Positions 1 to 64,000 of a stretch of 64,000 nucleotides of DNA are shown here, piece after piece. The stretch is taken from the NCBI GenBank assembly GCA_934771475.1, contig CAKVMD010000001.1:21232-85231 (forward strand), given 5' to 3'. Position numbers and translations under genes: made by a program. Numbering within the stretch: position 1 is the stretch's first letter; each line of letters begins with the position of its first letter. The stretch is from an uncultured Clostridia bacterium (lineage in GTDB: Bacteria > Bacillota > Clostridia > Christensenellales > UBA1242). The notes under the pieces are model-generated. The model had not been told where the DNA came from and ran no database searches. It saw only the letters and a program-made list of their open reading frames with translations.

Positions 1-2
1 AT

Positions 3-887
3 GATTTTATCGCAAGAAAGCGCAAAGAGGGTGAACATTATAATTTTATGTACATTTTGATGGCGGCTGTGGCAAGAGTTCTGTATTCAAAGCCAAGACT
101 TAACCGCTTTATTATGCGCGGAACAGTTTACCAAAGAAATTATATTTCTATTTCCATGGATGTTAAGAAAAAACTTGTTGAAGATGGTGAGCAAATGACT
201 CTCAAATTCTATTTTACAGGAAGAGAAAGCTTGCCAGAAATTAAAAACATTGTTGAAACAGAGATTAACAAAAATCTTGATGTTAAAGCGGTTGATAGCA
301 CAACAAAAGTGGCAGGTAAATTTTGCAAATTGCCAGACTTTTTGTTTAGATGGGCTCTTGGGCTCGCAAGATGGGCGGACAGGCATGGGTTACTAAGTAA
401 AAAACTTATCAATGCAAGTCCTTTCCACACAAGTTGCTTTATCACAAACCTTAAATCTATCAAACTTGGTCATATTTTCCATCACCTTTATAATTTTGGA
501 ACAACAACCATGTTTATAAGTTTAGGTAAAGAGAAAATGGAGCCTTGGGTTGAGAATAACAAGGATCTAAAAGTTAAAAAAATACTTACGTTGGGCGTTT
601 CTCTTGACGAGCGTGTTGCAGACGGATTATATCTTGGGCAGTGTTTGAGAATGATGCAAGATTTGCTTGCAAATCCAGAACTTTTGATGACTCCATTGCC
701 AGACGATGGTACTGTTCCAAAGTGGCTTATAACAAAACCTAAAAAGAAGAAAAAAACGAAAGAGAAAAAAGAAAAACCATTAAAAGAGAAAAAAGTTAAA
801 GAAAAGAAACCTAAAAAAATCAAACCATTAAAAAACAAACAAAAGCATGAGGCAAAATTAAATAAAAAGAACAAAACGGAAGAATAA
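3..887 (+). CDS. 2-oxoacid dehydrogenase E2-type acyltransferase catalytic-domain homolog (5' end outside window) with Lys-rich C-terminal tail
   Basis: The frame stays open to the window edge upstream of the tracked ATG at 48. The C-terminal core aligns with the E2 signature DHRxxDG but reads DERVADG. The last ~55 aa are K/E/P-rich. Confidence 0.6.
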   Translation, partial: DFIARKRKEGEHYNFMYILMAAVARVLYSKPRLNRFIMRGTVYQRNYISISMDVKKKLVEDGEQMTLKFYFTGRESLPEIKNIVETEINKNLDVKAVDSTTKVAGKFCKLPDFLFRWALGLARWADRHGLLSKKLINASPFHTSCFITNLKSIKLGHIFHHLYNFGTTTMFISLGKEKMEPWVENNKDLKVKKILTLGVSLDERVADGLYLGQCLRMMQDLLANPELLMTPLPDDGTVPKWLITKPKKKKKTKEKKEKPLKEKKVKEKKPKKIKPLKNKQKHEAKLNKKNKTEE

Positions 888-900
888 GTAGAGGTGAAGA

Positions 901-1206
901 GTGAAAAAAATTTTAAACTACATTATTGCCATTGCCACCATTATCTACATAGGATTTTTGTGCTATTTTAATATTACAAAAGGCGCTTTCGCTGTTTCTG
1001 GCGATATTATTGTTAATATTGCCTTTTATGGCGGGTGTGCAATCGCGATTGTAAGTGCAATTTTAAATATAATCGGTATGCCTTTTCAAAGTATATTTTT
1101 GATTATATTAACTGTTTTTGTTGTGGTTTTTGTGTTAACAATGATTATTCCTGACTGGTTTAGAGGACTTTTTGGAATTGAAAAAGGTGCATTTATCCAT
1201 TTCTAA
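901..1206 (+). CDS. small hydrophobic membrane protein (about 3 TM), unknown function
   Basis: GTG start preceded by GAGGTG. The 101-aa product is almost entirely hydrophobic helices. Confidence 0.5.
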   Translation: MKKILNYIIAIATIIYIGFLCYFNITKGAFAVSGDIIVNIAFYGGCAIAIVSAILNIIGMPFQSIFLIILTVFVVVFVLTMIIPDWFRGLFGIEKGAFIHF

Positions 1207-1305
1207 TTTAACTTGTTTTTAAGGCAGAGTTTATTAAATTAAGTGAACTTATTTTATTAAAAAGGGCTTAATTATTAAAATTTAGGCAATAACTAGGGAG
1301 GCGCA

Positions 1306-3804
1306 ATGAGTAAATTTTTGATTGTTGACGGAAATAGTATCGCGTACAGGGCATATTTTGCTCTGCCTTTTTTGTCTAATCATGAAGGAAAACCCTCGGG
1401 AGCAATTTATGGTTTTGCGAATATTTTGATTAAACTTTTAGAACAAACAAGACCTGACTATGTGGTTGTTGCTTTTGATCATGCAAGGAAAACATTTAGA
1501 AACGATATTTATCCTGAGTACAAAATGCAAAGAAAGCCAACTCCGGAGGAATTATTAACCCAACTTCCAGTTATAAGAGAAATGACAGCACTAATGGGCA
1601 TAAAGGTTATTGAATCAGCAGGAATTGAAGCGGACGATATTATCGGCACGACAAGTAAACTTTTTGAGGGGGAAAAGATAATTTTGTCGGGAGACCGCGA
1701 CCTTTTACAACTAATAGACAAAGATACAACAGTTTGGCTTACCAAAAAAGGAATAACTGAGGTTGATAAAGTCGATGAACCTAGGCTAAAAGAACTTTTT
1801 GGGCTTAAACCTTTTCAAATTGTTCATTTAAAAGCGCTAATGGGCGATGCGTCAGATAATATCCCTGGTGTAAAAGGCGTAGGTGAGAAAACTGCGCTTT
1901 CATTGCTGGAAAAATACGAAACCGTTGATAATCTTTACGACAATATTGATAATGAACATGGGAAAATCAAAGAAAAACTTTTAACTGATAAAGAAATGGC
2001 GTTTATATCAAAGACGCTTGCAACCATAAAACGCGACTGCGATATTGATTTTAATATTGAAGATGCCAAATTTTCTTTCCCTTTAAGTCAAAAAGCCTAT
2101 GAGTTTTTTAAAAATTATGATTTTACTTCTATTATTAAAAACTCAAACATATTTGAACAGTCGTCTGAAAAAAAAGAAGAAAAAAAAGTAAAAAGATTAT
2201 CTCTTGACGGGGAAATCTTAAATAAGATGAGCAAATTAACAAGCGGTGAATTTTTTTACGATTTGCAATCATTAGAATTTCTTTTTGACGGGAATATTTA
2301 CTTTTTAGAGCAAAATTATGGTATGTTTGAAGATGGACTTTCTATAAATGAAATCCTTGAAAAATTAAAAAATGTTTTTGAAAATAAAGACATATTAAAA
2401 GTTACTCCAAACGCGAAGTTTGATATGGGTATTCTAGGAGAAGCAGGTATTAATCTGGTTAATTATTATGACATTACTTTGTCCGAATATATAGCGAGAG
2501 GCGCGCTTAAAAGTGCAATTAAACAACCTAAACTTGAAGATGCGGTTAAATTAAAAGAAAGTTGTGATGAAGAATTAAAAAAACACGAACTTAAAGATGT
2601 TTTTTATTCAATAGAAATTCCGCTTGTCAAAATTCTTTTTGATATGGAAGAAGCGGGCTTTAAAATAGATAAGGACAAATTAGATATCTTATCAAAGGAG
2701 TTTGAAGATAAACTGAAAAGTCTTGAATGTGAAATCTTTTTAGAAACTGGGGCAGAGTTTAACATTAATTCTCCTAAACAAGTTGCAGAAGTGTTATTTG
2801 ATAAACTTGGTATCACAGCGTACAACAACAAAAAGCGCTCGACAAACGCAAATGTGCTTGATGAACTTCGATATATTCCGGTAGTTGACAAAATTTTAAA
2901 TTATAGAAAGTATTCCAAATTGAAAAACACTTATATTGATGTTTATGGCAAATTGATTTCAAATGGTGAAAGCGTTTTGCATACAACATTTAATCAAACC
3001 CAAACAAGTACGGGTAGGCTTTCAAGCAGTGAACCAAACCTTCAAAACATTCCAACTCGTGATGATGAAGGCAAGGTTTTGAGAAAAATTTTTGTGTCAA
3101 AATTTAAAAATGGTAAGATAATCTCAGCCGATTATAATCAAATTGAGTTGCGTCTTCTTGCTGATATGTCAGGAGAAAAGAAACTTATAGAGGCTTATAA
3201 AAACGGGGTGGATATTCACAGAAAAACGGCAAGTGATATTTTTGGCGTTCCGATTGATGAAGTTACAGATGCAGAAAGGCGCGAAGCAAAAGCGGTCAAT
3301 TTTGGCATTATATATGGAATTAGCGATTACGGACTAAGCCAAAATATTAAGTCTACACGGAAAAAAGCAAAAGATTATATTGAGTCATACTTTTTTCGAT
3401 ATCCACTCGTTAAAAAATTTATGGATGACAATGTTCAGTTTGCAAAAGACCATGGTTACGCCATTACAAAATTTGGCAGAATAAGATACATTCCAGAAAT
3501 TTCCTCGTCAAAATTTCCTATTCGCTCATTTGGCGAAAGAGTGGCAATGAACATGCCACTTCAAGGCACAGCGAGCGACATAATTAAACTTGCAATGATA
3601 CACGTTGCGCAAAGAATTGAAAAGGAAAAATTAAAAAGTCAATTAATTTTGCAAATACATGACGAACTTATTGTCGACACTTACCCCGGAGAAGAAAGTA
3701 AAGTGGAAACGCTCTTACGGGAAGAAATGGAAAATGTTGCAAAACTTAAAGTCCCACTGATTGTATCGGTTGGTGAGGGCGAAAGTCTATATGATTGCAA
3801 ATAA
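1306..3804 (+). CDS. polA: DNA polymerase I
   Basis: 832 aa. N-terminal 5'-nuclease domain (LIVDGNSIAYRAYFA), pol A motifs DYNQIELRLLA and QIHDELI, RBS GGGAGG. Confidence 0.95.
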   Translation: MSKFLIVDGNSIAYRAYFALPFLSNHEGKPSGAIYGFANILIKLLEQTRPDYVVVAFDHARKTFRNDIYPEYKMQRKPTPEELLTQLPVIREMTALMGIKVIESAGIEADDIIGTTSKLFEGEKIILSGDRDLLQLIDKDTTVWLTKKGITEVDKVDEPRLKELFGLKPFQIVHLKALMGDASDNIPGVKGVGEKTALSLLEKYETVDNLYDNIDNEHGKIKEKLLTDKEMAFISKTLATIKRDCDIDFNIEDAKFSFPLSQKAYEFFKNYDFTSIIKNSNIFEQSSEKKEEKKVKRLSLDGEILNKMSKLTSGEFFYDLQSLEFLFDGNIYFLEQNYGMFEDGLSINEILEKLKNVFENKDILKVTPNAKFDMGILGEAGINLVNYYDITLSEYIARGALKSAIKQPKLEDAVKLKESCDEELKKHELKDVFYSIEIPLVKILFDMEEAGFKIDKDKLDILSKEFEDKLKSLECEIFLETGAEFNINSPKQVAEVLFDKLGITAYNNKKRSTNANVLDELRYIPVVDKILNYRKYSKLKNTYIDVYGKLISNGESVLHTTFNQTQTSTGRLSSSEPNLQNIPTRDDEGKVLRKIFVSKFKNGKIISADYNQIELRLLADMSGEKKLIEAYKNGVDIHRKTASDIFGVPIDEVTDAERREAKAVNFGIIYGISDYGLSQNIKSTRKKAKDYIESYFFRYPLVKKFMDDNVQFAKDHGYAITKFGRIRYIPEISSSKFPIRSFGERVAMNMPLQGTASDIIKLAMIHVAQRIEKEKLKSQLILQIHDELIVDTYPGEESKVETLLREEMENVAKLKVPLIVSVGEGESLYDCK

Positions 3805-3821
3805 AGTTACCAAGGAGAAAC

Positions 3822-4489
3822 ATGAAAACTAAGGCAATTATCTTTGATTTTGACGGCACTTTAACCAAACCGCATCGTTTGCCCAATAGTTGGGCGAGGG
3901 TTTGGGATAGATAGGCTGTCAAGACATTGATGATATATATTATAAAAAATACCTAGATGGAGAAATTTCATACACGCGTTGGCTTGACCTTTGCTATGAT
4001 TGCTTTAAAGAAAACAAAGTTAATGAAAAAGATTTTGTAGAAATATCTAACGAAATCGAACTCGTTGACAATTTGGAAGAGTATTTTAGATTTTTGAACG
4101 AAAATAACATAAAGATTTACATTTTATCAGGCGGAGTGGGTAATATTATTGAAGAAAAAACCGCTCAATTAAAGAAATATATCACCTCAATAGAGGCAGA
4201 TAAATTTTTGATTGATGAAGACGGGTATCTTTGTGGAGTTGAAGCGAGCGAAAGCAGAATTGAAACCAAGTCGCACTTTGTTAGGTCTTTGATGGAAAGT
4301 CTAGGTTTAAATTGCGATGAAGTGGTATTTGTTGGAAATGGTGCCAACGATGAAGAGGTATATACAAGCGGAGTTAAAACTATTTGTATAAATCCTGATG
4401 ATAACGCTCATCCAACTAATAAGACTTTTTGGACTGAATATCTTGAAGACAGTCTAGATATAATGAAAACATTGAACTTTATAGAGTAA
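3822..4489 (+). pseudogene. HAD-superfamily hydrolase (phosphatase-like) interrupted by a frameshift near 3912
   Basis: The N-terminal fragment MKTKAIIFDFDGTLT (DxDxT motif) stops at TAG 3912-3914. The reading frame continues one frame over from 3911 (IGCQDIDD...) through the tracked ORF 4073-4489, which carries the GNGANDEE motif. Confidence 0.6.
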
Positions 4490-4547
4490 ACTATTTAAAT
4501 CGTTTGACAAAAATTATTTATTTAAGTTATACTAAAATTGTGGAGAT

Positions 4548-4970
4548 ATGATGACGCAACATAGGAAAATGGGCATTGATTACGGAGATGTGCGCATAGG
4601 CATAGCAATGACTGATGCTTTGTGTATTATTTCAAGCCCCTTTGAAGTCTATAAAAATAAGGGAGAAGAAGACGCACTAAATCATATTGTAGACCTTGTT
4701 CACAAGTACAATATTGACGGAATCGCGATGGGACTTCCTATAAATATGGACGGAACAGAGGGTGAAAGAGCCCAAATTCATAGAGCATTCGGTGAAAAAC
4801 TAGAAAAAATTACAGGCGTGAAGGTAACTTTTATCGATGAGCGCTTAACCTCGGCCGAGGCAGAAGAAATCTTGATTTCGAGTGGGGTTCGAAGGGAAAA
4901 GCGTAAGGAACTTATTGATAAAATATCCGCGCAGATAATTTTGCAGTCTTATATCGACAATTTTCATTAA
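4548..4970 (+). CDS. ruvX: Holliday-junction-resolvase-like putative pre-16S rRNA nuclease YqgF/RuvX
   Basis: The GIDYGDVRIGIAMTD N-terminus is typical of the YqgF family. Followed by DUF1292 as in B. subtilis yrrK-yrzB. The true start may be 4551 or 4569. Confidence 0.85.
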   Translation: MMTQHRKMGIDYGDVRIGIAMTDALCIISSPFEVYKNKGEEDALNHIVDLVHKYNIDGIAMGLPINMDGTEGERAQIHRAFGEKLEKITGVKVTFIDERLTSAEAEEILISSGVRREKRKELIDKISAQIILQSYIDNFH

Positions 4971-5129
4971 CAGAAGTCTTGTTTGAAAGATACTTGTAAA
5001 AATGAGTGTGTTTTCAAATTCTACTGATGTTTACTCACATTGTGGTGCCGCTATATAAGCGGAATTACTTTGGCAAAAAGGTTTGTAAATAAAACCTTGG
5101 TTGCATATTTTTTAAAAGGGGATTTAATT

Positions 5130-5576
5130 ATGGCAGACGAACAAAAAATGGAAGAAGTAGACCTTCTTGATGTACTTTTAGATGAAAATAACAAAGAGCC
5201 TATCGTTTTTATGGACGAAACAGGCAAAAAACTTGCTTTTGAACAAGTTGCGGTTATTCCTTACGATGTAAGAAAAGAAACTAGATTGTATTGCGTTTTG
5301 AAACCAATCGATAAAATTGATGGAATCAATGATGACGAAGCAATCGTTTTCCTTGTTGACACTGATGAAGATGGCAACAGCGTAATCAAAGTCGAAGAAG
5401 ATGAAGAAATTGCAATCGCAGTTTTTGACAAATACTATGACCTTCTTGAAGAAGCTCAAAAAGCAGAAAGAAAAACTACAAGAAAGACAACAAAAACCGC
5501 AGAAAAGAAACCAGCAGAGAAAAAATCAACAGAAAAGAAACCAGCAACTAAAAAAGCTGGCAAAAAAGCAGAGTAA
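5130..5576 (+). CDS. DUF1292 (YrzB-like) protein with KKPAEKK-type Lys-rich tail
   Basis: ATG at 5130 follows AAAGGGGA. The acidic core (IVFMDETGKKLAFEQV...DEAIVFLVDTDEDG) matches the DUF1292 pattern. Synteny with ruvX. Confidence 0.75.
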   Translation: MADEQKMEEVDLLDVLLDENNKEPIVFMDETGKKLAFEQVAVIPYDVRKETRLYCVLKPIDKIDGINDDEAIVFLVDTDEDGNSVIKVEEDEEIAIAVFDKYYDLLEEAQKAERKTTRKTTKTAEKKPAEKKSTEKKPATKKAGKKAE

Positions 5577-5589
5577 AGTATTTTAAAAT

Positions 5590-5630
5590 AGACCTTTTGC
5601 CCAAGTTTAAGGGTGAGAGGTCTTTTTTTT
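5590..5630 (+). terminator. rho-independent terminator after the DUF1292 gene
   Basis: AGACCT...AGGTCT outer stem with inner CCC/GGG pairing, followed by T8. Confidence 0.55.
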
Positions 5631-5826
5631 GCCTAACGAATATTAACCTCAGATATTGCTTAACAAACTAAAAAAGATTGTTTAAATTGCTTATTAAGGT
5701 GTTCAAATTTGTTATCCCAAAAATGGCTTTGAATTTGATAAAAGAAAGTATGTTTCAATGTATACTATCACAACTTTTGAGCAAACTATTTTTAGCAAGT
5801 AAAACTTGCAAATAGGAGGGAAAGCA

Positions 5827-6009
5827 ATGCTTGGGAAGAATTCTAAATTAGGCAAGAAAGAAACAAGAAAAACTGCCAAAAGAAGTAATGTAGAAGCTTC
5901 TAGAGAACTTAAAACATGCAAATCATGTGATTCTAGAAACTGTGATTCAAGAAATTGTTCAAGCAAAACAAACGCTTGTACAAGAAATTGCACAAGAAAC
6001 TGTAAATAG
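5827..6009 (+). CDS. small basic Cys-rich protein with tandem CDSRN/CTRN repeats (60 aa), unknown function
   Basis: Strong RBS ATAGGAGGG 6 nt before ATG 5827, and its own terminator. Repeat units differ only by synonymous changes (tgtgattctagaaac/tgtgattcaagaaat; tgtacaagaaat/tgcacaagaaac). Confidence 0.55.
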   Translation: MLGKNSKLGKKETRKTAKRSNVEASRELKTCKSCDSRNCDSRNCSSKTNACTRNCTRNCK

Positions 6010-6016
6010 TTTCAAC

Positions 6017-6052
6017 AAAAAAGATATGCTCATTTTTGCATATCTTTTTTTT
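6017..6052. terminator. bidirectional rho-independent terminator between convergent genes
   Basis: AAGATATGC-loop-GCATATCTT 9-bp stem flanked by an A-run on one side and a T-run on the other. Confidence 0.7.
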
Positions 6053-6099
6053 CGTTTTGGTTGATTTAGTTATTACTTTTTATCTATAAAATTAAAATA

Positions 6100-6843
6100 T
6101 TATAGTTTTGAGAAAGTCAATGTGATTGTTTTTGAGGAATTTTCACCATAGGTGCCCGTCATGGTGAAGTTACTTGATGTTATTTCACTTTCAGAAGCAT
6201 TTTTAAAATCGCAATTTTTAGATAAAGCAGTAGTGAAACTTGCATAGTAAACATTTGTGCTTGTGTTTGTTGTGGCGGTGATTTTTGCGCTAAAACGATA
6301 AGTTATATCTTGTCCTAGTTTACCGAAATAGTATACCTTGTTTGTAGTAATAGGGGTTTCTGTGCCAGATGCCAAACCATTTGGAAGAACAATGCTGTTA
6401 CCTGTTTGTTCGTCTAGGATATCTTGTCTTGTCCAAGTTATTTCTAGGCTTGAAACTATTTCATCTGTCTTTACGCTTGTTAGGGTTGCATACAACATAT
6501 TTTGATAATTATCGCCATCTCTAAAAATTGCGGTGTAAGCGCCGGCTGTATCTTTTCCGTAAACTAGTGTTAGGGAAGAGGCTTTTTCATTATCGCCACT
6601 AACAATTTCTTGGTTGTTTTTCACCCAGCATACAAAAGAGCCACTTCTTTCCTTCGCTTTTAGTGTAATTAAAGTGCCTTCAATTTTTTCATTATTATTG
6701 TCCATTCCTTCGACAACTCCAAGAAGTGTGTCGCTTGACGATGCCGTGATAAGATAATTTGATTTAATAGTGCAAGCAAACATAACTGTGCAAGGAATTA
6801 AACATAATAGAAGTGCTAGACCCAAAAATCTGATTTTCTTCAT
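6100..6843 (-). CDS. putative lipoprotein with an InlB B-repeat-like (Flg_new_2-like) beta domain
   Basis: Signal peptide with lipobox-like VMFAC. The segment GVVEG...GTLITLKAKERSGSFVCWVKNNQ resembles bacterial B-repeat domains. It is the only minus-strand gene in the first 52 kb. Confidence 0.55.
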   Translation of the reverse strand: MKKIRFLGLALLLCLIPCTVMFACTIKSNYLITASSSDTLLGVVEGMDNNNEKIEGTLITLKAKERSGSFVCWVKNNQEIVSGDNEKASSLTLVYGKDTAGAYTAIFRDGDNYQNMLYATLTSVKTDEIVSSLEITWTRQDILDEQTGNSIVLPNGLASGTETPITTNKVYYFGKLGQDITYRFSAKITATTNTSTNVYYASFTTALSKNCDFKNASESEITSSNFTMTGTYGENSSKTITLTFSKL

Positions 6844-6967
6844 AAATTTACCTCTTTTATTTTATTATCTTTATTTTTCGCTTTTTTGTCAAATTATTTA
6901 TCTCAAATTTTATTTTTGATGAGTATTTTTTCTATCCTTGCATAGAATATGCTTGAAAGGAGTGGAC

Positions 6968-7732
6968 ATGTGGGAATACAGCCTCAATATTAAAGAAGAA
7001 AATAAGGCTCTGGCAAGTTTTGTTTACAATTCCATGTCGAAATTTGTAGAAAATAATCGTGGAGTGGTTACAAGCCACGAGGAAAATGGATATATAAAAG
7101 TTTTGATTGCTGTAAAAAGCTATTTTGTTGACCAAATAAAGAGCGAAGTTGCAAGCCTTATTATTGACGCAATTTGCTACAACTTTAAAGAGCGTTTTCT
7201 TGACCGATTTCTTATTCTTCGCGGGTTGGATGAAATGGGAATGGGAGCATTTAAAAAAGCACTTTTAAATTTTGACAAGGAAACCGACCGATTTATGGTT
7301 AAAAAGGCCCTTATTTTGGATGGCGAACTATATCTTGAATCCTTTTTTGATTTCAGACTTAAATCTTTGCAAAACAAGTGGCAAGAACTAGTTGATTTAT
7401 CAAATGAAAACAGAGAATTTCTTTTGTCGAGTGAAAGTTTTATAGATTTGTTAAAATTTTTAGTCGATAATTTAGATATATGCGAAGATGAAATCAGCAT
7501 TTTTAAAGAAAACGGGGAGTACAAAATCTTTTTGAACGGAGAAAACATCTCAATTAGCCCTGTCAGTGAAGATAATATTGTCTCATCAGTTATTGACCTT
7601 TCACCGCAAAAGATAAATTTATACTTCAAAGAGTCAAGCAAAGCCATATTTTTGCTAGAAAAAATCTATGAGGAGCGAATTACGGTCAATAAACCTGCAT
7701 ACAATGTTCAAAAAATTACTGGGAGAGCGTAA
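6968..7732 (+). CDS. ytxC: putative sporulation protein YtxC-like
   Basis: ATG 6968 follows AAAGGAGTGG. Lies immediately upstream of thrS as ytxC does in Bacilli and Clostridia. Family assignment is from synteny and overall pattern only. Confidence 0.5.
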   Translation: MWEYSLNIKEENKALASFVYNSMSKFVENNRGVVTSHEENGYIKVLIAVKSYFVDQIKSEVASLIIDAICYNFKERFLDRFLILRGLDEMGMGAFKKALLNFDKETDRFMVKKALILDGELYLESFFDFRLKSLQNKWQELVDLSNENREFLLSSESFIDLLKFLVDNLDICEDEISIFKENGEYKIFLNGENISISPVSEDNIVSSVIDLSPQKINLYFKESSKAIFLLEKIYEERITVNKPAYNVQKITGRA

Positions 7733-7749
7733 AATATTTATTAAATCAG

Positions 7750-7778
7750 TTGACAACAGGAACTTTTAAGAGTAAAAT
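7750..7778 (+). promoter_or_regulatory. sigma-A-type promoter for the thrS leader
   Basis: TTGACA-17 nt-TAAAAT. Confidence 0.6.
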
Positions 7779-7784
7779 GGTCTT

Positions 7785-7990
7785 AAACTTGGAGCGGAAG
7801 ACAAGTAGGAACATTTGATGCGTCCAGAGAAAGATTGGTTGGTGAAAAATCTTGGCTAAAATGTGAACCGAAACCACTTGCGCAGAGAAAAGTTCTCAAA
7901 TGAGTGGCACAATATGTGCAAATAAGGTGGAACCGCGGTCTAAAACATCGTCCTTAAATACAAGGAAACTTGTCTTTAAGGATTTTTTGT
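7785..7990 (+). promoter_or_regulatory. T-box riboswitch leader (threonine, candidate specifier ACC at 7873-7875) with terminator
   Basis: Has an AGAGA box and the T-box sequence AAATAAGGTGGAACCGCGG (7920-7938). The terminator TCCTTAAA...TTTAAGGA is followed by T6 (7951-7989), directly upstream of thrS. Confidence 0.85.
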
Positions 7991-8017
7991 TTTAAGGGCA
8001 AGAAAAAGGAGGAAATT

Positions 8018-9757
8018 ATGGAAATTAAAAAGGAAAAAGACGAACAACTCGAAATCGCAAGACATTCTCTTGCTCATGTGCTTGCAAAAGCGCTTATGGA
8101 ACTTTATCCAACAACAAAACTTACTATTGGTCCTGCTATTGAGGACGGGTTTTATTATGACATTGACCTTGATAAATCAATTACCCAAGACCAGTATGAC
8201 GTAATTGAAAAGAAGATGAGAGAAATACTTAATAAGGGTGAAAACTTTGTTAGAAAGGAAGTTTCTAGGGAAGAGGCTCTTAAACTTTTTGCTGGCAACG
8301 AATACAAAACAGAAATTATCAATGAATTGCCAGAGGATGCGGTTGTAACAATTTATTATACCGGGGATGACTTCTTTGACCTTTGCAGAGGCCCTCATGT
8401 TGAAAGTACAAGAAACCTTCAAAACTATGGATTTAAGATTAAAACAGTAAATGGTGCCTATTGGAGAGGGGATGAAAAGAACAAAATGCTCCAAAGAGTT
8501 TATGTAAACGCTTTCAAAACTAAAAAGGACCTTGCTGACTATCTCAATATGCAAGAGGAAGCCAAGAAGAGAGACCACAGAAAACTTGGAAGAGATTTAA
8601 AGCTTTTTATGATTTCACCTGAGGGGCCTGGTTTCCCATTCTATCTTCCAAACGGAATGATTGTAAGAAATCTTCTTATAGATTATTGGAGAGAACTTCA
8701 TAGAGAGGCAGGTTATCAAGAAATCATGACTCCAATCATGCTTAATCGTCATCTTTGGGAGACTTCTGGGCACTGGGATCACTATAAAAACAATATGTAT
8801 TTGTCAACAATAGATAATGAAACTTATGCTATCAAACCTATGAATTGTCCTGGTGGGGTGCTTGTTTATAAAAATGAACCACATTCATACAAAGACCTTC
8901 CACTTCGCCTTGGTGAACTTGGTCAGGTACATAGATACGAAAAATCTGGCGAACTTGGCGGTCTTTTAAGAGTTAGAAGTTTCACGCAAGATGATGCGCA
9001 CATTTTCATGACTCCAAGCCAAATTAAAGGTGAAATTGAGAATGTCGTAAGACTTATCGATAAGGTTTATAATGTATTTGGTTTCAAATATCAAATTGAA
9101 CTCTCAACTCGTCCAGAAAACAGTATGGGTAGTGATGAGGATTGGGAACTTGCAACGCAAGGACTTATTAGCGCGCTTGATGACCTTGGAAGAGATTATG
9201 TTATCAATGAAGGCGATGGTGCTTTCTATGGTCCTAAAATTGATTTCCACCTTACAGACGCTATTGGCAGAACTTGGCAATGCGGAACTATCCAACTTGA
9301 TTTTCAACTTCCTCAAAGATTTGAACTTGAATATGTTGGTGATGATGGTCAAAAACATAGACCAATCATGATTCACCGCGTTATTTACGGGTCTCTTGAA
9401 AGATTTATTGGTATGCTTATTGAAAACTTTGCTGGTGCATTTCCTCTTTGGCTTGCTCCTGAGCAAGTAAGAGTCCTTACGCTTACAGAAAAAAATAATA
9501 CTTACGGAAAAGAAATCAAAGACAAACTTTTCAACCTTGGATTTAGAGTTACACTTGACGACAGAAACGAAAAAATTGGTTATAAGATTAGAGAGGCTTC
9601 AAGTATGAAAATTCCTTACCTTATTATTGTAGGGGATGAAGAAGAAAGCAATAAAACAATTTCTATTCGTGGAAGAGGCTTTGAAAACAAATCTGGACTT
9701 AATTTGTCAGATTTTATCGATAGACTTCAAAATGAGGTTAAAACAAAGAAAATTTAG
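8018..9757 (+). CDS. thrS: threonine--tRNA ligase (short form lacking the N-terminal TGS domain)
   Basis: ATG 8018 follows AAAAGGAGG. The protein begins at the editing-domain HSLAHVLA motif. Class II core present (RDHRKLG, FTQDDAHIF). Confidence 0.95.
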   Translation: MEIKKEKDEQLEIARHSLAHVLAKALMELYPTTKLTIGPAIEDGFYYDIDLDKSITQDQYDVIEKKMREILNKGENFVRKEVSREEALKLFAGNEYKTEIINELPEDAVVTIYYTGDDFFDLCRGPHVESTRNLQNYGFKIKTVNGAYWRGDEKNKMLQRVYVNAFKTKKDLADYLNMQEEAKKRDHRKLGRDLKLFMISPEGPGFPFYLPNGMIVRNLLIDYWRELHREAGYQEIMTPIMLNRHLWETSGHWDHYKNNMYLSTIDNETYAIKPMNCPGGVLVYKNEPHSYKDLPLRLGELGQVHRYEKSGELGGLLRVRSFTQDDAHIFMTPSQIKGEIENVVRLIDKVYNVFGFKYQIELSTRPENSMGSDEDWELATQGLISALDDLGRDYVINEGDGAFYGPKIDFHLTDAIGRTWQCGTIQLDFQLPQRFELEYVGDDGQKHRPIMIHRVIYGSLERFIGMLIENFAGAFPLWLAPEQVRVLTLTEKNNTYGKEIKDKLFNLGFRVTLDDRNEKIGYKIREASSMKIPYLIIVGDEEESNKTISIRGRGFENKSGLNLSDFIDRLQNEVKTKKI

Positions 9758-9821
9758 TTGTTTTCATTTTGAAAATTAAATTCTTTATGCTAAAATGGGC
9801 ATATCTTAATAGGAGGAATAA

Positions 9822-10235
9822 ATGGGAGCAACACAAATTATACTGCTTTGCACGATTGTCATTTTGGTGGTTATGTATCCAATTCTTACAAGGATTAGAA
9901 ACAAAAAAGACATTGAAAAATTACAACAGCAAACTGACAACTTGAAAGTGGGGACAAAGGTTTTAACAACAAGTGGTATTTATGGTACAGTTGTAGAATT
10001 ACGTGAAGAAAACGAGCGCACTCTTGTTGTTATTGAAACAGGCTCAAAAGATAAAAAAGGCTATCTTGCCATTGAGGCGTTTGCAATTTATACTATTTTT
10101 GATGAAGTTAAACCAGTCGAAAAATTGCCGGCAGAAACAAAACCTGCGGACATTGAAGTAGAGGCAAACAAATTAAACAAAACTTTGGAAAAAACGGAAG
10201 CAAAGGTCGAAAAGAAGCAAAAACAAGAAAAATAA
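9822..10235 (+). CDS. yajC: preprotein translocase subunit YajC with Lys/Glu-rich C-terminal extension
   Basis: Single N-terminal TM followed by LKVGTKVLTTSGIYGTVVEL, typical of YajC. RBS AGGAGG. Confidence 0.8.
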   Translation: MGATQIILLCTIVILVVMYPILTRIRNKKDIEKLQQQTDNLKVGTKVLTTSGIYGTVVELREENERTLVVIETGSKDKKGYLAIEAFAIYTIFDEVKPVEKLPAETKPADIEVEANKLNKTLEKTEAKVEKKQKQEK

Positions 10236-10373
10236 ACGCGTTTTGAAAATAAAAAGAGGGGGTGATGCCTCTCTTTTTTGTTGTAACAAGTCCACTTTGT
10301 CATTTTTCGTAAATATAAAACATAATTTAAAACATAGAAAGTAAATGTATATTTTGTTTTAAAGGAGTCAAAC

Positions 10374-10790
10374 ATGAAAATGAAAGCAAAATCACAAAAA
10401 ATAAAGCATATTGAAAATCCATTCTTGGGTGGAGTAGTAAAAGGAACGCTGATTGCGCTTTGTGTTTCACTTGTGCTAGTGCTCGTGTTTGCTTTTCTTT
10501 TAAAATTTACAAACATTCCAGATAGCGCTATTGCACCAATAAACCAAGTTATTAAAGGCGTAAGTATATTTTTAGGCGTTTTCTTGGGACTTAAAAAAAT
10601 TAAAGAATTAGGACTTGTAAGTGGGCTTTTGATTGGACTTATTTACACTGTTTTGGCTTTTATTGTGTTTTCAATTTTGGCTGGCTCATTTACTTTTAAT
10701 CTGTCGCTTTTAACTGATATGATATTCGGCGCAGTTATTGGTGCCATTTGCGGTATTATTTGTGTGAATATCAAAAAAAGTAGTAATTAA
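10374..10790 (+). CDS. TIGR04086/YrzE-like membrane protein
   Basis: 138 aa with 4 TM helices and a Gly-rich helix pattern. Lies between yajC and secDF as yrzE does in B. subtilis. Confidence 0.45.
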   Translation: MKMKAKSQKIKHIENPFLGGVVKGTLIALCVSLVLVLVFAFLLKFTNIPDSAIAPINQVIKGVSIFLGVFLGLKKIKELGLVSGLLIGLIYTVLAFIVFSILAGSFTFNLSLLTDMIFGAVIGAICGIICVNIKKSSN

Positions 10791-10803
10791 AACCTCTTTT
10801 TGA

Positions 10804-10833
10804 TTGACAAATGTCCTTTTAATTCTTTATAAT
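10804..10833 (+). promoter_or_regulatory. sigma-A-type promoter for secDF
   Basis: TTGACA-18 nt-TATAAT. Confidence 0.5.
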
Positions 10834-10885
10834 AGATGAGTAATGGATAGTGTTTGCTCTGGCAAACCGAATAAAAGGACTTTTC

Positions 10886-12256
10886 ATGTTAAGAAAACAC
10901 TCAATAATTAAATATGTGCTTTTGGCATTGCTCGCAATTATCGGCGTGGTTCTTTGCGTTGTGCCATTCAATGTGCCAGGTTCAACAGACAAGTATAATA
11001 GTTTGGTTGGCTCTATTGAAAAAGATTTTGAACTTCGTGGTGGAGTTAGCGCAATCTATGTTTTAGACGGAACTAACAATGCCGACAAAATTGACGAAAA
11101 CCTATATAAACTTAAAAAAGTCATTGATTACGATGGAGTAAAAAATTACTCTATTTATCGTCAAGGAGAAAATAAAATTAGATTTGATGTGGCTGGGGCA
11201 ACCGAAACAGACACAATTTTTTCTAATATCGAAAGTGGGAAAGCGTTAAGTGTTACCCTTGAAAAAGTTAGTGATACAGTAACAAACCCTAAGGTTTATG
11301 TAACCAGTGCTGATGTTGACCATGCTTATGGCAACTATGATTCAACTGGTTCATCTTATGGCGTACAAATTGAATTTGCAAGTGATACAAACATAAAAAA
11401 GATGAAAGATGAAGCAGGAGTTTTAGGGGATGAAACTGCATATATTTATGTCGGCGAAATGACTAGCGATAATTTGCTTGCCGAAGTCAGCGTTAACGAT
11501 TTTAGTAAAAACATTTTTGTAACTGCTGTTTCGGGAAGTGGTTATTCTACATCGTCATATTCAAGTTGCAGAGAGATTGCTTATGCAATAACTGGTGGAG
11601 TGTTCGGAAAGACACTTTCTCTTGAAGAGGCTTGTTATATTTCACCTATGCTTGGCAGACAAACCCTTTTACTTCTTGGAATTTCAAGCCTTGTAATTGT
11701 CCTTTTGGCATTTGCATTTATGTGGGTTAGATATGGAGATTTGGGGCTTATTTCAATTCTTTCACTTACATTTTTCTTAATTCTTGATATTTTCTTGCTT
11801 CAATCTATTCCTGGAATTGTGCTCAATATAAACGGATACTTTGGTGCTCTATTAGGGTTCGTTGTAGCTGTACTTTCACATATTATGCTTATTGAAAAGA
11901 TACGCAAAGAGTACGCAATAGGCAAGAAAATTCATCTCGCTTGCAAAGGGGGATTTAAAGGTTCTTTGTGGCAAATCCTTGACACTCATTTTATGCTTGC
12001 CCTTGCTGGACTTTTAATTTGGATTGTGGCACCATTAAGCCTTAAAGTGTTTGGGGTTACTTTGCTTATCGCTTTACTCGTTTCTGCTTTTGCAGTTGAG
12101 GGACTCATGAGATTTTTCATAAAAACTTATCTTCCAATTAATGCAAGCGATGCAAAACGTATGCATTTATATCGCGATGCAAATGTAGTGGAAATTAAAG
12201 AAGAGGAAGAAGTTGTTGCTCCTATCGAAGTAGAAGGAGGGGAAACAAATGAATAG
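10886..12256 (+). CDS. secD: protein translocase subunit SecD
   Basis: N-terminal TM, large periplasmic-type domain and C-terminal 5-TM bundle. Overlaps secF. ATG 10886 has a better RBS than the tracked GTG 10850. Confidence 0.85.
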   Translation: MLRKHSIIKYVLLALLAIIGVVLCVVPFNVPGSTDKYNSLVGSIEKDFELRGGVSAIYVLDGTNNADKIDENLYKLKKVIDYDGVKNYSIYRQGENKIRFDVAGATETDTIFSNIESGKALSVTLEKVSDTVTNPKVYVTSADVDHAYGNYDSTGSSYGVQIEFASDTNIKKMKDEAGVLGDETAYIYVGEMTSDNLLAEVSVNDFSKNIFVTAVSGSGYSTSSYSSCREIAYAITGGVFGKTLSLEEACYISPMLGRQTLLLLGISSLVIVLLAFAFMWVRYGDLGLISILSLTFFLILDIFLLQSIPGIVLNINGYFGALLGFVVAVLSHIMLIEKIRKEYAIGKKIHLACKGGFKGSLWQILDTHFMLALAGLLIWIVAPLSLKVFGVTLLIALLVSAFAVEGLMRFFIKTYLPINASDAKRMHLYRDANVVEIKEEEEVVAPIEVEGGETNE

Positions 12257-13274
12257 TGTAAATAATTTAGAAAAACGCATGTTGAATTCGCGTTTTAGCG
12301 CAAATAAAAATTTCTTATATTTTCTTATTGTGCCACTTGTAATATTGCTTATTGGAGCGATTTTGCTCTGCACTTGTGGGTATAATCTTGGCTATGATTT
12401 TACTGGCGGAACAACATTCAGAATGTTTGTTAACAAAGATAACGCTATCATAACTACGGTAGACAATTATGACCTTGAAAAAACTGACGATTATAACAAA
12501 GTTTACAACAAAGTTGCTAACATTGTGAATGAAAACAAGGGTAAAATTGTCTCTTATACAACCACTGGGATGACCGTGCTTGAATATAATATTTTTGACG
12601 GGCAGGCGATAGAGGTTACTTTCCAAAATTCTTCAACTAAAAAAGAAGAAATTGAGTTGCAAAATGAAGCAATCAGAGAAACTATCATTGATACATTTGG
12701 ATTAACTAGTTTTGATAAAACAGTAAGCGATTTTGATATTGTTGGTCAAAAAACATCTTCAAATTGGGTAACTGCCCTTGTTTGCAGCGCAATTCTTGCA
12801 TTTGTTGCGGGTGTAATTTACATTATGGCGCGTTATAACGCTTCCGCATCGCTTGTGGGAATAATATTGCTGGCATTTGATATGTTTATGATGCTCAGTC
12901 TTATGCTTATTTGCAGAGTTCCAATCAACATGACACTTGGCGGAATTGTTTTGGCGACAACCCTTATGTCATTATTTAACCTATTTGCTTTTTATTACAA
13001 AGCGAGTGAGGGGCACAAGAATGGAAAATTTGAAAAAATGAGAAACGCAGAGATTGCAGATAAAATCACAAATGAAAGTTCTTTCATAAAAACCATGATT
13101 TATGCGGTTTTGGCTGTTATTCTGTTGGTGCTTGTCATCGTTTCTACAAATGGAGTTAGATTTACAGCGCTTGGAATTTTGCTTGGACTTATAGTAACAT
13201 ACTATAATTCACAATTTATACTGCCTTCACTTTTCACAGTTTTTTACAAGAAAAGAAAGAAGAAAAGAGTTTAA
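12249..13274 (+). CDS. secF: protein translocase subunit SecF
   Basis: LGYDFTGGT motif and a C-terminal TM bundle. 8-nt overlap with secD. Confidence 0.85.
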   Translation: MNSVNNLEKRMLNSRFSANKNFLYFLIVPLVILLIGAILLCTCGYNLGYDFTGGTTFRMFVNKDNAIITTVDNYDLEKTDDYNKVYNKVANIVNENKGKIVSYTTTGMTVLEYNIFDGQAIEVTFQNSSTKKEEIELQNEAIRETIIDTFGLTSFDKTVSDFDIVGQKTSSNWVTALVCSAILAFVAGVIYIMARYNASASLVGIILLAFDMFMMLSLMLICRVPINMTLGGIVLATTLMSLFNLFAFYYKASEGHKNGKFEKMRNAEIADKITNESSFIKTMIYAVLAVILLVLVIVSTNGVRFTALGILLGLIVTYYNSQFILPSLFTVFYKKRKKKRV

Positions 13275-13295
13275 TCAAAATTAAAAAATAGTTTA

Positions 13296-13328
13296 AAAGT
13301 GAGTGTTTTATTGGCACTCACTTTTTTC
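13296..13328 (+). terminator. rho-independent terminator after secF
   Basis: AAAGTGAGTG...CACTCACTTT stem followed by a T-run. Confidence 0.7.
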
Positions 13329-13405
13329 AAATGCGCAAATTTTGAGCTTGTTTAAGATTTGCTTCACATAGATAATATTTATCTCATTAATATATCCTTA
13401 AATGC

Positions 13406-13434
13406 TTGACAAAGGAGCGCGAGTTTGTTATAAT
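13406..13434 (+). promoter_or_regulatory. sigma-A-type promoter for rpsB-tsf, giving a ~160-nt leader
   Basis: TTGACA-17 nt-TATAAT, a perfect consensus. Confidence 0.65.
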
Positions 13435-13598
13435 TACTTCGTCATTGGACAATAAGCACTCATAATATATTCAGTTGCAGTTGCCTAAAATTCTTATGTG
13501 AAAAGCGATATAAGCATAATGATAAAGGATAATCCTGAGGTCGCAACTTGGAGCGAGAAAATTATGGGGAAGGACAAAAACAAAAGGAGGAAATTAAA

Positions 13599-14504
13599 AT
13601 GTCAGTTATTTCAATGAAACAACTTCTAGAAGCAGGCGTTCACTTTGGACATCAAACAAGAAAGTGGAACCCTAAGATGAAGAAATATATCTTCACTGCA
13701 AGAAATGATATTCATATCATCAATCTAGAACAAACATCAGAGCAAGTAGACAAGGCTTACACTTTCGTAAGAGATGTTGTTGCTTCTGGTAAAACAGTTC
13801 TTTTTGTAGGAACTAAAAAACAAGCACAAGACGCTGTTAAAGAGGAAGCCGAGAGATGCGGAATGTATTATATCAATACAAGATGGCTTGGCGGATGCCT
13901 CACAAACTTCAAAACTATTAAGTCAAGAATTGAAAGACTTAATAAACTCAACCAAATGGAAAAGGTTGGAGAATTTGACCTTCTTCCAAAGAAAGAAGTT
14001 GCTCTTCTTAAAGCAGAAAGAGACAAACTTGAAAAGAACCTTGGTGGAATTAAAGAAATGAGAGAACTCCCAGGACTTGTATTCGTTGTTGACCCTAATG
14101 TTGAACACATTTGCGTTAATGAATGCCGTGTTCTTGGAATTCCTATGGTTGGACTTGTTGATACTAACGGCAACCCAGATGGTATTGCTTATGTAATCCC
14201 TGGAAATGACGATGCAATTCGTTCAGTTAAACTTATCGCTGGCGCTATGGCAGACGCAGTTATCGAAGCTAGGGAAGGCGTATCAATGAAGAAAGACGAA
14301 GATGAAGCAGAGGAAGAAATTGACCTTGAAAAGGCACTTGCTGAAACTAAACCAAACCTTGAAATCGCAGAGGCTGGTGAAGAGCGCAAAACTGCCAAAG
14401 GAAGAAAGAAACCTGCAAAGAAGCCAGCCAAAAAAGAAGAAGTTAAGGCTGAAACTGCTGAAGTAAAAGTTGAAGAAACAAAAGTTGAATCAAAAGGAGA
14501 ATAA
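13599..14504 (+). CDS. rpsB: 30S ribosomal protein S2 with ~60-aa charged C-terminal extension
   Basis: [27 protein letters not shown] after AAAGGAGG. The tracked TTG at 13548 lies upstream of the RBS. Confidence 0.95.
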
Positions 14505-14506
14505 TT

Positions 14507-15160
14507 ATGAATTTCACCGCTAAAGATGTTGCAGAACTTAGAGCAAAAACCAATGCAGGAATGATGGACTGCAAAAAAGCCCTCACTGAATGTGATGGAG
14601 ATTTCGAAAAAGCCACTATTTGGCTTAGAGAAAAGGGTATCGCTGCCGCTGCTAAAAAGCAATCAAGAATTGCAAGTGAAGGAATTGTTACATCTTACAT
14701 CCACATGGGTGGAAAGATTGGTGTTCTCGTAGAAATCAACTGCGAAACAGACTTTGTAGCAAAAACAGACGCTTTCCAAGAAATTGGACACGATGTTGCT
14801 CTTCAAATTGCTGCCGCTGCTCCAAAATATGTTAGAATAGAGGAAGTTCCTGCGGAAGAACTTGAAAAAGAGAAAGAGATTCTTAGAAATCAAGCCCTTA
14901 ACGAAGGAAAACCAGCTCAAATCATTGAAAAAATGGTTGAAGGCAGAGTTAAAAAATTCTATCAAGATGTATGTCTTTTAGAGCAAGCATTTGTTAAAGA
15001 CCCAAGCATGACTATACAACAATATATCAATGAAAAAACTCTTCAAATTGGAGAAAAAATCTCTATTAGAAGATTTACAAGATATGAAATGGGAGAAGGT
15101 CTCGAAAAGAGAAACGACAACCTTGCCGAAGAAGTTGCGAAACAAATGGCTGGAAAATAA
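14507..15160 (+). CDS. tsf: elongation factor Ts (short form)
   Basis: [22 protein letters not shown]-like N-terminus. Immediately follows rpsB. Confidence 0.95.
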
Positions 15161-15165
15161 TAAAT

Positions 15166-15197
15166 AAAAAAGACCATAAATGCGTGGTCTTTTTTTG
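15166..15197 (+). terminator. rho-independent terminator after tsf
   Basis: AGACCA...TGGTCT stem followed by T7. Confidence 0.7.
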
Positions 15198-15482
15198 TTA
15201 CATAAAATTGAAACAATAGAAGTGAGCGCTTTATTATGATAACAAAGATTATATGAATTACGCGATTGATTGCTTGGACGCGCAATAGCAATAAAAACAA
15301 GGTGGGTGTTTTATTTTTAAGGGAAATTTTAGTCGTTTAAACTTAAATTGTCGTAAATCATAAATTTGATGTTTTGTATTGACTAATTATTTTTAAGTAT
15401 TCTCAATATTTCTTATAATTAATTGACAAATGTCGATTATTATGTTAAATTTATTATACCACAATAAAAAGGGAGATAACTT

Positions 15483-16613
15483 ATGAAGATTACTATTGTC
15501 GCCGATGTTTTTGGTCAAACCAATAACGGGACTTCGGCCACGATTACGAGATTAATAGAACATATGCAATCAAGAGGACATGAAGTTAAGATTGTTTCTA
15601 CATATGACGGAGGAGAGAACTATTTTGTCGTTCCTAGCCGAAATTTTGGGCCATTTAATAATTATATTGAAAAAACCAATGGTGTTGCTTTGGGGAAACC
15701 TGTAAAGTCTACTATTTGGGAGGCGATTAAAGATGCCGATGTTGTGCATTTTGTTTTGCCATTTAAAATGAGCAAATGCGGAATAAAAATGTGTATTGAA
15801 CATGAAATTCCTTTCACTTCCGCTTTTCACTGTCAACCTGAAAATATAACAAGCCATCTTAGCTTGCAAAAGTCAAAGTTTGTTAACTATCTTATATACA
15901 AGCACTTTAAGCGCGATTTTTATAAAAAAGTGCCAGTTGTTCATTGTCCAAGTATGTTTGTGGCTAACAAACTTGCGCAATACAACTATCCTTGCAAAAC
16001 TTTTGTTATTTCAAATGGTGTAAGAGACGAGTTTGTTCCAACGCCGAGCGAAAAACCCGAAGAATTAAAAGATAAATTTTGCATAATGATGTCGGGACGC
16101 TATTCAAATGAGAAACGCCAAGATTTGATAATTAAGGCTGTCGAGAAGAGTAAATATAAGGATAAAATTCAAATTATTTTGGCGGGGAACGGACCTAAAA
16201 AGAAAAAATATGAAAAAATGGGGAGAAAATTGCCAAATCATCCTATCTTTTGCTTTTTAAGTAAAGACGAACTTATAAAAACAATCAATTACTGTGATTT
16301 ATATGTTCACGCATCTGACTTTGAAATTGAAGGCATTGGCTGTATGGAAGCCATCAGTTGTGGTATTGTGCCAGTGCTTTCAAATAGTAAAAATGCAGCC
16401 CTTTATCAATTTGCTTTGACCGACGAAAACTTATTTAAAGCGGGAGATGCAAAAGACCTAGCTCGAAAAATTGATTATTGGATTGAGCATCCAAAAGAAA
16501 AGAAAGAACTTAGTAAAAAATATGTTGAGTTTATGAATCAATTTAAGATTGAAAAATGCATCGACCAAATGGAAGAAATGTTTAAATATGCTTTCAGTGA
16601 GGGTAAAAAATGA
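15483..16613 (+). CDS. GT4-family (GT-B) glycosyltransferase, plausibly a glycolipid synthase
   Basis: MKITIVADVFGQTNNGTSATI N-terminus and the C-terminal FEIEGIGCMEAISCGIVPV motif, typical of group-1 glycosyltransferases. Confidence 0.75.
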   Translation: MKITIVADVFGQTNNGTSATITRLIEHMQSRGHEVKIVSTYDGGENYFVVPSRNFGPFNNYIEKTNGVALGKPVKSTIWEAIKDADVVHFVLPFKMSKCGIKMCIEHEIPFTSAFHCQPENITSHLSLQKSKFVNYLIYKHFKRDFYKKVPVVHCPSMFVANKLAQYNYPCKTFVISNGVRDEFVPTPSEKPEELKDKFCIMMSGRYSNEKRQDLIIKAVEKSKYKDKIQIILAGNGPKKKKYEKMGRKLPNHPIFCFLSKDELIKTINYCDLYVHASDFEIEGIGCMEAISCGIVPVLSNSKNAALYQFALTDENLFKAGDAKDLARKIDYWIEHPKEKKELSKKYVEFMNQFKIEKCIDQMEEMFKYAFSEGKK

Positions 16614-17431
16614 TTGATGAAGAGGGAAGAGTTTGGCCAGATAACCCACACCAGCACATGATGACTCCTCCTAAAAAGCGCAAAGAACTTGATTATAGTT
16701 ACAAATATGAAAAAAAGAGCCCATTTTACAAATTGTGGTCTTTCTTTTTAAGAATTCTAGCGCTTATTTTCATTCCAATTATTAACCATTATGCTTACAG
16801 GTTTGTTATAAAAGGAAGAAAAAATTTAAGAAAATTAAGGAAAACTGGTTTTGTTGCAGTTTCAAATCATGTTCTTCACATGGATGCGGCAATTATTGCT
16901 TCATCAATTTTTAACACTAGAAAATGCTATTTCATTATGCTAGGAGAAAATTCGACTATTCCTGTTGCAGGGAGTATTTTGAAGTCGCTAGGTGGAGTGC
17001 CAATCGCAAGCGACACATCGGGAACCATGAAATTTTTGACATACTGCAATAAGTTAATAAAAAAGAAAAAACCAATCCTTATTTTCCCAGAGGTTGCTAT
17101 GTGGCATGGCTATAAAGGCATTCGTCCTTTTGAGAGTGGAGGGTTTAGGCTTGCAATAAGTAACAATGTGCCTGTTTTGCCTATCGTTATTACACTTAAA
17201 TACAGGAATAAAAAGAAAACACGATACAAAGCATATTTTAAAATTTGCGACCCAATATACCCTAATACAGAATTGAAGGGGAAAGCATCAGCGACCGAAC
17301 TAACAGAGAGAACTCATGAGGTTTTTGTGAATGAAAGTCAAAAATTTTACAAAAATGAGAGGAAAAAACATTTGTTAAAAGTGGTAAGGAAATCGCTTAA
17401 ACAACAAAAACGCAGAAAAAACTTGCAATAA
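16610..17431 (+). CDS. PlsC-family lysophospholipid acyltransferase
   Basis: HX4D motif NHVLHMD and FPEVAMW block. 4-nt overlap with the GT4 gene. Basic C-terminal tail. Confidence 0.7.
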   Translation: MIDEEGRVWPDNPHQHMMTPPKKRKELDYSYKYEKKSPFYKLWSFFLRILALIFIPIINHYAYRFVIKGRKNLRKLRKTGFVAVSNHVLHMDAAIIASSIFNTRKCYFIMLGENSTIPVAGSILKSLGGVPIASDTSGTMKFLTYCNKLIKKKKPILIFPEVAMWHGYKGIRPFESGGFRLAISNNVPVLPIVITLKYRNKKKTRYKAYFKICDPIYPNTELKGKASATELTERTHEVFVNESQKFYKNERKKHLLKVVRKSLKQQKRRKNLQ

Positions 17432-17521
17432 TCAATATTAAGAGATAATTTATAAAGATTATCTCTTTTTTGTTTGCAAATTTGTGCATTTTATTGTAAA
17501 ATACCTTACGAGGAGAATTTT

Positions 17522-18088
17522 ATGAACGAATTATATGAAGAAATTGAACTTTCTTGCCAAGAGGACATTGAAAAGATAATAAATCATCAATTAAATGAAT
17601 ATTTAGTAATAAGAGCAGGTAGAGCAAACCCACATATTCTTGATAAGGTTTTGATAGATTATTATGGCGTGCCTACTCCAATCAAAAATATGGCTTCTAT
17701 TTCTGTGCCAGAGGCAAGAATTCTTGCTATTTCTGTTTGGGATCAAAGCCAACTTAAAAACATCTCAAAAGCCATTTCTATGGCAGACCTTGGGGTTACA
17801 CCTAACGAAGATGGAAAGGTTATTAGACTTGTTTTCCCAATGCTTACAGAAGAGAGAAGAAAAGACATTGTAAAACAAATCAAAAAACTTGCAGAGGAAG
17901 CAAAAGTTGCTGTTCGTAACGCAAGAAGAGATGCAATGGACCTCATTAAAGATTTAGAAAAAAATGGTGAGATTTCAGAAGACGAAAAGGCTGTTTTTGA
18001 AGACAAAATTCAAAAATTGATTGACAATGCTTGTGATAAGATTGAAGATAATTATAAAATAAAAGAAAAAGAGATTATGGAGGTGTAA
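17522..18088 (+). CDS. frr: ribosome recycling factor
   Basis: ATG 17522 follows GAGGAG. Motifs LVIRAGRANPHILDKV and VRNARRDA. Confidence 0.9.
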   Translation: MNELYEEIELSCQEDIEKIINHQLNEYLVIRAGRANPHILDKVLIDYYGVPTPIKNMASISVPEARILAISVWDQSQLKNISKAISMADLGVTPNEDGKVIRLVFPMLTEERRKDIVKQIKKLAEEAKVAVRNARRDAMDLIKDLEKNGEISEDEKAVFEDKIQKLIDNACDKIEDNYKIKEKEIMEV

Positions 18089-18121
18089 CCTTTCTCTTTT
18101 TCGTAATTAAAAAGGAAGGTT

Positions 18122-18817
18122 ATGTCAAAATCAAAACTTATTTGTCCTGAACATATTGCTATCATAATGGACGGAAACGGAAGATGGGCAACAAGAAGAG
18201 GGTTGCCTCGCTCTTTGGGACACAAAGAGGGTGTGGTAAGTGTTGAAAAAACTATTAATGCTTGCCTTGAGCTTGGAGTAAAAATCTGCACATTTTTTGC
18301 ATTTTCAACAGAGAATTGGAAACGAAGTAAGGAAGAAATTGATGGGATATTTTCGTTGCTTCGAGATTATATTGCCAAAGAGGAAAATATTTTTATTAAA
18401 AAGCATGTAAAACTAGACTATATTGGCGTTTTAGATCCATTTCCAGAAGATTTGAAAAAAGCGCTTTTAGATACCAAAGAAAAAACCAAAGATTATGATA
18501 ATTTAACGGTTATATTTGCTCTCAATTATGGCGGAAGAGACGACCTTGTGCGCGCGGTAAACAAACACATTGAAAACGGGGAGAAAGTGAACGAAAAAAG
18601 TTTACTAGAAAGTCTTGACACTGGCAAATATCCAGAGCCTGATATTGTTGTTAGGACTAGTGGCGAGCAACGATTGTCAAACTTTATGTTGTATCAAATG
18701 GCATATTCAGAACTTTATTTTCCAAAAGTTTTGTGGCCAGATTTTAATAAAAAACATCTTATTAAAATTATAAAAAACTTTAATAAGCGCGAAAGGAGAT
18801 TTGGAGGAATCAAATGA
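18122..18817 (+). CDS. uppS: isoprenyl transferase (undecaprenyl-diphosphate synthase)
   Basis: HIAIIMDGNGRWA and RTSGEQRLSNF motifs. Confidence 0.9.
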   Translation: MSKSKLICPEHIAIIMDGNGRWATRRGLPRSLGHKEGVVSVEKTINACLELGVKICTFFAFSTENWKRSKEEIDGIFSLLRDYIAKEENIFIKKHVKLDYIGVLDPFPEDLKKALLDTKEKTKDYDNLTVIFALNYGGRDDLVRAVNKHIENGEKVNEKSLLESLDTGKYPEPDIVVRTSGEQRLSNFMLYQMAYSELYFPKVLWPDFNKKHLIKIIKNFNKRERRFGGIK

Positions 18818-19779
18818 AAAAAAGACTTATTTCGGGGATGGTTTTCGTTTTAATAATCGCTCTCGGATTTGTTTTAAAATTTTATGTAAGCAACTACTTT
18901 TTTGACGCAATAATTCTTGCTGTTGCAGGGATTGGAGCGTTTGAAGCATCTAGAATGTTCTCAAAAATGGGTAAAGTAAACGATAAAATTATGTCGATAA
19001 TTTATCCCGCTTTTGCAATGATTACAGTGCTATTGTGTTTACATTTTGACGAAAAAATTGGAATTGTTTACACCATCGCCATCCTTGTGGGGTTAATGAT
19101 TTTGTTTTTCTTAATTACTTTTTGTGTGGCGTTACTTAACAAAAATACAACCACATTTGAGATGAAAAATCAAAATGTAAGTATGTCTAAGCCTAAATAT
19201 TGCTTAACAAAAGCGTTTAACACTGTGCTCACTTTTATTTATCCAACATTTTTAATTATGTTTTTGACATATATTAACCATTTTGAGCAGCTTAAAGGTT
19301 CTTTCGCTCGCTTAGGTGAGTATGGCGGAAGACTATCTTTGTTCGTGCTTCTTTTCACACTTTTAGTGCCAATTATAACCGATACTTTTGCATATCTTAC
19401 AGGCAGTATCATTGGTGGCAAAAAACTTGCGCCTAGCGTTAGCCCAAACAAAACAATCTCGGGGGCTGTTGGAGGGAGCGTTTGGTGCGTTGCCTTTGCT
19501 GTTGTAGTATTTTGTATCTTTAACGCTTTTTCAACTTATGAAGCAGTGTTTTCAAGTGCAGGTATAACCTTATGGAAAATCGCAATTATAGCGTTTGTTG
19601 GCTCAATTATTGGGCAATGTGGCGATTTGTTTGAGAGTTATCTTAAACGCCAAGCAGGAGTAAAAGATTCTGGCAAAATTATGCCTGGGCATGGTGGAAT
19701 TCTCGACAGATTTGACTCACACATTGCTGTTGCTCCAATAATGTTTATTGCGTTTGCGATAATATTTGCGCTTATTTAA
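18814..19779 (+). CDS. cdsA: phosphatidate cytidylyltransferase
   Basis: CdsA signature SYLKRQAGVKDSGKIMPGHGGILDRFDS. Polytopic membrane protein. Confidence 0.85.
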   Translation: MKKRLISGMVFVLIIALGFVLKFYVSNYFFDAIILAVAGIGAFEASRMFSKMGKVNDKIMSIIYPAFAMITVLLCLHFDEKIGIVYTIAILVGLMILFFLITFCVALLNKNTTTFEMKNQNVSMSKPKYCLTKAFNTVLTFIYPTFLIMFLTYINHFEQLKGSFARLGEYGGRLSLFVLLFTLLVPIITDTFAYLTGSIIGGKKLAPSVSPNKTISGAVGGSVWCVAFAVVVFCIFNAFSTYEAVFSSAGITLWKIAIIAFVGSIIGQCGDLFESYLKRQAGVKDSGKIMPGHGGILDRFDSHIAVAPIMFIAFAIIFALI

Positions 19780-19874
19780 TTTTTCTTATTTTGACAACAA
19801 ATTATATAAATCAATATTTTTTAAGTTGAAATATTCAGTGGAAACTGGTAAAATAAGCGTATGGGTGAGGTTTA

Positions 19875-21194
19875 ATGATAGTCCTTTATTTAATTCTAGC
19901 ATTGATGGTGCTTTTGCTTATGGTTTTAGTCCATGAGTTTGGACACTATGTAATTGGAAGAATGCTAAATTTTAAAATTAACGAATTTTCAATAGGGTTT
20001 GGAAAAGCAATTTTTTCAAAGAAAAATAAACGCGGGGAGTTGATTTCTCTGCGCATTTTTCCGCTGGGTGGATATTGCGCTTTTGCGGGCGAAGATGATG
20101 TTGACGGAAACAAAGCGGATTCATTTAACAATCAAAAACCATGGAAAAGAATTCTTGTATATCTCGCAGGAATAACCTTTAACTTTGCTTTTGCAGTGAT
20201 TACATCTGCAATACTTTTATGTACCATCGGCTATGACATACCACAAGTTAAAAATGTTCAATTAAACACAACAAAAATAACTGGGTTTATTGACAACAGC
20301 TTAGTTTATGGATACGACCCAAATGAAAGTTTGCAAGTTGGGGATGTAGTTTTGTCGGTTGACGGAAAGAAAATTGACTTTGCTTATGGTGAAAATTATA
20401 CAAATCTAATTACTAACCAATTTAAGGAATATGGACTTTTTTTAAGACAGGAACAACAAAAAGCGGATGAGAACGGTTTGACTTTTGATGAGAAAGCAAG
20501 TTTTGAAGCGTTTTATACCACTCATTCTTATAGTGCTATCGTTAAACGAAACGGACAGTTTGCAGAGGCGGAAATTGGTTTTGCTCAAATTGCGACAAAT
20601 CAAAAAGTTAAAGATGAAAAGGGCGACATTGTCTATGAAGAGGATGGTGTAACAGCAAAAACTGAAAAGGTTTATTTATATCTTAACAATGGTATTTCGG
20701 GAGCATATCAAATTAAGGTAACAAAGCGCACTGATGGCTGGGAAACTGCTAAAATTGAAATAATTCAGCATTCTGACGCGGGAACTGTCATGTCAGCTTA
20801 TGTTTATTCTGTTGGCGAAGCGATTGAAAGGGCTGTGCCATTCTCGTTTGGCCTTGCGTGGACAGTGCTTAAAAGTTTGTGGCAAATGATAACATTCCAA
20901 CTTCCACTTTCTTCACTTGGAGGTCCTATTACCACAATCGCAACAATCGCACAAGTGGCACAAGCAAACTTTTCATACCTATTGATTTTGATACCTTTGA
21001 TTTCTGCAAACCTCGCAATTTTCAACTTGTTGCCTATACCTGCGCTGGATGGTGCGCATGTAGTTTTCACAACAATAGAAGCAATCAGGAAAAAACCAAT
21101 CAAAAGAGAAGTCGAAAACATGATTCATACTGTTGGGCTTTTCATTTTGCTTGGATTTGTCGTTTTGGTTGACATTTTGCATTTCCTATTGTAA
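19875..21194 (+). CDS. rseP: RIP site-2 metalloprotease (RseP/RasP, peptidase M50)
   Basis: HEFGHY zinc motif in TM1, C-terminal NLLPIPALDG motif and a long central insert. Confidence 0.85.
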   Translation: MIVLYLILALMVLLLMVLVHEFGHYVIGRMLNFKINEFSIGFGKAIFSKKNKRGELISLRIFPLGGYCAFAGEDDVDGNKADSFNNQKPWKRILVYLAGITFNFAFAVITSAILLCTIGYDIPQVKNVQLNTTKITGFIDNSLVYGYDPNESLQVGDVVLSVDGKKIDFAYGENYTNLITNQFKEYGLFLRQEQQKADENGLTFDEKASFEAFYTTHSYSAIVKRNGQFAEAEIGFAQIATNQKVKDEKGDIVYEEDGVTAKTEKVYLYLNNGISGAYQIKVTKRTDGWETAKIEIIQHSDAGTVMSAYVYSVGEAIERAVPFSFGLAWTVLKSLWQMITFQLPLSSLGGPITTIATIAQVAQANFSYLLILIPLISANLAIFNLLPIPALDGAHVVFTTIEAIRKKPIKREVENMIHTVGLFILLGFVVLVDILHFLL

Positions 21195-21203
21195 AATTAT
21201 TGC

Positions 21204-22745
21204 ATGGAAAATATCGTAGAATGCTTAAACAAAAAGTTTAATAATAAGTATAACTATTTAAAACTCTTGAATGTTTTGTATGACCGCAATGCTCGTCTTG
21301 CGACCATTACTTTCCTTTATCCTTGTACAATGGACGAAGTCCCTATCGAGGATAAGGAAGAGGTTGAAAAATTCATTCAAGAGTTTTTGTCGTTACACGC
21401 AGATATTAAGGTTAAGTTTAGAAAAAGTTTCCTTGATGACAAACTTGTGGTAAACGAAGTAGAAGAATTTTTTAAAGAGAACAAAAAAGGATTGTTGCCA
21501 TATTTGAACAAAGACAATATTATGGCGTCCCACAATGAACTTAATGTTGAAGTAAAACTCACTTTAAATCAAGATGTTTTATCGCTTCTTGATGAAACCG
21601 AATTTAAAACTGAATTAAAAGAGTTCCTAGACAAGAGGTTTATTGCATCATTCCAAATTGAGATTGTAGAAAATGAGGAAAAGTTGCCTGATGAAATAGT
21701 AGCCGATGATATTATGCCTTCTTTGCCTAAAACGAGAAGATATAAGGTTGAAATTGAAAAAGAAATTATTGGCACTGGCATCAGTCCAAACCCAGAATAC
21801 ATAGAAGATATGAAAAAGCCGAAAGAGTCTGTGATACTTTCTGGCTTTATGACTAAACTCAATCAAAAGAAGTATATAGCGAAAAATGGTAAATTTAAGG
21901 GGAAAGAGAGAGTCTTGTACACATTTACTCTTCGAGATTCAAGCGGAGCAATCGAGTGCACTTATTTTTGCGGGAAAGCCCACGAAAAAGACATAGAGTC
22001 GCGTGAAGATATGTGCATGCTTATTTGTGTCGGGGATGTTAAAGAAGGATTTTCTGGCAAACTGGGTTATACCATCAGAAAACTTGCGCTTGCCCAGCCA
22101 GACCAAGATAAACAAGAGGAAGAAAAAACGGAAAGTAATCACAAGCATAAACAGGTGGTTTTTCCAAGTATTATGCAACGAAGCAATCAAGCACAACTTT
22201 TTGAAACCAAACCAAATTATAATGCTTTCATTATGAATAACGACATAGTGGTTTTTGATATTGAAACAACAGGGCTTGACCCAGAAAGCGACGAAATTAC
22301 CGAACTAGGTGCTGTTAAAATTGAACATGGTGAAGTTACCGAAAAATTTTCATCTTTTGTTAAACCAAATATTAGAATCCCCAAAGAGGTTGAAAATCTT
22401 ACTGGCATTTCTAATGAAATGGTTGCATTCGCCCCAAAAGTTGAAGATGTGATTGAAGATTTTTATAATTGGTCAAGAGGTTGTATTTTGAGTGGACACA
22501 ACATTGCGGGCTTCGATATGAAGTTTATTCGCAAGGCTGGTTCAAAAATTGGACTAAAATTTGATAACCAAATTATTGATACACTTATTGTTGCTCGCCA
22601 ATCCTCACTTCGTGTTCCAAACTATAAATTGGGCACTCTTGTTAAAGCGCTTGGACTGGTTTTGGTTGATGCGCATAGGGCATTTAATGACGCGTATGCA
22701 ACCGCTCAGGTGCTAATGGAATTAAATCGCGAGAAAAATAAATAA
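21204..22745 (+). CDS. PolC-like N-terminal domain + OB fold + DEDDh 3'-5' exonuclease, with no PHP or polymerase core
   Basis: The C-terminus (VVFDIETTGLDPESDEITELGAVK...GHNIAGFDMKF...HRAFNDAYAT) closely parallels the B. subtilis PolC exonuclease insert. The middle segment parallels the PolC OB domain. The gene sits where polC normally lies, between rseP and rimP. Confidence 0.7.
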   Translation: MENIVECLNKKFNNKYNYLKLLNVLYDRNARLATITFLYPCTMDEVPIEDKEEVEKFIQEFLSLHADIKVKFRKSFLDDKLVVNEVEEFFKENKKGLLPYLNKDNIMASHNELNVEVKLTLNQDVLSLLDETEFKTELKEFLDKRFIASFQIEIVENEEKLPDEIVADDIMPSLPKTRRYKVEIEKEIIGTGISPNPEYIEDMKKPKESVILSGFMTKLNQKKYIAKNGKFKGKERVLYTFTLRDSSGAIECTYFCGKAHEKDIESREDMCMLICVGDVKEGFSGKLGYTIRKLALAQPDQDKQEEEKTESNHKHKQVVFPSIMQRSNQAQLFETKPNYNAFIMNNDIVVFDIETTGLDPESDEITELGAVKIEHGEVTEKFSSFVKPNIRIPKEVENLTGISNEMVAFAPKVEDVIEDFYNWSRGCILSGHNIAGFDMKFIRKAGSKIGLKFDNQIIDTLIVARQSSLRVPNYKLGTLVKALGLVLVDAHRAFNDAYATAQVLMELNREKNK

Positions 22746-22792
22746 TTATTTCGAAAAATTATAGTAAAATTTTGATAAAATTTATATAAATA

Positions 22793-22822
22793 CTTGATTT
22801 TGCGTATATAATATGTTATAAT
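22793..22822 (+). promoter_or_regulatory. sigma-A-type promoter for the rimP-nusA-infB operon
   Basis: TTGATT-18 nt-TATAAT. Confidence 0.5.
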
Positions 22823-22894
22823 ACATCTAGACTAGAAGGTAAGGAGCGGGCAGTTATGCATCGCTCCTTACTTCGTAAAAAGGGAGGAAAAATC

Positions 22895-23356
22895 TTGTCT
22901 AAGAAAGTAAAAGAAATTTGCGAAGAAAAAATTTGTCCAATAATTGAAAATATGGGCTATCATGTTATTGAAGTCGAATATGCAAAAAAGAGTGATGGGA
23001 TGAACTTGACATTCTTTATTGATAAAGAGGACGGCATTAAAATAGACGATTGTGAAGCAGTTTCAAAAGCTATTGATGAGCCACTTGAAGAACTTAATCC
23101 AACCGGTGATGAGTCTTATGTTTTGAGCGTGAGTTCGCCAGGAATTGATAGACCACTTAAAACGGATTGGGATTTCAATCGTAATATGGGCAAAGAAATT
23201 GAGGTAACCTTATTTGCAAAACTCAATGGGCAAAAGAAATTTATCGGGACTTTGAAATCTTATGACCAAGAAAATGTTACACTTGAAACGAAAGGTGAAG
23301 ACATTAAATTCGACCGCAAACAAATTGCACACATTGTGCCAGTAATTAAATTTTAA
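22895..23356 (+). CDS. rimP: ribosome maturation factor RimP
   Basis: TTG start 8 nt after AAGGGAGG. The tracked ATG 22856 lies inside an upstream hairpin loop. Conserved position before nusA. Confidence 0.8.
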   Translation: MSKKVKEICEEKICPIIENMGYHVIEVEYAKKSDGMNLTFFIDKEDGIKIDDCEAVSKAIDEPLEELNPTGDESYVLSVSSPGIDRPLKTDWDFNRNMGKEIEVTLFAKLNGQKKFIGTLKSYDQENVTLETKGEDIKFDRKQIAHIVPVIKF

Positions 23357-23367
23357 GGAGAAACACT

Positions 23368-24531
23368 ATGATTAATAAAGATTTTTTCCAAGCACTTGAT
23401 GATTTGGAAGTTGAAAAGAAAATTAACAAAGAGGCTTTTATCGCAACATTAGAATCAGCGCTTACTTCGGCTTACAAAAAAATGTATGGCGAAGCAAAAT
23501 CTGCGATGGTAAAACTTAATCCAGAAAAAGCAACAATTAAGATTTATTCTTATAAGACCATTGTCGATGAAGTAACAGATCCAGACAAAGAGATTTCTCT
23601 TGCAGAAGCAAGACTTATTAAAAAATCTTACAAGGTTGGAGATACTGTTTTGGCAGAAGAGTCAACAAAAGATTTCGGAAGAATTGCCGCTCAAACAGCA
23701 AAACAAGTTGTAATGCAAAAACTTAAAGAAATGGAAAGACAAATGGCTGTTGATGAACTTTCAGAAAAAGAAGATGAACTTTTGACAACAGTTGTTAAGC
23801 GTGTTGAGAATGGAACAGTCTATGTTCAGCTTGCTTCGACTCACACTGAGGGTGTTATGCTCCCAGAAGACCAAATCCCTGGTGAAAAATATAATGTTGG
23901 GGATAGAGTTAAAGTTTATGTTAAGAGAATCAAAGATTCATTTAAAGGCACTCAAATTCAAGTTACTAGAAGCAATATTGGATTTGTTAGAAAACTTTTT
24001 GAACTTGAAATCCCAGAAGTTGCAAGCGGAGATATTGTTATAAAGAACATTTCTCGTGATGCAGGGAATAGAACAAAGGTTGCTGTTTACACCGACAAAC
24101 CAAATCTTGACCCTATCGGAACTTGTGTAGGTTTCCATGGACAAAGAATTGACACAATTACTAGTGAACTTAATGGCGAAAAAATTGACCTCATTGAATA
24201 TAGTGATGACCCACTTGAATATATTGCAAAAGCGCTTAGCCCAGCAAAAGTTTTAAGTGTTGAAACAAATGAAAGCCTACATTCATCTAGGGTTATTGTA
24301 CCAGACGACAAATTGTCGCTTGCTATCGGAAAGAGCGGACAAAATGTTAGACTCGCAGCAAGACTTACTGGTTGGAAGATTGAGGTTAAACCAGAAAGCG
24401 CAGTTAGCCAAGTTGAAAAGCACGAGCCAGAATATGAACTCACTGAGCTTAATGATGAAGAAGCATTTGATGGACTTGAAGACCTCGCTGACCTTGAAGA
24501 AATCGAAGATATATCTGGTAACGAAGAATAA
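23368..24531 (+). CDS. nusA: transcription termination/antitermination factor NusA
   Basis: NTD, S1 and two KH domains (LAIGKSGQNVRLAARLTGWKI), plus an acidic tail. Confidence 0.95.
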   Translation: MINKDFFQALDDLEVEKKINKEAFIATLESALTSAYKKMYGEAKSAMVKLNPEKATIKIYSYKTIVDEVTDPDKEISLAEARLIKKSYKVGDTVLAEESTKDFGRIAAQTAKQVVMQKLKEMERQMAVDELSEKEDELLTTVVKRVENGTVYVQLASTHTEGVMLPEDQIPGEKYNVGDRVKVYVKRIKDSFKGTQIQVTRSNIGFVRKLFELEIPEVASGDIVIKNISRDAGNRTKVAVYTDKPNLDPIGTCVGFHGQRIDTITSELNGEKIDLIEYSDDPLEYIAKALSPAKVLSVETNESLHSSRVIVPDDKLSLAIGKSGQNVRLAARLTGWKIEVKPESAVSQVEKHEPEYELTELNDEEAFDGLEDLADLEEIEDISGNEE

Positions 24532-24545
24532 GTAGGTGATAGGAT

Positions 24546-24803
24546 ATGGAAAAATTAAGAATGTGTGTGGCGTGCAGAGAAATGCATGACAAAAAGCAAC
24601 TTGTTAGAGTCGTGAAAGACAAAGACGGCAATATTTCCATAGATGAGACTGGCAAGAAAAATGGACGCGGTGCGTATGTTTGTAAAAACGAAGAATGTTT
24701 CAAAAAACTCACCAAAACAAAAGGCCTAAACAAAGCTTTTAAGTGTCTTGTGGATGATGAGATATACAAGCGCTTAGAGGAGGAGATTGTTGGAAACAAA
24801 TAA
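24546..24803 (+). CDS. ylxR: YlxR/RnpM-family RNA-binding protein (DUF448)
   Basis: RMCVACREMHDKKQLVRVV and GRGAYVC motifs. Follows nusA. Confidence 0.8.
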   Translation: MEKLRMCVACREMHDKKQLVRVVKDKDGNISIDETGKKNGRGAYVCKNEECFKKLTKTKGLNKAFKCLVDDEIYKRLEEEIVGNK

Positions 24804-25074
24804 AGTTCAAGGATACCTTAACATAGCGCAAAAGGCAGGATATGTGATTTGGGGCGGTGAGACGCTTGAAAATTATAATAAAAAACTTTATTTAGTGCTT
24901 TTTGATTCAAGTGCACAAAAATCAACTCAAAAAATTATATCTAAATTAAAAGAAAAACAAATAAAAATAATTCAGGTCGAAAACCTTGGAATGCTTGTAA
25001 ATAAACCCAACTGCAAGGTAATAGGCTTGAGAAACAAAAGTTTAAGCGAACAAATAGAGTCGCTACTTAATTAA
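24787..25074 (+). CDS. ylxQ: L7Ae-family protein YlxQ-like
   Basis: ~95 aa with a TTG start after GAGGAGGAG. Lies between ylxR and infB as in B. subtilis. Confidence 0.7.
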   Translation: MLETNKVQGYLNIAQKAGYVIWGGETLENYNKKLYLVLFDSSAQKSTQKIISKLKEKQIKIIQVENLGMLVNKPNCKVIGLRNKSLSEQIESLLN

Positions 25075-25085
25075 AGGAGTAAGGA

Positions 25086-27710
25086 TTGGCAAATCAAACA
25101 TTACAAAACTTAAAAAGAATTCATGACCTTCAAAAAGAGGGCGAAATTTCCAAAATCTTAATGGATATTCGTGCTTCTAAGACGAAGGTGGATTCGTTAC
25201 ATGCAAAACTTTCTTCCAAAAAGAAAGATATTGAAATTGCAGAGGCCAAAGCGCTTGAAAAGGAGCAACAGGCTAAAATAATTAATGAGCAAGTTAAAGA
25301 AGAAAAGCCCGCTGTTATAGACCAGCAAGAGCCAGTTTTTGCCACTCCAAAACCTGAAAAGATAGAAACTGCAAATCGAACATTTGACAATCCTAACAAT
25401 AGGTCGCGCAACTTTTCTAATTCTTACAATAACACAAATAACTCTTATAATAATAGAAAAGATGCTCCTTATGGTCAGCAAAGACAACAACGCAATTTTG
25501 GCGCGGATAGACCACAAGGACAGAATCGTCAAGGCGGTTATGCTAATAATGGTTTTAATAACAATTTTAACAGAGATAGAAATGTAAGACCATTTGGCAA
25601 TCGTCCACAACAAAATGGAACTGGAAGACCACAGTCTCAACAAAATGGAACAAATCGACGCTTTGGAAATAACAACTTTGTTTCATCAAAGGGCAACAAT
25701 TTTAAATCTTTTGCAAGTAACGATGCTCCTGAAATTGATGTAAAAAATGATAGAAATTATGCTAATAAAGCCAAATTTGCTCAAAAGCATAGTAGCAATA
25801 GTTATGATGAGAAGAAAAAGCAAACTAACAGAAGAGATGAAGGCAAAAGAGGAAATATCTTTATTGAGGATGAAAATGGATTTGAAGAAATCTCATTTGG
25901 TTCTAGAAAAAGCGTAAAGAAGAAAAAGGAGACAACTGCAACTGTTGTTACGGCAATTAAAAATGCAGTTTTAACTTCAAAAGAAATCACCGTAAAAGAT
26001 TTCAGTGAAAAGATTGGTAAGCCAGTAACGGAAATCGTGAAGAAACTTATGCTTCTTGGGGTTATGGCAACTATTAACTCAAACATTGATTATGAAACTG
26101 CCGAACTTGTCGCAAACGATTTTGGAATTACGATTGAACTTAAAATCGACAAAACTTACGAAGAGAAATTGCTTGAATCTGCTGAAAGCCATGAGGAAGG
26201 GGAAATGCTTGTTAAGCGTCCTCCAATCGTCGCTGTTATGGGACATGTTGACCATGGTAAAACTTCTCTTCTTGATGCATTTAGAAAGACTAATGTTGTT
26301 GCTGGCGAAGCAGGTGGAATTACTCAAAGTATAGGCGCTTATCAAATTGAGTTTAATGGTGAAAAAATAACCTTTATTGATACTCCTGGACACGCTGCCT
26401 TCACACAAATGCGTGCACGTGGTGCAAAAGCAACAGACATCGCAATCCTTGTCGTTGCCGCAGACGATGGCGTTATGCCTCAAACAGTGGAAGCAATTAA
26501 TCATATAAAGGCTGCAAATGTGCCTATTATTGTTGCAATTAACAAGATGGATAAGCCAGAAGCGAACCCAGAAAGAATAAAACAGCAACTTGCAGAGCAC
26601 AATGTACTCCCAGAAGAATGGGGTGGAGATGCAATTTGCGTTCCTATTTCAGCGAAGACAGGAATGGGGCTTGACGAACTCAAACAAACAATTTTACTTG
26701 TTGCAGAAATGCAAGAATTGAAAGCAAATCCAGACAAAATGGCAACAGGCGTTATCATTGAAGCAGAACTTGACAAAAACAGGGGTCCTGTGGCGTCAAT
26801 GATTGTTCAAAATGGTACACTTCATGTTGGTGATTCAATTATGTCAGGTATCACTTATGGTAAAGTTCGTGCTATGATTGGCGCAAATGGTAAACCTGTT
26901 AAATCGGCGGGTCCATCAACCCCTGTTGAAATCCTTGGATTTAACGAAGTTCCTTCTTCTGGTGATCAAGTTTATGCAGTTGAAGAAACCTTATCTAAAC
27001 AGGTCATCCAAGAAAGAATTGACAACATTAAGAAGGAAAGAGCAAAACATTCTTCTGGTGTAACTCTTGACAACTTTATGAACAGAGTTCAAGAAGGGAC
27101 ATTAAAAAATCTCAATGTTATTCTCAAAGCAGATACTGTGGGCTCTGTGGAAGCGCTTAAAAATACTCTCCTTACGATTAGAAACGAGGAAGCAAAAGTT
27201 AATATTGTTCATAGTGGGGCAGGTGCTGTTACAGAAGGGGATATCATTCTTGCTCAAACTACTGGTTCAGTTATTATTTCATTTAATCAGAAAACACCAT
27301 CAAAAGTTGCAAGCATGGCAGATAATTTGAAAGTACAAATCAAGGAATACAAGATTATCTACGAAGTGGTGGATGACATCACTGATGCAGTAAACGGAAT
27401 GTTGAGTGTTAAATATCAAGAAGTTTACATTGGAAACGCGGAAATCAGGGTTATTTTCAAACTTTCGACTGCTGGAAAAATTGCAGGAAGTTATATCAAA
27501 GATGGTAAGGCAACACGAAATTGTATTGCCATAGTAAAACGCGGAAACGAAAAACTTGGCAAGACAATCGTTGAATCACTTAAAATTGTTAAGGACGAAA
27601 AGGCAGAAGTTACAAAAGGATATGAATGTGGTATTAAATTAAGAGATAATATCGACATTAAAGAGGGCGATACAATCGACTTTTATGCAAAAGAAGTCGT
27701 TAAGAGATAG
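25086..27710 (+). CDS. infB: translation initiation factor IF-2 with N/Q/R/G-rich N-terminal region
   Basis: TTG start after AAAGGAG. G-domain motifs [14 protein letters not shown] and NKMD. Confidence 0.95.
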
Positions 27711-27719
27711 GAGGCGAAT

Positions 27720-28091
27720 ATGTCAATAAGATTTGAAAGAGCAAATAGCGAACTCCAAAGATGTATTTCAAACATTATTCAAAATCAACTTAACGACCCA
27801 CGCCTCAGCCCACTTCTTTATATCAGTGAGGTTGAGGTAACTCCTGATTTTAAATATTGCAAAGTTAAAGTTGCACTTGATAGCGAGGACAAAAAGGAAC
27901 TTGACCAAACTATCGCAATTTTACAAAAAAGTGAAGGTTTTATCAAAAAACAACTTGCTCAAATGGTTAGAATGCCTTATATGCCAAAACTCAATTTTGT
28001 TATTGATAAGGGAACGCAAGCGACCGTCAGAGTAAATGAGTTACTTAAAGGGCTTAACATACCTCATGAGGACGAAGGAGACAATGATTAA
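27720..28091 (+). CDS. rbfA: ribosome-binding factor A
   Basis: RANSELQRCISNIIQNQLNDPRL N-terminus. Follows infB. Confidence 0.9.
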   Translation: MSIRFERANSELQRCISNIIQNQLNDPRLSPLLYISEVEVTPDFKYCKVKVALDSEDKKELDQTIAILQKSEGFIKKQLAQMVRMPYMPKLNFVIDKGTQATVRVNELLKGLNIPHEDEGDND

Positions 28092-29049
28092 TTTTACAAA
28101 AGAAATAAAAAAAATGATAAAAACCGCAACATCCATTGCGGTTTTTACCCATATTACACCAGATTGTGATGCTTTGGGATCAAGTTTGACGCTAAAAGAG
28201 GGATTGACAGCGCTTGGCAAAAAAGTTACATTTTTCGCCAAAGATAAATTAACTAAAAATCAATCTCTCGTTTTTAATTCCCCAGATATTTCAAATAAAG
28301 ATTGTGATTTTTCTGCGTATGACCTATGCATAAGCGTAGATGCGTCTTCTTTTGAAAGACTTGGTGAATATGCAGAAGGATTTAAAAATCATCAAAACAC
28401 AATCGTTTTTGATCATCACAAGGGTAATTCGTTAACTGGCAGTATTATTTATGCATTGCCAGAATATAGTTCTTGCTGTGAAATAATATTGCAATTTTTA
28501 GATTTTTTAAAGGTTAAAATAACACCAAGAATGGCATCAATGCTTTATTCTGGTCTTTCTGCTGACACAAATTCGTTTATTAACACAAATGTTACTTGTG
28601 AGACCTTTGAAAATGCATTGCGTCTTGTAAGATTGGGTGCCGATGTTAACAAAGTCAACCAACTTCAATATAAAAACAGGACAAAAGTAGAGGTCGCTTG
28701 TAAAAGATATCTTTGGACAAACATAAAATTTAAAAAAGATATTGCATATTGTGCTGTTTCAAATGATGATTTGAAAAAATTGAAAGCCACAAAAAACGAT
28801 TGTGATAGTTTTTCTAATGACTTGTTGGGTATTGATGGTATCAATTATGGTTTTTCTCTTATCGAAGAAGAAAAGGGGAAAATAAATCTTTCAATGCGCT
28901 CAAAAGAAGGGTATGATGTTCAAAAAGTAGCATCTTTGCTTGGTGGAGGCGGTCATGTCTGTGCTGCTGGTGCAAAAATATGGAATAATTCATTGCCACA
29001 AGCAAAAAATAAAGTGCTTGAATTAATTGAAGAGACAAGGACAAAATAA
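28084..29049 (+). CDS. nrnA: DHH-family bifunctional oligoribonuclease/pAp phosphatase NrnA-like
   Basis: Motifs DCDALGS, DHHKGN and GGGGH. ATG 28084 overlaps the rbfA stop. Confidence 0.8.
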   Translation: MINFTKEIKKMIKTATSIAVFTHITPDCDALGSSLTLKEGLTALGKKVTFFAKDKLTKNQSLVFNSPDISNKDCDFSAYDLCISVDASSFERLGEYAEGFKNHQNTIVFDHHKGNSLTGSIIYALPEYSSCCEIILQFLDFLKVKITPRMASMLYSGLSADTNSFINTNVTCETFENALRLVRLGADVNKVNQLQYKNRTKVEVACKRYLWTNIKFKKDIAYCAVSNDDLKKLKATKNDCDSFSNDLLGIDGINYGFSLIEEEKGKINLSMRSKEGYDVQKVASLLGGGGHVCAAGAKIWNNSLPQAKNKVLELIEETRTK

Positions 29050-29056
29050 AAAAGAT

Positions 29057-29905
29057 ATGAACGGAATCATTTTAGTGAATAAAAAGGCTGGACAGTCATC
29101 AAATAAAGTTGTAAATAAAGTGAAATATCTTATAAAGGCAGATAAGGCGGGGCATTTAGGAACACTTGATGTTTTAGGCGAAGGACTATTACCTGTTACA
29201 ATTAATAAAGGCACCAAGGTTTTTGATTACTTTTTAAATAAGGACAAGGTTTATAAAACCATTTTTAAGTTTGGAGAAACCACCGAAACTCTTGACCTTG
29301 AAGGTGAGGTTACAGAAAGAGATGATAAAATTATAACATTAGATATGGTTGAAAAAGTTTTACCACAATTCATTGGCAAACAAAATCAAATGCCACCGAT
29401 TTACTCGGCAAAAAAGGTGGGTGGGCATACTGCTTATAGTCTAGCTCGCGCAGGCAAAGAAGTTTCACTTTCACCCAAAGAGATAGAAATTTATAGCATT
29501 GTGTGTTTAAGAGAAGTTGCGCAAAATACTTTTGAATTTGAAGTTCACTGTTCGTCAGGGACATATATTCGTTCATTAGCAAGAGATATTGCAAGCGCTC
29601 TTGGCACATTTGGTGTTATGCAATACATACAACGCACAAAATGTGGTATTTTCGATATTAAAGATGCTTCAACCATTGAAGATATTGAAAATGGGAATTT
29701 TAGCATAATAGTTCTTGATAGATTATTTTTAGACCATGAAAAAGTTGACCTGTCAGATGACCAAACCGTAAAGATTTTAAATGGAATGACTGTAAAACTG
29801 AATGATTTTAGTAATGGTGAATATAGAGTTTACGGAAAAGGGGAATTCTTGGGATTAGGGAATGTCGAAAATAACAATCTAAAACTTTCATTAAGATTGT
29901 GCTAA
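29057..29905 (+). CDS. truB: tRNA pseudouridine(55) synthase
   Basis: MNGIILVNKKAGQSS and GHLGTLD (catalytic Asp) motifs. Confidence 0.9.
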   Translation: MNGIILVNKKAGQSSNKVVNKVKYLIKADKAGHLGTLDVLGEGLLPVTINKGTKVFDYFLNKDKVYKTIFKFGETTETLDLEGEVTERDDKIITLDMVEKVLPQFIGKQNQMPPIYSAKKVGGHTAYSLARAGKEVSLSPKEIEIYSIVCLREVAQNTFEFEVHCSSGTYIRSLARDIASALGTFGVMQYIQRTKCGIFDIKDASTIEDIENGNFSIIVLDRLFLDHEKVDLSDDQTVKILNGMTVKLNDFSNGEYRVYGKGEFLGLGNVENNNLKLSLRLC

Positions 29906-29981
29906 ACTCTTTGAGTCTTAACGAATTTTTAAAATATTTATTGGTTATGATAAGAGCATTTTATAGATTATAGGAGGAAAC

Positions 29982-30842
29982 ATGGCAGTTCTTTTTGGGC
30001 CATCAGGCGGTGGTGAAGAGTTTGTACAAAGCGGTGGAAAATCTATTCTTGATATGCCAAAATGGATTAAGAATTATGGATTGGACGCCTTTGAGTATTC
30101 ATTTGGACATGGTTATCAAATGACAACTGACAAGGCCAAACAGGCTGGCGTTAAATTTGCGGAAGAGGGGATAAAAGTATCGCTACACGCACCTTTTTAC
30201 ATAAACTTTGCAAATCCAAGTGATGAAATGTATCAAAAATCTCAGGGATATATTTATACTGGCATAAGATTTTTGCGTGCATTCGGTGCAGACAAACTTG
30301 TTTTTCATCCTGCTTCATGCGGGAAAATGCAAAGAAGCGAGGCTTTGGAGTTGACGCGCCAGAGATTTGATGAAACTTTCAACAAAATGGATAGTGAAGG
30401 TGTCCTTGACGGGCTTTACCTTTGTCCAGAGACCATGGGAAAAACGCTACAAATTGGTACTTGGAAAGAAGTTATTGACCTTTGTAAAGTAAACAAGCAT
30501 TTAACTCCTACCTTTGACTTCGGACACATCAATTCAATTACGCAAGGCTCACTTAAAAGCGCTGATGATTACAAAAGAATATTCGATTATGCGATTGAAA
30601 CATTAGGGTTTGAAAGAATAGACAACTGCCATATTCATTTTTCAAAAATTCAATATGGCGAAAAAGGGGAAATTAGGCATTTAAACTATGATGACATGAT
30701 TTATGGACCTGAATTCGACCCTCTTGCTCAAACGCTTATTGATTATAAACTTTCACCTCGTGTGATTTGTGAATCAATGTCTCAAATGCCCAAAGATGCA
30801 CTTATTATGAAAAAAATATATACCAAAATGCTAGACATTTAA
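29982..30842 (+). CDS. endonuclease IV-like TIM-barrel protein (AP endonuclease family 2)
   Basis: Blocks HAPFYINFANP...LVFHPAS...CPETMGK...FDFGHINS...HIHFS parallel E. coli Nfo metal-binding blocks. RBS AGGAGG. Confidence 0.55.
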   Translation: MAVLFGPSGGGEEFVQSGGKSILDMPKWIKNYGLDAFEYSFGHGYQMTTDKAKQAGVKFAEEGIKVSLHAPFYINFANPSDEMYQKSQGYIYTGIRFLRAFGADKLVFHPASCGKMQRSEALELTRQRFDETFNKMDSEGVLDGLYLCPETMGKTLQIGTWKEVIDLCKVNKHLTPTFDFGHINSITQGSLKSADDYKRIFDYAIETLGFERIDNCHIHFSKIQYGEKGEIRHLNYDDMIYGPEFDPLAQTLIDYKLSPRVICESMSQMPKDALIMKKIYTKMLDI

Positions 30843-30893
30843 CTCGCAATGTGCTAAAATAAACAAGAATTTAATTTAAGGAGAAAATATTTT

Positions 30894-31454
30894 ATGGTAT
30901 TCGCAGGAGATTTTAGAAAAGGAACTACATTTGAATGGGATGGAATCGTTTATTCAGTTATCGACTTCTTACATGTTAAACCTGGTAAAGGCTCACCATT
31001 CGTTAGAGCAAAGATTAAAAATGTTATGACTGGTCAAGTTAAAGAAACTACCTTTAACCCAAGTGATAAATTCCAAGTTGCAGTTATTGAAAAGAAAGAA
31101 ATGACTTATCTTTACAACGATGGTGAAATTTACTACTTCATGGACGCAGAAACTTATGACCAAATTCCTCTTAACAGAGAAAGTGTAGAAGATTGCCTCA
31201 ATTTTGTTAAAGAAAACGAAAATTGCACAATGTTCTTCTATAAAGGAAACCCATTTGCTGTTTACGCTCCAAACTTTGTTGAACTTGAAGTTGTAGACTG
31301 TGAACCTGGTATTCAAGGGGATACATCTAAATCAACAAACAAACCAGCAAAACTTGAAACTGGATATGTTTTACAAGTTCCACTTTTCATCAACATCGGG
31401 GATAAGGTAAGAATTGATACTCGTGATGGAAGTTACATGGAAAGAGTTAAATAA
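30894..31454 (+). CDS. efp: elongation factor P
   Basis: [21 protein letters not shown] loop. 186 aa. Confidence 0.95.
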
Positions 31455-31535
31455 TTTATCTTAATAAATTGCTCTTTTAAAAGAACTTTTAATTATTTAA
31501 TTTTGTTTGAAATATCTAATTTACTTAGTCATATT

Positions 31536-31566
31536 GGCGACCTACTTTTAGGTCGTCTTTTTTTGC
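31536..31566 (+). terminator. rho-independent terminator after efp
   Basis: CGACCTA-CTTT-TAGGTCG stem followed by TCTTTTTTT. Confidence 0.75.
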
Positions 31567-31761
31567 AATATAAGAAATGGTGTCTTCTATTTGGGAGGCA
31601 TCTTTTTTATTACAGAAACTAAATGTGTGAAAAAAGATCATTTAAAAAAACTTTCACAAGTCGTTATAAGTTTTTATGTCGCAAAGAGAGCCAGTCGAAG
31701 TATATGTTTGGCTATGCAAATAATTGAGAAGGTTATCTTTTTGACTATCTTTGTCGTTTTT

Positions 31762-31790
31762 GAATTGGTGATATTGGGCTCTCATAACTT
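31762..31790 (+). promoter_or_regulatory. candidate sigma-E-type promoter for spoIIIA
   Basis: GAATTGG-14 nt-CATAACTT compared with the B. subtilis consensus ZHATAXX-14-CATACAHT. A partial match about 22 nt upstream of the spoIIIAA ATG. Confidence 0.25.
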
Positions 31791-31812
31791 ATTGCAAAGC
31801 GAGGATAAAGTA

Positions 31813-32715
31813 ATGTTAGAGAACATTTTGCCTGATAAAATTTACAAAATAATAAATGAAAAAGTGAATTTTAACTGCATAAATGAAATTAGGTTACGAG
31901 CGGACAAGCCTATTCTTTTGTGCATTGGAAAGACGAGAGTGTTTCTAGGTGAAAATGGTTCAACAGGGCTTGTTAAAAATGCTATAAAACTATCAAAAGT
32001 GGAAATTGAAGATATTATTTTTAGAGCAAGTGAATGCTCGCTTTATTCGGTCAATGAACAGATAAAAAAAGGATTTATAATCACTCCCGGCGGGGTGCGT
32101 CTTGGCATTGGTGGGGACATGATTGAAGAAGATGGTAAATTGCGGACAATGACAAATTTTTCTTCAATCAATATTCGTATTCCGCACGAAATTAAGAATT
32201 GTTGTTTAAGTGTTTTTGAACTGCTTTTGAGTGATGACGGTGTTTACAACACACTTATTGTTTCTCCGCCCGGTGCGGGCAAAACCACTTTTTTAAGGGA
32301 TTTTATTTGCCAGTTATCCGAGCGTAACTATGCATTGAATGTGTTAGTTTTGGATGAAAGAGGAGAACTTGATATTGGAGGAAGAGGACTGGGAAACTTC
32401 ACTGATAAAATATCTTTTGCTCGAAAAAAAGTGGGCTTTGAGAATGGAATAAGAGCGCTTGCGCCTGACCTTATCGTTACGGATGAACTTGGTCAAGACG
32501 AGGATATGCAAGCGGTAAATTTTGCAGTCAATTCCGGCGTAAATATCTTAGCGACAGTTCATTGCGACAACATGGCATCATTGACAAAGAAACCAAGTTT
32601 TGAAGGCGTTATAAAGGATAAAGTTTTCAAGCGTTATGTTTTTCTTTCTATGAGAAATGGTCCGGGAACTATTGAAGGGGTTTATAATGAAAATCTTTCA
32701 CGAATTAGTTTATAG
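31813..32715 (+). CDS. spoIIIAA: stage III sporulation protein AA (ATPase)
   Basis: Walker A SPPGAGKTT. First gene of the 8-gene spoIIIA cluster. ATG 31813 follows GAGGAT; the tracked upstream extension is unlikely. Confidence 0.85.
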   Translation: MLENILPDKIYKIINEKVNFNCINEIRLRADKPILLCIGKTRVFLGENGSTGLVKNAIKLSKVEIEDIIFRASECSLYSVNEQIKKGFIITPGGVRLGIGGDMIEEDGKLRTMTNFSSINIRIPHEIKNCCLSVFELLLSDDGVYNTLIVSPPGAGKTTFLRDFICQLSERNYALNVLVLDERGELDIGGRGLGNFTDKISFARKKVGFENGIRALAPDLIVTDELGQDEDMQAVNFAVNSGVNILATVHCDNMASLTKKPSFEGVIKDKVFKRYVFLSMRNGPGTIEGVYNENLSRISL

Positions 32716-32724
32716 GAGGGAAAA

Positions 32725-33219
32725 ATGAAATACTTTTTCATCTGTGTTTTAGGAGCGCTTGCGGTTTTTGTTGGGTATGTCTTTTCAAAGAAATATTCTA
32801 AACGGGCTAAGTTTTTCCAAACACTAGTTTCAATCTGCCATAAGTTTGAAATTGAAATTTGTTACTCCCGCGAAAGGCTTAAAAATTTATTTTTATCACT
32901 TGAAGACAAACAGAGAAATTCGCTTTTTGGCATTGATAGAAACTTTTGTGATTTTTTAGAAAATAAAGTTGCTCTTGAAAAAGAAACATTATTTAGTGGC
33001 ATCAATTTCTTAAAAGAAAACGAAAAAGATGTGATTTTTCTGTTTTTCAAATCATTAGGGAGAAGTGATGTTCAAAGCCAATCAAAAGAAATAAAGCAAT
33101 TTCAAAAAAGTTTTGAAGAATTTTCTTCTTTAGCCATTAACGATAATAAAAAATACGGAACTTTATCAATTAAAATGGGAATTGTGTGCGCGCTTCTTTT
33201 GGCAGTGCTGATTTTGTGA
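32725..33219 (+). CDS. spoIIIAB: stage III sporulation protein AB
   Basis: 164 aa with N- and C-terminal TM segments. Position in the operon. Confidence 0.8.
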   Translation: MKYFFICVLGALAVFVGYVFSKKYSKRAKFFQTLVSICHKFEIEICYSRERLKNLFLSLEDKQRNSLFGIDRNFCDFLENKVALEKETLFSGINFLKENEKDVIFLFFKSLGRSDVQSQSKEIKQFQKSFEEFSSLAINDNKKYGTLSIKMGIVCALLLAVLIL

Positions 33220-33226
33220 GGTATAG

Positions 33227-33421
33227 ATGAATATTGAAATTATTTTTAAAATTGCGGGGATAGGGCTTCTTACCGCAATTATGACACAAATTTTAAAACA
33301 GAGCGGTAAAGATGAAATCGCAACCATGGCAACGCTTGCTGGACTTATCATTGTAATCATCATGGTGATTAACCTTATGGGAGACCTTTTTACATCGATA
33401 AAAACAATATTTAATTTTTGA
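33227..33421 (+). CDS. spoIIIAC: stage III sporulation protein AC
   Basis: 64-aa two-TM protein (IIFKIAGIGLLTAI...) colinear with B. subtilis SpoIIIAC. Confidence 0.85.
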   Translation: MNIEIIFKIAGIGLLTAIMTQILKQSGKDEIATMATLAGLIIVIIMVINLMGDLFTSIKTIFNF

Positions 33422-33433
33422 AAGTAGAGGGTT

Positions 33434-33826
33434 ATGGAAATTATTTTTAAAATAGTCGCAGTTGGGCTTATAACTTGTCTGGCAACTATGATAATAAAAC
33501 CTGTGCGCAGTGATTTTGCAATTTTTATAGCGATAGCAGGTGGAATTATCATAATCTTTCTTGTTGTTGGGTATTTGACAGGAATTATAAGCACTTTCAA
33601 AACGATTATATCGTCAACTGGGCTTGATGCAAGTTTATATAAACTACTTTTAAAAATTCTGGGTGTAGCCTATTTACTTGAATTTACTGCGAGCATTTGC
33701 ACTGACACAGGGAATGGGTCTTTGGGAGATAAAATCCTGTTGGGAGGAAAGATTGTTTTAATGGTGATGGCATTGCCAATCATCGTTAGTATTCTTGATA
33801 TTGTAACGAGTCTCTTGCCAAAATGA
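33434..33826 (+). CDS. spoIIIAD: stage III sporulation protein AD
   Basis: 130 aa. ILKILGVAYLLEFTASICTDTGNGSLGDKI parallels B. subtilis SpoIIIAD. Confidence 0.85.
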   Translation: MEIIFKIVAVGLITCLATMIIKPVRSDFAIFIAIAGGIIIIFLVVGYLTGIISTFKTIISSTGLDASLYKLLLKILGVAYLLEFTASICTDTGNGSLGDKILLGGKIVLMVMALPIIVSILDIVTSLLPK

Positions 33827-35025
33827 AAAAATTTTTAATGCTTTTTGTGTTTGTTTTCCTTTTAAGCCCATCTCTTGCAAGGATAACAGGATTTTCACAA
33901 GGCGAAAATGTGTGTTACGCTGAAACAATCTCACAAGAAGAAATAGATTCTTTTGAAGATATGGTGGACGACAATCTTGACAACCTTGATTTTTCGCCAC
34001 TAGACGATATATTAAAAGATTTTACTCATGGTCAACGCTCAATTTTTGGAAGCTCAAGTTTTCTAGGCAAGATAAAAATGCTTATAAATGGCGACTTTGG
34101 TGATAGCGAAAATGTTTGGCAAGCCATTGTAAATGTGTTTTTTGAAAGCATTGTTTCGTTTTTACCTTTTCTATCTCTCGTTGTCGCTATCTCGCTTTTG
34201 GGTAGCCTTATGCAAGGACTTAAACCATCTTCAAACAAGGGATTATCCAATATTGTACATTTTGTAACTTATGGTGTTGTTATCGTTTTGGTTTTAAGTC
34301 AGGTAACTAGGCTTGTAAGTCTTGCAACAAGTGCAATCTTATCCATAAAAAAACAAATGGATACTATCTTTCCAATTCTTATCACTATGCTTACAGCAAT
34401 GGGCGGGCCAACTTCGGTTTCGATTTATCAACCCGCTATGGCGTTTTTGACTGGGATTCTCTTAAACTTTTTCACCCATATTCTTCTTCCTATATTCATA
34501 TTTTCAGTTATTTTTGACATCGTTTCAAACCTGTCAGGAAATGTAAAAATGGAGAAATTCTCGTCATTTTTACGCTCATCATTTAAATGGATAATGGGAA
34601 TCGTTTTTACAATTTTTACAGCATTCTTGTCTATTCAAGGTTTAACCGCCATGTCAATAGACGGAATATCAATTCGGACAGCAAAGTATGCAATGCGTTC
34701 CTATATCCCGATTTTGGGTTCATATTTAAGTGATGGGATGGGGGTTATTTTGGCTTCTAGCAACCTTATCAAAAATGCGGTTGGTGGAGCAGGACTTATC
34801 ATGCTTCTTGCAAGTCTTCTTTCGCCCATATTGGAACTTGTCATTTTTATGCTTATTCTTAAACTTACAGCGGGTATTATTGAACCACTGGGGAACAGGC
34901 AAGTTGCTTCATTTATAACCTCACTCTCAAAAAGCATGGTGTTATTAATATCACTATTAATTGGTGTTGGGTTTGTATATTTCATAATGTTGGGACTTGT
35001 AATGTGTTCAGCCAATTTGGTGTAA
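33823..35025 (+). CDS. spoIIIAE: stage III sporulation protein AE
   Basis: 400 aa with a signal peptide and a polytopic membrane domain. Overlaps spoIIIAD. Confidence 0.85.
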   Translation: MKKFLMLFVFVFLLSPSLARITGFSQGENVCYAETISQEEIDSFEDMVDDNLDNLDFSPLDDILKDFTHGQRSIFGSSSFLGKIKMLINGDFGDSENVWQAIVNVFFESIVSFLPFLSLVVAISLLGSLMQGLKPSSNKGLSNIVHFVTYGVVIVLVLSQVTRLVSLATSAILSIKKQMDTIFPILITMLTAMGGPTSVSIYQPAMAFLTGILLNFFTHILLPIFIFSVIFDIVSNLSGNVKMEKFSSFLRSSFKWIMGIVFTIFTAFLSIQGLTAMSIDGISIRTAKYAMRSYIPILGSYLSDGMGVILASSNLIKNAVGGAGLIMLLASLLSPILELVIFMLILKLTAGIIEPLGNRQVASFITSLSKSMVLLISLLIGVGFVYFIMLGLVMCSANLV

Positions 35026-35037
35026 AGGGAGGGTAAC

Positions 35038-35541
35038 ATGATTTCAAGCGTTTCGGGGTGGGTGTTGTCTCTGTCAGGAGTTATTTGCCTATCAGTTATT
35101 GCAGAATTTATTTTGCCAGACGGACAAACAAACAAATATGTTAAAGGCATTTTCTCTTTTGTTCTTCTACTTGTAATTGTCTCACCCTTGCCAAAACTTT
35201 TAAACAAGAAATTGAATTTTTCAAATATATTTGATTACAACGGCGTAGTTAGCGCAAGTGATGACTACCTTTATGAGGTTAATCTTGATAAACTAACTTA
35301 CTACAAACAGGTTATTGAAAGCAAGATAAAAAGCCACGGATATGACAATGTTTCAGTGTATATAAACTGCAACATCAAAGACTCAAAAATGAAGTTCAAG
35401 TCGATAACTGTCGATTTAAAGAGTTTAGTCATAAGGCATGAAGCGGAGCATAAAAATATAGCAAAGATAAGAGAAGATATAACAAAAATAATCTTATCTT
35501 ATGTGGAGATTGACGAGGAGGATATACTTTATGACATCTAA
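35038..35541 (+). CDS. spoIIIAF: stage III sporulation protein AF
   Basis: 167 aa with two N-terminal TM segments. Position in the operon. Confidence 0.8.
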   Translation: MISSVSGWVLSLSGVICLSVIAEFILPDGQTNKYVKGIFSFVLLLVIVSPLPKLLNKKLNFSNIFDYNGVVSASDDYLYEVNLDKLTYYKQVIESKIKSHGYDNVSVYINCNIKDSKMKFKSITVDLKSLVIRHEAEHKNIAKIREDITKIILSYVEIDEEDILYDI

Positions 35542-36073
35542 AATAAAGGACAAGCTGTCGCTATTATGGCAAAAGATTAAAAATATAAAACATATTGAAA
35601 TTTATATCGCTTTAATCCTTGCTGTCATAATCGGTGGTGTTTACTTTATCAAGATTTCAAAAAATGATTCCCATGCAAAAGACACGACAACAAACGACAC
35701 AAATATCACAAATTTTTCCTCATCTCAGGAATATGCCACATTCTTGGAAAATAAACTTGAAAATGTACTAAAAGAAATCCAAGGTGCAAAAGATGTTGAT
35801 GTTATGCTTACCATAGAAAAGGGTTTTGAGTATGTATACCTTACCGAAGAAGAAACGCGGACAACCTCTAATGGCACGCAAATTACTTCCACAAACGTTG
35901 TCCTAATAGATGGCAAGCCAGTTATTGTTCAAGAGGTGTATCCAACAGTAAAAGGCATGCTTGTTCTAGTAAAAGGGGCAAATGATGTAAGCACAAGATT
36001 AAATATCATCTCTGCCATACAAACAGTGATTGATATAGATGCAAGCAAGATAAACATTTTGTCCGCAAGTTAG
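35531..36073 (+). CDS. spoIIIAG: stage III sporulation protein AG
   Basis: ATG 35531 follows GAGGAGG. One TM plus a ring-building-type soluble domain. Position in the operon. Confidence 0.8.
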   Translation: MTSKIKDKLSLLWQKIKNIKHIEIYIALILAVIIGGVYFIKISKNDSHAKDTTTNDTNITNFSSSQEYATFLENKLENVLKEIQGAKDVDVMLTIEKGFEYVYLTEEETRTTSNGTQITSTNVVLIDGKPVIVQEVYPTVKGMLVLVKGANDVSTRLNIISAIQTVIDIDASKINILSAS

Positions 36074-36094
36074 GACACATAAAAGGAGTTAATT

Positions 36095-36571
36095 ATGAAA
36101 AAGAAAACAAAAGTTATAATTATTTCAGCAATGGTTTTACTTCTTGGAATTACAGGATACTTAAATGTTGTGTTAAATAAGTCTGTGTCTAACACAAATA
36201 AGGGGAGTGAAGTTACTCAAACAGCAAGTTATTTCCAAACATACAGAACTGACAGAGAATCGACCCGAGACCAAGAACTTCTCTACTATGATGCAATTAT
36301 TGCCAGCGACACATCCACAGACCTTGCTATCGCAAACGCAGAAAGTGCAAAAATGGCATTAATCGGGCAAATGGAAAAAGAACTTGTTGTTGAAGGTCTT
36401 ATCAAAGCCAAAGGATTTGCTGATTGCGTTGTAAGCATAACCGATTCTAGCGTAAACGCAGTGGTTAAATGCGCCGACCTCACTTCAAGCCAAGTTGCAC
36501 AAATAGTATCAGTTATCAAAAGCCAACTTTCAGTTGGAATTGAAAATATCAAAATTATTCCAGTAGAATAA
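36095..36571 (+). CDS. spoIIIAH: stage III sporulation protein AH
   Basis: N-terminal TM plus a YscJ/FliF-like C-terminal domain. Last gene of the cluster. Confidence 0.8.
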   Translation: MKKKTKVIIISAMVLLLGITGYLNVVLNKSVSNTNKGSEVTQTASYFQTYRTDRESTRDQELLYYDAIIASDTSTDLAIANAESAKMALIGQMEKELVVEGLIKAKGFADCVVSITDSSVNAVVKCADLTSSQVAQIVSVIKSQLSVGIENIKIIPVE

Positions 36572-36624
36572 TTGCATTGTGCTATGGTTTTATGTTATAA
36601 TACTCTATAAAAGAGGAGTAAATC

Positions 36625-36990
36625 ATGACAAAAACAAATGCACTTCCTAAAAAGGGCAAAGTTGAAATCGATAGAGATATACTTTTATCAATAATCAACC
36701 TTGCAACTAAGGAAATTAATGGAGTGGCTTCACTTACAAATGACTACTTGCCATGGATTAAGAAAATGGTTAAACCTAAGAGTGAGGGCGTTGCAATCAA
36801 GTTTGATATAAACGGAACATTGAATGTTGATGTTTACATTAAAGTCATAATCGGATACAGCGTTCCAGACATTGCTTACAGAGTTCAAGAAAACATCAAA
36901 AACTCACTTGGCTCAATGGTTGGAATTAAACCTGGGAAAATCAATGTTCATGTGCTTGGCGTAACTTGCGATGACGAGGCTATAAGATGA
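36625..36990 (+). CDS. Asp23/Gls24-family envelope stress protein
   Basis: IDRDILLSIINLATKEINGVASL N-terminus. Lies upstream of nusB as yqhY does in B. subtilis. Confidence 0.8.
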   Translation: MTKTNALPKKGKVEIDRDILLSIINLATKEINGVASLTNDYLPWIKKMVKPKSEGVAIKFDINGTLNVDVYIKVIIGYSVPDIAYRVQENIKNSLGSMVGIKPGKINVHVLGVTCDDEAIR

Positions 36991-37376
36991 GAGCCAAAGC
37001 CAGAGAACTTGCATTTCAACTTATATTTGAAAGACTTTTCGTTAAGGAAAACTATACTCTTGACGAAGAGTTTTTTGCGTTATTAAAAAAGCAAGAGGAT
37101 AAAGATTTTGCGCAGAGTATAGTAAACAAATTTGAAGAAAACAGAGAGGAACTTTCAAATATAATTACTTCTCATCTTGTTGGGTATGAAATTGGCAGAG
37201 TTTACAAAGTTGACCTCGCGCTCATTTATGAAGCCCTCACAGAAATCTTCTATCTTGAAACCCCTTATCAAATTGCTATTAACGAGGCAATAGAACTAGC
37301 AAAACGATATTCTACTGAAAAGAGTAAGCGTTTTATAAATGGTGTTTTGTCTTCAATAATAAAAGATAAAAATTAA
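36987..37376 (+). CDS. nusB: transcription antitermination factor NusB
   Basis: RELAFQLIF N-terminus and NGVLSSI C-terminus. ATGA overlap with the asp23-like gene. Confidence 0.9.
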   Translation: MRAKARELAFQLIFERLFVKENYTLDEEFFALLKKQEDKDFAQSIVNKFEENREELSNIITSHLVGYEIGRVYKVDLALIYEALTEIFYLETPYQIAINEAIELAKRYSTEKSKRFINGVLSSIIKDKN

Positions 37377-37386
37377 AAGGAAACTT

Positions 37387-38568
37387 ATGGAAGAGGCTAT
37401 TACAGTTTCTAAACTAAATACTTACATAAAGCAGATTTTTGATGCGGAAGAATTTCTCCATAACATAAAAGTTGTTGGAGAAATTTTTGGTGTAAGTAAG
37501 GCAAGAAATGTAATATATTTTTCGCTTAAAGACGAAAGTGCAACACTCCCATGCGTGTGCTTCTATCCAAACTATGAAAGCCTTATACAAGAAGGGGACA
37601 GCGTTATTGTAACTGGAAATCCAACCTTCTACATAAAAGGTGGAAAACTCAATTTTAATGTCGTTAGGGTTGAGAAACTAGGGCAAGGTAAACTGTTTGA
37701 AGAGTTTCTTGCCATGAAAGAAAAGTTAGAAAAAGAGGGACTGTTTGATGTGTTCCACAAAAAGCCTCTTCCAACAACAATTAACAGAATTGGAGTCATC
37801 ACATCCAAGGAAGGGGCAGTCATTCAAGATATAAAAAATGTAGCATGGAGAAGAAATCCAAGCCTTGATATTGTTCTTTTCAACACAAAAGTGCAGGGCT
37901 TAAACGCTGAGAATGAAATTGCCCACGCCATAGATGTTCTAGGAAAATATGATAAAATAGATGTCATTGTTGTGGCGCGCGGTGGTGGCTCACTTGAAGA
38001 TTTGAAAGCCTACAATACAGAAATTGTTGCAAGAGCAACTTATAATTGTCCTAAACCTATAATTTCGGCTGTTGGACACGAGACGGATTTTACAATTATA
38101 GATTTTGTAAGCGATTTGAGGGCTCCTACTCCCTCTGCGGGTGCGGAATTACTTACAAACGATTCATTAGTGCTAAAAGAGGGGCTTGCTCAATTAGAAA
38201 ATAGGCTTGTTTATGCTTGCAAAAATTATGTCAGCAATGCCCAAAATTATATTAGCGTCAAATCAAATGCGCTTGTAGATTTGCTAGAAAAAACACTTAT
38301 AAAAGAACAGCATTATGTAAAACTATCACAAAATGAGTTTGCAAATGCTTGCGACAATTTTATTAATACGAAATTTTATGAAATAGGGCTGTTTGAAAAT
38401 ACCCTTGCAAAGATTAACCCAAAATCTATTTTAGACAAAGGTTACACAAAAGTTGAACAAGACGGGAAAAGCATTTCTTCTTGCAAGGACATAGGCAATA
38501 ATGAATTTAAAGTTATATTTAAAGATGGACAAATTAAAGCAAAACAAATTAAAGGAGAAAATATATGA
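37387..38568 (+). CDS. xseA: exodeoxyribonuclease VII large subunit
   Basis: N-terminal OB fold (VSKLNTYIKQIF...VVGEI) and the catalytic block ARGGGSLEDL. Confidence 0.9.
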   Translation: MEEAITVSKLNTYIKQIFDAEEFLHNIKVVGEIFGVSKARNVIYFSLKDESATLPCVCFYPNYESLIQEGDSVIVTGNPTFYIKGGKLNFNVVRVEKLGQGKLFEEFLAMKEKLEKEGLFDVFHKKPLPTTINRIGVITSKEGAVIQDIKNVAWRRNPSLDIVLFNTKVQGLNAENEIAHAIDVLGKYDKIDVIVVARGGGSLEDLKAYNTEIVARATYNCPKPIISAVGHETDFTIIDFVSDLRAPTPSAGAELLTNDSLVLKEGLAQLENRLVYACKNYVSNAQNYISVKSNALVDLLEKTLIKEQHYVKLSQNEFANACDNFINTKFYEIGLFENTLAKINPKSILDKGYTKVEQDGKSISSCKDIGNNEFKVIFKDGQIKAKQIKGENI

Positions 38569-40277
38569 GAATAAGTAAACTTGTTGGCGAGCGAGTAAAG
38601 GAAACTCCAAACGGGGTTAGTGCTAAGAGCCACGCTTTGCTTTTAAGAGCAGGGTATATAAAACAAATGGGCAATGGAATTTACTCTTTAATGCCATCCG
38701 CTCAGAGAGTAAGTCTTAAAATTCAAAACATCATAAGAGAAGAAATGAATAAAATTGATGGACAAGAGGTTTTAATGCCTGTTGTTATGCCTCGTGAATT
38801 ATGGGAAAAAAGTGGTAGATATCAAGCCATAGGGCAAGAAATGGTAAGATTTAAAGATAGAAATAACCATGATATGCTTTTAGGTATGACACACGAGGAA
38901 GCAGCGGTTCATTTGGTACAAAACACTGTAAAAAGTTATGATAACCTTCCGTGCATGATTTATCAATTCCAAACAAAATTCAGAGATGAGGCTCGTCCAA
39001 GAGCAGGGCTTTTAAGAGTAAGAGAGTTTACAATGAAAGACGCTTATTCTTTCCATACAAGCCAAGAAGATTTGGAAAGTTACTACAAAAAAGTGTATGA
39101 CGCATATTACAGAATTTATAGAAGAATGGGAATGAAAAACTTTGTTTCTGTAAGTAGCGACACTGGCATGATGGGCGGTGGAAGAGCCGATGAATTTCAA
39201 CTTTTAATTGACGCCGGTGAAGATAATATCGTTCTTTGCAGTCATTGTGATTATAAAGCAAACATGGAAGTGGCAACTAGCGTTATTGAGAAGCCACAGT
39301 TTAATGACAAGCCATTAAAAGATGTTTATACTGGCAACGCTAAAACAATAGACGAAGTTTGCAAAGAGTTAGGTATAACCCCAAAACAAACAATTAAAGC
39401 GGTTTGTTATGCTGCCGTTGGTGAGGCAAATAGGCTTATTTTAGCCTTTATTAGAGGTGATAAAGAAGTTAATGAAGCCAAGCTTAAAAAAGCGGTGAAC
39501 GCAGACGATATTGCTTTGACTGATTTGGGCGATACTGGGCTTGTAAAAGGGAACATTGGATGCTTAAACTTGCCTGAAAAACTTGGTGATTACAGTTTGA
39601 CGGTCATTTTTGATACCTCTCTTCGAGATATGAAAGACATGGTTACAGGGGCGAATAAGGAAGAGTATCACATCACTGGCGTGAATGTAAATCGCGACAT
39701 CATAGATGCACGATTTGAAGAATTTGCAAAGGTTAGTGAAGGTGATTTGTGCCCTGTGTGCGGAAAACCATTAACCATTAAAAAGGGTATCGAAGTAGGT
39801 AATATTTTCCAACTTGGAACAAAGTATTCAAAATCTATGGGACTGACCGTTCATATGCCTGATGGAAGCGAGATGAACCCAATCATGGGTTGTTATGGCA
39901 TTGGAGTTGGAAGATGTTTAGCAAGCATTGTAGAAGAAAGCAGCGATGAAAAAGGAATTGTATGGCCTATGAGCATTGCACCTTGGCAAATTTACCTTTG
40001 CCCATTACGCTTGGATGATGAAAGAGTGCACTCCAAAGCAGAAGAACTTTATAAAACGCTTTCTGACAAATATGAAGTGCTTTATGACGACCGCAATGTC
40101 TCTGCCGGTGTAAAATTTGCAGACAGCGAACTTATGGGAATACCTGTAAGAGTTGTGGTTAGTCCAAGGAGCCTAGAAAACAATGAAGCGGAAGTCGTTT
40201 TAAGAGCAACAGGAGAAAAACAAATGGTTGCGCTTGAAAATCTTGATGCATTGCTTAATAATATAATTAATGGATAA
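38565..40277 (+). CDS. proS: proline--tRNA ligase (bacterial type with INS editing domain)
   Basis: 570 aa with class II motifs and an editing insertion. ATGA overlap with the xseA stop. Confidence 0.95.
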   Translation: MRISKLVGERVKETPNGVSAKSHALLLRAGYIKQMGNGIYSLMPSAQRVSLKIQNIIREEMNKIDGQEVLMPVVMPRELWEKSGRYQAIGQEMVRFKDRNNHDMLLGMTHEEAAVHLVQNTVKSYDNLPCMIYQFQTKFRDEARPRAGLLRVREFTMKDAYSFHTSQEDLESYYKKVYDAYYRIYRRMGMKNFVSVSSDTGMMGGGRADEFQLLIDAGEDNIVLCSHCDYKANMEVATSVIEKPQFNDKPLKDVYTGNAKTIDEVCKELGITPKQTIKAVCYAAVGEANRLILAFIRGDKEVNEAKLKKAVNADDIALTDLGDTGLVKGNIGCLNLPEKLGDYSLTVIFDTSLRDMKDMVTGANKEEYHITGVNVNRDIIDARFEEFAKVSEGDLCPVCGKPLTIKKGIEVGNIFQLGTKYSKSMGLTVHMPDGSEMNPIMGCYGIGVGRCLASIVEESSDEKGIVWPMSIAPWQIYLCPLRLDDERVHSKAEELYKTLSDKYEVLYDDRNVSAGVKFADSELMGIPVRVVVSPRSLENNEAEVVLRATGEKQMVALENLDALLNNIING

Positions 40278-40286
40278 GGGGGATAT

Positions 40287-40496
40287 ATGGAAAAACAAAT
40301 CTCTTATGAAGAGGCGTCAAAAGAACTAAGTGAGATTATAAACAAATTGGAAGATGGAACCATTCCAATGAGCGAGGCGATTGAACTTTTTGAAAAAGGT
40401 AAAAACCTTGTTAAAATTTGCTATTCACACCTTGACAAAGCAAAAGGTAAATTAACCGAAATAAAAGAGACAATAGAAGGACTTGAAGAAATCTAA
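40287..40496 (+). CDS. xseB: exodeoxyribonuclease VII small subunit
   Basis: 69-aa helical protein (SYEEASKELSEIINKLEDG). RBS AAGGGGG. Confidence 0.85.
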   Translation: MEKQISYEEASKELSEIINKLEDGTIPMSEAIELFEKGKNLVKICYSHLDKAKGKLTEIKETIEGLEEI

Positions 40497-40529
40497 CATA
40501 GATTTGACCTCGTATTCATAAAATATTTT

Positions 40530-41096
40530 GTGAAGAAATATAGACAGGTTAAAATCGAATCTTTTTCTGGGGCAAAGAAATATTTATGGGCGTTTAAAAT
40601 GTTTTTTATCGCTATAACTATGTCTTTGCTCTTTGGCTATATAAGCGAAACAATAATTTCCTCCGCTGGAATAATTATTGCAATCTTTATCATTTGCATC
40701 TTTATTTCCATTTCTGTCATATTTGATATGATTGGCATTGCAGCCGCATCTGCCGATATAGAGGTTTTTGAAAAATGGGAGAAAAACGGAGTCAAAGGGG
40801 CGGACAGAGGTCTTAGGCTGTGCAATAATTCTGAAAAAGTATGTTCTTTTTGCGCAGATGTCGTTGGAGATATTTGTAGCACGCTTTGTGGAGCGGGAGG
40901 CGCTGCAATCGTGGCAATGACTACCCAAAATCTGCAACAAAACCGCCATATTATTTTAATTTCAATAATTGTATCAGCTTTAATTGCGGGATTAACTGTA
41001 TTTTTTAAGGCAATCATGAAAGAAAGAGCAATGAAGAAATCTAACAAGATTCTTCTAAAACTAGGTAGATTATTAAATTTTTTCACAAAGTTATAA
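40530..41096 (+). CDS. hypothetical membrane protein (weak CNNM/DUF21-like TM-domain resemblance); start uncertain
   Basis: 4 predicted TM helices. The GTG start has no clear RBS. Two long antisense ORFs overlap it, so gene and strand are not fully secure. Confidence 0.4.
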   Translation: MKKYRQVKIESFSGAKKYLWAFKMFFIAITMSLLFGYISETIISSAGIIIAIFIICIFISISVIFDMIGIAAASADIEVFEKWEKNGVKGADRGLRLCNNSEKVCSFCADVVGDICSTLCGAGGAAIVAMTTQNLQQNRHIILISIIVSALIAGLTVFFKAIMKERAMKKSNKILLKLGRLLNFFTKL

Positions 41097-41113
41097 AAAT
41101 TCAATTAAAATAG

Positions 41114-41142
41114 TTGACAATGGTCTTAATATATGCTAATAT
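41114..41142 (+). promoter_or_regulatory. sigma-A-type promoter for infC-rpmI-rplT
   Basis: TTGACA-17 nt-TAATAT. Confidence 0.65.
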
Positions 41143-41148
41143 ATACGC

Positions 41149-41282
41149 GTATGAAAGCAGAAGTCCCACTTCTCACCATTCAGCAAGGGCTAGATTGGTA
41201 ATAACTTAATTTGTTTTAAAGTAAGTTTTTTGGTGGAGATTTTTGTTTCCACCAAATTTTTTATTAAAAGGGGATTATAACA
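41149..41282 (+). promoter_or_regulatory. L20-type ribosomal-protein leader with intrinsic attenuator terminator (41228-41263)
   Basis: ~130-nt leader ending in the TTGGTGGA...TCCACCAA stem plus T6, just before the infC RBS. This is the arrangement of the Firmicute L20 leader. Confidence 0.6.
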
Positions 41283-41798
41283 ATTTTTAAGGAACTTTTA
41301 ATCAACGAACAAATTTCTGCTCAGGAAGTTCGTTTAATTGGAGAAAATGGAGAACAACTTGGTGTTGTTTCGAGAGCAGAGGCACTTGCAAAGGCTGAGG
41401 AAGCAGGGCTTGACCTTGTCCTTATGTCAGCAGGAAGCGTGCCACCAGTTTGCAAAATCTTAAATTATGGTAAATTTAAGTATGATGCACTTAAAAAGGA
41501 TAAAGAAATTAAGAAATCTCAAAAAATCATTGAAACCAAAGAAGTAAGACTTTCTATGACTATTGATGAACATGACATTCTTTATCGTGTTTCAAGTGCC
41601 ACAAAATTCCTCAAAGATGGAGACAAGGTTAAAGTTTCACTCAAAATGAGGGGAAGAGAACAAGCTTATGTCAAGAAAGGTATTGAAATTGTTAAAGATT
41701 TCTGCGCAAGACTCGACGAAGTTGGACAACTGGAAAAAGAACCTGAACTTGTTGGGAAAAATATCTTTGTTGTTATAAGCCCAAAAAAGACAAAATAA
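41283..41798 (+). CDS. infC: translation initiation factor IF-3 (non-canonical ATT start)
   Basis: The frame opens at 41268. (M)FKELLINEQISAQEVRLIGENGEQLG is the conserved IF3 N-terminus. AAAGGGGA lies 9 nt before ATT 41283. The tracked ATG 41424 would remove the N-domain. Confidence 0.85.
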   Translation: MFKELLINEQISAQEVRLIGENGEQLGVVSRAEALAKAEEAGLDLVLMSAGSVPPVCKILNYGKFKYDALKKDKEIKKSQKIIETKEVRLSMTIDEHDILYRVSSATKFLKDGDKVKVSLKMRGREQAYVKKGIEIVKDFCARLDEVGQLEKEPELVGKNIFVVISPKKTK

Positions 41799-41810
41799 AG
41801 GAGAAAAATT

Positions 41811-42005
41811 ATGCCAAAACAAAAAACACACAGTGGGTGCAAAAAGCGTTTCCATGTAACAGCAAACGGAAAAATTAAGTTTGCTAGACCTGGTAAGGGA
41901 CACTTCCTTACAAAGAAATCACAATCAGTAAAGAAAAAACTTAGAAAGGGATCTTACATTTCTGGTAAAAATGCACAGAACATTAAGACTCTTCTTGCTA
42001 AATAG
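41811..42005 (+). CDS. rpmI: 50S ribosomal protein L35
   Basis: MPKQKTHSGCKKRF N-terminus. Confidence 0.95.
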   Translation: MPKQKTHSGCKKRFHVTANGKIKFARPGKGHFLTKKSQSVKKKLRKGSYISGKNAQNIKTLLAK

Positions 42006-42016
42006 GAGGCCAAATC

Positions 42017-42358
42017 ATGAGAATTAAGAGAGCAGTTAACGCAGTTAAAAAGCGTCGTTCTATCCTTAAAAGTGCAAAAGGATACAGAGGAGCAAAGTCT
42101 AAACTTTATAGAACAGCAAGAGAGCAAGTAATGAAGAGCGGACAATACGCTTATATTGGCCGTAAAGCAAAGAAAAGAAATTTCAGAGCACTTTGGATCA
42201 CAAGAATTAATGCTGGATGCAGAGAAAACGGAATTTCTTATTCAAAATTCATTGCTGGACTTAAAAACAAAGGTATTGACCTTAACAGAAAAGTTCTTGC
42301 AGATATGGCAGTTAGAGAGCCTGAAACTTTTGCAGCACTTGTAGGACAGGTTAAATAA
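42017..42358 (+). CDS. rplT: 50S ribosomal protein L20
   Basis: MRIKRAVNAVKKRRSILKSAKGYRG N-terminus. Confidence 0.95.
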   Translation: MRIKRAVNAVKKRRSILKSAKGYRGAKSKLYRTAREQVMKSGQYAYIGRKAKKRNFRALWITRINAGCRENGISYSKFIAGLKNKGIDLNRKVLADMAVREPETFAALVGQVK

Positions 42359-42360
42359 TA

Positions 42361-43086
42361 ATGCTTGTTAAAGCATCAACATCTTTAATTAAAGACTTAA
42401 AAAAGCAAAAACGAGAAAATAGTTCTTTGCTTTTTTTGGATAACTTTAAAATTATAAAAGATGCCATAAAAGCGGGGCTTAAACCTCGCTATATTTTGGT
42501 GAGTGATGAAAGCCTAAATATCTGGGAAGATGAGGTTGTGTATAAAGTTGACAGACAGACAATCGAGCAACTTTCTGACAGTAAAACACCGCAAGGTGTA
42601 GTTTGTATATTAGACTACCTACAACATATTGTGGGGCGACCTAAAACAAACTTCTTAGTTGTTGATTCACTTCAAGACCCCGGCAATGTTGGAACACTTA
42701 TAAGAACAGCAACTGCGTGCGGTTTTGAATATGTGTACCTCCTTGACAGTGTTAAAGTTACAAATCCAAAATTGGTTCGAAGTAGCGTAGGCACTATTTT
42801 TCAAAGTAAAATCATTTCAATGACAAAGAATAAATTTTGTAAGTACGCAGAACAGTGGAAACTAAACCTAGTTATGGCAGATATGGAAGGCGACAATATA
42901 TTTACAAGCAAATTTAAAGGAATTGTGGGCGTTGTCGTTGGCAATGAGGGACAGGGCGTTTGCGACCAAATTGCTCGACTTTGTTCAAAAACGGTTAGAA
43001 TTCCTATGCGTGAAGGTGTGGAGAGTTTAAATGCTTCAATTTCTGGTGCTATAATAATGTATGAAATTGCCAAAAATAACCTTTAA
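42361..43086 (+). CDS. TrmH/SpoU-family RNA 2'-O-methyltransferase
   Basis: Blocks DSLQDPGNVGTLIRTA, VVVGNEGQGV and ESLNASISGAIIMYE. Follows rplT as ysgA does in B. subtilis. Confidence 0.8.
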   Translation: MLVKASTSLIKDLKKQKRENSSLLFLDNFKIIKDAIKAGLKPRYILVSDESLNIWEDEVVYKVDRQTIEQLSDSKTPQGVVCILDYLQHIVGRPKTNFLVVDSLQDPGNVGTLIRTATACGFEYVYLLDSVKVTNPKLVRSSVGTIFQSKIISMTKNKFCKYAEQWKLNLVMADMEGDNIFTSKFKGIVGVVVGNEGQGVCDQIARLCSKTVRIPMREGVESLNASISGAIIMYEIAKNNL

Positions 43087-43113
43087 TTTAATTTGTTAAG
43101 TAGAGTAAAACTA

Positions 43114-43142
43114 TTGACAAGATTGCATAAAAAAAATATAAT
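43114..43142 (+). promoter_or_regulatory. sigma-A-type promoter for yebC
   Basis: TTGACA-17 nt-TATAAT. Confidence 0.6.
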
Positions 43143-43185
43143 AAAAGTGATATAGAGATAGTTATGAATTTTAAGAGGAGATAAT

Positions 43186-43923
43186 ATGTCAGGACATTCT
43201 AAATGGCACAATATACAAGCAAGAAAGGGTAAAAGCGATGCTGCAAGAGGCAAAATATTCACAAAAATCGGGCGTGAAATTGCAGTAGTCGTAAAAAATG
43301 GCGGGGCAGACCCTGTTTCAAACCCAAGACTTAAAGATGTTATTCAAAAAGCAAAACAAAGCAATATGCCAAACGATACAATAGAGAGAAGTATTAAGAA
43401 AGCAGCTGGCGAAATGGGAAATGTAAACTATGAAAGTTGCACTTATGAGGGATACGGACAAGGCGGTTCAGCAGTTATCGTAGAATGCCTTACGGATAAT
43501 AAAAATCGTACCGCTGGCGATGTTCGTCATGCTTTTGATAAATTTGGAGGGGCACTCGGCTCAAATGGTTGCGTGAGTTACTTATTCCAAAGAAAGGGAG
43601 TTGTAACTGTTGAAAAAACTGACACCCTTGACGGAGACGAACTTATGCTTACCGCTCTTGATAGTGGAGCAAACGATGTCGTTGAATATGATGATTGCTA
43701 CGAAATAATAACTAATCCAAACGAACATTCAATCGTGGAGGAAGCGCTTACAAAGGCTGGATATAGTGTAATATCTGCTGAAACAACCCTTGTTGCTGAT
43801 AGTTATATTGACCTTGATGAAGAAAAAGTTGTTAAATTTAACAGAATGATTGAAACACTTGAAGACCTTGATGACGTCCAAGAGGTTTATCATAATGTTA
43901 ATCTTCCAGAAGACGAAGAATAA
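43186..43923 (+). CDS. yebC: YebC/PmpR-family DNA-binding regulator
   Basis: [28 protein letters not shown]-terminus. Confidence 0.9.
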
Positions 43924-44106
43924 AGTAAAAATTCAATAATTTCTTTATTCCAGAAAAAAGGTTTCTTGAATAAGAAAGTTTAAAGATTCTAATCGTTTTT
44001 TTGAGATAGACAAATAAAATCATTAATCTTATGTAAATAAGTATTTATAAATTTTTGTATAAAGAACTTGCAGATGAAGATTATATGTTTACAAAGGAGA
44101 GCAACC

Positions 44107-44382
44107 ATGAAAAGGAACTGGGCTGAAAAGTTTGATGAAGAGCAAGACGAACTTGCTGAAAGAATTGCAAGAAACAGAGAGATAACTAGACTTGCAGAAG
44201 AAGAAAAGGCTAGAAGAGAAGCCGAGGAAAGGGCAAAAAGAGATGCTGAGGCACAAAAGAAGGCTGAAACATCAACAGACGAGGCTTTACCACGCCAAGT
44301 AGGGTGGATTAGACCTGATGAAAAGGTTGGTACTTTTACTGAAAACTATTCATTTTTTGATGATGAAACTGAACGCGAATAA
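44107..44382 (+). CDS. small highly charged coiled-coil-like protein, unknown function
   Basis: ATG 44107 follows AAAGGAGAG. 91 aa, E/R/K/A-rich. A terminator overlaps its stop. Confidence 0.45.
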   Translation: MKRNWAEKFDEEQDELAERIARNREITRLAEEEKARREAEERAKRDAEAQKKAETSTDEALPRQVGWIRPDEKVGTFTENYSFFDDETERE

Positions 44383-44398
44383 CTCCGCGTTCTTTTTT
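44371..44398 (+). terminator. rho-independent terminator
   Basis: GAACGCG...CGCGTTC stem followed by T6. Confidence 0.65.
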
Positions 44399-44463
44399 AT
44401 TATTTTATGTGCATGGCTTTTAAATTTAAGTTAAATAAAATGGTTTTCTAGTTATTGGTAGAC

Positions 44464-44487
44464 AAATTTAAATTTAAATTTAAATTC
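44464..44487. repeat. (AAATTT)3-AAATTC hexanucleotide tandem repeat
   Basis: Read directly: aaatttaaatttaaatttaaattc, in the AT-rich spacer upstream of ruvC. Confidence 0.9.
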
Positions 44488-44619
44488 TTATTTAACAAGC
44501 GCTTTTCATCCTTTTATTTTTTAAATTGAAGCGGCGCATACTAATTCATTATTTTAAAAACAATAAATAGTTGAATACTATTTGCAGATGCAATTAAACC
44601 TATTTTTTATTATAATAAG

Positions 44620-44648
44620 TTGACTATTTGCGAGCAAAATGGTAAAAT
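44620..44648 (+). promoter_or_regulatory. sigma-A-type promoter for ruvC, positioned for a leaderless transcript
   Basis: TTGACT-17 nt-TAAAAT. Only CAAACT (6 nt, no SD) separates it from ATG 44655. Confidence 0.55.
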
Positions 44649-44654
44649 CAAACT

Positions 44655-45143
44655 ATGATTATTTTAGGAATAGACCCAGGATATGCTATTGTCGGGTACG
44701 GAATTATAGATACTAATAAGCCAAACATGGTCATCGACTATGGTGCAATCACAACGCCAAAAGAAGATACCATGCCAGTTAGGCTGGAAGCAATCGATTC
44801 AAGTTTAAAATATCTTTTTGATAAGTATAAACCTGATGTGGTCGCAATAGAGGAACTTTTCTATTTTAAAAACCAAAAAACCGTAATTCCAGTTGCTGAG
44901 GCAAGGGGGGTAATAGTTCTTGCATGCCAAAAATATTGTGGGAACATATATGAATATACTCCACTTCAAATTAAACAAGCATTGACTGGACAAGGCAGGG
45001 CCGAAAAAGCACAAGTACAATATATGGTTAAAGCCATTTTAGGGCTAAATGCTATTCCAAAACCTGACGATGCCGCAGATGCACTTGCTGTTGCTATTTG
45101 CCATAGTCAAACAAGTCCATCTTTAAATAATAATAGAGCCTGA
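44655..45143 (+). CDS. ruvC: crossover junction endodeoxyribonuclease RuvC
   Basis: MIILGIDPGYAIVGYGII N-terminus and the C-terminal DAADALAVAICH. Confidence 0.9.
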   Translation: MIILGIDPGYAIVGYGIIDTNKPNMVIDYGAITTPKEDTMPVRLEAIDSSLKYLFDKYKPDVVAIEELFYFKNQKTVIPVAEARGVIVLACQKYCGNIYEYTPLQIKQALTGQGRAEKAQVQYMVKAILGLNAIPKPDDAADALAVAICHSQTSPSLNNNRA

Positions 45144-45219
45144 ATACAATTCTCATGCTTCTTAAAATTGCTAAAAATATTTAAAATAAAAATTGTAACC
45201 AAGTTTAAAAGGGAAAAAT

Positions 45220-45813
45220 ATGATTTCATTTTTAATAGGAATAATCGAAGAAAAACAGGAAAATTTGCTGGTGTTGAATGTAAATGGGGTGGGGTATGAA
45301 CTTACTGTATCTTCCAATACATTGAGCGCTTTGCCAATGGAGGGTGAAACCGTAAAAGTTTTAACCTATATGGCTGTAAGAGAAGACGGCGTATATTTAT
45401 TTGGTTTTTCATCCAAAGAAGAGCGTGATTTATTTTACAAACTCATTTCTGTAAGTGGAATAGGTCCTAAAATGGCAATTTCTATACTTTCTGGTCTTTC
45501 ATTAAGCGACCTCGTAATGGCAATAATAAACCAAGACCATAAACTTCTTTCAAAAATTAAAGGTCTTGGTAAAAAAACAGCAGAAAGAATTTGCCTCGAA
45601 TTAAAAGATAAGCTGTCAATTACGGGTGAGAGCGCGGATAGTGTTTCTTTTGGCACAGATTATAATGAAGATGCTGTCCAAATGGCAACTGACACATTGA
45701 TAAGTCTTGGAATTAACAAAAACGATGCCTACATGCTTGCGCGAGCAAATGCAACCGCACAGTCAACGGCAGAAGAAATTATTTCAAAGTCATTAAGGGG
45801 GTATAGAGGGTAA
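45220..45813 (+). CDS. ruvA: Holliday junction DNA helicase RuvA
   Basis: OB domain, HhH motifs ([15 protein letters not shown]; [12 protein letters not shown]) and domain III. Confidence 0.9.
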
Positions 45814-46829
45814 TGGAAGAACTTGACAACAGATTTATAACAAGCACCAAAAATTTAACTGATGCCGAAATCGAAAACTCTTTACGACCTACTACAATGG
45901 ACCAATATATAGGGCAAAGCAAGGTTAAAGAAGCGCTGTCTGTGTATATTAAGGCAGCAAAAACTAGAAAAGAAAGCCTTGACCATGTTCTTTTATATGG
46001 ACCTCCTGGGCTTGGGAAAACTACACTTTCGCACATTATTGCAAACGAACTTGGTAGTCAATTTAAGGTTACGTCTGGGCCAGCAATCGAACACGCAGCC
46101 GACCTTGCCGCAATACTTACTAATCTTAATGAAAATGATGTGTTATTTATTGATGAAATTCACAGATTAAACAAAACAGTAGAAGAAATTCTTTATCCTG
46201 CGATGGAAGATTTTGCATTAGATTTTATAGTTGGCAAAGGTCCATCTGCAAGAAATATGCGTTTAAAAATAAAACCTTTTACGCTTATCGGAGCAACTAC
46301 TAGGGCGGGTATGCTCACGAACCCACTTCGCGACAGATTTGGTGTTATATGTAGACTTGAACTTTACACAACAGAAGATTTGCAAATAATAATCAATCGT
46401 TCTGCCAGCATATTAGGAATAAAAATTGACGAAGATGCCAGCAAGGAAATTGCGATGCGTTCACGCGGGACACCTAGAATTGCCAATCGTTTGTTAAAAA
46501 GAGTTAGAGATTATGCGCAAGTTTTAGGAGAAGGGCATATAACCAAGCAAATAGCAGATAAAACTTTGCAAATAATGGAAATTGATGACTTAGGATTGGA
46601 CACAATAGATAGAAAAATAATGCTTTCCATCATCAATAAGTTTGGCGGGGGCCCAGTAGGACTCGATACCTTGGCAGCAACAATAAGTGAAGATGCAACT
46701 ACCATTGAAGATGTATATGAACCTTATCTTCTTCAACTGGGTTTTATTTCAAGAACCCCAAGAGGTCGTATTGCTCTTGAACCTGCTTATAAACATTTTG
46801 GGATAGCTTATCCCGGCACCAAAGCATAA
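45813..46829 (+). CDS. ruvB: Holliday junction DNA helicase RuvB
   Basis: Walker [10 protein letters not shown], Walker B LFIDEIHR and [11 protein letters not shown]. Confidence 0.95.
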
Positions 46830-47013
46830 TAATATAAATAAAAAATAAAACTAATATTTAACTTAGAACCAATTTCTTCTTTGGTTCAAAATCATTAATA
46901 ACATTGATAACATTTTTTGAGACACGATTAGATTTAATTGTTAAATCAATTTTATCGATGAAATATGGTGGTCTCCATGGAATTGGACTGTTTTTCCAAT
47001 TAAAAGGATAGTT

Positions 47014-48060
47014 ATGACTAATATTGAAAATAAAGATTTATTCAAAAAGAGTAGTTATTTTTATGAATTACCGGAGGAACTTATTGCTCAAACTCCTGTT
47101 GAGCCCAGAGATTCTTCTAGACTACTCGTATACAATAGAAAAGATGACACGATTTGCCACAAGCATTTCTACGACATTATAGATTTTTTAAATAAAGGCG
47201 ATGTACTCGTGGTAAATAATACTCGCGTTCTTCCTGCACGACTTTACGGATTTAAAGAAACAGGCGCCAAAATCGAAATTTTGCTGCAAAAACGCATAGA
47301 TTTAACAACATGGGAAGTTATTGCGCGACCATTTAAAAGACTTGATGTAGGGACAAAGGTTGTGTTCAGCGAACAATTATCTTGCACAATTCTTGAAAAG
47401 GGGACTTATGGCGGTTGCAAAGTAAAGTTTGATTATGAGGGAGTTTTTGAACACAGATTAAGTGAAGTTGGGCAAATGCCATTGCCTCCATATATCCATG
47501 AAAAACTTAAAGATAAAGAGCGCTATCAAACTGTTTACTCCAAAGTAGAGGGCTCTTCTGCCGCGCCAACAGCAGGCCTACATTTCACACCACAACTTTT
47601 AGAGAAAATAAAAGAAAAGGGAGTGCAAATTGTTGAAGTGCTACTTCATGTAGGTTTAGGAACTTTTCGTCCCGTAAAAGAGGAAAATATATTGGCGCAT
47701 GAAATGCACAGTGAGTATATTGAACTTTCTCAGGAAAACGCAGACATATTAAACAAAGCAAAAGAAGAGGGTAGAAGGATTATCGCGGTTGGGACAACCA
47801 GTGTTCGAGTTCTTGAAAGTTGTGCCAGTGAAGACGGCAAACTCATTCCACAAAAAACAAACACTCAAATATTTATATACCCATCTTATAAATTCAAAGT
47901 AGTCGATGCGCTTATAACCAATTTTCACCTTCCAGAAAGCACATTAATAATGCTGGTTTCAGCCTTTGCTGGCTATGACCAAACAATAAGTGTATACAAA
48001 ATTGCAGTAAAAGAAAAGTATAGATTTTTCTCATTTGGTGATGCAATGTTTATAGAATAA
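47014..48060 (+). CDS. queA: S-adenosylmethionine:tRNA ribosyltransferase-isomerase
   Basis: YELPEELIAQTP N-terminus, GAVAAPTAGLHFT-like block (SSAAPTAGLHFT) and FSFGDAMFI C-terminus. Confidence 0.95.
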   Translation: MTNIENKDLFKKSSYFYELPEELIAQTPVEPRDSSRLLVYNRKDDTICHKHFYDIIDFLNKGDVLVVNNTRVLPARLYGFKETGAKIEILLQKRIDLTTWEVIARPFKRLDVGTKVVFSEQLSCTILEKGTYGGCKVKFDYEGVFEHRLSEVGQMPLPPYIHEKLKDKERYQTVYSKVEGSSAAPTAGLHFTPQLLEKIKEKGVQIVEVLLHVGLGTFRPVKEENILAHEMHSEYIELSQENADILNKAKEEGRRIIAVGTTSVRVLESCASEDGKLIPQKTNTQIFIYPSYKFKVVDALITNFHLPESTLIMLVSAFAGYDQTISVYKIAVKEKYRFFSFGDAMFIE

Positions 48061-48181
48061 TACTATATGTTGTAGGTTGTATTTCATACAACTACGCACA
48101 TATTGTATTTCTATCTAATATCGTCAGCAAGTAGACGATTAAAGCCAACTGAAATTATAAATAATGAAGTTAAAACGATTT

Positions 48182-48217
48182 ACTGAAAGCAATAATCAAA
48201 CTGAAAGAAATAATCAA
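48182..48217. repeat. tandem 18-bp direct repeat (2 copies, 17/18 identical)
   Basis: actgaaagcaataatcaa followed by actgaaagaaataatcaa. A degenerate third ACTGAAA unit lies at 48148. Confidence 0.9.
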
Positions 48218-48261
48218 TTTGTTTTCTAAAATTATCTTATTTTAATTCAGACAAATATTAA

Positions 48262-49410
<1,149 letters not shown>

Positions 49411-49481
49411 TTTAAAATTTTCCTGTCAGCTTAATATTTTATAAATAGTTGAGCACATTTTCAGTGCTAGTTAATTAAAAT

Positions 49482-49515
49482 AAGAGAATAAATTGGGTTT
49501 TTATTCTCTTTTTTG
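49482..49515 (+). terminator. rho-independent terminator after tgt
   Basis: Perfect 10-bp stem AAGAGAATAA...TTATTCTCTT followed by a T-run. Confidence 0.8.
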
Positions 49516-49524
49516 TTGTTTTAT

Positions 49525-49553
49525 TTGACTTATTTTTGACCATAAGTTATACT
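49525..49553 (+). promoter_or_regulatory. sigma-A-type promoter for rny
   Basis: TTGACT-17 nt-TATACT. Confidence 0.6.
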
Positions 49554-49590
49554 AGATGTAGTGGTTTAACCACTATTAAAAGGGGACAGA

Positions 49591-51180
49591 ATGAACATAT
49601 TAAACATGTTGTGTTCTTCCGCTGTAACGGTCGGGATTGTTACCGGGATTGTTGCCATTATCGCAGGTGGCGCACTTGGAGCAGTTCTATATAAGTTAAT
49701 TGCAAGCAAAAAACTTGGAAAGAGCAAGTCAAATGCTGTAAAAATTATTGAAGAAGCGTATGCAGAAGCGAAGAGCATAAAAAAAGAAAGCCTTTTTGAA
49801 GCCAAAGAAGAAGCACAAAAAATTCGCGATGAGGCCAATGAGGAAGCCAAAGAGCGTAGAGGCGAAATTCAAAAGCAGGAAGAAAGACTAGACCAAAGAG
49901 AAGAATATCTCACAAAGAAAGAGGTGTCATTAGACGCCAAAACCGAACAACTGGAACAAGCCAAGATTTCAGTTGAAAATGAAAAGAACAAACTTGGCGA
50001 GAAGATTAAAGAGCAAGATGTAATTAAAGAGCAAATGCTTGAAAAACTTGAAAAAATTTCAGGACTAAGCCAAAAAGAAGCAAAAGATTTGCTTGTTGAG
50101 AGCATTACTGATGATGCCAAAAAAGATGCAGGACTTATGGTTAAACGCATTGAAGATGAGGCAAAGGAAAAGGCGGACGCGCTTGCTAGAAATATTGTAA
50201 CTGGCGCAATTCAAAAGTGCGCCACAGACCTTACGAGTGAAATGACTGTTACAACAGTGGCACTTCCAAACGATGAAATGAAAGGGAGAATTATTGGGCG
50301 CGAAGGCAGAAATATTCGCTCAATAGAAAGCGTAACAGGAGTAGAACTTATAGTTGATGATACGCCAGAAAGTATTACGATTTCAAGTTTTGACCCAATA
50401 AGAAGAGAAATCGCTAGATTGACTCTTGAAAAACTTATAGTAGATGGAAGAATTCATCCAGCAAGAGTTGAAGAAGTTGTTGAAAAGGCAACCAAAGAAG
50501 TAGACCGTGCCATAAAGGAAGCTGGCGAAAACGCTTGCAATGAAACAGGCATTTACAATTTGCATCCAGAACTTGTAAAAGTTTTAGGAAGGTTAAAATA
50601 TAGAACTAGTTATGGACAAAACTGTCTGAAACACAGTATTGAAACATCAATCATTGCTGGGTTAATCGCGACAGAACTTGGCGCAAATGTTCAAGTGGCA
50701 AAACGAGGCGGGCTTCTTCACGATATCGGAAAAGCACTTGATCATGAAATCGAAGGGACTCATGTTAAGATTGGCGTAGACCTTACAACAAAATACAAAG
50801 AATCAAAAGAAGTTATTCATTGCATTGAAGCCCACCATGGGGATGTTCCATTTGGTTCAATCGAAGCCATCATCGTTCAAGTAGCTGATGCCATATCGAG
50901 TTCAAGACCGGGCGCAAGACGCGAGAGTTTTGAAAATTACATCAAACGTCTTGAACAACTTGAAGGTATTTGCAATGACTTTAAAGGTGTTGAAAAATCT
51001 TATGCTATTCAAGCGGGTAGAGAGGTTCGCATAATTGTAAAGCCTGAGGTAATAAGCGAAAGTGATGCTATCTTCCTTGCTAAGGATATTACAAAACGCA
51101 TTGAGAATGAAATGCAATACCCAGGACAAATTAAAGTGGTTGTTATAAGAGAAAATCGTTTTACTGAAACTGCGAAATAA
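49591..51180 (+). CDS. rny: ribonuclease Y
   Basis: N-terminal TM, coiled coil, KH domain ([15 protein letters not shown]) and HD domain (LLHDIGK). Confidence 0.95.
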
Positions 51181-51185
51181 ACAAA

Positions 51186-51222
51186 AAAAGATATTTCTTG
51201 GATACAGGGAATATCTTTTTTA
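51186..51222 (+). terminator. rho-independent terminator after rny
   Basis: AGATATT...AATATCT stem followed by T6. Confidence 0.75.
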
Positions 51223-51316
51223 ATATGTGGAATTAAGTCTTTAAAAAATTGGTTTAATATTTATAAAATTATTCCTATAAAATAATAAATAAAATCGCTC
51301 TTGAATACATTATTGT

Positions 51317-51940
51317 ATGAACAATTTTATAACTACATTATCTAATTCTTTTTCATCTTGCGTCTGGCTCGCGATACTACTCGTAGCGCTATGTCCATTG
51401 CTCGAAAGCAAAATAGCTTTGCCACTTGCTTTAAACAGTGCTATTTGGGCAAGTAGCACATTAAAACCATTAACAGCATTCGTTTTATCTTTTGTTGGTA
51501 GCAGTTTGCCTTGCTTTTTTATGATAATCATTACACGCAAACTAAAATCTAAAACAACTGGATTTATATCTAGTAAGTTTACAAACAAATATCAAGCAAA
51601 GGCTAACAGCATAAGTAAATTTTCTAACTTTCAAAAATATCTCGCCTTATGTGCTTTTTCGGCTCTGCCACTTCCATTGACAGGCGTTTGGTCGAGTAGT
51701 GTTATAGCCGGACTAACGGACTTGAAAGTTGGCAAGTCGATTTTGTCAATCCTTTTGGGCAACTTGTTATCGTGTGGCATTGTTATGTCATTATGTTGTT
51801 GGTTTAAAAATTCAATAGGAAATATTTGTTTAATTTCTATAAGCATAGTAATTGCATTTCTAATGATAGACCTTATCGCAAATCTGATTAAAACATTGTA
51901 CAAAAAGGTAAAGGAAAAATCAAATCATGTTGCAAGTTAG
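51317..51940 (+). CDS. small multidrug export protein family (COG2426/PF06695-like) membrane protein
   Basis: PLLESKIALPLAL and ALPLPLTGVWSSSVIAG blocks resemble the two conserved halves of this family. Confidence 0.5.
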   Translation: MNNFITTLSNSFSSCVWLAILLVALCPLLESKIALPLALNSAIWASSTLKPLTAFVLSFVGSSLPCFFMIIITRKLKSKTTGFISSKFTNKYQAKANSISKFSNFQKYLALCAFSALPLPLTGVWSSSVIAGLTDLKVGKSILSILLGNLLSCGIVMSLCCWFKNSIGNICLISISIVIAFLMIDLIANLIKTLYKKVKEKSNHVAS

Positions 51941-52218
51941 AAGAGAAGTAAAAGACTCTTTTGAGATAAAGTGCCTCCAAAAATGAGACAACTAAAATAA
52001 AACTCATTCCTTCATCACAAGAATAAAAAACAAATTTATTAATTATAAAAAACACCTCCTATGGTTTTATCACCACAGAAGGTGTTTTTTGCTCGCAAGA
52101 AATTTACAAAGAGATGAATGCTTTCTTTCACATAATCTTTTATTATAACTTAATTTCTAAATCTCGCTTATTAAATATTTAAAAATCAAAAGCATTTAAA
52201 TATTGTTAAATGGCAATC

Positions 52219-54171
52219 TTACTTCCATTTTCTAATAAGCAATGACCTTTTTATGTAATATCTAGCAGGAATTACCGCCAAGATAAACACGATTGGCAAA
52301 ATTAAAGTTGTTGCATACAATGAAAATTCATTAACTGCCATTCCAAAAGCGAAGTTTAGGCCAATACATAAGCATATCAATGCACCTGTAATGGTCCAAA
52401 TTTGCCATTGTGGAAGAATTTGTTTAGGCAACCAACTCTTGTACTTAATCATATTGTAAGTTTGGATACTCACATCGACAATCAGTAGTGCAGGGAGTAC
52501 AATATACAAGAAATTAAAAGTGGCATTCAACATAGTTGATTTGAGAAGACTAATATAAGTAATCGTCGAACCAAGGCAGGCACAAATAAATGTAATCAAA
52601 CTTGCTATAAAATATAGTTTGTTGGTGTTATGGGAAGTTTTTGTGCTAGGTTTTTCATATACATCAAAAGAAATGTTTTGATTCTTATAAAAATCTTTTA
52701 AATCGTTATAATCATATAAGCAATCTTCGCGCTGCTCCTCGCTCAAAGAACCCTTTGTTTTAGCATATAATTTAGAAAGAATTTCTTGATGGGACGGATC
52801 AATAGAGGAGTCTCTCTTAGGTGCGGGAAGTTTTTCTTTTCCGTTGTCAGGTAAAATTTTTAATCTAGGAGGCTCAATCTTTCTAGGTTTTTCAATGCTT
52901 GATGCATCAACATGCGCCACAATAAATTTGCCATCATCAATCTTTGGCTCTTCCGTTTCTTTTAACTTGTTTTCGCCAGATTCTGTAATTGAAACATTGC
53001 TTGAATTATTTTTCTCGCTTTCAAGTTTGTCCTTGTAGTTTGTAAAACGCGCAAAAGAATCTTGACTTTGGTTATATGAAGTTCTGTTTTGCATTAAAGA
53101 ATTTTTAAACTCTTCCAAATTCGCCTTTCTCTTTTCGGTAGAAGAGGAGAGCAGTGGTGCTTCCGCAGCGATAGAAATTTGGTCTTCTGCAAAACTCTTT
53201 TTCTTTTTATAACTATTTATGTCTTTTGAAATATCATAAAGCCTTTGATTGTAGTCTGCAACTTCCTGTTTATTCAAAAATACAGCATCATCCTTATTCT
53301 TTTCAACGCTTTCTTCATCTTTATTTTCTTCAACTTTGTCAGCGTTCAACAAAGCGTTTTTTATCGAAAAAGCATAATTATTTTGTTTGTTGTCGCTTTG
53401 TTCTACATAAGAGGACTCATTTGCAACCGCAACGATTTTGTCATCTTGGTTTTCGTCTTCGCGCTCAGTGATAATAGTGTCTTCACTTGGATAAGCATAT
53501 TCTTCATTTTCAAGAGGGGATATCTCGTTATCATCCAAGGTTTCGCCATAAAGTTCGACACTTTCTTCTATTTCATTTTCTGCATTATTTTGCTCTTGTG
53601 CAACAAGGTCTTGATTACCAAATTCATTTTGATTTTCGATTTTCATTTCGTCAGCATCTTCTTGCTCTACATCTACACTTGAAAAATCAAAGAAATCACT
53701 ATTCTCATTTAAATCATCTCGCTCTTTATTTTCGCTTAAATTGCTTTCATTTAAAGCAAGACTCTCATCTAAATCATTATTGTTGAAATTGTCGATTGAG
53801 CTTTCGCTTGCATTGGTTACATTCATATCAATAGGGGCTTGCTCTTTTACATCTACATCTTCAAATTCACTAAAAACATCTATATTATTACGCGTAAAAT
53901 ATTGGTCTATTTCATTATAAAAAGCGCGCCCTGAATCAGTAATGGAGTAGTATTTGCGATTTGGCCCGAGTTCACTTGTTTTTAAATACGAAGAAACATA
54001 ACCTTGCTTTTCCATACGAGTAAGGTTAGAATAAACGCTAGGCTTTTTAAGATTCACTTTCCCGCCTGATTTTGAGTTGATTTCTGTGATAATGTCAAGA
54101 CCATAGAAATCTCTTTCAAGCAAGCAGTTGAGTATTAAGTAGGAAAGTTGACCCTTAGCATACAATTCCAT
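52219..54171 (-). CDS. PadR-family winged-helix domain fused to a ~400-aa acidic low-complexity linker and a C-terminal 4-TM membrane domain
   Basis: The N-terminus (YLILNCLLERDFYGLDIITEI...SVYSNLTRMEKQGYVSSY...RKYYSITDSGR) is PadR-like. Residues ~100-500 are D/E/N/S-rich. The last ~140 aa hold four hydrophobic helices. RBS AAAGGGAG. Confidence 0.7.
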   Translation of the reverse strand: MELYAKGQLSYLILNCLLERDFYGLDIITEINSKSGGKVNLKKPSVYSNLTRMEKQGYVSSYLKTSELGPNRKYYSITDSGRAFYNEIDQYFTRNNIDVFSEFEDVDVKEQAPIDMNVTNASESSIDNFNNNDLDESLALNESNLSENKERDDLNENSDFFDFSSVDVEQEDADEMKIENQNEFGNQDLVAQEQNNAENEIEESVELYGETLDDNEISPLENEEYAYPSEDTIITEREDENQDDKIVAVANESSYVEQSDNKQNNYAFSIKNALLNADKVEENKDEESVEKNKDDAVFLNKQEVADYNQRLYDISKDINSYKKKKSFAEDQISIAAEAPLLSSSTEKRKANLEEFKNSLMQNRTSYNQSQDSFARFTNYKDKLESEKNNSSNVSITESGENKLKETEEPKIDDGKFIVAHVDASSIEKPRKIEPPRLKILPDNGKEKLPAPKRDSSIDPSHQEILSKLYAKTKGSLSEEQREDCLYDYNDLKDFYKNQNISFDVYEKPSTKTSHNTNKLYFIASLITFICACLGSTITYISLLKSTMLNATFNFLYIVLPALLIVDVSIQTYNMIKYKSWLPKQILPQWQIWTITGALICLCIGLNFAFGMAVNEFSLYATTLILPIVFILAVIPARYYIKRSLLIRKWK

Positions 54172-54196
54172 GAAAAATCTCCCTTTATATACTCAA

Positions 54197-54225
54197 ATTA
54201 TAATAAATATAGGGTGTAAAGTCAA
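54197..54225 (-). promoter_or_regulatory. sigma-A-type promoter for the PadR-like gene
   Basis: On the minus strand: TTGACT-17 nt-TATAAT. Confidence 0.6.
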
Positions 54226-54700
54226 ATTATTTTTTAATATTTTTGCGCTATTATGCATCGCATACTAGTGAAAACATAATATGGGAGAGGTTTGTGCTTT
54301 TTTATATAAGGAGTATAAATTTAATATAAAAATTATTTTTTCTCTCATTCATGGGTAGTTGAGTTATAAATAGAGGGCTTTGAGAAATATTCATCCGCTT
54401 GTAGGCTTTCAAATAGAAAATTGCAAAAAGTATTAAATTGAGGTATAGGAAATATGCGCAATTATACACAAATCTTGTACTTAATCATATCAAGAAGAAA
54501 ATACAACATAACAAACCACACAAAACGTCCAATTTTTAATGTGGGGGATTGAATGGAGATGAACAAAAAGTTTCTATCTTTCTTTTTTTGAAACATAAAT
54601 AAAAGAGGGGACTTGCAAAAAGCCTCATTTTTATTAAAAATTGATAGAATTTACCCATTTATATCTATGCGTAAAACACAAGTTTTACGCAATTATAGTC

Positions 54701-54731
54701 GCATACTAGCAATGTTTTGCCGACTATTATG
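54701..54731 (+). repeat. site C of a ~31-bp dif/att-like repeat family
   Basis: GCATACTAGCAATGTTTTGCCGACTATTATG matches site A at 21/31 positions, including the first 10. Confidence 0.5.
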
Positions 54732-55007
54732 TTATTTTATTATAACCATTTTATTTGACGCTCATATTTTAATTTATTGGTCTTTTATCTACATACTAGT
54801 TCAATCATATTTTATTTTTGATATTTTATCTGGTTTAATTCACTTTAATAATTTTAAATTGCTTAAAATCTTAAATATTAAAGATATAAATCATACTAAA
54901 TAATTAAATCGCCGAAAACCAAAATTTCCGTTTAAACATAAGTGTACCCACCATGTTTTGCGCCAAATTTCATAATCTTACAATATATAAATTTATGCTT
55001 TGCAAAA

Positions 55008-55964
55008 TTACTGATTATTTGATATAAATTCCATCATTCTAGTAAACCCGTATGTTTCTTCTCCACAAACGCTATCCGTAAAAATCGTTTTTTCCGGATT
55101 ATTTATAGAAGGCGTATTTTTTATGGTTTTTATTGATAAATAGTTAACGACTTTAACAAAAGCTTTATAAATATCTTCCCCTTCAAATAATTCGTCTGGA
55201 ACGCTACACAAAACCGATTCCATATAAACTTGATTTGGCAATCTATTGTTTGCATTGTAAAATAAAACATTAAATATTTTCAAAATTTTAATAAAGTTTT
55301 CGCCAGCATTTTTTATTTTTGTATTTAATGCTTCACACCTAGCATTTAAATCTATGTCAATAAAGCCTTTTCTTTTCCCAGCATAATATCTAAATAAACT
55401 CTCGTTACTATTCACTAGATATATTTTTATTTTGGTATTTGCGCCAAAATCTTCTTTGCCAAGAATTAAAATTTCATTTCCATTTAAATAAATCAAAGAA
55501 GTCGCTGACAGTTGGTTAGACACAGCCTTTTGAAAATCAACACCAAGGTCATAGATGGAATATTTGGACATATCCTGTGGTTTTGAATTGTCAACTTCTA
55601 CTTTGTCATCTTTCTTTTTCTTCTTTTTTCTTCTTTTTCGGCGATTTTGCCATGCCAATTTAAACCTTTGCCAAAGCTCTCTCCAAAAATTGGTCTTTTT
55701 TGCAGTGTTTAGTTCTAATTGTGCATTTTCTATACCCAAAAAATATACAAATTGAGAATTATCACAAAAAGCACCGCTTAACAATTCGTTTACCGGTTGA
55801 AGGACAACATTGTTTTTTGTAACATAAGAGACCTTTTCAGCCAGTTCTTCAACGCTGGCTGAAACTACACTTCTTACTAAATTTTGCGTCCTTTCAAGAT
55901 AAATCTCATTGTTTTGCGATGCTATGCTATTTATAAGATTTTTGGAAATTTGAACTTTTGCCAT
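55008..55964 (-). CDS. hypothetical protein co-transcribed with serS; possible degenerate Pol-beta-superfamily nucleotidyltransferase fold with an internal poly-Lys tract
   Basis: Starts 11 nt after the serS stop with RBS AAAGGAT. The C-terminal FIKILKIFN...QVYMESVLCSVPDELF resembles NTase helical-domain motifs. SGAF-x12-GIE sits where hG[GS]-x9-13-DhD is expected. Contains RRKRRKKKKKKDDK. Confidence 0.55.
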   Translation of the reverse strand: MAKVQISKNLINSIASQNNEIYLERTQNLVRSVVSASVEELAEKVSYVTKNNVVLQPVNELLSGAFCDNSQFVYFLGIENAQLELNTAKKTNFWRELWQRFKLAWQNRRKRRKKKKKKDDKVEVDNSKPQDMSKYSIYDLGVDFQKAVSNQLSATSLIYLNGNEILILGKEDFGANTKIKIYLVNSNESLFRYYAGKRKGFIDIDLNARCEALNTKIKNAGENFIKILKIFNVLFYNANNRLPNQVYMESVLCSVPDELFEGEDIYKAFVKVVNYLSIKTIKNTPSINNPEKTIFTDSVCGEETYGFTRMMEFISNNQ

Positions 55965-55975
55965 TTAAATCCTTT

Positions 55976-57262
55976 TTATTTTTTTGGTAAAATTTTATCT
56001 TTTCCACCCATATAAGGTCTTAATGCTTCTGGTATGCTGATTGAGCCATCCTCATTATAATTGTTTTCAAGGAAAGCAATAATGGCTCTTGGTGAAGCCA
56101 AAACTGTATTATTAAGAGTATGAAGCAGATATGTTCCCTTTTCTCCCTTTGCTCTAATTCCAAGTCTTCTGGCTTGTGCATCACCCAATGTTGAACATGA
56201 ACCAACTTCAAAATATTTTTGTTGTCTAGGACTCCAAGCCTCAACATCACATGATTTAACTTTAAGATCGGCGAGATCCCCAGAGCAACATTCTAGCGTT
56301 CTTACAGGAATATTAAGGTTTCTAAATATTTCTACCGTAAATTTCCACATTTTTTCATACCAAGACATACTATCTTCTGGTTTACATATAACAATCATTT
56401 CTTGTTTTTCAAATTGGTGAACTCTATAAAGTCCTCGCTCTTCAAGTCCATGCGCGCCACCTTCTTTTCTGAAACAAGGAGAATAAGATGTCATTGTTAT
56501 TGGCAAATCACTTTCTTTAATAATTTGGTCTTTAAATCTTCCAATCATTGAGTGTTCGCTTGTGCCGACCAAAAAGAGGTCTTCGCCTTCAATCTTGTAC
56601 ATCATGGCTTCCATTTCAGCAAAACTCATCACGCCATTAACAACATCACTTCTAATCATGAATGGTGGTATACAATAAGTAAAGCCTTTATCAATCATGT
56701 AGTCTCTTCCATAAGCAATCATTGCTTCATGAAGTCTTGCTGCATCACCCAAAAGGTAATAGAAACCATTTCCGCTTGTTCTTCCAGCGCTTTCTTTATC
56801 GAGACCGTTTATAGACGCCAAAATATCTGCATGATAAGGAATTTCATAATTTGGGACTGTCGACTCACCGAAACGCTCATTTTCTACATTTTCGCTGTCG
56901 TCTTTCCCAACTGGAACGCTGTCATCAATAATGTTTGGTATAGACATCATCAACGATTTTAATCTCGCAGAATAAGTTTCTTCTTCTTTTTCTATCTCTA
57001 TAATTCTTTCGTTATTTTTTACAACTTGTGCCTTAATTTCGCCAGCCTCGTCAATTTTCTTCTCTTTCATGAGTTTTCCGATTTGGCTGCTAAGTGTATT
57101 TCGGCTTGCACGCAAAGTGTCGCCCTCTTGTTTAAGTGCTCTAATTTTGCCATCAAGATCAAGTACTTCATCTACATAGGCAAGTTTTTGATCTTGAAAT
57201 TTCTTTTTGATATTTTCTTTTACAAGTTCAGGGTTTGTTCTAATTAAATTAATATCTATCAT
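55976..57262 (-). CDS. serS: serine--tRNA ligase
   Basis: 428 aa. N-terminal coiled-coil arm (MIDINLIRTNPELVKENIKKK) and a class II core. Confidence 0.95.
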   Translation of the reverse strand: MIDINLIRTNPELVKENIKKKFQDQKLAYVDEVLDLDGKIRALKQEGDTLRASRNTLSSQIGKLMKEKKIDEAGEIKAQVVKNNERIIEIEKEEETYSARLKSLMMSIPNIIDDSVPVGKDDSENVENERFGESTVPNYEIPYHADILASINGLDKESAGRTSGNGFYYLLGDAARLHEAMIAYGRDYMIDKGFTYCIPPFMIRSDVVNGVMSFAEMEAMMYKIEGEDLFLVGTSEHSMIGRFKDQIIKESDLPITMTSYSPCFRKEGGAHGLEERGLYRVHQFEKQEMIVICKPEDSMSWYEKMWKFTVEIFRNLNIPVRTLECCSGDLADLKVKSCDVEAWSPRQQKYFEVGSCSTLGDAQARRLGIRAKGEKGTYLLHTLNNTVLASPRAIIAFLENNYNEDGSISIPEALRPYMGGKDKILPKK

Positions 57263-57289
57263 ATGTTCACCTCTTATAAGTATAGATAA

Positions 57290-57319
57290 ATTATAAATCT
57301 ATTATTGACAACAAGTCAA
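57290..57319 (-). promoter_or_regulatory. sigma-A-type promoter for serS (short leader, no T-box)
   Basis: On the minus strand: TTGACT-18 nt-TATAAT. The -35 lies within a TTGAC-N5-GTCAA dyad. Confidence 0.5.
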
Positions 57320-57463
57320 ATAATTTAACAAATTTTTACAGTCTTTACCATATTTAATGGGAATTTAAACGGTTTTAGTGGCTAGTTTTTGAGTTTTGAA
57401 TTAGGTCGAGTCCAATTTAAGTAAACTCAATAATAATTTTACGCATAGATGTTTAAAATCATT

Positions 57464-57491
57464 TTGAATTTTATTTTATTTATGATACAAT
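57464..57491 (+). promoter_or_regulatory. extended -10 promoter for the recombinase gene, positioned for a leaderless transcript
   Basis: TTGAAT-16 nt-TACAAT with TG at the extended -10 position (TGATACAAT). Only CGTGGT (6 nt) separates it from ATG 57498. Confidence 0.5.
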
Positions 57492-57497
57492 CGTGGT

Positions 57498-58544
57498 ATG
57501 ACAAATATGAATTATTATCAAAAACGCGACCTTCAAAATAGATTAAAAATGGCAAAATATACCGAGCGACTCCCCGACTATTGCCTAGATTTTTTTATAG
57601 GCATCGAAAGCAAGACTTCATCACTTACTCGATACAATTATTCTTTGGATTTATTTGTGTTTTTTAACTATATTTCCCAGTTCGTTTTCAACAAAAAAGA
57701 GTCTGACATTACCCTAGAAGACCTAAACAAAATTAAAGCAAGAGATATAGAACAGTATCTTTCATATTTATCATATTATGAACTCAATGGAAAACTATAT
57801 AAAAACGATGAGAAAGGCAAAGCAAGGAAACTTGCCGCTCTTCGAAGTTTTTTTAAGTATCTTTACAATCATGATATGATTATAGGAAATGTTGCCAGCA
57901 AAATAGAAACCCCAAAACTCCACGATAAAGAAATTGTGCGACTTGAAAAAGATGAAGTAACTCGCCTGCTCGACACAATAGAAAATCCATATACATTTAC
58001 CAAGAGACAACAAGAATATAACAAAAATACTTTTGAGCGGGATAATGCGATTGTAACCTTATTTCTTGGCACAGGCATAAGAATAAGCGAACTGGTCGGA
58101 CTTGACCTCAATTCATTTGATTTTTCTCAAAACGCTTTTATTGTAACACGAAAAGGCGGAAATCAAACTATGCTATATTTTTCAAATGAGGTTGCGCGCG
58201 CTCTTAAAACGTGGTTAGAAAAACGCGCTACTCTTGGGCTTGATAAAGATGAGCAAGCAATGTTTATAAGTCTTCAAAACAAACGAATTTCTGTTCGCGC
58301 AGTAGAAAATTTGGTTAAGAAATTTGCAAAAGTAGCAAGTCCGCTAAAAAAAATAAGTCCACACAAACTGCGTAGTACATTTGGTACTAACCTTTACAAA
58401 GAGACCAAAGATATTTACATAGTTGCTGATGTTCTTGGACATAAGGATGTTAATACTACAAAACGCCACTATGCGGCAATAAGTGAAGATATGAGAAGAA
58501 ATGTCGCAAACGTGATAAAACTCGGTAGAGATGAACAAAACTAA
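57498..58544 (+). CDS. site-specific tyrosine recombinase, XerS/XerD-like
   Basis: Catalytic set R (GTGIRISE), HKLR, LGH and RHY. VTRKGGNQT and PHKLRSTFGTNLY...LGH blocks parallel streptococcal XerS. No phage or IS genes are adjacent. Confidence 0.85.
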   Translation: MTNMNYYQKRDLQNRLKMAKYTERLPDYCLDFFIGIESKTSSLTRYNYSLDLFVFFNYISQFVFNKKESDITLEDLNKIKARDIEQYLSYLSYYELNGKLYKNDEKGKARKLAALRSFFKYLYNHDMIIGNVASKIETPKLHDKEIVRLEKDEVTRLLDTIENPYTFTKRQQEYNKNTFERDNAIVTLFLGTGIRISELVGLDLNSFDFSQNAFIVTRKGGNQTMLYFSNEVARALKTWLEKRATLGLDKDEQAMFISLQNKRISVRAVENLVKKFAKVASPLKKISPHKLRSTFGTNLYKETKDIYIVADVLGHKDVNTTKRHYAAISEDMRRNVANVIKLGRDEQN

Positions 58545-58754
58545 GCCTTTTTAGGCTCGCGAAGAAATTTGTAAATGAAGTGATGTCTTCTCTTTATTCG
58601 CAAGAAAAACTCAAATAAGTGAAGATTTTCTTTTAAATCTTAACAGCAAACTTAAAATTCATATAAACAAATTATCAATATTTTAATTTTTGTGTATATA
58701 ATTGTTTTTACTGCACACTATAAAGGTGTGAAGGAGATATGCTTCACATTAGAA

Positions 58755-58795
58755 GAAGCCACACATCAATATGAGTGTGGCTTCTTTCTTTTTCC
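58755..58795 (+). terminator. rho-independent terminator overlapping an 11-codon mini-ORF
   Basis: Perfect 10-bp stem GAAGCCACAC...GTGTGGCTTC followed by TTTCTTTTT. Confidence 0.7.
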
Positions 58796-58854
58796 GCTTT
58801 TTTACTTTTTGGACAAAACGGTGTTAGAGTGTCATTATGTTTCCCCACATTAAA

Positions 58855-58888
58855 GGGCTAGTATGCAATGCATACTAGCCCTATTTTT
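58855..58888. terminator. perfect 12-bp palindrome hairpin (bidirectional terminator candidate, downstream of spoIVB)
   Basis: GGGCTAGTATGC-AAT-GCATACTAGCCC, then TATTTTT on the + strand and TTTAAT on the - strand. Confidence 0.65.
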
Positions 58889-58900
58889 CGGGCTTATAGT
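58870..58900 (+). repeat. site A of a ~31-bp dif/att-like repeat family
   Basis: GCATACTAGCCCTATTTTTCGGGCTTATAGT. The 11-bp arms CATACTAGCCC and GGGCTTATAGT have a perfect inner 5-bp dyad around the 8-bp centre TATTTTTC. Confidence 0.55.
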
Positions 58901-58974
58901 CCCTGATTTATTTGTAAATTGTCTTTTATGACTATTTATTGTGGGTGCTTTTTTAAATTACAGAAGTTTTATTT

Positions 58975-60183
58975 TTACATTTCCAACTGTGAAAGCATCC
59001 AGTCGGTATAAACCCCATAACCTTTGGTTGGATCATTTAGAAATACGTGTGTAACTGCCCCAACAATCTTTCCATTTTGCATAATAGGAGAACCACTCAT
59101 TCCTTGAACAATTCCACCCGTCAGATTTAAAAGTTTATTGTCAATAACTCTAAAAACTATGCTCTTCTCATCTATTGAATTCTGATAATTTGCTTTTATA
59201 ATTTCAATTTCGTACTCTTCTCTAATTCCACTTACACACGAAACTATCTTTGCTTTCCCCGGTTTTATACTCAATCTTCCGCCCAACTTTGCAGAGAGAT
59301 TATGGTCTATTAATCCCGAAGTATTTTCTAGTTTCCCATATATTCCCTGTTTTGTGTTCTTATAAATTTCTCCCCTTGCATTCTTTGGAACAAAAACACA
59401 TCGCAATTCGCCGGGGTCATTTCTTTGCCCTTTTTTTATTCCAACCATGTTGCATTCATAAACCTTTCCATCCTTAACCGGAATTACATTTTCGCTTGAC
59501 CCATGAGTAATTGCGTGTCCTAAGGCTCCAAATAATCCGTTTTGTTTAACAAAAGTTAGCGTACCAACGCCTGACATACCATCTTTGCCCCAAATTCCTA
59601 GACGATATTCGCCTTCCTTGTCTTTTAGAAGTGGCACAACTTGCTCTAATTTGTGGTTGTTTCTGACAATTTCAACTTTCACTTGACTATCAGATTGTTT
59701 TTTTAAAGCCGACTGAATGTCGTCTAAACTAGAAATATCTGTCTGACCAATTTTCGAAATTATATCTCCATTTTTAAAATAATTATTTTTCACCATTTCG
59801 CCTTTGCTTTCGTCAATCGTACAATTACTTACGACCACTGTTCCATCACAACTAACAGCCAAACCAACAACCTCACCCCCGACAAAGACCTCTTCTTCGG
59901 GCAGTATTTTGGCCTTTATTTTTTTCACGGGTATGAAACCAAATAGTTTTACAACAACAAAATTTTCATCACTGCCATTATTATCTATTGAAGTCTGTTT
60001 ATCGTTAATTGACAATTTCACAAACTTACCAAATTGCTGTTCGCTGTTGGCAGTTTGTATTTCATCATAATTGACATAAAATTCATTAGGAAGAGCCAAG
60101 CAATCTTTCAAAGATATCTTTATAAACTCAACGCCTGTACAAAGCAAAAGAAGTAACATAATAAGAACAAATCTCTTTTTCAT
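58975..60183 (-). CDS. spoIVB: SpoIVB peptidase (S55 family)
   Basis: Signal anchor, PDZ region (GDIISKIGQTDISSLDDI), catalytic blocks GTLTFV...GALGHAI and GMSGSPIMQNGKIVGAVTHVF. Confidence 0.9.
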   Translation of the reverse strand: MKKRFVLIMLLLLLCTGVEFIKISLKDCLALPNEFYVNYDEIQTANSEQQFGKFVKLSINDKQTSIDNNGSDENFVVVKLFGFIPVKKIKAKILPEEEVFVGGEVVGLAVSCDGTVVVSNCTIDESKGEMVKNNYFKNGDIISKIGQTDISSLDDIQSALKKQSDSQVKVEIVRNNHKLEQVVPLLKDKEGEYRLGIWGKDGMSGVGTLTFVKQNGLFGALGHAITHGSSENVIPVKDGKVYECNMVGIKKGQRNDPGELRCVFVPKNARGEIYKNTKQGIYGKLENTSGLIDHNLSAKLGGRLSIKPGKAKIVSCVSGIREEYEIEIIKANYQNSIDEKSIVFRVIDNKLLNLTGGIVQGMSGSPIMQNGKIVGAVTHVFLNDPTKGYGVYTDWMLSQLEM

Positions 60184-60193
60184 TTTTCCTCCG

Positions 60194-60222
60194 CAAAAAA
60201 AGACTAACCAATGTTAGTCTCT
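60194..60222 (-). terminator. rho-independent terminator after recN, 10 nt upstream of the spoIVB RBS
   Basis: On the minus strand: AGACTAAC-ATTG-GTTAGTCT followed by T7, then GCGGAGGAAAAATG. Confidence 0.7.
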
Positions 60223-60278
60223 TCATTTTTCGTATTTAAATACTATATATTTTTTTAGTATAAATTTAATTGGTTACT

Positions 60279-61946
60279 TTACTTCCCCGCCTTCAAGCGA
60301 AGTTCTTTTGCTTGGTTTAATGCAGTCTCGCTAACAGATTGCCCAACAACCATTTTAGCGATATTTAAAGGAATTTCGTCCCCCACCAATTTGACAACAC
60401 GCGTTTGAGTAGAATTTTCATCTTCAAACTTGCTAACAAAGAAAAAATCATCACCGTAGCAAGCGACTTGTGGCAAGTGTGTTATACATAAAACTTGCGC
60501 AAACTTTGTTAAATTGCTTAATTTTTTCCCTACAATATTGCCAGTTTCGCCAGAAATACCCGAATCTATTTCATCAAATACGAGTGTTTGCGCACTTCCT
60601 ATTTCAGCAAATATGTTTTTAACAGCAAGCATAAATCTGCTAAGTTCTCCGCCTGATGCAGTTTTAGAAAGAGATTTAACCTCTTGTCCTTTGTTTGCGG
60701 AGAACACAAATTCAACTTTATCTGTGCCATTTTGAGTAGGCTCTTCGAGTTTTTCAAAATTAACAGCAAATTGACTTGATTTCATTCCTAGTTCTTTAAG
60801 TTCACAAACAATTTTCTCCTCAATGTCTTTTGCGACCTTTTTACGAAGAAGAGAAAGCGTTTCACAAGATTGCATAAGTTCCAAGTGAGTTTTTTCGTAT
60901 TCTTTCTGATATTTAGAAAGTAAAAACTCGCTATCTTCTAGGTCATTTAACTTTTGTTTTATTTGAGAGAGGTATTCAAGAACTTTCTCAATACTTCCAC
61001 CATACTTTTTTGTTAAAGACTTAATCGTATCATTTCTTCTATCAAGTTTGTCAAACTCTTTCTCGTCATATTCGGTTGAAGCTTTAATGTCCAATAATGT
61101 TTCGTAAACATCTTCAATTTCATATTTGGCGCTTTCAAGTCGTTGTCTGCATTGAGCAATATTATCAAAATTTGTAATAACAGTTAAAGAATTGGCAGCA
61201 TTTTCAAGCGACGACAAACAACTTCCAACATTTCCGCTTAAATACTCCTCGCAAGCACTGACAGATTCATAAATCTTTTCACTTGAATTTAAAAATTTTA
61301 AACGGTTTGAAACCTCATCTTCTTCTCCAATTTTAAGATTTGCTTCTTCAATTTCATTTACCTGATATTCATAAAGAGATTTCGTGCGTTCTCTTTCAAA
61401 CTCATCTCCGCCCAAAGAAGCTATTTTTCCCTTTATATCATTGCATTGAGATAAAAGTGTTTTAACAATTTCTTTTTGTTCTTTTATTTGTGCGCCACCG
61501 AACCTATCAAGCATGGGAAGGTGCATTTTAGGGTTTAAAAGTTCTACGCTTTCATGTTGTGAATAACTATCAAGAAGGCACTTGCCTACCTCTTTCAAAA
61601 CCCCAGCAGTTGTAGGAAGCCCATTTACGCGGACAGAAGATTTTCCATCAGTTGTTAATGTCCTACTTAAAGCAACTTCATTTTCCTCAACCCCAAACTC
61701 TTGAAGTCTTGAAAGGCAATAATCACTCAGCCCTGTAAAAACAGCATCTACGCGCATTTGCTCTTCCCCACTTCTTATAAGGGTTTTGTCGGCTTTGGCG
61801 CCTAAAACAAAATTGAGTGCATCAAATATAATACTTTTACCGGCACCGGTTTCTCCTAAGAGAATATTCAATCCCTGTCCAAATTCTATATTTAAATCTT
61901 TTATAAGTGCAACATTTTTAATAGAAATAGATTCTAACATATTCAC
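60279..61946 (-). CDS. recN: DNA repair protein RecN
   Basis: Walker A GETGAGKS, long coiled coil and the C-terminal LVFDEIDSGISG. Confidence 0.95.
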   Translation of the reverse strand: MNMLESISIKNVALIKDLNIEFGQGLNILLGETGAGKSIIFDALNFVLGAKADKTLIRSGEEQMRVDAVFTGLSDYCLSRLQEFGVEENEVALSRTLTTDGKSSVRVNGLPTTAGVLKEVGKCLLDSYSQHESVELLNPKMHLPMLDRFGGAQIKEQKEIVKTLLSQCNDIKGKIASLGGDEFERERTKSLYEYQVNEIEEANLKIGEEDEVSNRLKFLNSSEKIYESVSACEEYLSGNVGSCLSSLENAANSLTVITNFDNIAQCRQRLESAKYEIEDVYETLLDIKASTEYDEKEFDKLDRRNDTIKSLTKKYGGSIEKVLEYLSQIKQKLNDLEDSEFLLSKYQKEYEKTHLELMQSCETLSLLRKKVAKDIEEKIVCELKELGMKSSQFAVNFEKLEEPTQNGTDKVEFVFSANKGQEVKSLSKTASGGELSRFMLAVKNIFAEIGSAQTLVFDEIDSGISGETGNIVGKKLSNLTKFAQVLCITHLPQVACYGDDFFFVSKFEDENSTQTRVVKLVGDEIPLNIAKMVVGQSVSETALNQAKELRLKAGK

Positions 61947-61949
61947 CTC

Positions 61950-62402
61950 CTACAAAAGCATATCGTTAAGTGTAACGACAGCCTCACTTGCAGCGGTTGT
62001 GCTTGGGAAAATAAGCATAACAGTGTCATCACCATTTACTACGCCCATAAGAGAAGATATGTTAAGTTTGTCAACGAAACTCGCAATTCCTCCGCCAAGT
62101 CCTTTCATGGTTTTTATAACAATCAGGTTCAGCGCGGGTTTAACGGAAATAACTGCTTCTTTAAAAATAGATATGTACTTATTTGAAACAACATTTTCCT
62201 CACCGCCCACGAAACAATATTTATACTTGCCAGATGATGAGAGAATTTTTGTTAAACCCAGTTCTTTAATATCTCTTGAAATTGTCGCTTGGGTTATATC
62301 AAAATCAGCATTACGAAGCTCTCTTGCAAGTTCGTCTTGCGTTTCGATTTCTTTGGTTGAAATAAGTTCTAGAATTTTAGACTGTCTTGCACTTCTTGCC
62401 AT
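61950..62402 (-). CDS. argR: arginine repressor
   Basis: RQSKILELISTKEIETQDELARELR winged helix and the C-terminal GDDTVMLI core. Confidence 0.9.
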   Translation of the reverse strand: MARSARQSKILELISTKEIETQDELARELRNADFDITQATISRDIKELGLTKILSSSGKYKYCFVGGEENVVSNKYISIFKEAVISVKPALNLIVIKTMKGLGGGIASFVDKLNISSLMGVVNGDDTVMLIFPSTTAASEAVVTLNDMLL

Positions 62403-62419
62403 CGTTTTCTCCTTAAACG

Positions 62420-62450
62420 CTACATACGCCTATTTTCGGGGCTTATAGCG
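62420..62450 (+). repeat. site B of a ~31-bp dif/att-like repeat family (within the argR 5' UTR)
   Basis: CTACATACGCCTATTTTCGGGGCTTATAGCG. The 20-mer at 62429-62448 differs from 58880-58899 at one position. Confidence 0.55.
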
Positions 62451-62495
62451 ATTATGCATATTTATAAATTTATACATATACACTCATTTTTGATT

Positions 62496-62524
62496 ATTAT
62501 ACAACATTATTTATAATTATGCAA
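62496..62524 (-). promoter_or_regulatory. sigma-A-type promoter for argR-recN
   Basis: On the minus strand: TTGCAT-17 nt-TATAAT with TG extension (TGTATAAT). Confidence 0.6.
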
Positions 62525-62798
62525 GCGATTTTTGTATATTTATTCACGCGTTTTTGATATATATTTCATCTTTTGTATTTTTATAAAAATCAAATTTATG
62601 ATTAAACACTTTTATGCATATTTCGCTTACCACTCACCCACCCTACGCACGGGTAAAATGTAATGCGACAACCAAAAGACAATAAATCAGCAATGGGCCT
62701 GTTTGCATTTCGCGCAAAAAAAGCATTAATCATTTCATTCATTTGCCCCTCTGCTCTCTTAATAGAAAGCCATCACCTCGTTTCTATTTTCATGAACA

Positions 62799-62829
62799 CA
62801 AAAAACGCTAGGCGATTCCACCTAGCGGT
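62799..62829 (-). terminator. rho-independent terminator after thiI
   Basis: On the minus strand: CGCTAGG-TGGAATCG-CCTAGCG followed by T6. Confidence 0.8.
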
Positions 62830-62854
62830 CTATACAAAATGATTAACATATTTT

Positions 62855-64000
62855 TTATTCTATGACAATAATTTCCTCACCAGCCAAGCACTCTTCCACA
62901 AGCTCATCAACATTAATTCTCCCCTCTTCTTTTAAGCAGGCTTTTAAAGTCGGCTTGATTATAGGATTTTTTGGCAAGAATACTGTACAGCAATCTTCAT
63001 AAGGTAATATGGATGTTTCATAAGTATTTATGTTTCGAGCCACTTCCATAATTTGCTCTTTATCCATTGCAATGCAAGGTCTAAAAATAGGAACCTCTTT
63101 AAGCACTCCACCAGTTACAGTCATGCTTTGCATTGTTTGGCTGGCAACCTGCCCTAGACTTTCACCAGTAACCACGCACCCAAGTTCATACTTTTGACAA
63201 ACCCTCTCTGCCACCCTCATCATAATTCTTCTCATTATAGTTATCATGTATTCTGGATTGCAATGCGTATGTATTTCTTCTTGAACTTTTGTGAATGATA
63301 CGCAATGCAACGAGAATTTTCCAACATAAGGCACCAGTTCTTTCGCTAAGGTTATAACCTTTTCTTTTGCAAGAGTCGAAGTGTAAGGATAACTGTGAAA
63401 ATGCAATGCATCAATTTTAAGTCCTCGCTTCCCGATCAAATACCCAGCAACAGGACTATCAATTCCTCCTGACAAAAGTAAAAGCCCCTTTCCAGCGGTT
63501 CCAAGAGGCAATCCTCCTTGGCACTTAATATTATCAGCAAAAATATACGCCTTTTTGTTTAGCCTTATGTCTACATGAACTTCTCGTTGTGGGTTATATA
63601 ATTCCACATTTGCGTCTGGACAATTTTCGAGCAGAATTCCTCCCAGCATTGAAGCGAACTCCATAGAAGAATAAGGAAAGGTTTTATCTGCTCGTTTAAC
63701 GAAAACTTTAAAAGACTGACCACCCACATTAATTTTGTTTACAGCATTTTCGATGGCGCTAGGTTCTGCCTCCACCTCTTCCGCGCACGAAAGACTGTGA
63801 AGTCCAAAAACTTTTGTTAATTTGTCAACTATAACCTCTTCCCTCTCAAAAGGATAACCACTAACTACATATCTACCAAAAGTTTTTTCAAATTTAAACT
63901 CCTCGCCCGAAAGTGCATACTTGATATTTCGTATCAGCGTACTTTCAAAAATGTTTCTATTGGCGCCTTTTAGGTACAACTCGCCAAATCGCAACAGTAT
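62855..64000 (-). CDS. thiI: tRNA 4-thiouridine synthase ThiI (N-terminus outside window)
   Basis: GELYLKGANR start region, THUMP-like N-domain and PP-loop SGGIDSPVAGY. The frame stays open to the window edge. Confidence 0.85.
   Translation of the reverse strand: MLLRFGELYLKGANRNIFESTLIRNIKYALSGEEFKFEKTFGRYVVSGYPFEREEVIVDKLTKVFGLHSLSCAEEVEAEPSAIENAVNKINVGGQSFKVFVKRADKTFPYSSMEFASMLGGILLENCPDANVELYNPQREVHVDIRLNKKAYIFADNIKCQGGLPLGTAGKGLLLLSGGIDSPVAGYLIGKRGLKIDALHFHSYPYTSTLAKEKVITLAKELVPYVGKFSLHCVSFTKVQEEIHTHCNPEYMITIMRRIMMRVAERVCQKYELGCVVTGESLGQVASQTMQSMTVTGGVLKEVPIFRPCIAMDKEQIMEVARNINTYETSILPYEDCCTVFLPKNPIIKPTLKACLKEEGRINVDELVEECLAGEEIIVIE

Follow-up and report, generated by a model that had tools for sequence, protein, structure and literature searches.

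The window that we analysed, a stretch of 64,000 nucleotides, by inference spans the replication terminus of a genome of a Christensenellales-type gut Clostridia, and the most likely target of the 348-aa tyrosine recombinase encoded in it is an intergenic, conserved 34-bp palindrome at 54663-54696, rather than the three 31-mers (sites A, B and C) that an earlier note had put forward as recombination sites. The recombinase and the palindrome probably form a Xer/dif-type chromosome-untangling module of gut Christensenellales that is apparently undescribed. The whole of this explanation, namely a terminus window with a recombinase-palindrome module in which sites A, B and C are elements of other kinds, is the best that we can offer, and we regard it as probable.

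The terminus was placed at 51941-52218 (no strand assigned), where gene orientation and GC skew converge. The skew amounts to +0.05 to +0.20 over 1-52 kb and to -0.09 to -0.21 over 52-64 kb, it flips at about 52 kb, and the cumulative skew of the window has its maximum at 51973; large open reading frames lie nearly all on the + strand before 51.9 kb and on the - strand afterwards, the recombinase gene being the exception. This gene is found 5.5 kb from the terminus-type switch of GC skew and gene orientation, and the palindrome lies 2.7 kb from the cumulative maximum of the window, which is the placement at a skew shift expected of a dif site. The earlier note had advised looking for the skew minimum: the proximity of the recombinase to a skew switch holds, but it is the maximum of the cumulative skew that marks the terminus. 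The same arrangement recurs in relatives: 33 of 36 loci change from positive skew on the left of the palindrome to negative skew on its right, with the cumulative maximum at most 4 kb from the palindrome in 35 of the 36 and at most about 50 nt from it in nine, the rearranged locus L045 included. A canonical dif was found within 10 kb of the skew switch in none of the loci: the B. subtilis dif has no match above the level of shuffled sequence in 66 loci, and in the window the best matches to the dif sites of B. subtilis and E. coli reach 19-21 of 28 positions, no better than in shuffled window sequence.

The recombinase (57498-58544, + strand) was recognized by profile matches and by its catalytic set R195, K219, H289, R292, H315 and Y325. 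It contains the Pfam Phage_integrase and SAM-like N domains, and among solved structures it is best matched by XerD (6e-19) and XerA (1e-18), with XerH at 2.6e-8. The description of the enzyme as Xer-like is borne out by the NCBIfam profiles for XerS (182.2 bits), XerC (169), XerA (162) and XerD (154), all of them under the cut-off; the protein thus falls short of membership in the XerS, XerC and XerD families, for which the curated cut-offs are 267 (NF003462), 335 (TIGR02224) and 330 bits (TIGR02225), respectively. It is also, as claimed before, the lone tyrosine recombinase seen in the window, and no second one was seen in the flanks of the other loci, bar a 28%-identical protein in L066. 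The gene is fixed amid serS, spoIVB, recN and argR in more than 50 species-level genomes, all from a single taxonomic order.

The candidate dif-like site, ATCTATGCGTAAAA-CACAAG-TTTTACGCAATTAT (no strand assigned), ends five bases left of site C. Its left arm ATCTATGCGTAAAA (54663-54676) and right arm TTTTACGCAATTAT (54683-54696), the latter diverged in its outer 5 bp, enclose the asymmetric centre CACAAG (54677-54682), and this 14-6-14 layout, with an inner 11-6-11, is the arm arrangement of a dif site; the non-coding position and the GC content (0.29 vs 0.35 for the window) are of the dif kind as well. The core is nearly invariant in an alignment of 39 genomes (alignment A1). The 14-6-14 palindrome is present in at least 41 of 66 relatives and, extra half-sites aside, the full palindrome occurs once in the 64-kb window and once per 21-kb locus. 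The centre keeps both its asymmetry and its orientation, reading CACAAG in 17 loci, CACAAC in 8 and GACAGG in 5. Additionally, recombinase and palindrome co-vary: in a distant group, with recombinases 53-56% identical, both arms and a half-site at the recombinase promoter change in step (TGCGTAAAA...CATAGAT to TGCGCAAAA...CAAAGAT, the promoter half-site itself going from CATAGAT to CAAAGAT), and additional half-sites flank the palindrome. Two loci, L046 and L052, have the recombinase and no palindrome within 10 kb, and in the window the palindrome and the recombinase gene are non-adjacent, 2.8 kb apart. A YgjP-like gene on the + strand stops just 5' of the palindrome in about half of the relatives.

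The palindrome folds well (z = -5.0), two of its stem positions are changed on both sides and a T-rich terminator-like element follows 3' of it, all of which would suit an element that works as a hairpin in RNA; the YgjP-like gene might carry it in its 3' UTR, for instance, or it might belong to an sRNA that ends at the adjacent terminator-like repeat. However, a protein-bound DNA palindrome predicts symmetric changes equally well, and the 14-bp stem is almost without covariation despite deep divergence. The palindrome is moreover kept where the upstream gene is missing and in phage genomes, and the isolated half-sites at the recombinase promoter are unable to form a hairpin. We consider the RNA reading very improbable.

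The promoter of the recombinase gene (57464-57491, + strand) reads TTGAAT-16-TACAAT with TG ahead of the -10, and homologues are laid out alike; because the ATG comes only 6 nt past this promoter, the mRNA is probably leaderless. The lone half-site TTTTACGCATAGAT (57437-57450, + strand), which is the reverse complement of the left arm of the palindrome, lies 14 nt upstream of the -35. Just two exact copies of this 14-mer exist in the window, and about 43 of 66 loci have a half-site in front of the recombinase gene, 30-120 nt ahead of its ATG. It is possible that the lone half-site is an autoregulatory site of the recombinase.

The pairing of site and recombinase extends to metagenomes, from which we collected 120 contigs with an exact 18-nt core of the palindrome. 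A recombinase at least 40% identical to that of the window is carried by 38 of them, with the site 5' of the recombinase start in 37 (median 171 nt), and in 16 further contigs the site lies 26-50 nt upstream of an inovirus-type recombinase gene; inovirus-like elements combine a related recombinase of their own with the same type of site. The core contigs without a recombinase number 55, and in 35 of these the site is at most 1.2 kb from the contig end. Since unrelated tailed-phage contigs contain the core too, the 18-nt core alone is not diagnostic. Microviruses have no integrase. L075 contains the genes of an apparently complete microvirus (Phage_F capsid with 571 bits, scaffold, ORF5 and Rep), which stop 21 nt short of the site; serS and the recombinase gene come next. 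A different microvirus in L176 has the same junction. The left junction of L075 is off the contig, and some 13 nt on the left side of its palindrome look like the flank of uninfected relatives. Microvirus prophages that sit at dif and use the XerCD of the host are a known precedent (PMC3091885, PMC7062461).

Next to the terminus lies a gene for a PadR-like protein of 650 aa (52219-54171, - strand) with a PadR N-domain, followed, as read by eye from the translation, by an acidic linker and a hydrophobic C-terminus. It is near the recombinase gene in all relatives checked and is present in 13 of the 38 metagenome contigs, sometimes divergent from the recombinase gene across the site. One could argue that the palindrome is a transcription-factor operator only, for example of this PadR-like protein, which would control the recombinase and its neighbours. 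The palindrome is of the perfect type, the recombinase promoter has a half-site next to it or within it, in several contigs (L084, L143 and L150) the site stands between the divergent recombinase and PadR-like genes, where one would also expect a repressor operator, and both the additional half-sites of the distant group and the similar palindromes in unrelated phages would fit. However, the inovirus-like elements have the site directly upstream of their own recombinase, with no PadR domain found in L076, and in two contigs integrase-less microviruses are integrated beside the site. In the nine loci with the closest placement the site coincides with the skew switch to about 50 nt, and in L045 it moves along with the switch. 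An asymmetric 6-bp centre with a conserved CA and a conserved orientation would be unusual for an operator spacer, and lone half-sites are compatible with recombinases that bind as monomers. Thus it is improbable that the palindrome is only an operator.

It could also be that the recombinase and the palindrome do form a module, but one with another role, such as phage or mobile-element attachment or an inversion switch, while a conventional XerCD/dif system elsewhere in the genome resolves the dimers. Public annotation names the family merely 'integrase' or 'tyrosine-type recombinase', the inovirus-like elements carry related recombinases, and the protein scores below every Xer equivalog cut-off. 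Against this, the gene is fixed among housekeeping genes, the site is at a skew switch that has no canonical dif within 10 kb in any locus, and microvirus prophages elsewhere are known to exploit dif/Xer (PMC3091885, PMC7062461). We hold such a different role to be unlikely and retain dimer resolution as the preferred function of the module.

The earlier note was therefore right in outline, with a Xer-like recombinase close to a terminus-type switch and a dif-like site nearby, but the site is none of its three. It had read A, B and C as a dif with pseudo-sites, as footprints of a rearrangement or as substrates for programmed excision of argR-recN-spoIVB or of the unknown gene, serS and the recombinase gene. 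All three 31-mers stand where it had put them (A at 58870-58900, B at 62420-62450, C at 54701-54731), A and C agree at 21 of 31 positions as it had counted, the recombinase gene does stop 326 bp short of A, and the flanked genes were named correctly. On the + strand, moreover, no 31-mer of the window matches A better than those of B and C, and the third best reaches 19/31. However, the 20-mer shared by A and B has two mismatches (18/20) instead of one, and 22/31 is obtained for this pair only with a 1-nt shift. An all-against-all comparison returned 70 direct 20-mer pairs with at most two mismatches in the window (two such loci being intergenic), hence the match of A and B is weakly above chance.

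Site A does have an AGCCC/GGGCT dyad of 5 bp around an 8-nt centre, in an 11-8-11 layout, but its supposed left arm is the 3' arm of a hairpin, inside which the site begins. This hairpin, AGGGCTAGTATGC-AAT-GCATACTAGCCCT followed by TATTTTT (58854-58889, no strand assigned), is the top match of a terminator scan. The stem-loop (58854-58882) has a perfect stem of 13 bp, where a 12-bp palindrome had been reported, with 7 GC pairs and a 3-nt loop, and it folds with -27.4 kcal/mol on the + strand and -26.1 on the - strand (z = -6.0 and -5.3, respectively). A stable stem, a U tract and a position between convergent units are the features of a predicted intrinsic terminator, and the hairpin looks like a two-way terminator between an sRNA-like unit (+ strand) and spoIVB (- strand). 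The hairpin is conserved in L001 only, there at 100% amid diverged flanks. The right half of site A, GGGCTTATAGT (58890-58900, no strand assigned), is not conserved: in L001 the stretch reads GAAGGCATATAGCCC, so that the dyad is lost, and the half is absent from relatives more distant than L001. The sRNA-like transcription unit (58691-58805, + strand) has an extended -10 (TGTGTATATAAT), a conserved CTGCACA..., a hairpin GTGAAG-GAGATATG-CTTCAC (58728-58747) and an intrinsic terminator (58752-58787) with a U run; it matches no Rfam family.

Site B, judged from the sequence, is a conserved argR leader stem-loop located downstream of ARG-box-like operators. The stem-loop CGCTATAAGCCCCGAAAATAGGCGTATGTAGCG (62418-62450, - strand) lies 3 nt upstream of the Shine-Dalgarno sequence. 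In alignments A2 and A3, 81.6% of the cells are paired, vs 32-54% with the partners slid; five pairs are changed on both sides and the U-G wobbles fit the - (argR) strand only. A covariance model made from site B gives the higher score to the - strand (49.8 bits, vs 30 bits for the + strand) and does not detect site A. Pairing that is kept through compensatory and wobble changes on one strand is what distinguishes an RNA leader stem-loop. The argR promoter (62451-62620, - strand) comprises TTGCAT (62519-62524) and TATAAT (62496-62501) and is flanked by TGAATAAnnATACA repeats, putatively ARG-box-like; this stretch has 75-91% identity across 45 relatives, above that of the neighbouring coding DNA, and we infer that argR is autoregulated by ArgR.

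Site C is conserved DNA flanking the palindrome. It is contained in the right flank (54697-54745, + strand), in which a variable spacer separates GCATACTAG (54701-54709) from CTATTATG (54724-54731) and which also has a T-rich run. In alignment A1, GCATAMTAGC and ACTATTWTGTTATTTTTTTATAAT are nearly invariant and the middle is variable and partly self-complementary; the flank resembles an inverted repeat of the terminator kind or else an accessory element. The similarity of A and C rests on the 10-mer GCATACTAGC, part of a clade-wide motif with 6 near-copies in the window vs 1.9 expected and 126 vs about 19 expected in the window plus 79 loci (1.13 Mb). Their likeness therefore reflects a separate clade-wide inverted repeat, CTAKTATGC/GCATAMTAG. 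The 9-mer arms common to the site A hairpin and site C also make up the palindrome CTATTATGC-ATC-GCATACTAG (54248-54268, no strand assigned) upstream of the promoter of the PadR-like gene.

What remains in favour of A, B and C as Xer targets, apart from their mutual similarity and the layout of A, is that A and B agree with each other at one variable position, both in the window (TTATAG) and in L001 (ATATAG). On the other side, the three share no sequence with the palindrome that tracks the recombinase in 41 genomes and 60-odd metagenome contigs. Gene order over A, B and C is the same in six close relatives (BLAST), so they mark no recent breakpoint and the rearrangement footprints fall away; even in L045, L046 and L052, which are rearranged, rec is still next to spoIVB and argR next to thiI, the two junctions at which A and B lie. 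Nothing was found to favour programmed excision, whether of argR-recN-spoIVB or of serS. The three sites were rejected as Xer targets in favour of a terminator hairpin, an argR leader stem-loop and a palindrome flank, and that any of the proposed roles is correct seems to us scarcely credible.

By analogy with XerS/difSL and XerH/difH, each 11-14-bp arm of the palindrome would bind one recombinase monomer, and the two palindromes of a chromosome dimer would synapse at the septum. Tyr325 would then cut where the arms meet the asymmetric 6-bp centre, giving a Holliday junction whose resolution would separate the dimer. Divergence of the right arm at its outer bases could determine which strands are exchanged first, and the lone promoter half-site may let the recombinase repress its own, probably leaderless, mRNA. 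A more elaborate and rather unlikely possibility is an undescribed three-part dimer-resolution module of Christensenellales made of the recombinase, the AAAA-N6-TTTT palindrome and the PadR-like protein. The latter would have the CTAKTATGC/GCATAMTAG repeats as its binding sites, both next to the core and at the promoter of its own gene, and could act as an accessory or tethering factor, as do ArgR/PepA at cer or FtsK at dif, and the recombinase would additionally use the lone half-site to repress its leaderless mRNA.

The elements at sites A and B have familiar counterparts. Site A resembles Rho-independent terminators in its GC-containing stem, its U tract and the convergent transcription; unlike an ordinary terminator, it takes its stem from a clade-specific 9-mer inverted repeat, of which the PadR-like promoter and the DNA next to the palindrome have further copies. 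Site B resembles 5'-leader stem-loops in being conserved and immediately 5' of a Shine-Dalgarno sequence.

The palindrome shares its AAAA-N6-TTTT design with difSL, ATCTTTCCGAAAA ACTGTAA TTTTCTTGACA (PMC2965235), and difH, TTATGAAAA CTGCAC TTTTCAAAC (PMC2731167). As in the XerS/difSL system of streptococci and lactococci (Le Bourgeois 2007; Nolivos 2010, PMC2965235), a recombinase of about 350 aa, with XerS as its best-scoring NCBIfam profile, is encoded near the terminus, and a site with AAAA and TTTT arms around a centre is linked to the gene on its 5' side. In contrast to that system, the centre has 6 bp here and 7 bp (PMC2965235) or 11 bp (PMC5357621) in difSL, the arm is GCGTAAAA instead of CCGAAAA, the recombinase reaches 182 bits vs the cut-off of 267, in the window 2.8 kb separate the site from the gene, whose promoter retains a half-site, and a PadR-like neighbour is conserved. 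No difSL-like sequence was found near the recombinase gene, the best difSL-like 31-mer of the window being a chance match inside a gene. [quoted passage not shown] With XerCD/dif of E. coli and B. subtilis (CodV/RipX) the module has in common the R-K-H-R-H-Y set, an approximately 11-6-11 site at the terminus and XerD as the best structure match, whereas a single recombinase gene is seen here, the arms are near-identical rather than XerC- and XerD-specific, and the 28-bp dif consensus is unmatched. Finally, the mobile elements at our site have parallels, from which they differ in their Clostridia hosts, in the new site sequence and in that some of them (inovirus-like) bring a related recombinase. 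Integrase-less microviruses lie beside the site in L075 and L176. This recalls the IMEX microvirus prophages at dif (PMC3091885, PMC7062461), and, as in Legionellales, where the Xer/dif system was discovered via a mobile element (PMC9765430), the element junctions point to an unconventional dimer-resolution site.

On the evidence of the sequence, we propose that a 34-bp palindrome at 54663-54696 is the candidate target of the 348-aa Xer-like tyrosine recombinase. The three 31-mers that an earlier note had called dif/att-like, A (58870-58900), B (62420-62450) and C (54701-54731), occur where that note had placed them, and they are themselves ordinary.

The genes of the window were called with NCBIfam and Pfam. 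The genes queA, tgt, rny and that of a small exporter run on the plus strand up to 51940. They are followed on the minus strand by the genes for a 650-aa PadR-like protein (52219-54171) and for a 318-aa protein without a family match (55008-55964), and then by serS (55976-57262), spoIVB (58975-60183), recN (60279-61946), argR (61950-62402) and thiI (62855-63994). Nearly all large ORFs before 51.9 kb lie on the plus strand and all those after it on the minus strand, except the recombinase gene (57498-58544, plus strand). The GC skew of the window changes from positive to negative at ~52 kb, and its cumulative curve peaks at 51973. Gene convergence together with a plus-to-minus skew change is the signature of a replication terminus, and an origin displays the reverse. 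Therefore, the converging genes and the skew change at ~52 kb indicate that the window spans the replication terminus. The gene order was identical in all 6 close relatives compared by BLAST, from a set of 66 related loci of gut Clostridia metagenome-assembled genomes (MAGs). The 318-aa protein, encoded between the palindrome and serS, has a lysine-rich stretch; a homologue (36% identity) is present in the related locus L045 and in none of the ten other divergent loci checked. The region 5' of serS (57262-57498) contains no T-box leader at the Rfam gathering score.

The claimed identity of A and C (21 of 31 positions) was reproduced, and it is built on GCATACTAGC, a member of a genuine motif family. 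The 20-mer that A and B were said to share with one change has two mismatches, and their agreement over 22 of 31 positions needs a 1-nt shift. B and C are the top two 31-mer matches to A on the plus strand of the window, the next best reaching 19/31. An all-against-all count gives 70 direct 20-mer pairs with at most two mismatches in the window, with two intergenic loci of that kind, and the A/B match alone is weak evidence. The second intergenic pair (33211-33300 and 33415-33500) has ...GAAATTATTTTTAAAAT... in common and is alike over ~90 nt.

Site A opens, in its first 13 bases, with the 3' arm of a perfect 13-bp hairpin (58854-58882); TATTTTT comes next. The hairpin is the top match of the terminator scan. 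Its folding energy is -27.4 kcal/mol (z = -6.0) for the plus strand and -26.1 kcal/mol for the minus strand, and it is placed where a small-RNA-like unit (plus) and spoIVB (minus) converge. The closest relative, L001, whose recombinase is 93% identical, keeps the hairpin unchanged. Since GAAGGCATATAGCCC stands there in place of the right half of site A, the AGCCC/GGGCT dyad that had been taken for the anatomy of a Xer target is gone in L001. In relatives more distant than L001, site A has no equivalent.

Site B lies 18-48 nt 5' of the argR ATG, within 220 nt that are 75-91% identical over 45 relatives, which is above the adjoining coding DNA. The argR upstream region (62451-62620, minus strand) has an invariant promoter, TTGCAT-17-TATAAT, with TGAATAAnnATACA repeats both upstream and downstream of it, which we take to resemble ARG boxes. 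Site B is a stem-loop between these repeats and the Shine-Dalgarno sequence of argR: 81.6% of the cells of its stem are paired, as against 32-54% with the partners slid, five pairs have changes on both sides, and the U-G wobbles are valid on the argR strand only. A covariance model of site B finds its own hairpin at 49.8 bits and has no match to site A, and the idea that A is a copy of B was rejected. A being a terminator-type hairpin and B the argR leader stem-loop, the two bound the argR-recN-spoIVB gene block at its 3' and 5' ends. In L043, L019, L024, L017, L027 and L045 (alignment A3) the loop of the leader hairpin is reverse-complemented (CCTTTATTTTAAAGG versus the usual CCTTTAAAATAAAGG), the pattern left by small hairpin-loop inversions.

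The small-RNA-like unit (58691-58805, plus strand) is situated directly 3' of the recombinase gene. It consists of an extended -10 (TGTGTATATAAT), a conserved CTGCACAnnATAA block, a hairpin GTGAAG-GAGATATG-CTTCAC with AGGAG..AUG in the loop, and a terminator whose stem varies. One copy is present in each of about 50 of the 66 relatives; the unit has no Rfam match, and its short ORF is not conserved. The element GTGAAG-N8-CTTCAC was rejected as a dif: its own promoter and terminator accompany it, the whole unit is inverted in three loci (L004, L015 and L063), and distant relatives lack it even though they have retained the recombinase.

Site C is flank DNA, and the striking element is the palindrome beside it. 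The non-coding island 54657-54756 is conserved in the BLAST comparison with the 66 related loci. In an alignment of 39 genomes (A1) the first conserved element is the palindrome, ATCTATGCGTAAAA-CACAAG-TTTTACGCATAGAT, followed 4 bases on by GCATAMTAGC, which is the start of site C, then by a variable spacer and last by ACTATTWTGTTATTTTTTTATAAT. As a 14-6-14 unit the palindrome is present in 41 related genomes, the loci beyond these having mostly too little upstream DNA for judging it; L046 and L052 lack it within 10 kb, though the recombinase is present. Its 6-bp centre is asymmetric and constant in orientation, with an invariant CA. Where a relative's recombinase is 53-56% identical, the two arms and a half-site at the recombinase promoter jointly become ATCTTTGCG(C/T)AAAA...CAAAGAT. 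A second weak site of the palindrome type (55075-55098) lies within a gene and was judged a chance occurrence.

The skew switch accompanies the palindrome. The GC skew is positive to its left and negative to its right in 33/36 loci, and the local cumulative maximum lies at most 4 kb from it in 35/36 and within ~50 nt in 9. L045 has an inversion with respect to the window (2416-7417) that takes in the palindrome together with the exporter and PadR-like genes. The palindrome centre there is CTTGTG and the local GC-skew maximum is at +49 nt, so the switch moved along with the site. About half of the relatives (L002, L007, L008, L020, L022, L027-L030, L033, L037, L038, L040, L042, L050, L051 and L056) have, in the interval from the PadR-like gene to the palindrome, a gene for a YgjP-like metallopeptidase (~200 aa), which the window and L001 do not have. 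In a distant group (L053, L054, L055, L057, L061, L062, L064 and L075) DnaA-box-like sequences flank the palindrome (TGTGGATAA on the left, GTGGATAAC...TTGTCCACA on the right), and extra half-sites, some of them as opposed pairs, are found 400-750 nt on either side.

The recombinase has a complete catalytic set (R195, K219, H289, R292, H315 and Y325). XerS is its top NCBIfam profile (182 bits), followed by XerC, XerA and XerD, and its nearest solved structures are XerD and XerA. The family spans the Christensenellales (Ca. Borkfalkia, CAG:552, CAG:727 and Christensenellaceae MAGs) and is publicly annotated as 'integrase' or 'tyrosine-type recombinase' only. A TACAAT -10 box precedes the start codon by 6 nt (57486-57500), and many homologues (L084-L161) have TATAAT 6-8 nt 5' of the ATG, which suggests that the mRNAs of the recombinase and of many homologues are leaderless. 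The YgjP-like gene of the relatives is laid out likewise. In ~43 loci the recombinase promoter has a lone half-site, TTTTACGCATAGAT, next to it or within it; in the window this is 57437-57450, and nowhere else in the 64 kb except in the palindrome does an exact copy of the 14-mer occur. The promoter half-site suggests autoregulation of the recombinase. A less likely reading is that the palindrome is an operator, which its frequent place between divergent recombinase and PadR-like genes would suit. The reading that we propose, a target of the recombinase, draws on what was seen directly: the anatomy of the palindrome, the linkage of palindrome and recombinase gene, the location at the terminus, the co-variation of recombinase and site, and the phage junctions.

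A metagenome scan with the 18-nt core of the palindrome matched at least 120 contigs. Among the 120 matches listed, 38 contigs have a recombinase at least 40% identical to that of the window, and the site is 5' of the recombinase gene start in 37 of these 38 (median 171 nt). Among the same matches, the site stands 26-50 nt 5' of an inovirus-type recombinase gene in 16 contigs; a further 7 have a more distant recombinase and 55 have none, the site lying at most 1.2 kb from the contig end in 35 of these 55. The core is also present in unrelated tailed-phage contigs. In L075 a microvirus gene set (capsid F at 571 bits, scaffold, ORF5 and Rep) ends 21 nt from the palindrome and is followed by serS and the recombinase gene; L176 has the same junction with another microvirus. 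Microviruses lack an integrase, and their entry into dif via Xer proteins of the host is known (PMC3091885, PMC7062461). In L075 the left junction is missing, and ~13 nt on the left side of the palindrome look like the corresponding flank in uninfected relatives; its non-coding flanks have diverged too far from those of prophage-free relatives for an alignment to place the crossover point. Inovirus-like elements of ~8 kb (L068, L076, L079 and L101-L197, from viral and metagenome contigs) encode a Zot-like ATPase, Rep_trans and their own tyrosine recombinase, 26-31% identical to that of the window, with the same palindrome type 26-50 nt upstream. Several have a second variant site, TGCGTAAAG-N6-CTTTACGCA, ~2.7 kb off, with the recombinase gene in between.

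In the window and 79 loci (1.13 Mb) there are 126 occurrences of the inverted 9-mer pair CTAKTATGC/GCATAMTAG, as against ~19 expected. With a 3-nt spacer (CTAGTATGC-N3-GCATACTAG) the pair builds the site A hairpin (58858-58878) and, in most relatives, a conserved palindrome 5' of the PadR-like promoter (54248-54268 in the window). In ~10 loci the pair brackets the dif-like core, beside which the window has a copy at 54701-54709. The PadR-like gene is a constant neighbour of the recombinase gene, and its product is the obvious candidate binder of the 9-mer pair. By eye, the spacing of GCATACTAG misfits both a sigma-G/F -10 box and an ARG box.

With the B. subtilis dif as query in the window and the 66 loci, and the E. 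coli dif as query in the window, no match rose above the shuffled-window level; difSL and difH had background matches only in the window, and a difSL-like 23/31 match at 28215 was rejected as lying inside a coding gene. No Rfam family was found at gathering thresholds in the whole 64 kb, or at E <= 10 in the two long intergenic regions. The repeat TTTTT..GCTCGC(G)AAGAAATTT[AC/GT]AAA... (43-48 nt; 52086-52128 and 58548-58595) stands 3' of terminator-like hairpins, after the last plus-strand gene and after the recombinase gene; it resembles difSL in look and was rejected, being missing from L001. A full-text literature search for the palindrome motif returned only primers and shRNA sequences, and our literature searches found no published description of this recombinase/site system.

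Chromosome dimer resolution is nearly universal, and the few departures from XerCD/dif known to us are XerS, XerH, the archaeal XerA and a Legionellales system. If true, a further recombinase/site pair would close a gap in the annotation of an entire order of gut bacteria that are abundant and rarely cultured. The palindrome would then be a sequence marker of the replication terminus in Christensenellales MAGs and, as the site at which gut microviruses and inovirus-like elements attach, would tie those phages to Christensenellales hosts. The case also illustrates that look-alike short sites can prove to be terminators or leader hairpins, with the probable target a few bases off.

The system departs from the known ones in that the recombinase scores below the profile cut-off of each of XerS, XerC, XerA and XerD and the palindrome matches the sequence of none of the known sites. 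On the model of XerS and XerH, one recombinase monomer would bind each arm of the palindrome, two sites would synapse, Tyr325 would cut at the borders of the 6-bp centre, and a Holliday junction would be formed and resolved, possibly under FtsK control. The palindrome has AAAA-N6-TTTT between inverted arms, as do difSL (PMC2965235) and difH (PMC2731167), and by this analogy we infer that the recombinase and the palindrome may work like XerS/difSL and XerH/difH.
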